Shown: positions 1-35,690, numbered from the stretch's first letter. The stretch is 35,690 bases of DNA from an uncultured virus (IMG/VR IMGVR_UViG_3300025769_000078) (IMGVR_UViG_3300025769_000078), one strand, 5' to 3'. Program-made: numbers and translations. Notes: generated by a model from the letters alone, not told the origin.

Positions 1-2
1 GA

Positions 3-3000
3 CAGGTGCATACGCTTGAGGGTGGTTCACCGTTGGGTATCGTCATCAGAGCGTATAAACCTGCATCGACAAGATTGGCAAGCGGTCTACAACCAGTCCC
101 TGCAAACAGTGGCATACCTCCAAACTTTGAGATTCAATTACCTGACCCTGAATCCATTCCCGGTAACATCCTTGTTCGCAGTGGATTCGACCCAATACAG
201 GCATACCAAACAGAAACATTCGGTGACGGTGGTATGATTCACCCTGATTTGGGTGCAAGTCATATCGGTCATCTGTTTGACAACGTGGTCAAATCTCCAA
301 GAAAAGGGCCAACCATGAACGAAGTAGGATGGGAGCACATCTCACAAGACGAAAACTTCCCTGAGTCTACTCGTGACGGCTGGGTAGCAGCGACTGGTAA
401 CAACACACTACGCAGTTCTTACGAGCAACAGGACAGAGCGCTATACTTCCACATTACAAAGATGGGTCACAGCCATACTGAAAAATTCCCGACAACCTAC
501 ACTCACTCTGCTGGTGTGGTCAATCAAGCCCTTACCGTAGATTCCTACACTTCAACCTCAATTACAGCGAGCGCTGCTATCAACGAAAACATATTCTCTA
601 CTGGCTTTGGGACACAAGAAGTAGCCGATAACCGACGATTCATACGAATTAGCAACGCAGCAGGTGAGAGTGTTATCGCTTCGTATGAATCAATAAGTTC
701 AGATGTGTTTAACGACCTTGTTGGTGATATTGACTTCACTCAATTTATGGCTGATAATTTTGCTGTTGGTGCATTGACCATTACACCGTCATACTATGTC
801 CCTGCTGGTAGTGCTCGTATATTCGCTGCACGCCGACTGCGTGACCATGCCGAGGTAAGCGGTAACAGCCCTGACATGGCTCATACTCTCTACTTCGACG
901 GCGATGCTCAAACAACCATACACTCACGATACAGTAAGCCACAACTTACTCCAATGCCTATACCTCGTATGGGTCATCACTTCGTCAATGCAACAATGCC
1001 AATGATGCCGGGTCACTGGGCGCACCCAGCCTATCAAGGACTATACGAGAAAGCAAACAGCGACAAATTAGCGTTACTACCTGACGAAGATTATACGACA
1101 CTGGCTGACAACTTGGTCGAGGTAGACGGCACAACGAACAATCAGACTTCTATTCCTACAGCAGTTACAGACAGGATATTCCCACTCAACCCAGCGCTCA
1201 GAGTAGGTTCACTCACAGCCAACCCATCAGGCCCAAGCGACATTCACGGTGGTGCATTTACGTTGATGTTTGAGACGAAAATCAAGTATGACGGCTATGG
1301 TATACTCGCATCAAAAGGCACTGCTGGTGACATGAACAAGGCTGGTGGACACTCAATTGTCCTTGAGGCTGGTGGTAACTATACGCAGGCTAACCACTTC
1401 CCTGACCCTGCTGAAGTTGGTGCATATCAAATCGTTATCCAACCAAACCTACGCTCGCAACAGGTTACTGGATTCCATCGCAACAACGCTGATGCTACAG
1501 GTTTACCAACTGCTGGCACAGAACTATCGGGTCTTACCAGTCAGCAAGTCAATCTTGTTATCGGTATCAAATACGACGAAGAGCGACACTCAAGCCTGAC
1601 AGACAATGCTAACATCGGTGGTGTCACGCTTATTCTTGCTGAGGCTACGCTGGCTGACGTAAGAGGTTGTGAGATATTCTTGAACGAGGTCATCCTTGAC
1701 CACGACCCTGACCACGGTAGTCAGTTGGCTAACATTCCACCGATGTTGCTTTATAACCCATTGGGAGTTCAAGGGTCGGAGAGTCCTTCGTTTACACGGC
1801 GAGGTCATCCGTATCATCCAACAACTCCTGAGATAGAGTTCAAAGATGCTACACCGGGCTTTACCACGAACATACCGTGGTGGAGTATTATGCATCAAGG
1901 CACTCCGTCTGACGCATCGGCTGTTGGTTTCAGACATCTCGCTCTGTATCGTATCGACAACTACTACCAGTTCTGTCGAGCAAGTTACGGTGCAGTCGCT
2001 GCTCAATTGACATTGGCTGGCTATCCAAGCATTTATCCTGACATCTATTCCAAGATTATGGAGAACGTAAGCCTCGCTCCTACATGTAAGGTCGTTGGAG
2101 CACATTCTTCAGCGACTGCCATACAAGTTGATGATGCTTCCCTGTTCCCTGAAATACCGTATTACGGACAAAAACTGCAATACATTGACCCTTCTACGGG
2201 TAAAACTGTGTCGTTTAGTTACACAACTCGGCAAGGCTTGAGTCACAGTTCAGCGACGATGAATGAGCCTGATGTGTTCCATTTACCAACAGGAGTCACC
2301 ATAGCCGATGGCACAAAACTGACGTTGAGTAAACCGTATTCTACAAAATCTGTAAACGAGATTTTCAACAACGACAGCGAGAGTGTATTGACCAAAAATC
2401 TTGGTCAGTTGCTTACAGGAACGAGAGATACGAACAGTCTTTTCCTAACCGACGCATATCTGTGTGCTTGGAGTCCCAACTTGGGTCGGCCTCACACATT
2501 CTATTCAGATGCCAGCCGAACTTGGATTACAAACGGTGTCAATCACACCTCAGACAGAGCCGTTGATAACGCTGCATACAACAGTATGCCACAGCACTTT
2601 GAGACAATTCACTATCAAGATGTCAATTACGCAGCGAGTCATGGCCCACTTACGTTACGAATGAAAACACCAGTGCCTCCCAAGCCGCTTACTGGCACTG
2701 TCAGTTCGGTTGCGACTACAACTGTTACCGTTATCACAATGAGTGACACGGTTACTGGCGTAAGTAACGGAGATGTTTTGTTTGCTAAGGGTCGAGTTCT
2801 CGGTAGAGTAAACGGTGTTAGCGGTGCTGACATTACGCTCTACACCAAGATATTTGAGAGCAATCTTGTATCAGGCGATAAGGTTTATCTTGACGGTGAT
2901 GGCGAAGTCTTGAGTGGCTCAGACATCAATGCTATCAGTGGTTTATCACCTCAAAGTGGCACTTTTATGCTTTCAAACTACTGGCCGTGTGGTAGTCGTG

Positions 3001-5153
3001 GTGGCCCACTCGTTAGTCGATTAGATGGCTACGCTGCTGCTGCTGCTGCATGGCACTTACCGCAAAGTTACACACACAATGGTGGGATTCATTGGGAAGA
3101 CGATGATGATGGTAGTTATCCAACTGTTTCTAACGGTGTAAGCACTGGCTCACTCAGCGCTCTACGCACATATCCATTTGGTTATCGCTTTGGACTACGA
3201 CAGGCTTGGAACAGACCTCAGTGGGGTCACTATGGTATGCGAGCATTCCAAGAACAAGCCACTCACTCAGGTGCAAGCAATCTTGCTGTTGGCTACAAAG
3301 CAGGGCCACTGACTGAGTATGAGAGTATATCAAGTAACGGGTGGCTTTACGCTGGCGGAGACAGCACGCAAAGCAACACCAACCTACCAACTACCTACGT
3401 TGGTATTCTTGAGCGTAGCACAACGGCTGCTGGTATGTTGAATGCTGACAAATACGAATGGCAAGTGCGCTACAGCGATGGACGACGAATGACGAGAGGG
3501 TTTGGGTGTGCTTTACGCACTTTGCGAAACTCCAGCACAGTCATACGAGATTGGTGGGGCGATTCCGCTGGTATGGGAATGTTGTATTACAAAGACGCTG
3601 TATCGTATTATCTCATTGACTGGTGGGGTAACACTCGTGGTGAGGATGTCCGTCGCTTCCCAGTGCGAAGTTTTGGTATCAATCCGTCTTGGGATGCTGG
3701 AGACGCATACGAGTATGATAGGGTTAATGACCCCAGCCGCACACCATTTGAGCGAGTTTGGAACAATGGCAAGCCTATCTTCAATTTGAAGGGTATCGTT
3801 GATTTCAGCAACGGTAACGTGCTTTCATCTCCAACGGCCACGATACCTCGCTTTGGTGGTAGAAAGAACACTGGTAACAACAACACAGATACTACGTTGG
3901 TCGATGTGTTTGCTCCTACCAATGCGCTACGAGTAGGAGACATGGGTAACGGACGTGGTGTGCGATTCCCAACACAATTCAATGAAGACAGATTGGTTGA
4001 ACTCAGCGCAGTATACCAAAACTCAGGTGTGGTGTTATCAAGCAACACTGCTGAACCTACATTCGGTCAAGGTTTGATTCGACCAAGAAACGACGCACTA
4101 CAACCAAGTGAAATCGTCAGAGGTATCAGTGCTCGATTGGAGGTTGATGAAGATGGGTTGCTCAAACCTGAAGCAACGGTTAGCGACAAGGTAGAATCCA
4201 TTAGCGGAACATCGGTTCACAAGGATGCTGTTTCTCGCTCGTCACCACGAATCGGTATTGACGGAGACACCATAGAATCCTTGACTGGTAGCAACGCCAA
4301 CATGGTAGCCATCAACTCAGAAGCACACAGCCTACACACCAACAGAGGTGTGGGTCAGAGAGTTGTGTTGCATGGTGGTATGCAGTCAGGTTCTCAGACG
4401 CTTGGTGACTACGACTTGACATCCTTGTCCTTCGCTGCTCAGCCTCATGGTGGTGTAATGCGATTTAGTCACACGAGTAATTTCAAGCCTATGGGTGGGA
4501 CTTACATCTTAGAGGCTCGCAGTTTCGCCAGCCCATTCGATGATACAGGCTGGGGACGAAGTGGTATGAGTGGCACAAAGACAAGCAACCCATACCAAAC
4601 AACGAGTTCTGTAGCCAGTCAGACAAACATGACTGACGATGCAATTCAGTTTATGCTACGACCTATACGACTTCTTGACAACCAGCATATCGCTGTATTT
4701 AGACCAGCATTGGCTTTGCACACCGATAGTAAGCAAAACGGTAGCACTGCGTTTACAGCCACCGCTGGTGGTAAGTATGGGTTGTTTACTTACTCGACTC
4801 CAAACGGTAGAGCAAGCAGTGGGTCATACATGCGTGCTACCAACCCTGACACATCAGCACCATACCAACCAGTGTATCTCGTTGAAAGCAGTAGCGACAC
4901 TGTGCCAGTATCGAAAGGGCCAAAGTTACCGGGAACAGAGGTTACTGGCTTTGATAAGACAACACTGAAGAGCACTGTTACTCGACTTATCATCAGTGAA
5001 AACACACTACAGCACTTCAAGAGCGATGCTCCAAGAAGAACTGGTGAGAGTAAGGACTACACCGTCAAACCAAGATTCAGTCAATCGTTGCACAGCAAGG
5101 GACATAAAGAGGATGTATCGTTCAATACATCAGACCACAGTGGTGATGCATGA
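3..5153 (+). CDS. Very large virion/tail structural protein (5'-truncated, >1715 aa)
   Basis: ORF open from the window edge; rich in G/S/T/N/D; first of a translationally coupled + strand operon ending in a fibre-like gene; no enzyme motifs recognised. Confidence 0.6.
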   Translation, partial: QVHTLEGGSPLGIVIRAYKPASTRLASGLQPVPANSGIPPNFEIQLPDPESIPGNILVRSGFDPIQAYQTETFGDGGMIHPDLGASHIGHLFDNVVKSPRKGPTMNEVGWEHISQDENFPESTRDGWVAATGNNTLRSSYEQQDRALYFHITKMGHSHTEKFPTTYTHSAGVVNQALTVDSYTSTSITASAAINENIFSTGFGTQEVADNRRFIRISNAAGESVIASYESISSDVFNDLVGDIDFTQFMADNFAVGALTITPSYYVPAGSARIFAARRLRDHAEVSGNSPDMAHTLYFDGDAQTTIHSRYSKPQLTPMPIPRMGHHFVNATMPMMPGHWAHPAYQGLYEKANSDKLALLPDEDYTTLADNLVEVDGTTNNQTSIPTAVTDRIFPLNPALRVGSLTANPSGPSDIHGGAFTLMFETKIKYDGYGILASKGTAGDMNKAGGHSIVLEAGGNYTQANHFPDPAEVGAYQIVIQPNLRSQQVTGFHRNNADATGLPTAGTELSGLTSQQVNLVIGIKYDEERHSSLTDNANIGGVTLILAEATLADVRGCEIFLNEVILDHDPDHGSQLANIPPMLLYNPLGVQGSESPSFTRRGHPYHPTTPEIEFKDATPGFTTNIPWWSIMHQGTPSDASAVGFRHLALYRIDNYYQFCRASYGAVAAQLTLAGYPSIYPDIYSKIMENVSLAPTCKVVGAHSSATAIQVDDASLFPEIPYYGQKLQYIDPSTGKTVSFSYTTRQGLSHSSATMNEPDVFHLPTGVTIADGTKLTLSKPYSTKSVNEIFNNDSESVLTKNLGQLLTGTRDTNSLFLTDAYLCAWSPNLGRPHTFYSDASRTWITNGVNHTSDRAVDNAAYNSMPQHFETIHYQDVNYAASHGPLTLRMKTPVPPKPLTGTVSSVATTTVTVITMSDTVTGVSNGDVLFAKGRVLGRVNGVSGADITLYTKIFESNLVSGDKVYLDGDGEVLSGSDINAISGLSPQSGTFMLSNYWPCGSRGGPLVSRLDGYAAAAAAWHLPQSYTHNGGIHWEDDDDGSYPTVSNGVSTGSLSALRTYPFGYRFGLRQAWNRPQWGHYGMRAFQEQATHSGASNLAVGYKAGPLTEYESISSNGWLYAGGDSTQSNTNLPTTYVGILERSTTAAGMLNADKYEWQVRYSDGRRMTRGFGCALRTLRNSSTVIRDWWGDSAGMGMLYYKDAVSYYLIDWWGNTRGEDVRRFPVRSFGINPSWDAGDAYEYDRVNDPSRTPFERVWNNGKPIFNLKGIVDFSNGNVLSSPTATIPRFGGRKNTGNNNTDTTLVDVFAPTNALRVGDMGNGRGVRFPTQFNEDRLVELSAVYQNSGVVLSSNTAEPTFGQGLIRPRNDALQPSEIVRGISARLEVDEDGLLKPEATVSDKVESISGTSVHKDAVSRSSPRIGIDGDTIESLTGSNANMVAINSEAHSLHTNRGVGQRVVLHGGMQSGSQTLGDYDLTSLSFAAQPHGGVMRFSHTSNFKPMGGTYILEARSFASPFDDTGWGRSGMSGTKTSNPYQTTSSVASQTNMTDDAIQFMLRPIRLLDNQHIAVFRPALALHTDSKQNGSTAFTATAGGKYGLFTYSTPNGRASSGSYMRATNPDTSAPYQPVYLVESSSDTVPVSKGPKLPGTEVTGFDKTTLKSTVTRLIISENTLQHFKSDAPRRTGESKDYTVKPRFSQSLHSKGHKEDVSFNTSDHSGDA

Positions 5154-6577
5154 TGGGTTTACTCAAGGACAAACGAGCAACAGCCGACACGGATGTTGTG
5201 ATGAAAGCAGTGCGTAAACCAAAGTTCGTGGACAACGCCCTTCATCTTGGTGAGTATACACCACAGAAGAACTTGGAGAAGAAGGTCACGGTGAGGCAAC
5301 GCAAGACCACCACCTATGCTGTCTCTACACCACACACTTACACCATGACAGAACTACAGGATTCTGTTATCCTAAAACACACAGGCACGCATGGGCGAAA
5401 CTACGAAGGTTCTGTGGTCTACTTGGGTTCAAGCATTACCAGTGACAGTGACAAAAACAAACCAGTGTTGCTTTATGGTAAAGGTGCTGAAAGTGAGCGA
5501 CTGCGAACATCATCGGTTCTCAATAGCGGAACAGGAACTACATTCGCTCTAAGGAACATGAAGGGTAAGACACTCGATGGCGTTGGCTTTTCTCAGAGGC
5601 AAGCACACTTTGGACAACCAATTGATGCTGGCTTAAGAACAACAGACTTGGCAATACGCATCAGTAGAGACATCGCTGATTCTCTTACGTCCGTGAACAT
5701 CGCACTACCATTGAGTCCGAGTAACTCCCAAGTCGATAGAAGGCTACACAGCAACAGTTTCGTCGGCGTAGACTTTCACGGTATCACACTTGTTGATGCT
5801 CTACGGTTCATTAGTCGCCATGATGGTCGAGTCATCCACTTTGACAGGTTTGGTAACTTGCTTTACGTTCCGTTCCAGTTTGAAGAGAAGAGTCGATTTA
5901 TCGACCATAACGCTCGCACTGGCCCTGCTGTCAATAACCCAATTGAGAACATATCGAACAGGGTCATCGTAGAGGGTCTACCAACGGCTGTAAACGATAC
6001 CGCCTTTGCTGAGGTAAACAACTCAGAGAAGCAGTCAGGTCGGGCTGGTGAAGTGTTAGAAGAGCCACAGGTTGTCGGTGACTTCACTGTGCGAAGCAAC
6101 GAGCAAGCAAGAGAGATAGGTCGTAACATATTGAAGGCCAATGCAGTCATGCTTGGTAATCTCACAAGCGCTGGTCACCCTAACAGTTGGGATTTGAGGC
6201 CGGGTATGATTATCGAGTATGACGGACAAAGAAAAATCTTAGTCGAGGTAAGACACAGATTATCTCAGAACATCGCTGACCTTGTATTCTTGAGCGTAGA
6301 AGGTGGTATCGAAGGTGTGCTGCAAGGCATTCTTGAAGGCACAAAGAACACTGGCGAGCAAGACGATACTATTGAACAGATTCTTGAGAAGAATATGGCT
6401 CTGTTTGGTGACATTGAGATTGTCTCAGTTGTCATAACAGAAGTTGTTGGACACGGTGTTTCAGGCGATGGTTTCATCATAGGACGAGGTATGGGTAGGG
6501 GTGTCGTAGGTAAAAGCGGTGACAAAGAAGTCGTAGGCGGTAGCAAAACTGCAAGATTTACAGAAAGAGGTGAGTAA
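5150..6577 (+). CDS. Putative tail/baseplate hub-like protein (475 aa)
   Basis: ATGA overlap with the upstream stop; segments 'IHFDRFGNLLYVP', 'ISNRVIVEG' and 'DLRPGMII...VEVRHRL' resemble phage tail hub proteins; structural context. Confidence 0.5.
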   Translation: MMGLLKDKRATADTDVVMKAVRKPKFVDNALHLGEYTPQKNLEKKVTVRQRKTTTYAVSTPHTYTMTELQDSVILKHTGTHGRNYEGSVVYLGSSITSDSDKNKPVLLYGKGAESERLRTSSVLNSGTGTTFALRNMKGKTLDGVGFSQRQAHFGQPIDAGLRTTDLAIRISRDIADSLTSVNIALPLSPSNSQVDRRLHSNSFVGVDFHGITLVDALRFISRHDGRVIHFDRFGNLLYVPFQFEEKSRFIDHNARTGPAVNNPIENISNRVIVEGLPTAVNDTAFAEVNNSEKQSGRAGEVLEEPQVVGDFTVRSNEQAREIGRNILKANAVMLGNLTSAGHPNSWDLRPGMIIEYDGQRKILVEVRHRLSQNIADLVFLSVEGGIEGVLQGILEGTKNTGEQDDTIEQILEKNMALFGDIEIVSVVITEVVGHGVSGDGFIIGRGMGRGVVGKSGDKEVVGGSKTARFTERGE

Positions 6578-6922
6578 ATGCCAGTATCAAATCATGTAAG
6601 ACGGTTGTTGATTGAGACAATTGCTGATAACATCAATGAGATGGTCATTGGTTTCGACGGTAACCCTGCTACAAAAAGCGATGGCGCTGCTGGTAGACCT
6701 GCTAAAGTTATCAATCCTACAGTGCGTATCGTGAGCGATTCTTCACTACTGGTCGAGGGATTCTTAGACGCATCGCATTCCTTCAACGAGTCACTCAAAG
6801 AAGTCTTTATTCAATTTAGAGGCGCACTCAATACTATTCCAATAGCGAGACACACTATAGCATCGTTTACGAAAACAACATCTAACGAGATACGAATACA
6901 GATACTCATTGAGGTGAAATAA
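6578..6922 (+). CDS. Small tail-associated structural protein (114 aa)
   Basis: GAGGTGA SD upstream; abuts both neighbours; 'LKEVFI...IARHTIASFTKT' resembles tail-fibre attachment/collar-type domains. Confidence 0.45.
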   Translation: MPVSNHVRRLLIETIADNINEMVIGFDGNPATKSDGAAGRPAKVINPTVRIVSDSSLLVEGFLDASHSFNESLKEVFIQFRGALNTIPIARHTIASFTKTTSNEIRIQILIEVK

Positions 6923-9216
6923 TGGCAGACAATCCAATATCAGGACATACAGCAGGGGCAAACGACGGACTACGAGACGGTGACCACATCCTATCTCCGT
7001 CGCTAACGAACATCTACGAAGGACTACACGGCAACGGTGTGCTCAATGCACATGATACAGCCTTTGGTAGTAGCGACAGAAACACACCAGCGAGTCTACC
7101 CGGTGCTGTATCGAGTTCTGTTGCTCATCAAGTCGTTGTCAAGGCTTGTAGTGTTATTCTTGATGGTGTGCCTTACACCATTGACAACGGCTCAGGTGGC
7201 GACGTTACACTGAATTTGACATCGACAGGTAATAATCTGACAAACACAACCACTGTTGCTTTGACATCAGGACAAGAGTGTCTATTCGTCATTGTAGCCA
7301 CTTCACAAGGAGCAAAATTCATTCAAACCACACCCGTCACAACCGCCGCTGGTGCTTACTCAGACATATCAGGTTCAATTGCTGACAGTTATTTGAAAAT
7401 GACCAATAACGGCCCATCAAACAACAGACAAACTGTGGTCTTGGCTACCATCAGGGCTACGTTCAACGGTAGTGCCGCTGTTGCAAACGACCTTAACCTC
7501 ACACTGTCTGAAATCAACGACAAGCGAGTCTTTGTCCGACCCTCACCGTTCTATTTGTCTCCCGTAACTACGGGTGCGGTAGGCTCGACAGACCACTTGA
7601 ACACACATACCGCTTTGGAAGACATTCACGGCACTGGTGAAGAAGGAGACTTCGGTAGTAACGGTGTGCTATGGCTGTCGTATAACGAGGATGACAACCT
7701 ACCAAACCTCTACTTCAGTGCTAAGGATGGGTCAAACCGTCACACACATTTGCTTGGCCCGAATCGTATCAAGACAATCACAGCATCATCAGGAACAGTA
7801 ACCTTTGATTTTGACGAGGCTCAGGTGTTTGAATGCAACGCAGGTGGTGCAATCAATCTCAATCCAGCGGCATCAGGATTCCCACCGGGTCATACAGTTA
7901 TCGTCAGTGTGCCGAGTGGTAGTGCTGTAACCTTTGATAGCGGTGGGTTGGGTGCTGCTTTGACTGCTGGTGATGCTGCTTTATTTGTATACAACGGAAC
8001 TGCTTGGAAGCGAATCATGGTGAGCGCTACAACAACCAGTAACGCAAGCGGTGCTGTCGGCTTGATTCAGTTCTCTGACGGTGCTGGTAATCACAACAGC
8101 GATGCTAAGTTGTTTTGGACTGCTGGTTCGTCTACACTCACTGTCAATGGTAAATTGACTGTTACAGGACTGATTGACCCTACTGGGCTTGAACTCACAC
8201 CAGTGGGCGCTAATCCCGGTGGAACTGCCGCCAACACGCTTTGGATGGACACTGGTGCATCTAATGCTTTGAAGCATGGAGCAAACACGGTTCTTAACTC
8301 AGCATCGAGCGTTGCTGATTTGAGCGATGTAACAGCGGCAGGTTCGGGTTCAATCATATCTACAGCCGAGCGCACAAAACTCACAGGTATTGCGACTTCA
8401 GCCGATGTTACTGATGCAACAAACGTCAATGCCGCTATTGCTGGTCACACTTACACAGCGGCGACAGTCGCTGCCAACGACAAGGTGCTGATACAAGACA
8501 CGGATGATAGCAACAATATCAAGACGGTTACTGCTACTTCTATAGCGGCATTGGGCGGCGGTGGAGGTGGTGGCACAAACATAGCCGATGCTGACTCAGA
8601 TACGAAAATAGATGTTGAAGCGTCTTCTGATGAGGACAAAATACGCTTCGATACCGCTGGCTCTGAGAGAATGATTATTGACGAGAATGGGAAAGTTGGT
8701 ATCGGCACATCTTCTCCTGATGTAGATTTAGATGTCAAAAAATCAGCAACTACGATTGCAAGAGTAGCAAGCACAGGCTCGCATGCGAACTTGCGTTTTG
8801 GTCGAGCAAGTTCTTCTTATGATGCCGCAATGTTGTTTTATGACGATATGGCTTCTACTCCTTCATTACAATGGCGTATTCAAATGACCAGTGGTGGAAC
8901 TGATTTATCCATTCGTGACGAAGATGGAAGTCCTGATGGTCAAGAGATAATGAAATTCAAAGATGGTGGCGGTATTGATATTAATTGTGATGTAGCGGTT
9001 GCATCAGGTCATAGCATCACCGTAGGCGGAACAGCAGTTGCTCTTACGAGTGCGCTTGGGGCTTACCAGTTAGCAGGTGCGTCTGAAAGCGAGCCGTTTA
9101 CCCCTATTGGTTCAGGTGGAGGGGGAACGTGGGCAGGGTCGCCCCCCGCTACAATTCAAGAGGCTATTGACAGGTTAGCAATTCAACTTGCGGCATTAGG
9201 TGGCCCGATTCCATGA
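6922..9216 (+). CDS. Tail fibre / receptor-binding protein (764 aa)
   Basis: GAGGTGA SD; G/A/S/T-rich; Gly7 linker; 'ERMIIDENGKVGIGTSSP' fibre repeat motif; C-terminal 'TIQEAIDRL' helix. Confidence 0.7.
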   Translation: MADNPISGHTAGANDGLRDGDHILSPSLTNIYEGLHGNGVLNAHDTAFGSSDRNTPASLPGAVSSSVAHQVVVKACSVILDGVPYTIDNGSGGDVTLNLTSTGNNLTNTTTVALTSGQECLFVIVATSQGAKFIQTTPVTTAAGAYSDISGSIADSYLKMTNNGPSNNRQTVVLATIRATFNGSAAVANDLNLTLSEINDKRVFVRPSPFYLSPVTTGAVGSTDHLNTHTALEDIHGTGEEGDFGSNGVLWLSYNEDDNLPNLYFSAKDGSNRHTHLLGPNRIKTITASSGTVTFDFDEAQVFECNAGGAINLNPAASGFPPGHTVIVSVPSGSAVTFDSGGLGAALTAGDAALFVYNGTAWKRIMVSATTTSNASGAVGLIQFSDGAGNHNSDAKLFWTAGSSTLTVNGKLTVTGLIDPTGLELTPVGANPGGTAANTLWMDTGASNALKHGANTVLNSASSVADLSDVTAAGSGSIISTAERTKLTGIATSADVTDATNVNAAIAGHTYTAATVAANDKVLIQDTDDSNNIKTVTATSIAALGGGGGGGTNIADADSDTKIDVEASSDEDKIRFDTAGSERMIIDENGKVGIGTSSPDVDLDVKKSATTIARVASTGSHANLRFGRASSSYDAAMLFYDDMASTPSLQWRIQMTSGGTDLSIRDEDGSPDGQEIMKFKDGGGIDINCDVAVASGHSITVGGTAVALTSALGAYQLAGASESEPFTPIGSGGGGTWAGSPPATIQEAIDRLAIQLAALGGPIP

Positions 9217-9287
9217 TGGCGTTAATGGCTCTACTGGCATTCATCGCAGGGTTTGTCCTGACATGGCTCGCTACGATTGGCGATTGA
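9213..9287 (+). CDS. Putative 24-aa single-TM micropeptide (MMALMALLAFIAGFVLTWLATIGD)
   Basis: Translated by hand; ATGA overlap with the fibre-gene stop; almost entirely hydrophobic; below the ORF-track cutoff. Confidence 0.4.
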   Translation: MMALMALLAFIAGFVLTWLATIGD

Positions 9288-9444
9288 AGGCGCTATCTTG
9301 CCATATGTGACCGCATTCTTTGCACTGCCACAGGCTTATGCGCTTACGGTCACCATCAAGATAACGTGCTTGTAGCCTTCTTGGAATGTGCTTGTGTGTG
9401 CAAGCCCTGCACTTTACTGTGAGTTTGTCAAGGAGTCTTCCCAT
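9271..9444 (-). CDS. 57-aa TFS/TFIIS C-terminal-like zinc ribbon protein
   Basis: Hand translation MGRLLDKLTVKCRACTHKHIPRRLQARYLDGDRKRISLWQCKECGHIWQDSAFNRQS; CxxC...CxxCGHxW; TGATG coupling to the chaperonin stop. Confidence 0.7.
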   Translation of the reverse strand: MGRLLDKLTVKCRACTHKHIPRRLQARYLDGDRKRISLWQCKECGHIWQDSAFNRQS

Positions 9445-10976
9445 CACTCAGCACCTCTACGCCCGATGACATCATCAATGCGTAGGATAGCACATGAGAC
9501 TTCTGTTGCTCCGTTGATAGCACTGCGAATAAGCGATGTTGGTTCAAATACCCCCGTCATGCTACGCACGCCTCCATTTTCTACGTCAGGGCCATAGAAC
9601 TCAGGAAGTTTGTGTCGCATAGCCAAGACCGTATCAAGTGGGTCATAACCTGCGTTTTCAGCGATGGTAGCAGGGATGGCTTCAAGAGCATCAGCAAACG
9701 CTTCAATCGCCATTTGAGCACGCCCACCAACCTCAGAAGCGTTGGCACGCAAGTGAGCAGCGATGGCGACATATGTAGAGCCACCACCGAAGCGTATAGA
9801 GTCGCCGTTCTTGACCAGTGACACAACACCCAATGCGTCGTCAAACCCTCGCTGAATCTCATCGAGAGTGGATTGCGTAGCGCCCTTCAGTATCAGTGTG
9901 GATTCTCTGTGAGTAGTCATGCACTCCTTTGCTAATGAATTAACATACAGATACGGCACGTCGTTGTGAATAACACGGTCAATGTGACCTATGCCCGTTG
10001 TTGATGATGGCTCAGGAGTCATGTGGATTGGAGTGTTCATCAACTCATTTGACAGTCTACGCATTGTGCTCTCAGGCACACGTTGCACGATAGAGATACC
10101 TTGCTTGCGTAGATATGCAATCGCAGTATCATGCACTGCGTCACGACATAGCACAACACCAGCACCACTACTCACTACAGCCTTAGCCGCCTCAAGCAGT
10201 TTGTCTCGACCCATCGCTTGGACTTGGCTGTAGGAGTTTGCATCGGACACCTGAACAGATACGTTTGCGCTCTCTTTGCCTTCGGTCAAGCCACCATTGA
10301 GAAGTAGTATCTCCACGCCATCTTCGTTGTCCCAGTTACGAAACTCATCTCCACCACCGATGAAGTCTTTGTCAAGCACTACACCGTTGTAAAGCCACGA
10401 GTCAGCAAGAGAGCCACCGGGAACAGCGAGTGTCTTCACGTCACGAGCGTTTCCTATTGTCTCGATAGTCTCGACGCACAGGTTAGCAACCTTCTCTTCG
10501 GATGCTTCAAGCGACTTACCAGTGATAGCGGTTCTTGCTATTGCTCTGAGATATACACTCATATCATAATCTTCGTGCTTACCTACAGCGTCAGGCATTC
10601 CTTCTAAGCACTCAACAGCCATGTTTCGTGCTGTTGAGTAGCCCTTGATAATCACGTTAGGGTGCAAGCCCTTACTGAATAGACCCTCTGAGTTAGCGAG
10701 CAATTGACTCGCAAGAACGACTGTGCTTGTAGTGCCATCGTATGCGTTTGCTTCTTGCATCTTCGATACTTCTACCACCATCTTGGCGGCAGGGTGAGCA
10801 GTGTCTACTTCTCGTAGAATAGTAGCACCATCGTTGGTCACGATGACGTTACCACCACCATCCACCATCATCTTGTCCATACCCAATGGCCCAAGTGTCG
10901 TTCTTACAGTTTCAGCGATACGCTTGACTGCTTCAATGTTTAGCCTCTGTGTTGTATTGTTATCTGTCATATCCAA
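9444..10976 (-). CDS. ths: Group II chaperonin (thermosome-like)
   Basis: Motifs TLGPLGMDKM, TNDGATIL, DGTTS, GLHPNVII, FADALEAIP, ILRIDDVI; helical-protrusion region present. Confidence 0.95.
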   Translation of the reverse strand: MDMTDNNTTQRLNIEAVKRIAETVRTTLGPLGMDKMMVDGGGNVIVTNDGATILREVDTAHPAAKMVVEVSKMQEANAYDGTTSTVVLASQLLANSEGLFSKGLHPNVIIKGYSTARNMAVECLEGMPDAVGKHEDYDMSVYLRAIARTAITGKSLEASEEKVANLCVETIETIGNARDVKTLAVPGGSLADSWLYNGVVLDKDFIGGGDEFRNWDNEDGVEILLLNGGLTEGKESANVSVQVSDANSYSQVQAMGRDKLLEAAKAVVSSGAGVVLCRDAVHDTAIAYLRKQGISIVQRVPESTMRRLSNELMNTPIHMTPEPSSTTGIGHIDRVIHNDVPYLYVNSLAKECMTTHRESTLILKGATQSTLDEIQRGFDDALGVVSLVKNGDSIRFGGGSTYVAIAAHLRANASEVGGRAQMAIEAFADALEAIPATIAENAGYDPLDTVLAMRHKLPEFYGPDVENGGVRSMTGVFEPTSLIRSAINGATEVSCAILRIDDVIGRRGAE

Positions 10977-11584
10977 TCTACCTCAATTTCAACTATAGAG
11001 CCGTCGTCCATACTTCGGCTCTTTACAATACCATTGTCACGACCATACATGTAGAGGTCGTATGTCAATTGGCAGTCTTTGAGGCAGTAGTCGGCTACCT
11101 CAAGGAATTTACCTTCACGCCATGCCGTTGGTGCATCGCTACTTTGCATACTCTTCGATGAGTCGAGAGTAGAACGAACAAGAGTATCAAGCGTCGTGTG
11201 AACTTTACCCACACTCAATGCTGCTTTATCAACCAACATCTTGGTATCAATGATACTCTCGCTCTTACCAATCAGTTCACCTGCTGTCCAGCAGTCCAGT
11301 GCGGCGTTTAGCACTGGTAAGTCAAACTTGCGAATGTTGTGACCGAGAATCTTACCACCATTGTCAATGTGCTTCTGTAAGTGGTCGCCTAACGTGCGAG
11401 GATGTAGGTCATGCACTGTGGCATTAGCCATCTCTATGTCCTCTTTGGCGAAAACGTGACCGTCGTTGCCGTCCCATGTAGCGACGACTGTGGGTTCAAA
11501 CAAACTGTGTTTGTCCCAACCACCTATCTCCCAAGAGAAGTTGCCAGTTTCAATATCAAGTGCCATTACATCGCTCATACTCAT
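10967..11584 (-). CDS. DEDDy 3'-5' exonuclease (RNase H-like/DnaQ fold)
   Basis: ExoI 'LDIET', ExoII 'GHNIRKFDLPVL', ExoIII 'YCLKD'. Confidence 0.85.
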   Translation of the reverse strand: MSMSDVMALDIETGNFSWEIGGWDKHSLFEPTVVATWDGNDGHVFAKEDIEMANATVHDLHPRTLGDHLQKHIDNGGKILGHNIRKFDLPVLNAALDCWTAGELIGKSESIIDTKMLVDKAALSVGKVHTTLDTLVRSTLDSSKSMQSSDAPTAWREGKFLEVADYCLKDCQLTYDLYMYGRDNGIVKSRSMDDGSIVEIEVDWI

Positions 11585-11664
11585 GCCTCCGTGTATTCCC
11601 AGTAAATGTATTCTTCAGTTTCAATCTTGAGTTTGAGATTATGCTGGTTATCATCTTCGCTCAT
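11581..11664 (-). CDS. Putative 27-aa acidic peptide (MSEDDNQHNLKLKIETEEYIYWEYTEA)
   Basis: Hand translation; fills the gap exactly, with stop/start overlaps at both ends. Confidence 0.4.
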   Translation of the reverse strand: MSEDDNQHNLKLKIETEEYIYWEYTEA

Positions 11665-11828
11665 CAAGCCCACCATCCTACTGCTTTGTTGATGAAACCA
11701 TAGTGTCCTTCAGGTTGGACTGGCATACCATTGTATTCAGCCCAGCACTTCTCACTACAAAAATGTCTCACACCTACAGCGGTATGGTCATCGAATTTTG
11801 CATCTTTCTCGCAAAGGACACACTTCAT
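11664..11828 (-). CDS. 54-aa TRASH/MYM-type zinc finger protein
   Basis: Hand translation MKCVLCEK...RHFCSEKCWAEY...; CxxC...FCSxxC; GGAGGTG SD; ATGA overlap with the upstream stop. Confidence 0.65.
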   Translation of the reverse strand: MKCVLCEKDAKFDDHTAVGVRHFCSEKCWAEYNGMPVQPEGHYGFINKAVGWWA

Positions 11829-13231
11829 GCATCCACCTCCTTTTGACGGATGTAGACGGTAGAGCCATCCTTAGCCGCATCAAACATGTGAGCACCCCAC
11901 TTGGAGAAGCGATTGAACGCAGTGCCACGAGTGACTTGCTCAGCGATACAGTATTGCTTGATGACAGCCGACTTCTTACGCCAGCCCTCACCACGCTTGT
12001 CCAATTCAACTGGTGCAACTGTGTTGTATGCATTGACCCAGTTCTTTGCATGGTTGGCCTTCTCGGTTTGCTTAGCACCGACTTCAACCTCACCTTCAAG
12101 CCATAGAATCAGATTCTTGAACAGGTCGTAGATAATCTCCTTCGCCATGTCAAGATGCTCACCAGTGATAACCCACTTCTCATCCATCATGGCGATGTGA
12201 GTAGCGAGGATGACTGAGTAGTTCTCCATAGCGGGAATAAACGATGCGACGACGTTACCGATAGCGAAGTTCAAACCGTCCAGTAGCGAATACAAGTCCT
12301 CAACCAAGTCGTATGTAGCCACATAGAATGACTCGTCGGCTGTGAACATCTCGTTCATGACAGACTGGACGACATCTTCTTGCTCTTCACGAGTCATACC
12401 ATCCCATTCAGTGAATGAAATCTCAGTCAGGTTCAGAACTCGGTCACGCAGTCGCTTCTCAAGCCCAGTGAAGTAGTCGATAATCTCCTCGTAGGACAAC
12501 TTTTGCTTAGGGGTCTTTGTAAACGCACGCTCCATACGTTTCATACTGACTCCCATACGTCTATCCATGTCCCAGTCAGACCAATACAACAGAACACGCT
12601 GGAAGATACCCTTCGTTAAAACATACTCCTTAACACCAGCAGGTGGGTAGGTTGTAATCCACAGTGAGACAAGTGATTCAGTCTCGATACGGCGACCACT
12701 CAAGTGCTTAACAAGGATGTTTGAGTTGCTACCAATCGGGTTACATGCTGACTGTAGATACAGAACAGTCTCTTGCGAGTGCTTGCCGGGATTGAGGATA
12801 ATACTACCTTCGTCAAAGTTCAGTGCCTTCTGACCAGCAAGCATACCCTCTGTTTGAACAGCCACTTGTTCTTTCTTTCCGTTCTCATCAACGACTGTCT
12901 CATTGGTGACACCACCAATCAGTCCAGCGTCAGACCCTGATGTATACATGTCTTGATGCAAACCACAGTCCTTCAGCACGTCACCTACAAACTCCCATGC
13001 TACCGACTTACCAGTCCTCGATGGTTGAATCCAAAAGACGTGGACTCGTGGGTCAAGGTGGCTTGCATCCCACGGTATGCGAATGAAGGGCGCTGCTATC
13101 TGTCCTTGTATGTAAAAGAATGATAGCATCGCTGGGATGTCGTTGTCAATACTTGTTCTACTAAATCTCTCAACATAGCCATCGAAGAACGGGTAGTTCT
13201 TGACTGCCATGTAATCTTGTGCTTCTCTCAT
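11825..13231 (-). CDS. MCM-like AAA+ replicative helicase (468 aa; start re-assigned to ATG 13231)
   Basis: Walker A QPSRTGKS; 'YTSGSDAGLIGGV' resembles MCM YTSGxxSSxAGLT; Walker B LNFDEG; 'IFQRV' at the arginine-finger position; the track's TTG start lies inside the promoter motif. Confidence 0.65.
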   Translation of the reverse strand: MREAQDYMAVKNYPFFDGYVERFSRTSIDNDIPAMLSFFYIQGQIAAPFIRIPWDASHLDPRVHVFWIQPSRTGKSVAWEFVGDVLKDCGLHQDMYTSGSDAGLIGGVTNETVVDENGKKEQVAVQTEGMLAGQKALNFDEGSIILNPGKHSQETVLYLQSACNPIGSNSNILVKHLSGRRIETESLVSLWITTYPPAGVKEYVLTKGIFQRVLLYWSDWDMDRRMGVSMKRMERAFTKTPKQKLSYEEIIDYFTGLEKRLRDRVLNLTEISFTEWDGMTREEQEDVVQSVMNEMFTADESFYVATYDLVEDLYSLLDGLNFAIGNVVASFIPAMENYSVILATHIAMMDEKWVITGEHLDMAKEIIYDLFKNLILWLEGEVEVGAKQTEKANHAKNWVNAYNTVAPVELDKRGEGWRKKSAVIKQYCIAEQVTRGTAFNRFSKWGAHMFDAAKDGSTVYIRQKEVDA

Positions 13232-13246
13232 AATGTCTCTACCTCT

Positions 13247-13269
13247 TACTGTTCCTTTATATATCAACT
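13247..13269 (-). promoter_or_regulatory. Conserved viral promoter motif copy 1 (AGTTGATATATAAAGGAACAGTA)
   Basis: One of six near-identical copies; TATA box ends 24 nt before the ATG at 13231. Confidence 0.8.
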
Positions 13270-13277
13270 TTCAATCT

Positions 13278-13381
13278 TAGTTGTCTTGATTGTCCGTTGT
13301 ATCGTCTGAACATTATACTTCTATTCTACTCAGCATATAATCATAGTGTATAGACAAGACATCGGACAGGCTATACAACTA
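13278..13381. repeat. 35-bp imperfect inverted repeat (13278-13312 / 13347-13381) around a 34-bp AT-rich spacer; candidate replication origin
   Basis: Left arm tagttgtcttgattgtccgttgtatcgtctgaaca versus reverse complement of right arm tagttgtatagcctgtccgatgtcttgtctataca: 26/35 identical; spacer 25/34 A+T. Confidence 0.6.
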
Positions 13382-13398
13382 TGTATTATGATGTTGCT

Positions 13399-14109
13399 TT
13401 AAAAACCCCTCTTGCGCTTGACGTTTCGCTCAATATGAACAGGTGATTCGCTGGTCAAAACACTGACAATGAGTTGCCTTTTCTTGTCACCAAGCCCCTT
13501 TACTTGCTTCAATGACTCAGGGAAACACATCTCCTCCAAGTTACCACACTTGTCCAGTAAACGCTCAGCCAACTCAGCACCTACGCCGGGTATTGTAAGC
13601 AACATGTCTACACGCACGTCATTCGTAGATACCCTACGAATAGCATGAGCGCCATGCTTACTGGCTGGTTTGTGCAACTTGTTGTGTAACTTTGTGATGA
13701 ACATGGCCGCTTCGCTGACGTTAGCAGTGAAGAAAACTTGACAGTCGAAGTCAGCCATGATGCGAGCAATCGTGCCAGTGAGTTCGTTTTGCACTCTACT
13801 GTGAGTCAGGAATCGACCCTGCTTCTTGGCGAAGGCCACATACTTGGCTATTGAACCATGAATGACAAGGAAGAAACGCTCGTAGTTGGCATCCATGTTG
13901 TCCAGTTGTCGCCATAGATGACCGCTGTGACTCGATTGAAACAAGTCTGTAACACTCTTCGCTTCTACGCAAGCAGCGCCTAACAGGTAGTCACCGACAA
14001 CGAGAGGTTGTCTGACGACGTTCAATCCTTCCTTCTTGGCTCTACGCTCTATTGATTCGCATAGAGTTCCTCTTTCGTTTGAGTCAATGATTAGGTCAGG
14101 TTTTGGCAT
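13399..14109 (-). CDS. ERCC4/XPF-family structure-specific nuclease with HhH motifs
   Basis: 'IIDSNE', 'LVVGDY', 'VEAKSVTDL', 'GHLWRQL'; HhH 'LTIPGVG' and 'QVKGLG'; start moved to MPKPD (GGTGA SD). Confidence 0.9.
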   Translation of the reverse strand: MPKPDLIIDSNERGTLCESIERRAKKEGLNVVRQPLVVGDYLLGAACVEAKSVTDLFQSSHSGHLWRQLDNMDANYERFFLVIHGSIAKYVAFAKKQGRFLTHSRVQNELTGTIARIMADFDCQVFFTANVSEAAMFITKLHNKLHKPASKHGAHAIRRVSTNDVRVDMLLTIPGVGAELAERLLDKCGNLEEMCFPESLKQVKGLGDKKRQLIVSVLTSESPVHIERNVKRKRGF

Positions 14110-14344
14110 CTTTGTCACCCTTTGCTTGATGTTTATGATTGTGGCAATAATCCTCATGAACAACTTGACGACATCTTGTTCCCCTACTGGTTGTGCCTTT
14201 ACAACGAAAGTGGTCAGGGAGTGTGTCTACGTTCTCTTTACAAGTAGCACAGATGTTCAACTTCACTTTTTGTCTGTTTCTTCTGCTGGTTGCATCGCCA
14301 CACACTGAGCAGTGATAGCCATGCATTCTGTGTTTAGTTTCCAT
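14096..14344 (-). CDS. Small Cys/His-rich zinc-finger protein
   Basis: CSVC...CATC...CKGTTSRGTRC...YCHNH; AGGTGA SD. Confidence 0.65.
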   Translation of the reverse strand: METKHRMHGYHCSVCGDATSRRNRQKVKLNICATCKENVDTLPDHFRCKGTTSRGTRCRQVVHEDYCHNHKHQAKGDKDAKT

Positions 14345-15449
14345 CTGTATCACCTATGCTACCGTCAAAGTATCGACATCTACCACTGCAAAGCCCATCG
14401 TATTCAAGCGTAGCGCACGATGCGGCTGAGTAACCGTTGTTACCAGCGCCGCCAAAGACGATGTTCTCTACTTGTTCACGAGTAATACGAGGGGAGTAAT
14501 CAACCCATCCCTGCTCTTGTATGATAGCACATATGCGATTAACATGCTCAGCCTTCGCATCATCTTCGATGGCATCAGGTGGATAGAACCAACGCAGTCG
14601 TGCGGCAAGATACGATGCTAAGTGAAACCTCGCCTTGTGTGTCGGGTTACCTTCACCGAGGGCTGACTGTGCAAGACATGGAAGCACGATGATGTCACCC
14701 AGCGTAATATCAGGTAGCCCTTCGACCTTCTCAATCGTCTTCTTGAATGGGCTTCTACGCTCTGCTACCTTAATAGCAACATCGTTTTGACCATGTTCTA
14801 TGTAACCACTAACAGGCTCTTGGGCTTTCTCCATCAAATCATCGTGCGTAAGATTGAGAATAGAATCGGAGTCGAGTGGTATGCTCCAGCATCCTCGTCT
14901 ACTGTTGTATGAGTTTGGAATGCGAATCATACCTGACGTATCGAAGGCAACAGTAGGGTCGTTGCAAGAGAGTGACAGTTTCTTGTGCCACGAGGCTATG
15001 AGTTTCCTACCACCCTCTTTGACTCTCGCTACGCTGTAGCCATCTGATGGAGTGTGTATGTTCTGTAGCGGAATCCAAATGTGGAAACCACCACCACTGA
15101 ACCATACGAAGTGGCGAATGTCTTCACTGAGCAAAAAACGATGTAGCCTTTTAACCTGTTCGTGCATGAAGGAAAAATCAACATCAGCACCACGTTGTTT
15201 GAAATCCTTGCAGTCAAAATCCATGACGAAGTGACGGATGATTGGTGTGTCGTAGTCTACTCTATGGTTTCTCGGTGGCTTAGTGGCCCGATAACCGTAT
15301 GCTGTGAAGTAGACGTTACCGCTACCGTTCTTACCCTTCCAGTATCGTTCCAACTCTTGCCAGTTTCTTACGCAGTAGCGACCACCCTGCTTTCCGTTTG
15401 AGGCTATCTCAAGCACCTCACGAGGAAAATCCAGTGTGATGAAGCCCAT
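14334..15449 (-). CDS. Archaeo-eukaryotic primase, PriS catalytic domain fused to a PriL-like Fe-S C-terminal domain
   Basis: AEP motifs MDFD, SGGGFH, DTSGMIRIPNS; PriL-CTD motifs LPCL, HKARFHLASYL, YSAASC..L..GLC...C. Confidence 0.85.
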   Translation of the reverse strand: MGFITLDFPREVLEIASNGKQGGRYCVRNWQELERYWKGKNGSGNVYFTAYGYRATKPPRNHRVDYDTPIIRHFVMDFDCKDFKQRGADVDFSFMHEQVKRLHRFLLSEDIRHFVWFSGGGFHIWIPLQNIHTPSDGYSVARVKEGGRKLIASWHKKLSLSCNDPTVAFDTSGMIRIPNSYNSRRGCWSIPLDSDSILNLTHDDLMEKAQEPVSGYIEHGQNDVAIKVAERRSPFKKTIEKVEGLPDITLGDIIVLPCLAQSALGEGNPTHKARFHLASYLAARLRWFYPPDAIEDDAKAEHVNRICAIIQEQGWVDYSPRITREQVENIVFGGAGNNGYSAASCATLEYDGLCSGRCRYFDGSIGDTDGN

Positions 15450-15453
15450 TGTA

Positions 15454-15753
15454 TCAACCCTCTACGCTTTCTATGAGTGTGACTTGTTCTAACACTTTAC
15501 TGATAACATCGTCTAAGGTATCGCTGATGTGCTCCAACTTCATCCTTGATGGATGGATGATAATTTCAAAGAGTAAACTTGTCACGTCACCTATATCCTC
15601 ATGATAATTCTCAATCAAAATCCGTGATGTAGTGTGAACTTTAATTCGTTTTGAAAGAAGAGACGACTCAACTGTGAAATTGTAGGAAGGCCATATCTTG
15701 CTTAACGCCTTCTCCATGAGTTTACAGATTGCAAGAAGTCCTTCTCTATCCAT
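15454..15753 (-). CDS. Hypothetical protein (99 aa, visibly AT-richer than its neighbours)
   Basis: Fills the gap between primase and nuclease; GAGGCGA SD. Confidence 0.55.
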   Translation of the reverse strand: MDREGLLAICKLMEKALSKIWPSYNFTVESSLLSKRIKVHTTSRILIENYHEDIGDVTSLLFEIIIHPSRMKLEHISDTLDDVISKVLEQVTLIESVEG

Positions 15754-15762
15754 ACCGTCGCC

Positions 15763-16725
15763 TCACATGTCTTCAGGGTCAATAGCCAAGTCACCCATCC
15801 AAGCAGGGCATAGTTCCATGAAATCACACCAAGCGCACTTATTCTCGTGAGCCTCAGCAGGGAAGTCATCTTTCAGGTGAGCATCAACCAATCGCACGAG
15901 TCTCTTCTCTACGGTCTTAGGAGCGTAGCGACCACCCGGCCCTTTCACACTCTCGTAATCCCATAGAGGGCCGTCACCTCCGTTGATACCCCCACCGGGG
16001 AACTGCCAACCCCAGCCGATAACTGGTAGGTATTCGATGTGAGGGCTGTGCTCCAGCATCATACGGTAGAACTGCATCTCGGCACGCATCTGAGAGCGCT
16101 TACGCTCAACCCACTTACCAGTCTTCAACTCCATCAAGATGATACCAGTGTGGTCTTCGTCAATGAAGATACGGTCAATGTAACCCTTCATGTGAATCGG
16201 CACTTCCGTTCCGTCACTGGCTACTATGATTCGCTTTGAGTGAACTTCTACTTCATTAGCGATAGGAAACCAGTCTCTTGAGTTGTCTTGCATGTGTAAC
16301 AGCCGTTCAAACTGCCAGTCTACATACAGATTGAGTTGAGGCTCTTCACCAAAAACGTAGGGTGTAGGAGGCTTAGGTAGCGACTTACGCAACTCCTTCT
16401 TCGCTAAGTTGAGATTGCCTTCAGCGATGAGGTCGTTCACCGTTTGTAGGTTGTCAGATGAGGCTTTCCAAAAGTATTCAACTGCGTCGTGGACGTTAGA
16501 GCCACGAATGTGGTGGTCTACCTCTTCGCCCCTCATCCCCAGTATCTTCTCAAAGTAATACTGCTTCGGGCAAAAGTCGAATGTGCCGAGTGAGGATTTT
16601 GATATACGAAGTATCTTGTCAGTCATCTCAGGTTGCCAGTTGTATAGGCTCTTCTCGTATGACTCAAGCATCTCAGGATATTTGTATGGCTCATCCTCTT
16701 CTTCGTTAGGATTCCAGCGCATCAC
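15763..16725 (-). CDS. Cas4/AddB-like PD-(D/E)XK exonuclease with Fe-S cluster
   Basis: 'SKSSL...CPKQYY', 'GSNVH', 'GYIDRI', 'ELKTG', 'QMRAEMQFY', C-terminal CAWCDFMELC. Confidence 0.88.
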   Translation of the reverse strand: MMRWNPNEEEDEPYKYPEMLESYEKSLYNWQPEMTDKILRISKSSLGTFDFCPKQYYFEKILGMRGEEVDHHIRGSNVHDAVEYFWKASSDNLQTVNDLIAEGNLNLAKKELRKSLPKPPTPYVFGEEPQLNLYVDWQFERLLHMQDNSRDWFPIANEVEVHSKRIIVASDGTEVPIHMKGYIDRIFIDEDHTGIILMELKTGKWVERKRSQMRAEMQFYRMMLEHSPHIEYLPVIGWGWQFPGGGINGGDGPLWDYESVKGPGGRYAPKTVEKRLVRLVDAHLKDDFPAEAHENKCAWCDFMELCPAWMGDLAIDPEDM

Positions 16726-17093
16726 TTGTCATCTCCGAATTTATTGTATCGTGCTTGAGGGACGTAGTAACGTGACTTCAACTTGTCAAGTCCTGAGTCC
16801 TTGTATGCCTCATCTGTTTCCTCGTCATCCATTGTCAGGCGCAAGAGAATGAAGTAACCAATCAGGTCTTCAATCACGTCAATGTCAGACTCGATGGTGT
16901 CGCTTCCACGCATGAGTCTACTGAGTTTGTCATCAATCCTGACTCTTAAGCCAGCATCGGGAGGAAGGTCGCTGAAGAAACGGATAGGGTCAAAGGCACT
17001 GTCACCATACTGAGCGTTCTTCTCAGCGAGTAGGTTCACTACCTTACCTGCAATCTTGGCACACTTGATTTTGAAAGTCTCTTCTTCAGTCAT
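16722..17093 (-). CDS. DUF1599 / nucleotide-modification-associated domain 1 (Nmad1) protein
   Basis: 'KNAQYGDS...RIDDKLSRL...DLIGY' signature. Confidence 0.75.
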   Translation of the reverse strand: MTEEETFKIKCAKIAGKVVNLLAEKNAQYGDSAFDPIRFFSDLPPDAGLRVRIDDKLSRLMRGSDTIESDIDVIEDLIGYFILLRLTMDDEETDEAYKDSGLDKLKSRYYVPQARYNKFGDDK

Positions 17094-17233
17094 TCTTCCT
17101 CACCAACCTCATCTTTACTGTTCCTTTTTATATCAACTTCAAACGTCATTCCAAACTCAGTGAGTTTGGTTTGTCTTCGTCCATCAGTTGTCAGTCCGTA
17201 TTCGTCCAGTGTTGTTTGTCTTGTCTTTTTCAT
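17090..17233 (-). CDS. 47-aa peptide with two PIP boxes (QTTLDEY, QTKLTEF), in frame with PolB
   Basis: Hand translation MKKTRQTTLDEYGLTTDGRRQTKLTEFGMTFEVDIKRNSKDEVGEEE; GAGGTGA SD; ATGA overlap with the next gene. Confidence 0.7.
   Translation of the reverse strand: MKKTRQTTLDEYGLTTDGRRQTKLTEFGMTFEVDIKRNSKDEVGEEE
17116..17138 (-). promoter_or_regulatory. Conserved viral promoter motif copy 2 (AGTTGATATAAAAAGGAACAGTA)
   Basis: One mismatch to copy 1; upstream of the DUF1599-nuclease-primase-ERCC4 genes. Confidence 0.75.
17151..17169. repeat. Perfect 9-bp inverted repeat CCAAACTCA-G-TGAGTTTGG
   Basis: Read directly; lies 12 bp upstream of promoter copy 2. Confidence 0.6.
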
Positions 17234-17242
17234 TTTGTCACC

Positions 17243-19651
17243 TCAAAAATATGACTTTGGCATTGTCGCTCCCGAAGCAGCATCAAGCGCCCAGTCAAGG
17301 CTCTCGTAGATTCGCATGAGTTTAGATTTAACCATCACACTGAGCACTTTGTCCCAGTCTATGGCGTAGTTCTCCAACTCCGCTTTATCACGGAAAGCAA
17401 CGAAGTCTACCTTCTTTCGCTCTCCTTTGAGTGTGTAGTAGTCAGGCACGTCATTGTTGAAGCCCTTGACATAAATCCATGATACACTGTCGCCTTTGTT
17501 CCATCGCTCTTCAGCATTGGTGGCAACGTGTTGATTGTAATACATGGCGGCTTTGGCTGGTGCGGGTAGGCTCTTGTAGTCCTTGAAGTCCATCGTCAAT
17601 CGAGACGAGCAAGCCACGTCCTCAATCGGTATCTCACCGTTCTTGACTTGGAGGCTTATCTCCCTCAGCACGTCAGTAACAGCCGTTTCATCAGCACCAG
17701 TGCCTATCATTTGCATGGCTACTTGTTGAATGTGCTTGGTCAAACGTGAAGAACTGGAGGCTTTGATTTCATAACCAGCAATCTTCATCTCACCTTTGCT
17801 CTTCTCAGGCCACACCTTGATGCCGAAGTAACGATTCTTCACTGGCGCAGTCGTCCAGTAATCGAAGTAAGCCTCAAGTTCAACTTCCATTGTTGGTAAC
17901 TCAAGTTTGTCCTTAGCAGTCTTGGTCAAGTGCTCTGCAAGCGATGTCGCTTTATCAAATGGAACTTGGATGAAGGCTGAATCTGTGTGACCATAGAGTG
18001 ATTTGTAACCTTGCTCTTCGCTTTCAGTCAGTAGGTGGTGAATACACTCACGCCCTCTGTGTGTGATAGCGGCGGCTATATCGTTGTCAATCCACATACC
18101 TTGTAGGGCTTTCATCCCAGTCATACCGTAGAGTGCATTGACGAGAACCTTCGCCGCTGTTTGCATCATGTCGTAACCGAGTTTCTCATCAGGGTCTGTA
18201 GTCTCACGCATAAGTCTCTTGTATTCAGCACGCAGTTCAAGCATCTCTTCTACGATAGCAGGGAGTAAACCTTTCTCCTTTTGACACCAGTGTGAGCCAT
18301 CGCCCAGTGTCTTGGTAGTCTCTGTAGGTTGGTCACGCTTAGTAAGGTAACATAAATTGTCAGAGAGAATGATGTTAGGATAGAGAGAAGCATAGTCCAC
18401 AATGGCTACGCCTTCGTGACGACCCGGTATAGGGTCGGGAATGTGGGCGGCAGTGAGTTGTTCACGTCGGTTGTTGATAGCACTCTTGGCTTTCTTGTCC
18501 GTCCTTCTACCAACAAGCCCTCTGAAGTATCGAGTGACTTTGTGTGTGCTCGCCCACGAGACACCACACAACTGCTGAGTAGCAACGAAGAAGTCAATGG
18601 CGTTGAGTTTCTTGTCGATGTCACGCAGTAACGTAGTATCGAGGAGACAGTAATCTACGAACTCACTCCAGTATTCATACCAACCATTGTGAACGGTCAT
18701 GCCCTCAATCTCTTCTGTCAGTTTACTGCCAAGTTCAAGCAACTCCGCTATAGTATTCAACTTGCGGTTAGGTAGTTGTCCACGTCCTGACTTTTGCCAT
18801 AGCGATTCAAAGCCACTACCACTCTTCCAGTGAGCCGCTGAGTCCCAACACAACCTACCCTTGATGGGCTGTTGAGTGTCCTTGTAGCCATCTCTACCTT
18901 TGAATGGTCGAATCACTTGACCGAGTGGTGAGAGTTGGTCAGGGTCTTTCAGTCTACGCATCAGGTGTGGTAAGTCAGCCCACATGATAGCATGGGCTAC
19001 GAGAATGTCAGGGTCACGCTTGTGTAAGAATTTGATGAAGGCTTCATGCATCTCCGCTTCGGAAGGGTAGATTTGCAGTATGTATTCTTCATCACGCACC
19101 TTCATGTGTCTCGCACTTACGATGTGTGTTGGATGAGGACAGTTGGTTCTTTCCTCATCAGCCCATGCAAAGACATGCGGAATATCAAGGTCGCTGTCTA
19201 CAACAGCCATGACGGATGTGAAGTCATCTTTGGTGTCCCACTCCAAATCAAAATACCACACTCGTGGCTTGAACTCAGGTAACTTCTCAGGATAGAGTTG
19301 CAGTAGCACTTGGTCGAGATAATTCAAGTCTGCTTCATAAGTAGGCATCTCATCTTTGATGTCCCATAGGTCAGTAGGTCTGTCCACTTCGACCTTCATA
19401 AGTGGGGTTTTGTCGATACCAGTGGCACGAATACTCCGATGAATCTGAGCACTGGGGTATCGAGCCATCATACGATTGAGTTTCCACTCAGGTGTGTTCA
19501 CTGGAATCCAGCAGTGTGGTTTCACATACCTCTCGTCTTCAGGCCATATGTGCTCTTCGTGCAGTATGCCTTCCTTGTCACGAGTCCGTAGGTAGAGATT
19601 GGGTTGTCCGAAGTTGTCAGACTCAGCAGGGTAATACCAGTCGATAATCAT
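17243..19651 (-). CDS. polB: Family B DNA polymerase (802 aa, no intein)
   Basis: ExoI FDLE, ExoIII YCLLD, motif A DYASLYP, motif B KVLVNALYG, motif C YGHTDS, KNRY. Confidence 0.96.
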   Translation of the reverse strand: MIIDWYYPAESDNFGQPNLYLRTRDKEGILHEEHIWPEDERYVKPHCWIPVNTPEWKLNRMMARYPSAQIHRSIRATGIDKTPLMKVEVDRPTDLWDIKDEMPTYEADLNYLDQVLLQLYPEKLPEFKPRVWYFDLEWDTKDDFTSVMAVVDSDLDIPHVFAWADEERTNCPHPTHIVSARHMKVRDEEYILQIYPSEAEMHEAFIKFLHKRDPDILVAHAIMWADLPHLMRRLKDPDQLSPLGQVIRPFKGRDGYKDTQQPIKGRLCWDSAAHWKSGSGFESLWQKSGRGQLPNRKLNTIAELLELGSKLTEEIEGMTVHNGWYEYWSEFVDYCLLDTTLLRDIDKKLNAIDFFVATQQLCGVSWASTHKVTRYFRGLVGRRTDKKAKSAINNRREQLTAAHIPDPIPGRHEGVAIVDYASLYPNIILSDNLCYLTKRDQPTETTKTLGDGSHWCQKEKGLLPAIVEEMLELRAEYKRLMRETTDPDEKLGYDMMQTAAKVLVNALYGMTGMKALQGMWIDNDIAAAITHRGRECIHHLLTESEEQGYKSLYGHTDSAFIQVPFDKATSLAEHLTKTAKDKLELPTMEVELEAYFDYWTTAPVKNRYFGIKVWPEKSKGEMKIAGYEIKASSSSRLTKHIQQVAMQMIGTGADETAVTDVLREISLQVKNGEIPIEDVACSSRLTMDFKDYKSLPAPAKAAMYYNQHVATNAEERWNKGDSVSWIYVKGFNNDVPDYYTLKGERKKVDFVAFRDKAELENYAIDWDKVLSVMVKSKLMRIYESLDWALDAASGATMPKSYF

Positions 19652-19655
19652 TCAA

Positions 19656-20408
19656 TCACGCTCGTTGGTCTACGATAACAAGTAGGTCATCATCTTTCTC
19701 AAGAGCGATGATAGTCGCTTCGCCTATGTGTATGGTGGCCTCACCACCACCGAGTAGAGCGATGCTGTCCATTAACCACGAGCCGTATGTAGAACTCACG
19801 CTACCAGTGACCGGGCCAGTAGAATCACGCAACTCAAGCGTAGTGAACAACTTGGTTTCGTGTCTCTTGCCCGATGATATGAGGAACTCATTCTCACTGG
19901 GATTGGCTGTAATCTTGAAGATAGGACTGCTGTTGAGAATGCCTCGCATCTTCGATACAGTAGCCAACTCATCCAGTGTGATGACTCCTGATACACTCAG
20001 GTCGCACGAGTGAAACTTTGTCCACTCACTGGCTTCAGCCTCCTCAATCAACTTCTCAAACAGTGAAGCCTTAGCCGCACTGACGATTGTAGAAGACGTA
20101 GGCATTGAAATCTTGGATGACCCACATGTGATGTTCAGTGTCTTGGCTGAGCCTGTCTGTGAGATGCTCACGACATCATCCTTCGCCGCCTTGAGGAACT
20201 GACGAACCTTGACCAGTTCAGTGATGTCAAGGTTACCATTTTCTTTCACCTCTCCGTCTACTTCTCTTGTCTTCGTTATGTAGTGGGAGATGAAAGCAAC
20301 TGATGCTGTCATGGATTTGTCATCGAAGTGTATTCGCAAGTCCTCTGCCTTGCCGAACTCCGATAGGAAGCCCAACAACTGTTTTCTGTTTATGTTTAGT
20401 TTCGTCAT
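19656..20408 (-). CDS. Probable divergent PCNA-type sliding clamp (250 aa)
   Basis: PCNA-like length and alpha/beta alternation; adjacent to polB, with RFC and PIP-box peptide in the same module; little motif identity. Confidence 0.55.
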   Translation of the reverse strand: MTKLNINRKQLLGFLSEFGKAEDLRIHFDDKSMTASVAFISHYITKTREVDGEVKENGNLDITELVKVRQFLKAAKDDVVSISQTGSAKTLNITCGSSKISMPTSSTIVSAAKASLFEKLIEEAEASEWTKFHSCDLSVSGVITLDELATVSKMRGILNSSPIFKITANPSENEFLISSGKRHETKLFTTLELRDSTGPVTGSVSSTYGSWLMDSIALLGGGEATIHIGEATIIALEKDDDLLVIVDQRA

Positions 20409-20421
20409 AGTATCACCTCAA

Positions 20422-20533
20422 GGTGGGGGGAAATTCAGTGGAGGAGGAAAGTATAACCCCCTAACGGAAAGAACAGGTGTTTCGGCCCACCTGCGCCCCA
20501 AAGAGTCCTGAATTTTTACCCCGTAAACCCCCA
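20422..20533 (-). ncRNA. Putative structured intergenic RNA / cis-regulatory element
   Basis: G/C-run-rich gap; closing stem aaattcag (20431-38)/ctgaattt (20508-15) flanked by G/C runs; inner hairpin caggtg (20474-79)/cacctg (20488-93). Confidence 0.4.
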
Positions 20534-20539
20534 TGAGTA

Positions 20540-21541
20540 TCAAAGCGTCCCGTCGTAGAGTTCAGGTAGTCCATACCACTGTGGGTCTTTACCAGCCTCT
20601 GTAACGAGTGTAGTGCGCTTCTGTCCTTGTAGTCGAGCATTGGTCTTGCTCTTGTCGAATGTAACAGTGTATTCGGATTTGACAACATCACCAGTGTCTT
20701 CATCGAGAATGTCCTTGCGCTCACAGATGAGGATTTGATAGACGAAGTTGTTGCTCGCCTTCTCCCAGTCAGGTCGCCACGTTGATGCTACATCTTCGTT
20801 CTTACCCCACGAGTAGTTGGTCAATCGCAAGTGCGTCTCCCAAAAGACTCGCACACCCAGTTTCACAAGTGCTCGGCAAAGACCTGTAAGTTGGTGGAAG
20901 CGAGTCTTACGAATAGCCCAGTCCCATTGGTGACCGACCTTCTTGTTCCAGTCAGCCGCCTCGATACCATCCTTAGCAATGTTCAAGTCTACGATACGCA
21001 TACAGTTCACGCATACGCTGTCCCAAAGGTCTACACCAGTGACGTGGAATCCCCACAATCGTGGCCCATCATAGTCAGGGTCACGTTGCTTTTGTGCAAC
21101 ATCGACAGCGAACTGTGCAAGAGACATCACTCTGTCGTGAGTTGCTGGATAGTTGTAGGCAGTGCTGTCACCTTTCATCATGACCCACGGCTCAAATGTT
21201 TTGATGTTGTCATTGTCACGATGGAACGCTGACTTGTTAGCGGCAAGACCGCCCTCAAAGTCAAGACCCCACAGTTGGTATTGCTTCTCCTGTTCAGTGC
21301 GCTCAGGCGAAGACAACCACTTGGAGAAAGCATCTGTAACGATTGCTGTCTTACCAGTGTTATCATGCCCTGCGATACCCATGAACAAGTGAGTCTGTGG
21401 TGTGTTGTCCATCATCTCCAGTTCTTTACGGAGAGTGGCAAAGGGGTCATCATCAGTGCGCTTCGTCGCTGGTGTTTCCTCCAATACCTTCTCTTCTTCA
21501 TCTTCTTTGTTTGCTTCTTTCGTTTTTCCAAAACCTGCCAT
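20540..21541 (-). CDS. RecA-fold ATPase (AAA_24/Sak4/RadA-like recombination protein)
   Basis: Walker A GHDNTGKT; 'LDFEGG'; 'VRVFWETH'; adjacent to the SSB-like gene. Confidence 0.7.
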   Translation of the reverse strand: MAGFGKTKEANKEDEEEKVLEETPATKRTDDDPFATLRKELEMMDNTPQTHLFMGIAGHDNTGKTAIVTDAFSKWLSSPERTEQEKQYQLWGLDFEGGLAANKSAFHRDNDNIKTFEPWVMMKGDSTAYNYPATHDRVMSLAQFAVDVAQKQRDPDYDGPRLWGFHVTGVDLWDSVCVNCMRIVDLNIAKDGIEAADWNKKVGHQWDWAIRKTRFHQLTGLCRALVKLGVRVFWETHLRLTNYSWGKNEDVASTWRPDWEKASNNFVYQILICERKDILDEDTGDVVKSEYTVTFDKSKTNARLQGQKRTTLVTEAGKDPQWYGLPELYDGTL

Positions 21542-21552
21542 TCTTCATCACC

Positions 21553-22899
21553 TCAGTTAAATTGACCCTCGCCAGTATCTCCACCAGTCTGTCGTCGTCG
21601 GATGCGTCGAGCATCAGCAAAGACACCCATCACCTTGAGGCTTGGGATGTCCTTACCGTCTTTGCGCTTGACTGCAATACGACCACACACCAATACTGTG
21701 GAGCGCTCCGCATAAGGAATAGTCTCGTCGTCTGTTCGTGCAACGAAAGGAGCAGTCAAATCGTTACAAGCACTACCGACCCAACACATAACATCAGCGG
21801 CATCGCTACTACCATGTGCGCTCTGAAGAGCAGTGGAAGTGAGAGTGATTGAGTAACCTCGTCCATCTTCGTCATACTGATTGTCACGAGGCTCAGTGGA
21901 CATACGGTTCACTGTTCCCTTCGTGAAGACGATAGGGCCACTGCGACCTTGCTCACCGTTGATGGTGAAGGTGCGACTACCTGACTCAAACGCTTCAACC
22001 AACTCATCGAGTGGAACGAAGTGGGGGTGAAGTTCATTGTCTGTCCAAAACTTGAATGGTCGGAGTAGAGCACGCATGTTCTCATTGACGAACTCATCTG
22101 TGTATTCGATGGCTTTGGATGTTCCCATGCTGGTAGACAAGACATCCTTGAATCCTTCAGCGGCCTTCTCGCTTGGTGGTCGTGCCATGATACGACATGG
22201 CTCACCAATAAGAACTTCAGCGTCAGCGTCTTCGCCTTGCATGTCAAGTCTCCATAGTTGAATAGCACCATCGTTGGTGAACTCATCTTCAGGAGCACCC
22301 AAAAAGTGGTAGTTGCGACCATTCATCGACATGGCCTTTGGTCGCCCACTCTTAGCGAGCAAACAGATACGCTCGCCGTCAGCGATGAATGAGTTCTCAG
22401 GGACTTCATCCACAGGTATCTCTGTGAGTGCAGTGCCGTTGTTGGTAGATAACGACCATTGAGTTTGTCCGTTTTGTTTGATGTAGTGTCCAACCATACC
22501 GCTACCAATAGCGTTGTTGGGGTCGAGTGTGAAGTCACGCTTAGCACGAGCAACGAGGTTGCTTCGACGGTCACGTCGCTTGTCATCGACACCGACAAAG
22601 CATCCAACGAATGGAACAGACCCGGCCATAGGTGCGCCACCGCCACCAATGTTTCGTGTCTCAATGAACATCTGTTCAGCCCAGTCGATGAGCAAGTCCT
22701 CATCTTCTTGGCTTGGGTCAGTGCATCCATGCTCCTTGCTGATTTGCTCAAGGAAGTCTGCAACTACCTTTTGGATGTCTTGTTTTGTGCGAGTAGCGTA
22801 TTGCTCCAGTCGCTCAAGCACACCTTCGGGTAGGCTACTGCTTACCGCTACGGCATGGTCGTCTTCGTTTTGTTCGTTATCTTCGTATTCTTCAGTCAT
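21553..22899 (-). CDS. Putative RPA-like ssDNA-binding protein (448 aa)
   Basis: GGAGGT SD and ATGA overlap at 22899; acidic; helical N-terminus then OB-like strands ('TKGTVNRM', 'VLVCGRI', 'LKVMGVF'); position between RFC and the recombinase. Confidence 0.45.
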   Translation of the reverse strand: MTEEYEDNEQNEDDHAVAVSSSLPEGVLERLEQYATRTKQDIQKVVADFLEQISKEHGCTDPSQEDEDLLIDWAEQMFIETRNIGGGGAPMAGSVPFVGCFVGVDDKRRDRRSNLVARAKRDFTLDPNNAIGSGMVGHYIKQNGQTQWSLSTNNGTALTEIPVDEVPENSFIADGERICLLAKSGRPKAMSMNGRNYHFLGAPEDEFTNDGAIQLWRLDMQGEDADAEVLIGEPCRIMARPPSEKAAEGFKDVLSTSMGTSKAIEYTDEFVNENMRALLRPFKFWTDNELHPHFVPLDELVEAFESGSRTFTINGEQGRSGPIVFTKGTVNRMSTEPRDNQYDEDGRGYSITLTSTALQSAHGSSDAADVMCWVGSACNDLTAPFVARTDDETIPYAERSTVLVCGRIAVKRKDGKDIPSLKVMGVFADARRIRRRQTGGDTGEGQFN

Positions 22900-23849
22900 G
22901 ATAATACCTCCTTTCGTAGTCGTGCCACAAGGCAATCAACAAAGGAATGTGAACCGATAGGCCATTCATACATGTGGGGAATCATCTCTCCCAGCACACC
23001 CATGACTGTCCATGTGTTGTCTTCGTCCATCTCAAAGAACTCGGTTAGGTTCTCATGGAATGTTCGCATGACGAAGGTAAGTGAAAGCCCTCGGTCAAGC
23101 ATGGAATAGAGTTGCTTACGCATGTCGCCATACTCACCAGCGATAGCGGCAAGTGCGGCCTGTGATGGGTTGCCCCCATCGGATAGTCTCTCATGTAGAG
23201 CAACAAGAGGAGCGTCACCATGACTCTCCATGATAGCGATAGCGCTACGCATGTCGCCACCAGTGAACTTCATAAGTAGCATGAATGTGTTATTCCAAGC
23301 GCTGAGTGTTACGCTGTCACCAACCCAACTCAAGTGTCCTTTGAATAAATCAACAAGCCTCTTAGCCCCATCTTCAGGACTGATAGGCTTGAACTCATAC
23401 ACAAGACACCTGCTTTGAATAGCAGGTTTGATTTTGCTAATCTCGTTGCATGTGAAGATGTAGAAGACGTTCTCAGCATACTCTTCCATGATGCCTCTCA
23501 GTGCATCCTGAGCCGCTGGGGTGAGGCCGTCAGCCTCGTCTACAATGATGCCTCTCCTGTCAGTGCCTACAGCCTTGACAGCGCTCATCTGTTTGAGTTG
23601 GTTACGAATGTAGTCAAGCCCTCTGTCGTCTGAGGCATTGACAATGATGTAGTTCATGGGGTCAAAGAAGTCACCCATCTTCTCACGGAGCATGACCTTC
23701 GCCGCAGTGGACTTGCCAGTGCCTTGCATACCGTGGAGGAGAACAGCACGAGGCCACGAACCTGAGTCACGCCAGCCCATAGCGTCGGAGACAAAGGCAG
23801 TCTGACCTGCTATGTCCTCCAAGGTCTGTGGTTCTGTGCTGTTCTCCAT
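22896..23849 (-). CDS. rfcS: Replication factor C small subunit (clamp loader)
   Basis: PQTLEDIAGQ, GMQGTGKS, NASDDRG, IVDEADGLT, AQDALR, FIFTCN, AIQSRC, GDMRSAI; start at ATG 23849 (or 23858). Confidence 0.93.
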   Translation of the reverse strand: MENSTEPQTLEDIAGQTAFVSDAMGWRDSGSWPRAVLLHGMQGTGKSTAAKVMLREKMGDFFDPMNYIIVNASDDRGLDYIRNQLKQMSAVKAVGTDRRGIIVDEADGLTPAAQDALRGIMEEYAENVFYIFTCNEISKIKPAIQSRCLVYEFKPISPEDGAKRLVDLFKGHLSWVGDSVTLSAWNNTFMLLMKFTGGDMRSAIAIMESHGDAPLVALHERLSDGGNPSQAALAAIAGEYGDMRKQLYSMLDRGLSLTFVMRTFHENLTEFFEMDEDNTWTVMGVLGEMIPHMYEWPIGSHSFVDCLVARLRKEVLS

Positions 23850-23861
23850 GAATATCATCTC

Positions 23862-23884
23862 TACTATTCCTTTATATATCAACT
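23862..23884 (-). promoter_or_regulatory. Conserved viral promoter motif copy 3 (AGTTGATATATAAAGGAATAGTA)
   Basis: TATA box ends 21 nt before ATG 23849; heads the RFC-RPA-recombinase-clamp-PolB genes. Confidence 0.8.
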
Positions 23885-24343
23885 TCAAATTGGCTCTTCC
23901 ATTGTTCCTTCAAACATAATTGACTTGTGCTCAGCATCGTATGCCTCAGCCCACGCCGCAAGGGTGCTACCATAGTCCGAAGGCATTGGATTTTGCCAAA
24001 CCCACACCCACATGTGGTAGCCTACCTTGTCAGCGAAGGCGCTGTGTATTGGGTATTCTCTATTGATGGTATTTAGAAGAAGTCGTAGTCTCTTCTGTGA
24101 TATGATAGATGTAAAACCATCTATAGGAAACTCGTGAGCGAGGAAGTCTCCGATACCCAGCACCTTTTGAATGTAAGGTAAGAGACTCGGTGGTGGAGGG
24201 TTACGCCATACAACAGAGCGTCTGAGTCTATATCCCGCCTTTGCTTGTGAGTCTTTACTTACATAGGTATTGAACTTGAGTTGGCCGAGCATGTAGCCTA
24301 AGCCGATACCGAATCCTGTCTTGTCATTTGTTTGCATCGTCAT
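23885..24343 (-). CDS. Hypothetical protein, possibly a degenerate LAGLIDADG-fold DNA-binding protein
   Basis: 'LGYMLGQLKFNTYVSKDSQAKAGYRLRRSVVW' echoes the LAGLIDADG helix plus beta-hairpin without the acidic residue. Confidence 0.5.
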   Translation of the reverse strand: MTMQTNDKTGFGIGLGYMLGQLKFNTYVSKDSQAKAGYRLRRSVVWRNPPPPSLLPYIQKVLGIGDFLAHEFPIDGFTSIISQKRLRLLLNTINREYPIHSAFADKVGYHMWVWVWQNPMPSDYGSTLAAWAEAYDAEHKSIMFEGTMEEPI

Positions 24344-24657
24344 TGTTCCAACCTCACATACAAGATGTAACCATACTTACTCGGAATAACACGAGCCTTT
24401 CGACCCTCAAACCGATGAGCCTTTGCGTAGTATTGTGCTCCATCTTTCGTTGAATGCACATCATCAATAAGATACAAGTGACCATTGAAGGTGCGATTTG
24501 ATGACACCTTAGCCATCAAATTTCTGTTCTTGTGGGTATACATTTTACCGAATATAACTCTACCATCGTCTGTTAATGCCAGTTTACGCCCTCCCAGTAT
24601 CAAGTCAAGTGTCCAACGCCTTCGCAAGCCCTTGTGTGTTTTGACAAATTTACTCAT
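24340..24657 (-). CDS. Basic hypothetical protein (105 aa)
   Basis: ATGA overlaps at both ends. Confidence 0.6.
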   Translation of the reverse strand: MSKFVKTHKGLRRRWTLDLILGGRKLALTDDGRVIFGKMYTHKNRNLMAKVSSNRTFNGHLYLIDDVHSTKDGAQYYAKAHRFEGRKARVIPSKYGYILYVRLEQ

Positions 24658-25910
24658 TCTACACCACTCCTTGCTAACAGTTCGACATACTGAGTCACGT
24701 CTTTGATACCCAAGTCAGCCCTCAGTTTGATGACCGTCCAGTCGTATAGAAAGAGAGAGTGGTTTCTGATACCAACTTGCACTGCCGCTATCTCAGCCAC
24801 AGCACACTCGATGTCCAGTGGGTTCTGTAACTCTTCAGGAAGAGGATGTGCGTCTGTTACACATACAACATCATCAATACCATCAAGCGCCCCCAACAAA
24901 TACTCACCTCCAGTCAAGTATTCTATTTTCAAGAAGACCTTAGTTCGGTCAGCGTGCATCACATAACCACCAATAGCATCGGGCTTGAACTCTTGAGAGG
25001 GTTTGATAAGTCGAATACAACTCACATCAGGTGACTGCAATCTACGAACAATGTCATCCCAATCGCTGTCAGTGGACATGTAGCCACTCCCATGCTCACC
25101 CTCCACACGAGTTGCAAAAGTCTCAAGGGGTGAATGTTTTTTCACTCTGTCTATGATTGTCTCAACACCGCTATCGGGACATCGCACTGCTTCATAGAGA
25201 TAGTTGGCACTGTAACCATGTTTACCTATCCTTCGTCCCATCCTGTCTCGCACGACATGGTTGTGAAGATATACGATGTCACCTTTGGGAACAACTACAG
25301 CCAAGTGATTCTCTTCAGGGGGAGCGAGTGAAGTATATGCTTTCCATCGCATAGGTGAAGGAAACCAATCATACTCAGTCCATCGTTTGTTTGCTCTGAG
25401 GCTCTCTTTGTCTCTGAACAATTTGACGATGGTTGTTGAAGTCATGTTGCGTGTCACGACTTCGTGAGGCACTGCATGAATACGAGCGAGCGCTCCAAAG
25501 AATGCTCTCTTCGTTATAACTGGCTTGTCTCTAAGACACCATCGCCAAAGCAGTCGTGCTTCCTTCTCGTTGAATTTGTGCGCCACCTCTGTGAAAGTCG
25601 TGGCTGATTGGAGTAGTGCTTCGACATAAGCGAGGTCGAAGTCTCGTGAGCCTGAGTTCGCACTCTCAGATGCAAGAGTCATCCATGCCTCTTCTTCGGG
25701 TAACATATCCTTGACCACATCGTAAAACGATGTTGCTTCATAAGTGATGAGTTTGAATGGGTCAGTCCTATACGGTAATTGGTCGATGTAGAACAGACGA
25801 TGAAGAGCCAGTGTGTCCTCAAGTTTTTCCAGCCGAGCCAGTTGCTTGACTGGTGATTCACCTAAGCGTAGTTGCTCATGTATGTCAGCGAGTAATGCAA
25901 ACTTCGTCAT
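24654..25910 (-). CDS. ATP-dependent DNA ligase-like protein, catalytic motifs degenerate
   Basis: DBD-like 'EKEARLLWRWCLRD', 'PSPM'; motif I reads VPKGDI instead of KxDGxR; collinear remnants of motifs III-V; OB-like C-terminus. Confidence 0.55.
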   Translation of the reverse strand: MTKFALLADIHEQLRLGESPVKQLARLEKLEDTLALHRLFYIDQLPYRTDPFKLITYEATSFYDVVKDMLPEEEAWMTLASESANSGSRDFDLAYVEALLQSATTFTEVAHKFNEKEARLLWRWCLRDKPVITKRAFFGALARIHAVPHEVVTRNMTSTTIVKLFRDKESLRANKRWTEYDWFPSPMRWKAYTSLAPPEENHLAVVVPKGDIVYLHNHVVRDRMGRRIGKHGYSANYLYEAVRCPDSGVETIIDRVKKHSPLETFATRVEGEHGSGYMSTDSDWDDIVRRLQSPDVSCIRLIKPSQEFKPDAIGGYVMHADRTKVFLKIEYLTGGEYLLGALDGIDDVVCVTDAHPLPEELQNPLDIECAVAEIAAVQVGIRNHSLFLYDWTVIKLRADLGIKDVTQYVELLARSGVE

Positions 25911-26245
25911 AGCCATGCCTCAATCAAATCTGTAAAATCGCTCTGCCAACCGTTGGGTCGTGGTTGTGTACCTACTCCGAATATCTGAAACGTCAGGTCA
26001 CGAACCTTGATGGCGCTGGTCTTGATGCCTCTACGCTTAGCGCATAGGTAGATGCAATCAACCATCAACCCATGTGGGCTTCGTTGGTTCATCCATCTAT
26101 CATCACCTGCTACCTTGATTGACAGAGCCTTAGCGGAAGCATACTCGCCTCCCTTCAAGCCCATAGCCAACGCCAGTTCCATGCCTCTGTCTACACCAGC
26201 ATGTGTCTCTACTGTGCGAGCCAGTATCTCTGCTTTGTCACTCAT
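25907..26245 (-). CDS. Single cyclin-fold TFB/TFIIB-like protein (112 aa)
   Basis: 'QRSPHGLMVDCIYLCAKRRGIKTSAIKVRDL' matches the TFB repeat pattern GRSPxxxAAAxxYxAxRxxxxxxTxxEI. Confidence 0.6.
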   Translation of the reverse strand: MSDKAEILARTVETHAGVDRGMELALAMGLKGGEYASAKALSIKVAGDDRWMNQRSPHGLMVDCIYLCAKRRGIKTSAIKVRDLTFQIFGVGTQPRPNGWQSDFTDLIEAWL

Positions 26246-26483
26246 CGCCTAACACCTTCTTTCTTGACATCTTCAAATCACCAAGAACCCAACGGAGTCC
26301 TCTGATAACTCCCTCCAATCCTTTGTACTTCCTCATGTGATACATCTTAGTCTTCTTGTCAGTTTTTCTTGTGATAGCCAAGAGATGCTTGTTCTGTTTT
26401 CGCTCAGCCTCATTGAGCATAGTCTCAATCTCTTCCCATGTTCTCTCGTAGGAGAAGTTCTCACTGTCTTGATGGTCGTTCAT
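26238..26483 (-). CDS. Hypothetical protein (81 aa)
   Basis: Coupled ORF within the operon. Confidence 0.6.
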   Translation of the reverse strand: MNDHQDSENFSYERTWEEIETMLNEAERKQNKHLLAITRKTDKKTKMYHMRKYKGLEGVIRGLRWVLGDLKMSRKKVLGDE

Positions 26484-26794
26484 TCAATCAACTCCGTCAA
26501 TCTTTTAATAGCCATAACCAACCAATCAAAAGAGGTATCTGCACCTGTATTACAAATGTCCTGTATGCCCTCACGCAACCGCTTGACTTCTGCTAAGAGA
26601 AGTGGTGCGTCGGCTATGAGTCGTGCGTCTGCTTCACTAAGCGATACTACTTCCCCATCATCATTTCTTCTTTCAATGAAGGCGTAGGGGTCATCATGTT
26701 TAGGTGTTATAACAACCCACCCCCGTTCATCATCACCATCAGCAATCCACGGTGCAGGTGTGACTCCTTCGTGTTTGTCTGTGTCAATCATCAT
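26480..26794 (-). CDS. Phage Ead/Ea22-like small protein
   Basis: 'TPAPW...ADARLIADAPLLLAEVKRLRE' motif, common in phage early proteins. Confidence 0.65.
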   Translation of the reverse strand: MMIDTDKHEGVTPAPWIADGDDERGWVVITPKHDDPYAFIERRNDDGEVVSLSEADARLIADAPLLLAEVKRLREGIQDICNTGADTSFDWLVMAIKRLTELIE

Positions 26795-27354
26795 TGTGCC
26801 ACCTCCTTCTTGTTCTCCATGATAGCGGAGACATCCATCATGGCTGTCTCTACCTCAGTGAACATAACATTGAGTAGTGTGTCTCCAGCACGAGTGCTGA
26901 TTGTTTCATCCATCAATTTGTCAATGGCTTTCTTGAGTGCTGGTGCATGTTTCTCTTCTTCGATGCTCCATTCAGAATCGTCAGTGAGCATCTTCGCTAT
27001 GTCGTCAATGGCATTTTCAACCACCACGCTGTAGTAGGCCGGGTCTGTATCTGTAGGCACGAAGTTGCGAATAGCCATAGCCAATAGACGAGCCATGACA
27101 TTCTTCTGTGGGAACTTGGCTGGCATCCGTTGCTGAACCTCAGCACACTTTCGATAGCCTCTACCATGTGTCTTACCACCTGTGTTTTCAAAGTCAGTCT
27201 CAATCAGCATGGCCGCACCAGTCTTCAAATCCATGACGTAGAGATGAGGGTCAGCGTAGTATTCCTCTTTGGAGTCACGCCTGTTCTTCTCTTGCTTGGT
27301 CAGTTCACTTGCAAACTTGCTTAATGCCTTACCTGTTCCATCAGTCCATTCCAT
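26791..27354 (-). CDS. Hypothetical protein (187 aa, start MEWTDG)
   Basis: ATG 21 nt after the TATA of promoter copy 4; AGGTGA upstream. Confidence 0.6.
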   Translation of the reverse strand: MEWTDGTGKALSKFASELTKQEKNRRDSKEEYYADPHLYVMDLKTGAAMLIETDFENTGGKTHGRGYRKCAEVQQRMPAKFPQKNVMARLLAMAIRNFVPTDTDPAYYSVVVENAIDDIAKMLTDDSEWSIEEEKHAPALKKAIDKLMDETISTRAGDTLLNVMFTEVETAMMDVSAIMENKKEVAQ

Positions 27355-27366
27355 GTTATCACCTTC

Positions 27367-27389
27367 TACTGTTGCTTTATATATCAACT
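27367..27389 (-). promoter_or_regulatory. Conserved viral promoter motif copy 4 (AGTTGATATATAAAGCAACAGTA)
   Basis: Overlaps the stop of the upstream ORF. Confidence 0.8.
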
Positions 27390-27907
27390 TCAAACAATCG
27401 TTTATCGAGAGCATTCTTTGTCCCGCCTTTCGTAATAGACCACTTGCGTTTCTTCGCCTGAGTTCTGAGTTCCCTCACCTTCCTCATGATGATGACCATT
27501 CGCTCTTCCAATCGCTTCTCAAATGCAACCATACGACTGTTCACTGTGGAGAGCAGTGTCTTCATTTTCTCCTCGTGCTCCTTTTGCATAGAAACAATGC
27601 TGGCTTTTAAGGTATTGAACTCGCTACTGTATTCCAGTGAGGCTTCATCAACCAACTTCTCGATAGCCTCTTTGACCAGTGCGTCAATTGTCTGTGTGAG
27701 TGTGTCCATCTTCTCATCCATGATGTCAAGTTTTGCAACCAACTCTTGTTTAGTCAATTCATCGTTGCTCGACATCACACGAATGTTCTGTAACTTTGAG
27801 TATGAATTTTCGTAGAGACAGTCGTGACAAATCTTTTGATTAGATTTCATCGACCTCTTTGTGAACGGGAGTTTACACTTCATACACTCAACACTGTAAG
27901 TCATCAA
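27377..27907 (-). CDS. Zn-finger plus coiled-coil protein
   Basis: CMKC...CHDC followed by long heptad-like helices. Confidence 0.65.
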   Translation of the reverse strand: MMTYSVECMKCKLPFTKRSMKSNQKICHDCLYENSYSKLQNIRVMSSNDELTKQELVAKLDIMDEKMDTLTQTIDALVKEAIEKLVDEASLEYSSEFNTLKASIVSMQKEHEEKMKTLLSTVNSRMVAFEKRLEERMVIIMRKVRELRTQAKKRKWSITKGGTKNALDKRLFEVDI

Positions 27908-28209
27908 GCATCCCTCCTGTAGTTCCTGACGTAGAGCATACCACCAGTTGAGCGTATGGTTTCCTCTATTGTGATTGGAGGATAACGAACTCCTTGATGT
28001 TGCACGTCAATTCGTGGTGGGTCGGGCGGAGGTGTGAGTTTTGCCTGTTGCTTCATAGCCTCGCAGTCCTCGCATTTTGGTAGAGACTTGGCGAACCTAT
28101 CACTCATACACCTGTCATGCCACGAGCCTATTCGTTCTTCACCACACAAGTAACCGTTACCATCTATGCTGGTGTGTAATACATTTGGTGTGTATTTCTT
28201 CTCATTCAT
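27904..28209 (-). CDS. Hypothetical protein with Cys motifs
   Basis: H...LCG...CEDC; AGGTGA SD. Confidence 0.55.
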   Translation of the reverse strand: MNEKKYTPNVLHTSIDGNGYLCGEERIGSWHDRCMSDRFAKSLPKCEDCEAMKQQAKLTPPPDPPRIDVQHQGVRYPPITIEETIRSTGGMLYVRNYRRDA

Positions 28210-28324
28210 CTTCAATCACCTTCATCAGTTCTTGTTGTATTGGTCTATGTTCAGGCATCCATATACCACCCAGCCAATACAGAAGTATCATCATCCCAAG
28301 TCCACATAATAGTTCAAACATCAT
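28202..28324 (-). CDS. 40-aa single-TM protein (MMFELLCGLGMMILLYWLGGIWMPEHRPIQQELMKVIEDE)
   Basis: Hand translation; GAGGTGA SD; ATGA overlap with the methyltransferase stop. Confidence 0.55.
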   Translation of the reverse strand: MMFELLCGLGMMILLYWLGGIWMPEHRPIQQELMKVIEDE

Positions 28325-29259
28325 TCTGTCACCTCTATGTGATTGAAGATGTGGGCTATCACATCAACAGTCCAACCGTTACCAATGGCCTTGTATCTAC
28401 GAGTGTTACTTACTCCTTCTGTGTAGCCATCAGGAAGAGTCTGTAGTCGCTCACACTCCAGTGGTGTGAGTTTCCTCCACGTCGTTTCGCTTGTTGCTAT
28501 CTTCGCTTCTCTGTGTCCACCCATGCTTGTAGTAAGCGTAGGACATTTACCATCGGGATGGTAGACTCGTTTGATAGATTCATGTTTGGAGTTGATGTCA
28601 GCATCGCCTACATGACACAAGCCACTGTCGCTGAACACCAACTGTCGTCTGTGTTTCTCAAAGTAGGATTTCAAGTTGCCACCCTTGTAGTAGTTAGCAT
28701 CTAAGCAATACGACTTGTCTCTGTCCACATACCCATCAATCTCCAGTATGTCTTTCAGCACAATGCCTTTGTCTTCAGGCTGTGTGATGTTCGGTATGTT
28801 CGTCCAGTAGAGTCTGACTCTGTTCTGTGCTGATACGAGACTTGAGTTTATCATGACAGGCTCTACACCGAGTATGGCACTTATGGCATCTTGAATGTCC
28901 TTCCGCATCCTCACATTCTCCAGTAAGAAATACTTCGGCTTGTAGTGCTTCACGACATCTACGAAGTCAAAGAATAGACGACTACGAGGGTCATCGAAGT
29001 TGAGTCTGTGTCCAGCGAAGGAGAAGCCTTGACATGGCGAGCCACCCATAATCAAATCGACATCCTCTAAATCCCAGTCACGCCAGTTGAGAATATCACC
29101 TAAGCGTATGTTGTCAGGGTAGTTCTTGTCAGCAATCTGAATAGCATACTTGTCTACCTCAGACGAGTAGTAGTTATCGAACTCAATACCTGCTCGCTCC
29201 AAAGCCAGTCGGCCACATGCTATACCATCAAACAATCCTACTACGTTTCTTATCTTCAT
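28321..29259 (-). CDS. dcm: C5-cytosine DNA methyltransferase
   Basis: Motif I LFDGIACG, IV GGSPCQGFS, VI ENV, VIII QNRVR, IX ECERLQ, X GNGW. Confidence 0.95.
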   Translation of the reverse strand: MKIRNVVGLFDGIACGRLALERAGIEFDNYYSSEVDKYAIQIADKNYPDNIRLGDILNWRDWDLEDVDLIMGGSPCQGFSFAGHRLNFDDPRSRLFFDFVDVVKHYKPKYFLLENVRMRKDIQDAISAILGVEPVMINSSLVSAQNRVRLYWTNIPNITQPEDKGIVLKDILEIDGYVDRDKSYCLDANYYKGGNLKSYFEKHRRQLVFSDSGLCHVGDADINSKHESIKRVYHPDGKCPTLTTSMGGHREAKIATSETTWRKLTPLECERLQTLPDGYTEGVSNTRRYKAIGNGWTVDVIAHIFNHIEVTE

Positions 29260-29432
29260 CCAAACACCACCTCTTGTATCTCTATGAGTATTTGCATCTG
29301 AGTCTTTTTATCCAAGTCTTCCATCTGTGCGAATATCGCTGACTTGACAAAGACAGGACAACTGTGGTCGTTCTCTCCTTCGCCATCCAGCCATAGACAA
29401 TCTTCTCTTTCGCAACTACATTTCATTTTCAT
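29256..29432 (-). CDS. Small Cys-containing hypothetical protein
   Basis: GGAGG SD; ATGA overlap. Confidence 0.5.
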   Translation of the reverse strand: MKMKCSCEREDCLWLDGEGENDHSCPVFVKSAIFAQMEDLDKKTQMQILIEIQEVVFG

Positions 29433-29584
29433 TCCTCCGTATGTGCGTGACAAAATTCACACGATGTTGGGATGTTTCGCTTCGTCGTCTTCAATGCTGT
29501 GCAGTATCTACACTCCCAAAGACGATGGCCTAACCTCGTAGGAGAGCGATGAATTTCACGCCACACTTGGTTAATCCTATTCAC
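29429..29584 (-). CDS. Small zinc-ribbon protein (CRYC...CEFC)
   Basis: GTGA overlap start with GGAGGTGA SD. Confidence 0.5.
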   Translation of the reverse strand: MNRINQVWREIHRSPTRLGHRLWECRYCTALKTTKRNIPTSCEFCHAHTEE

Positions 29585-30108
29585 GCTGTCACCTCCAGTG
29601 TAGGTTCGACCCACCACTTAGGAGCACCAGTAGGTGACCTGTCCCATCGTGGAGGGCCATTGGAGAATCGCTTGCTGTGGTAGTATGCTCGATAAGCAGT
29701 GACTGCATTCTCATGCTTGTATTCATCAGGCATGGCCTGAGCGAATGGTGTGAGTTCACCTTCGGGAATCATGTGAGACATCTCAGCCAAGTGGCGAATG
29801 CCCTTCTCACAGAAGTGAGTCTTACCAAAGCGTCGAGTGTATTCTTCGCACAGTGCGATAGCATGACGAGAAGCCCACTCAAAGTTGGCTCGTGAATCAC
29901 CACACCATACAGTGCATGGGTGACGATGGTAACCACCCTTGAGTGGTGTTCCCTTCTTTGTCAGTGGCATTTGCTCAGGTGTAGCACCATGACGAATGAC
30001 AGCACTACCCATCTGTTGGAGTAGTTCGACGCACATCTTGGGAACGTGCTTGTCGCAATACATCATGGCCGCTATGACCGCTTGAAAGTGTAAGATGAAT
30101 ATGTTCAT
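29581..30108 (-). CDS. Pyrimidine-dimer DNA glycosylase (DenV/endonuclease V-like)
   Basis: 'MNIFIL...CDKHVPKMCVELLQ...HRHPCTVW...EYTRRFGKTH...QAMPDEYK...AYRAYY' family signature. Confidence 0.8.
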   Translation of the reverse strand: MNIFILHFQAVIAAMMYCDKHVPKMCVELLQQMGSAVIRHGATPEQMPLTKKGTPLKGGYHRHPCTVWCGDSRANFEWASRHAIALCEEYTRRFGKTHFCEKGIRHLAEMSHMIPEGELTPFAQAMPDEYKHENAVTAYRAYYHSKRFSNGPPRWDRSPTGAPKWWVEPTLEVTA

Positions 30109-30332
30109 TTTGATTTCTCCTTGTATTCTGTGTGTGTCTTTGGTAACTTGTGTGTTCGTCTACTGCACATGTTGTCCAGTAAAGCACAAACATTGGCTAC
30201 ACCAGTAGTCCAACGCTTCTTTGTCACTTCATCATTGACCATCGCTTGTTCTAATTCTCTGATGTCGATGTTGTCACGAAGCCAACTGATGACCTCAAAC
30301 TCGACATGGCTAACACTCCCTGCTCTTTCCAT
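30105..30332 (-). CDS. Hypothetical protein (75 aa)
   Basis: ATG 20 nt after the TATA of promoter copy 5. Confidence 0.6.
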   Translation of the reverse strand: MERAGSVSHVEFEVISWLRDNIDIRELEQAMVNDEVTKKRWTTGVANVCALLDNMCSRRTHKLPKTHTEYKEKSK

Positions 30333-30343
30333 AGAGAGTAGTA

Positions 30344-30366
30344 TACTATTCCTTTATATATCAACA
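30344..30366 (-). promoter_or_regulatory. Conserved viral promoter motif copy 5 (TGTTGATATATAAAGGAATAGTA)
   Basis: Intergenic; 22/23 identical to copy 3. Confidence 0.8.
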
Positions 30367-30627
30367 TCAAGAGTCGTCTTTTCTCTCCTTCTGTTCTTCG
30401 TCAGCCTTCGCACTTTCGATGGCTTCTATGAGACGTGGTAGCATCTCAGTTGCCTGTTCTATAGACAAGCGAACTCCATGTCTTGTGTGTTGTTTACCAT
30501 CACGAAGTATACGCAAGTCAATCCAATCCTTGCCATAGAAACTAACATGTGCAAGCCTGACATCTCCTCGACCATCCTTCCACTTCGCCTCAAGGCTACT
30601 CGATTGCCATACAGTCTTCTCAGTCAT
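30367..30627 (-). CDS. PC4/p15-like ssDNA-binding protein
   Basis: 'VSFYGKDWIDLR...TRHGVRLSIEQ' matches the PC4 FxGxxxxDxR...KGxxL pattern. Confidence 0.75.
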   Translation of the reverse strand: MTEKTVWQSSSLEAKWKDGRGDVRLAHVSFYGKDWIDLRILRDGKQHTRHGVRLSIEQATEMLPRLIEAIESAKADEEQKERKDDS

Positions 30628-30629
30628 GT

Positions 30630-30809
30630 CTACTCCTCCTCAAGAACCATGTCGGCACGAACCCAATGCTTGTGTAAATCCCTCGCTGACCATCTTTGGA
30701 CTCCGACAGTATCGTCCAAATACTCCAGTTCAAAGACACCAACGAGAGGTTCTGCTATGATGCGAGCACGATGACCTACATGTTTGTTAATCCATACACT
30801 ACCAATCAT
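30630..30809 (-). CDS. 59-aa hypothetical protein (MIGSVWINKHVGHRARII...)
   Basis: Hand translation; ATGA overlap upstream; fills the gap. Confidence 0.55.
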   Translation of the reverse strand: MIGSVWINKHVGHRARIIAEPLVGVFELEYLDDTVGVQRWSARDLHKHWVRADMVLEEE

Positions 30810-31534
30810 TCTTCCTCATCCTCCTCTGCCTCAACCTTCATGCAACAAGTTCCCCACATCCACGGAGGCACTTTGTCACCAGTGATAGGACAAGTAGAGC
30901 CTACAAGTATTCCACTATGACTACCGAATGCCTCAGCCATTTCAAACATCTGTTGTCGAGTCATGGCTACCATGTAGTGGTCGGAGTTCTCGTGTAGTAT
31001 GCGGTAACGCATGAACAAGGCATCGCCAGCGAGTAGGTTGTAGTCATCAGGATTCATCGTGATGGTTTCTACGAACTTGTTGTGAACGTAAGGAACAACA
31101 ACACCCCAGTCTTCGACTGTATGTGTGTCTCCGTTATCAAGCAACACTTCTCTGTCACCGAGATACTTTGGGTATGCATCTTCAAGTGGGAGTTCGGATA
31201 GTGGTGTGCCTTCAGGAGTTGTCCACGAGGCCGCAACCGCTTGTCGCTCTTGCATCTCTTGCCTGAATGCTTCTTCTGCTGATAAAGCAACATTGGTGAC
31301 CAAAGGATTGTCGTCAATCATGTCGATGTTCACTGATGCAAACAGCCCAGTGATACGCTCATGGTGTGCCTCTGAGTCAGGATGGTCTACCCTATGCTCA
31401 AGTTGCAGTGTTGTCTCGTCTATCTTGCGATAGCGACACCCAGTTCCTTCAGGTCGCCACACTGCTTTCTCAGCCATTTGATTGAAGTGTTCAAGCGCCC
31501 ATACTTTCAGTTCAGGTTCGTATTCTTCTGTCAT
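30806..31534 (-). CDS. Acidic hypothetical protein (242 aa)
   Basis: Long ORF within the operon. Confidence 0.7.
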   Translation of the reverse strand: MTEEYEPELKVWALEHFNQMAEKAVWRPEGTGCRYRKIDETTLQLEHRVDHPDSEAHHERITGLFASVNIDMIDDNPLVTNVALSAEEAFRQEMQERQAVAASWTTPEGTPLSELPLEDAYPKYLGDREVLLDNGDTHTVEDWGVVVPYVHNKFVETITMNPDDYNLLAGDALFMRYRILHENSDHYMVAMTRQQMFEMAEAFGSHSGILVGSTCPITGDKVPPWMWGTCCMKVEAEEDEEE

Positions 31535-31538
31535 GTTA

Positions 31539-31859
31539 TCACGTCCATATGTTCAGGTTAATCTTCTGATTCTCATAGAGGAGGAGTTTGTCACAGCATC
31601 GCACGACCAAGTAGTGGTGGCTCTCCATGATGAGAACCATGCCTTGCTTGAGGTCATGACCGCATTCAGGACACACTTCGTATATCCCTTCGCTTGACAG
31701 TATGACACCTAAGACCCACTCCTCACCTCTCCCATCAGGGAGTTGTAATTGAACATGTCGGAGGTCACACTTGTGACCATCGGGTAATATCCACATACCA
31801 TCAGGAGTGATGGCTGAGGGTTTCAACTGAGCATGTTTGTATTTGTTCTTGTCTTCCAT
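31539..31859 (-). CDS. Zinc-ribbon hypothetical protein
   Basis: CPECG...CC. Confidence 0.6.
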   Translation of the reverse strand: MEDKNKYKHAQLKPSAITPDGMWILPDGHKCDLRHVQLQLPDGRGEEWVLGVILSSEGIYEVCPECGHDLKQGMVLIMESHHYLVVRCCDKLLLYENQKINLNIWT

Positions 31860-33403
31860 CAGTCGCTCGCCTCATTTTCAGGTGGGGCTTGTGAGACTGA
31901 GTAAGGTGGCGCTCGCTCAAAGTTGGCTCTGTGCTCATCGAGAACAGTCCTTGAAGCGTGTCGCCACATGTTGATGACCTCTTGAGGACTGAGATAGTCT
32001 TCAGGGTCTACACGACCATGCATGGTAATCTCAATGACGCTGGAACGGATAGACCATTTACCGTCATCGTTCTTGTCAAGACCTTGATGTGTCCGAGCCT
32101 TGTAGTGACCGCCGTTGTCAATGTGAGCCTGAGCAACAGCACTCATGAAGTCGATACACTGTTGCTTGGTAGAGAAGCGGAGGTTACTCATGATGGAACT
32201 CGCACCCCAATCATTAGGCTCTTGACGACCAACAAGGAAGTCTTTGATTTCATCAACAGGCTTCCAAACGAAGTCAGCAATCTCGTGACCGTAGGAGCGA
32301 CGAGAACGAACCTTGCAGTATTTCCAGCCGTTCTCAACGTCGCCTTCCTTACGGTTCTTACTGCTGGTGTTCTTGACATAGGCACTCATCTCAGCGAGCC
32401 AGCCCCAGTCAGACCATCGGTGCTTGGAGTTCTTACCACGACCAGCCTTAGAGACAATGTTGTCGTTACGCTTGAGCATACGAGCCAACGACTCACGAAT
32501 GTCAGCAATGACTTGTGATTCAGGCACAGCCTGAGACAAACCACGGCGCATCTCATCCCATGCAACCACGTTGTTGGCAACCATATGATGGACACTTATA
32601 TTCCACTGGTTGTAGTTCCAACCACTTTGACATGGGCCACGTCGCCAAGCAGTCACGAAGTCACCCTCGCCCTCACCGTTACGAATCATAGACCAAATCC
32701 GAGTGGTCGGTCTGTTGTGATGTCGGCACTGCTTGTCTTCATCGGCCCATGCACACTCACCGTATGTTCGACTGGTGTTCTTGATGATGCTTGAGTTGTT
32801 CCAATCAGGTTTGATAACGATACCACCAAAGAAGTCTTGGTAGGCATCAACGAGTTCATCGAAGAACGAGTCTTCCATGAGACGATGATGTCGTATGTCG
32901 AGTTGCTCCGATGCACGAATCACTGCATACTTCTGATGAAGTGCATCGACATCATGACCCAACTCAGTGAGTTTGTCTTTGTTGTCATTAAGCCAATCAC
33001 CGAGCAAACCTGAACCCCAGTTGGTATTGATGTAAAATTCCCCATCAACAGTAAGAGGGGCGGCGAGAGTGTGGTTGTAACCCATGACCTCATCATGACC
33101 ACATGAAGCGACCTTTGGTGTAGGCACTTCGCCAAACCCAACTTTACCTGTCATCATGACAGAAGCCGCACGAGTGTGGGTATTCACCATCTCGCTCCAT
33201 GTCAGACTGGCATCAGGGCCAGCCTTCATCAGTGTGTAAGCAACTGCCGCATCCATAGGCCAGCACTTGCCAATTGCATTCTTTGTTCGACCAACAGCGT
33301 GGTCTACGATAATCGCTTCCTCGCTGAAGTCTACACTGTTCTCCACGATACCTGCTTGCAGATATGTGTTCCACGTTTGCCATCCTTTCCATTCTCCACT
33401 CAT
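31859..33403 (-). CDS. Hypothetical protein (514 aa, Trp-rich)
   Basis: Long coupled ORF; no recognised motif. Confidence 0.75.
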   Translation of the reverse strand: MSGEWKGWQTWNTYLQAGIVENSVDFSEEAIIVDHAVGRTKNAIGKCWPMDAAVAYTLMKAGPDASLTWSEMVNTHTRAASVMMTGKVGFGEVPTPKVASCGHDEVMGYNHTLAAPLTVDGEFYINTNWGSGLLGDWLNDNKDKLTELGHDVDALHQKYAVIRASEQLDIRHHRLMEDSFFDELVDAYQDFFGGIVIKPDWNNSSIIKNTSRTYGECAWADEDKQCRHHNRPTTRIWSMIRNGEGEGDFVTAWRRGPCQSGWNYNQWNISVHHMVANNVVAWDEMRRGLSQAVPESQVIADIRESLARMLKRNDNIVSKAGRGKNSKHRWSDWGWLAEMSAYVKNTSSKNRKEGDVENGWKYCKVRSRRSYGHEIADFVWKPVDEIKDFLVGRQEPNDWGASSIMSNLRFSTKQQCIDFMSAVAQAHIDNGGHYKARTHQGLDKNDDGKWSIRSSVIEITMHGRVDPEDYLSPQEVINMWRHASRTVLDEHRANFERAPPYSVSQAPPENEASD

Positions 33404-34002
33404 ACTATCAACTCCTCAATCTTGTTTGTTTTCTCCAATGTCACTGTTGTGACTGGAATCTGAACTTTAGGGATGGTCTTGCATCCCTTCTGAATCACTT
33501 TGTCGGCTTGGAATACCATGCTCAAATCAGTGTCAGGCATGTATTCACTGCTTGTCCAAAGGTGTAATCGGTTGAAGACAGGTGCTACCGAAGGCTTGAC
33601 TGAGCATAGAACTACATCCCAGTTCTTACGCTTTGAATCAATTGCATCCATAGCATTCGTCAAGTAGTGCAAGTAATTGCTCTTGCTGTCATCCTTGAAA
33701 GTAGTGCTCACAGTCTTTGTGCCATCGAGTTTGTATACGGTTTTGACACCGTTGCTTGCTCGACGGTAGTTCTGTAGCATGAGGATAACACCAGTGTTGT
33801 TGTGCTTGTAGCCCAAAAACACGCTGTTCACATCTTCAGGGTCGTCTTTACCCTCATAGTAGAGCCTGTCGTTGCCCCATCCATAGTGGTCACTGTTGTA
33901 ACTGTAGGCAAATTTGCTCACCAGTTGTTCATTCGTATATTCAGTAGGGGTAGGAATACCGCTACGTCCAATTATGCTTACATCATCGTTTGTCATGTTC
34001 AT
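33400..34002 (-). CDS. Hypothetical protein (~200 aa)
   Basis: AGGAG SD; the track's TTG start lies inside promoter copy 6. Confidence 0.65.
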   Translation of the reverse strand: MNMTNDDVSIIGRSGIPTPTEYTNEQLVSKFAYSYNSDHYGWGNDRLYYEGKDDPEDVNSVFLGYKHNNTGVILMLQNYRRASNGVKTVYKLDGTKTVSTTFKDDSKSNYLHYLTNAMDAIDSKRKNWDVVLCSVKPSVAPVFNRLHLWTSSEYMPDTDLSMVFQADKVIQKGCKTIPKVQIPVTTVTLEKTNKIEELIV

Positions 34003-34026
34003 CATTCTCCTTGTGTTTCTTTTCTT

Positions 34027-34049
34027 TACTGTTGCTTTATATATCAACT
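34027..34049 (-). promoter_or_regulatory. Conserved viral promoter motif copy 6 (AGTTGATATATAAAGCAACAGTA)
   Basis: Identical to copy 4; intergenic. Confidence 0.8.
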
Positions 34050-34057
34050 ATCTCCAA

Positions 34058-34357
34058 TCACCGACTGTCTCTGTAGTCTCGCATGAGGTCGTCCATGTCA
34101 TGGCGATGTCCGATGCATTCTCCGCACCACTCATCTCCGTTTCCATTGTCATACAGTTGCTCGACTGCCTGTTCACATGCACTACAGCATGGACATTCAG
34201 GGCAACGGGAGTATTCATGTGTATCATACAGGTCATCACACAGTTGGCATGACCTGAACTCGTAACGCTCTTTCACGTTATGGATAATACGTTGAAGGTT
34301 TTCGACCTTGTTCGCTAAGTGTTCGATTCTTTTGTTCTTGCTTTCGCTCATGTTCAT
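34058..34357 (-). CDS. Cys-rich zinc-binding protein with N-terminal coiled coil
   Basis: CQLC...CPECPCCSAC...CGEC. Confidence 0.6.
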   Translation of the reverse strand: MNMSESKNKRIEHLANKVENLQRIIHNVKERYEFRSCQLCDDLYDTHEYSRCPECPCCSACEQAVEQLYDNGNGDEWCGECIGHRHDMDDLMRDYRDSR

Positions 34358-34385
34358 TCACTCTCCTTTAGTGACTATCATCGTC

Positions 34386-35063
34386 TCATGCGAGGGACAC
34401 GTCATCTCCTACGTCAGCGCCCATCATCACATCGAGGAACGATGGGACTTCTCCTTCTACGCCTAAGTCCGTCAGCATCTCCTTGACGATTTCATCGAAC
34501 TGATTCATCTCATCAAAGGATAGCGCTAACGCTGGTGGGAAGAGTTGTGACAAATCCCATTCATGTTCTTCCGCATGTGCATTAGCATAAGCAACATACT
34601 CAGGTGTTGTCTTTGTTGAAGCAGTGAGCATTGGCTTGAATCCTCTGATGTGTAGGAACGTCTGTGCTGGGTCAGCGTTAATCCCCATCTCCATACAGTT
34701 GAGTGCGTCAATAGATACGTTGAATGTCTTTGCCAGTTCTTGATACAACATCTCCCATGCCACACCATCAACGATGTTGCAGTGTGATGCTAAGTGTTGA
34801 TGGTATGTCATCCATGTCAGGTGTGTGCTGGCAGTGTCTTGTGCTCGACACGAAGAATCGGATAGTGCTTTCTTGCGTAGCGCTAAGTAATCACTTACTG
34901 ACTCAGGCAACGGAAGCAAGAAACCTTTGTCACCGATGTCCTCTTGGATAGATGGAAGGGCTTTGCTTGTCTTACCCCCACCACTCTTGAATACAATCTT
35001 CGATAGGCTGAACATAAGTTGCCCTCTCATGTCTGTGTAAATCTGTGGCTTCGTCATGTTCAC
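34386..35063 (-). CDS. Hypothetical protein (225 aa)
   Basis: GAGGAG SD; long ORF. Confidence 0.65.
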   Translation of the reverse strand: MNMTKPQIYTDMRGQLMFSLSKIVFKSGGGKTSKALPSIQEDIGDKGFLLPLPESVSDYLALRKKALSDSSCRAQDTASTHLTWMTYHQHLASHCNIVDGVAWEMLYQELAKTFNVSIDALNCMEMGINADPAQTFLHIRGFKPMLTASTKTTPEYVAYANAHAEEHEWDLSQLFPPALALSFDEMNQFDEIVKEMLTDLGVEGEVPSFLDVMMGADVGDDVSLA

Positions 35064-35272
35064 TCCTCCTCTCTGTTTCCTATTTCAACAATCCATTCAC
35101 GTTGCTGTGAGCAGTCGGCATGGTATCTCTTTTCGTATTGAACATAGAAGTGAAAAGCCGTTTGCCAACCACAGGTTTCAACCATCATCTCTACTGATTG
35201 ACGGTCATACTCTTCTACACCTGATGCTACAAAGGTAGCGAGTCTTGTCATGCTATCGTAACTCCATGTCAT
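35060..35272 (-). CDS. Hypothetical protein (70 aa)
   Basis: GAGGTGA SD. Confidence 0.55.
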   Translation of the reverse strand: MTWSYDSMTRLATFVASGVEEYDRQSVEMMVETCGWQTAFHFYVQYEKRYHADCSQQREWIVEIGNREEE

Positions 35273-35274
35273 GT

Positions 35275-35481
35275 TCAGTCACCTCTGAGTATCTTCCTCA
35301 AGTCTATGAGTGTGTCGTTCCACATCTCAATGACGTTCAGGACTTGTTCTACAACTGCTCCGTCGTATAAGTCATTGAGAATCTCAGGGTAGTGCTCCTT
35401 CAAAGTCTCACGAGTGATTGGCCCAGCGCCATGCCAGTGATGGTTGTATGCAATCTCATCCAGTGTTGCCATACATACCAT
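35275..35481 (-). CDS. Hypothetical protein
   Basis: GGAGG SD before ATG 35481. Confidence 0.5.
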   Translation of the reverse strand: MVCMATLDEIAYNHHWHGAGPITRETLKEHYPEILNDLYDGAVVEQVLNVIEMWNDTLIDLRKILRGD

Positions 35482-35483
35482 AC

Positions 35484-35651
35484 TCAATCCCTCCATACAA
35501 TGTAATGATTGTAGTCATTGATGATGCTTCTCATGTTGAGTTGCACCTTGCCTACAGTTCCATCATCGCTCGTGACAGTGAAGTAGACTTCTTCATTATT
35601 CATGCTATCCCAATCTACGTCTGTGATTTGATTAACGTGGGGCATCTTCAT
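35484..35651 (-). CDS. 55-aa hypothetical protein (MKMPHVNQITDVDW...)
   Basis: Hand translation; GAGGAGG SD. Confidence 0.5.
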   Translation of the reverse strand: MKMPHVNQITDVDWDSMNNEEVYFTVTSDDGTVGKVQLNMRSIINDYNHYIVWRD

Positions 35652-35690
35652 TCCTCCTCTTCGCCAGTTGAGTAGACATCGCCACTCTCA

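Follow-up and report, generated by a model that had tools for sequence, protein, structure and literature searches.

A conserved micro-protein with tandem PIP-like motifs encoded behind the DNA polymerase gene of magroviruses: a candidate ligand of a PCNA-type clamp

Directly behind the family B DNA polymerase gene (polB) of an uncultured virus (IMG/VR IMGVR_UViG_3300025769_000078; the whole stretch of 35,690 nucleotides that was analysed is referred to below as the window) lies an independent gene of 47 codons whose product is built around two PIP-like motifs. The gene is real, conserved among related viruses and separately initiated, and its translation is in all likelihood coupled to that of polB. 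The explanation that we favour, tentatively and at somewhat less than even confidence, is that this disordered peptide plugs the client pocket of a PCNA-type clamp in trans, host PCNA being the more likely clamp. That a clamp is bound, which clamp it is, and that clients are thereby outcompeted are steps that we infer. The PIP box is familiar as a tag carried by enzymes, whereas magroviruses, which are widespread ocean viruses that infect the very abundant marine archaea Poseidoniales, encode it by itself, repeated in tandem, in a conserved micro-protein beside the polymerase and clamp genes. The features concerned are collected in Table 1.

Table 1. Micro-gene, motifs and neighbouring replication genes, in coordinates of the window
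Feature	Position	Strand	Remarks
Next gene, 123 aa, phrog_1485	16722..17093	minus	start ATG overlaps the micro-gene TGA
Two-motif micro-gene	17090..17233	minus	47 codons + TGA; product 47 aa
PIP-like motif 2 and extension, RQTKLTEFG-MTFE	17138..17176	minus	residues 20-32; better conserved copy
PIP-like motif 1, RQTTLDEYG	17195..17221	minus	residues 5-13; Q6 invariant in alignment A2
Shine-Dalgarno sequence of the micro-gene, GAGGTGA	17238..17244	minus	overlaps the polB stop codon; 4 nt before ATG
Family B DNA polymerase, 802 aa	17243..19651	minus	Pfam DNA_pol_B, E 1.1e-45; ends ...PKSYF
Virus-encoded sliding clamp, PCNA fold, 250 aa	19656..20408	minus	AF2 and Foldseek
RFC-like clamp-loader ATPase	22896..23888	minus	Pfam AAA and DNA_pol3_delta2; replication-module context

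Translation of the minus strand from 17233 to 17090 confirmed the 47-residue product and both of its motifs, RQTTLDEYG and RQTKLTEFG, and the original prediction was also right about the setting of the gene: polB ends ...ATMPKSYF-TGA and is followed in its own frame by GDK-M..., with three codons between, and the micro-gene has its own Shine-Dalgarno sequence, which runs over the polB stop. The heptamer GAGGTGA is also found upstream of 6 of the 38 ORF starts examined in the window, that of the clamp gene included, and GGTGA or GGAGG stands at the equivalent site in relatives. At its other end the micro-gene TGA and the ATG of the next gene share the tetranucleotide ATGA (17093..17090, minus strand), and the ribosome site of that phrog_1485 gene, GGTGAGGAAG, encodes the VGEEE tail of the micro-peptide.

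Among magrovirus relatives, an ORF of 25-72 aa with one or two motifs lies directly behind polB at 30 of 70 loci. A single motif is present at 3 of the 30, and the shortest products, of 25-30 aa, consist of motifs and nothing else. The motif residues are conserved by way of synonymous codons: the Gln is written CAA 26 times and CAG 12 times, the Leu by five codons of two families and the Thr by four codons. Because the ORF is conserved behind polB and its motif residues survive synonymous changes, it is a real gene, and a spurious ORF is ruled out. The micro-gene is absent from the other 40 loci; entire clades that share the clamp and PolB are without it, and in two relatives (G009, 100% complete, and G010, 98% complete) polB and the clamp gene are present and the micro-gene is not.

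A profile search of 1.84 billion proteins recovered about 30 further micro-proteins of 28-111 aa. The resulting 45 distinct micro-proteins (18 locus sequences included) have one motif in 6 cases, two in 35 and three in 4. The micro-peptide matched no Pfam family at E <= 0.01 and nothing in PHROGs or the ESM Atlas. No report of a tandem-PIP micro-protein was found in the literature searched, and in the magrovirus papers searched the letters 'PIP' occur solely inside 'pipeline' or 'piped' or in 'piPolB'. Among window ORFs of at least 30 aa on both strands, the micro-ORF alone carries two Qxx[LIMV]xx[FYW] motifs. A complete 107-kb relative (G005, the same record as locus L002), whose PolB is 98% identical to that of the window, contains four matches to the strict form Q[TSA]x[LI]x[EDQ][FYW] in six frames, two of them inside the micro-ORF; shuffled genomes average 1.4.

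The PIP box is defined as QxxhxxaA with a 3-10 helix after the Gln, and the archaeal consensus peptide is given as KTTQSTLDSFFK (PMC4929162, in part). The micro-protein motifs have the conserved form R-Q-T-[TK]-L-x-E-[FWY], in which Q1, L/I4 and the aromatic residue at position 7 are nearly invariant. Position 1 is Gln in both window copies (Q6, Q21) and in 100% of the units from the 45 micro-proteins, a figure fixed by the construction of the regular expression. Position 4 is aliphatic, as in a PIP box (L9 and L24; in the family L 89%, I 11%), and position 7 is aromatic, again as in a PIP box (Y12 and F27; in the family F 44%, W 38%, Y 18%). Position 8 departs from the canonical second aromatic or hydrophobic residue, being Gly in both window copies and, across the family, G in 59%, I in 11% and M in 8%; some relatives do have the canonical form, with FF in P0095 (QTTLDEFF), FL in L022, where QTTLEEFL is located at the extreme C-terminus, and FM in L022 and L030. 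In motif 2, Q21, T22 and E26 are invariant in alignment A2, and relatives with one motif align to this copy.

An AF2 model of the peptide from a 37-sequence alignment has no fold (pTM 0.33), and its helical turns are confined to residues 10-12 and 24-27, within motifs 1 and 2 respectively. The peptide is thus predicted to combine disorder with a helical turn after the Gln, as PIP boxes do. The Q-to-Q spacing ranges from 13 to 28 aa and the copy number from one to three, as would be expected of linear motifs rather than of a folded repeat.

The PIP boxes at the C-termini of archaeal PCNA clients (PolB, FEN1, RFC-L and RNase HII) have the same core of Q1, L4 and aromatic 7 (PMC4929162, in part), and the likeness extends to a basic residue before the Gln, acidic residues inside the motif and the helical turn. 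Very similar tails are found on host enzymes: in three of three Poseidoniales MAGs, PolB ends NRQSSLFSF (core RQSSLFSF) and FEN1 ends GGQPTLFEF (core QPTLFEF), both stopping at motif position 7. Position 5 is Phe in those tails (LFxF) and polar in the viral peptide, which is therefore an imperfect mimic of them. Unlike the client boxes, moreover, the viral motif is free of any enzyme and, in its one to three copies, makes up the whole protein.

At 78 of 80 loci the clamp gene lies upstream of polB. Its product had been predicted to be a divergent clamp, and this was borne out: AF2 returned the two-domain beta-alpha-beta clamp fold (pLDDT 92.5, pTM 0.88) and Foldseek placed archaeal PCNAs on top (1iz5_A, E 2.8e-12, TM 0.65), without detectable sequence likeness to host PCNA (hhalign probability 0.85%, not significant). 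The sequence has no Pfam (PCNA_N/PCNA_C) or PHROG match and no PDB sequence match at E <= 10. Clamps of different clades are 21-27% identical, while motif 2 is nearly constant across those same clades.

The polymerase has a C-terminus of its own kind. The absence of a Q-led PIP box from PolB, as originally claimed, is correct, and Qxx[LIMV]xx[FYW] is missing from the last 60 aa of all 65 PolB homologues. The description of ATMPKSYF as a plain ending stands as regards the missing PIP box and fails as regards the tail itself, which is conserved in most of the 65 as P-[KR]-x-[YH]-[FW]-COOH and variants. It aligns with the fused PIP box QTGLAAF of the PolB of halovirus HF1, the closest cultured relative of the polymerase (23% identity), which ends ...GQSQTGLAAFC and thus has a single PIP box in cis. 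In the HF1 genome neither PCNA_N nor the magrovirus clamp profile found a match, and the 55-aa ORF after HF1 polB is without a PIP-like motif. Magrovirus PolB groups with the T4-like/B5 polymerases (PMC7544198, in part). In T4 the last residues of gp43 form a peptide that docks on the gp45 clamp, and its motif is used again by small proteins; clamp-binding tails of T4 and RB69 are found at the gp43 C-terminus, on gp33 and in a ligase loop (PMC6212786, in part). By analogy, the aromatic tail of magrovirus PolB is likely the equivalent of the gp43 docking tail. In T4 the motifs belong to functional proteins, and a free peptide of tandem motifs is not described in those parts of PMC6212786 that were drawn on. 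A shared virus-specific tail of the form [DA][WF][LI] was considered and rejected: it ends three G005 products (two of them also in the window), PolB ends SYF, and the enrichment is too weak.

In the favoured explanation, the micro-peptide would be made together with the viral polymerase and act in trans. One motif would slot into the hydrophobic pocket where clients dock on a PCNA-type clamp, in competition with those clients, and the second copy would add avidity by rebinding. On Poseidoniales PCNA it would take the place of host PolB, FEN1 and RNase HII; viral PolB would work on its own divergent clamp by way of its non-canonical aromatic tail. The choice of host PCNA as the more likely target is made from absences and by analogy: it is favoured because motif 2 stays nearly constant while the clamps diverge, and because the viral clamp is unlike host PCNA in sequence. 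A stronger version, conceivable and rather doubtful, has an orthogonal replisome in which the viral clamp reads the PolB aromatic tail only, and the canonical PIP box, released as a micro-protein of tandem motifs, poisons host PCNA. Were this true, host replication and repair would be shut down and the peptide would be the first virus-encoded archaeal PCNA inhibitor, an analogue of the peptides with which phages target the beta clamp of bacteria.

A functional parallel would be p21(Cip1), likewise disordered, which uses its PIP motif to vie with clients for one and the same site on PCNA. The flank of p21 beyond its PIP motif adds PCNA contacts, and by analogy further contacts could come from G[ML]TF[ED], the conserved stretch that follows motif 2. 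The two differ in that p21, the replication inhibitor in which the PIP motif was first found (PMC4929162, in part), is eukaryotic and has a single PIP box as part of a larger regulator, whereas the viral peptide is tandem and has no homology to p21. A further parallel is TIP (Thermococcales inhibitor of PCNA), an archaeal protein of only 64 aa with a putative N-terminal PIP motif, which binds PCNA and blocks the stimulation of PolB and Fen1 in vitro (PMC4929162, in part). TIP is, in contrast, a cellular protein of the Thermococcales alone, with a PH-like half-domain; it was not among the relatives recovered by the searches.

If host PCNA is what the peptide plugs, it would represent a new takeover device of archaeal viruses and a natural minimal PCNA inhibitor; if the viral clamp is plugged, the peptide would stand for a new type of replisome regulator. 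Whichever clamp is the target, a peptide of 47 residues is a reagent open to chemical synthesis, and the micro-gene shows how much function escapes gene callers below about 50 codons.

That the free PIP peptide addresses the viral clamp is unlikely but deserves serious weight. The peptide would then be a regulator or placeholder that fills free pockets, times the hand-off of PolB or attends loading and unloading, and no anti-host weapon. The micro-gene sits in a polB-clamp-RFC module, its translation is coupled to that of polB, and such coupling beside the clamp gene suits a role in the viral replisome at least as well as an anti-host role. The same motif recurs on other small proteins of the replication module in relatives, namely on a Zn-ribbon ORF before the clamp gene in L011 and L014 and on ORFs of about 100 aa in L008, L011, L017, L020, L024 and L069, so the viral clamp could read it; moreover, the ICTV profile regards the virus as needing few replication factors from its host. 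Against this stands the distribution of the motif. No recognisable viral enzyme of the complete relative G005 carries it: the strict form is present in none of the 93 ORFs of at least 90 aa, and no PIP-tagged viral enzyme was found with it in the complete genomes G005, G006, G007, G009 and G010 or in the 74%-complete G008. A loose PIP-like motif near the C-terminus occurs in one G005 ORF, of 427 aa and unknown function, which is the sole such candidate across G005, G007 and G008. PolB, too, uses a different tail, the micro-gene is missing from entire clades that have this clamp and PolB, and the motif stays constant even where clamps are 21-27% identical.

A split tether or adaptor, in which the peptide binds viral PolB non-covalently, supplies the missing PIP box and bridges the polymerase to the viral or the host clamp, is improbable. 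Position and coupling would yield roughly 1:1 co-synthesis with PolB, both host PolB and HF1 PolB have a C-terminal PIP box in cis, and each copy could in principle serve a different partner. Members of 25-30 aa, however, have motifs and no further sequence, and at some loci just one motif is present; the C-terminus of PolB is intact and conserved; and more than half of the loci, including two complete genomes with polB and clamp, manage without the micro-gene. Nor did natural fusions come to light: none of the 65 homologues has a C-terminal PIP box, and a word-based search for fused forms, limited to longer proteins, was empty, which is weak evidence. The tether originally proposed is therefore weakened. 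Action in trans is preferred to tethering because PolB ends in a conserved tail of its own where HF1 PolB has the PIP box, and because the G005 enzymes are without the strict motif and G009 and G010 without the micro-gene. Taken as a whole, the earlier interpretation is partly supported.

It is more improbable still that the motif is a short repeat of the DUF7487 type (KQTNLERYGVE, with a period of 19 or 23 aa) with some other function, for example nucleic-acid binding. The micro-protein profile did pull in about 14 DUF7487 repeat proteins (E 5e-10 to 7e-4), and the units share Q1, T2, L4, an aromatic residue at 7, G8 and a hydrophobic residue at 9. Those E-values, however, arise from summed multiple repeats, and PF24308 is matched by none of 18 micro-proteins even at E <= 10. 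Position 6 is Glu in 85% of micro-protein units and Arg or Lys in 93% of DUF7487 units; DUF7487 spacing is 23 aa (59 cases) or 19 aa (12 cases), as against the broad range seen in the micro-proteins. In addition, the micro-peptide is without a predicted fold, and in many micro-proteins position 8 is F, L, I or M and the motif lies at the extreme C-terminus, as in client PIP boxes. The DUF7487-type repeats themselves stand in tandem in long proteins, one of which has a weak, sub-threshold match to Phage_endo_I.

Read-through or recoding of the polB stop, which would yield an isoform of PolB whose C-terminus carries a double PIP tail and was suggested by the window and six relatives having the ORF in the polB frame (in the window, three codons on), is extremely improbable: Rfam detected no element over the whole window at gathering scores (at the junction one lncRNA match, E 0.22, lies far below its gathering score), the 141-nt junction has no significant fold (z -1.86, matched by 10 of 200 shuffles), and the reading is largely refuted because the ORF is in frame 0 in 7, +1 in 15 and +2 in 8 of the 30 loci (23 of 30 out of frame), the preceding stop being TGA in 21 and TAA in 9, TAA even in the frame-0 relative L007, while a strong ribosome site and the ATG are conserved.

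The 47-codon ORF that follows polB on the minus strand of the window is a conserved protein-coding gene. A PolB scan of viral contigs returned 80 loci at 40-100% PolB identity, of which 70 were usable (nine stop short of the end of polB and one extends <150 nt beyond it). In 30 of the 70, a motif-bearing ORF of 25-72 aa starts -7 to +16 nt from the polB stop, with two motif copies in 27 loci and one in three. The 30 loci fall into two PolB clades, at 81-100% identity (tail ...PKSYF/I) and at 43-48% (tail ...YGWW). Comparison of 19 distinct DNA sequences shows the motif residues conserved via synonymous codons: Q is CAA 26 times and CAG 12, E is GAA 15 times and GAG 19, L is coded by CTG, CTC, CTT, TTG and TTA, and T by all four of its codons. 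A profile search of 1.84 billion representative proteins gave 47 matches at E <= 0.001, about 30 being further micro-proteins of 28-111 aa; among 45 distinct micro-proteins (18 locus sequences included) six have one motif, 35 two and four three. No stand-alone PIP micro-protein is described for magroviruses or other archaeal viruses in the literature searched, nor is a PIP box mentioned in the magrovirus papers examined, where the letters PIP stand only in 'pipeline', 'piped' or 'piPolB'.

Inspection of the translation and the junction bore out the original prediction in every detail, namely two repeats, the polB frame and a Shine-Dalgarno site over the polB stop. The product carries RQTTLDEYG at residues 5-13 and RQTKLTEFG at 20-28; after the second copy come MTFE and an acidic C-terminus, VGEEE, which is encoded by the ribosome site of the next gene and is thus at least partly a by-product of gene overlap. 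Of 38 ORF starts inspected across the window, six, the clamp gene's among them, have the GAGGTGA heptamer upstream.

Features of the window and of the complete relative G005
Feature	Coordinates	Strand	Remarks
Giant ORF	1-5153	plus	1,716 aa; already open at window start, 5' end open
PolB-exo-like protein	10967-11584	minus	205 aa; C-terminus ...EIEVDWI
99-aa protein	15454-15753	minus	function unknown
Next gene, phrog_1485	16722..17093	minus	ATG overlapped by the micro-ORF's TGA
Hairpin	17151-17169	minus	perfect 8 bp, 3-nt loop
Micro-ORF	17233..17090	minus	ATG at 17233; 47 codons; polB frame, three codons (GDK) after polB TGA
Ribosome site GAGGTGA	17244..17238	minus	overlaps polB stop; 4 nt upstream of micro-ORF ATG
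polB	19651..17243	minus	802 aa; Pfam DNA_pol_B E 1.1e-45; C-terminus ...ATMPKSYF, stop TGA
Clamp gene	19656-20408		250 aa; directly upstream of polB; AF2 model and PDB fold match
Intergenic stretch	20409-20539		131 nt, between 333-aa gene and clamp gene
112-aa protein	25907-26245	minus	C-terminus ...LIEAWL
G005 427-aa protein	9510-10793 (G005)		C-terminus ...GMEDFI; QRSLDDYL 15 aa before end

The consensus of the motif unit is R-Q-T-[TK]-L-[DTE]-E-[FWY]-[G/I/M], and its near-invariant positions, Q1, L/I4 and aromatic 7, are those that define QxxhxxaA. The archaeal PIP consensus peptide is KTTQSTLDSFFK, with a 3-10 helix after Q (MacNeill review, excerpt of PMC4929162). Position 8 is Gly in both window copies, which therefore fall outside the strict PIP definition; fully canonical forms occur elsewhere in the family, QTTLDEFF in the profile-search protein P0095 and, as the very C-terminal residues, QTTLEEFL in the related locus L022. 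An AF2 model of the peptide (37 sequences) has no fold (pTM 0.33), with helical turns solely at residues 10-12 and 24-27, inside both motifs, and the Q-to-Q spacing between copies ranges from 13 to 28 residues. In all three Poseidoniales MAGs reached via the chaperonin, the host C-termini are NRQSSLFSF (PolB), GGQPTLFEF (FEN1) and AQRTLF (RNase HII). The viral motif has R-Q-[ST]-[ST]-L and an aromatic position 7 in common with the PolB tail and E6 with that of FEN1, whereas position 5 is polar in the virus and Phe in the host tails.

The polymerase itself bears on what such a peptide might do. A natural fusion was sought among relatives, and the final 60 residues contain Qxx[LIMV]xx[FYW] in none of 65 PolB homologues. 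Most of them share a conserved C-terminal tail, which reads P-[KR]-x-[YH]-[FW], ...EW or, at some loci, ...YGWW; short acidic extensions take its place in a few. The closest cultured relative of the magrovirus PolB, that of halovirus HF1 (23% identity), ends ...GQSQTGLAAFC, a PIP box in cis that the magrovirus enzyme lacks, and in a six-sequence alignment this stretch and the magrovirus tail fall in the same columns. The magrovirus tail thus looks like a derived clamp-docking tail and not a truncation, the arrangement of T4 gp43 (excerpt of PMC6212786); magrovirus PolBs cluster with T4-like/B5 PolBs (excerpt of PMC7544198). At the sequence level, neither PCNA_N nor the magrovirus clamp profile has a match in the HF1 genome.

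The proposal that the micro-protein is a split tether, joining PolB to the clamp, fares poorly against these data. The shortest family members consist of motifs and nothing else, which, with the three one-motif loci, leaves a bridging role without an obvious second surface. The gene is absent from 40 of the 70 loci and from two genomes, G009 (100% complete) and G010 (98%), that have polB and the clamp. Within coding context, the strict motif is confined to the micro-gene in the complete genome G005 (PolB 98% identical), and among the 93 G005 ORFs of at least 90 aa a loose PIP-like motif near the C-terminus occurs only in the one for a 427-aa protein of unknown function. Motif 2 hardly changes between clades with clamps at 21-27% identity. 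Together with the PolB tail, these comparisons argue against a tether, and we favour a free peptide that would plug the client pocket of a PCNA-type clamp. By the geometry of PCNA structures, a linker of 5-8 residues is probably too short to span two pockets of one ring, so the second copy would add rebinding avidity or occupy a second ring. In the clade whose PolB ends ...RPATYW (L036, L042-L080), polB is directly followed by an ORF of ~75 aa without a PIP-like motif, of coiled-coil appearance (heptad-like, E/K/L-rich) and ending ...ELQEELQR[AL].P[DE]LY.INKIHA.

The same comparisons, with the lack of sequence likeness between the viral clamp and host PCNA, make us lean towards the conserved host PCNA as the target of the peptide. 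Alternatively, the peptide may serve the viral replisome and would compete at the viral clamp if motif-bearing viral proteins dock there, as would fit its position and coupling to polB and the presence of the same motif on other small replication-module proteins of relatives. Thus, in loci L011 (2044-2247) and L014 (1999-2241) the ORF directly before the clamp gene encodes 67-80 aa that include a zinc-ribbon-like CxxC motif and RQSTLDEFF or RQSTLGEFG; both loci belong to a clade without the micro-gene after polB, and the window instead has 131 nt of non-coding DNA there. ORFs of ~100 aa with the motif occur in six loci, and that of L008 is homologous to the window's 99-aa protein (E 4e-22), in which the Gln of the motif copy is lost (TSRILIENY). 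The motif is internal in L008, L011 and L017 (SQTSLLEYF, RQTTLDDFF, RQTTLDEFF), and in L020, L024 and L069 the ORFs at the same place end RQTTLREYF or QTTLDEWF. Several products of the replication module have C-termini in which W/F and then L/I follow an acidic or small residue (see table); weakly enriched, these ends may constitute a second, virus-specific C-terminal docking tail.

A minor rival is that the motif is related not to the PIP box but to the repeat unit of Pfam DUF7487 (PF24308), as the profile search also drew ~14 long proteins in which a unit of 19 or 23 residues, KQTNLERYGVE, is tandemly repeated (among them P0073, P0077, P0083, P0094, P0096 and P0104). The two units share Q1, T2, L4, aromatic 7 and G8, as well as a hydrophobic position 9. 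However, none of 18 micro-proteins matches PF24308 even at E <= 10, position 6 is E in 85% of micro-protein units but R/K in 93% of DUF7487 units, DUF7487 has a fixed repeat period and the micro-proteins a free one, and the significant E-values arise from summing many repeats. The likeness is best regarded as an unexplained resemblance.

UGA read-through to a longer PolB isoform is ruled out as a conserved expression mode, since the frame relative to polB varies (0 in seven loci, +1 in 15, +2 in eight), polB stops at TGA in 21 loci and at TAA in nine, one of them in frame 0, relatives conserve an ATG and a ribosome site, GGTGA or GGAGG, often as ...TGG TGG TGA TAA A ATG, and the junction has no Rfam match and no significant folding gain over shuffles (z -1.86); it might at most persist as a minor event in the window's own clade. 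The hairpin (CCAAACTC ACT GAGTTTGG), ~75 nt past the polB stop in this region of non-significant fold, is built from the KLTEF codons of motif 2.

The window (G+C ~47%) encodes PolB, an RFC-like AAA+ ATPase, ERCC4 and PD-(D/E)XK nucleases, a primase-like protein and a group II chaperonin (Cpn60_TCP1, E 1.2e-119), a content matching the known gene set of the tailed Poseidoniales viruses called magroviruses (order Magrovirales; ICTV profile PMC10768690; Philosof et al., excerpt of PMC5434244). The divergent viral clamp that had been predicted is upheld: its product has no sequence match in Pfam, PHROG or PDB and is unrecognisable by sequence comparison with host PCNA, while its confident AF2 model (32 homologues; pLDDT 92.5, pTM 0.88) resembles archaeal PCNAs (1iz5_A, E 2.8e-12, TM 0.65). 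Of the 80 loci, 78 have a homologue upstream of polB. The adjoining intergenic stretch has G-runs, then pyrimidine runs (...ggggtttacgggg...cctcctcc...cccccacc), no Rfam match, and is possibly a promoter or RNA element. The counterpart of the giant ORF in G005 has 5,976 aa (42930-60860), ~17% of the 107-kb genome. The 31-kb contig L081 (NZQM01000043.1, Parvibaculum sp. MAG by title), which had been binned with an alphaproteobacterium, encodes a chaperonin 80% identical to that of the window and is probably a mis-binned magrovirus contig.
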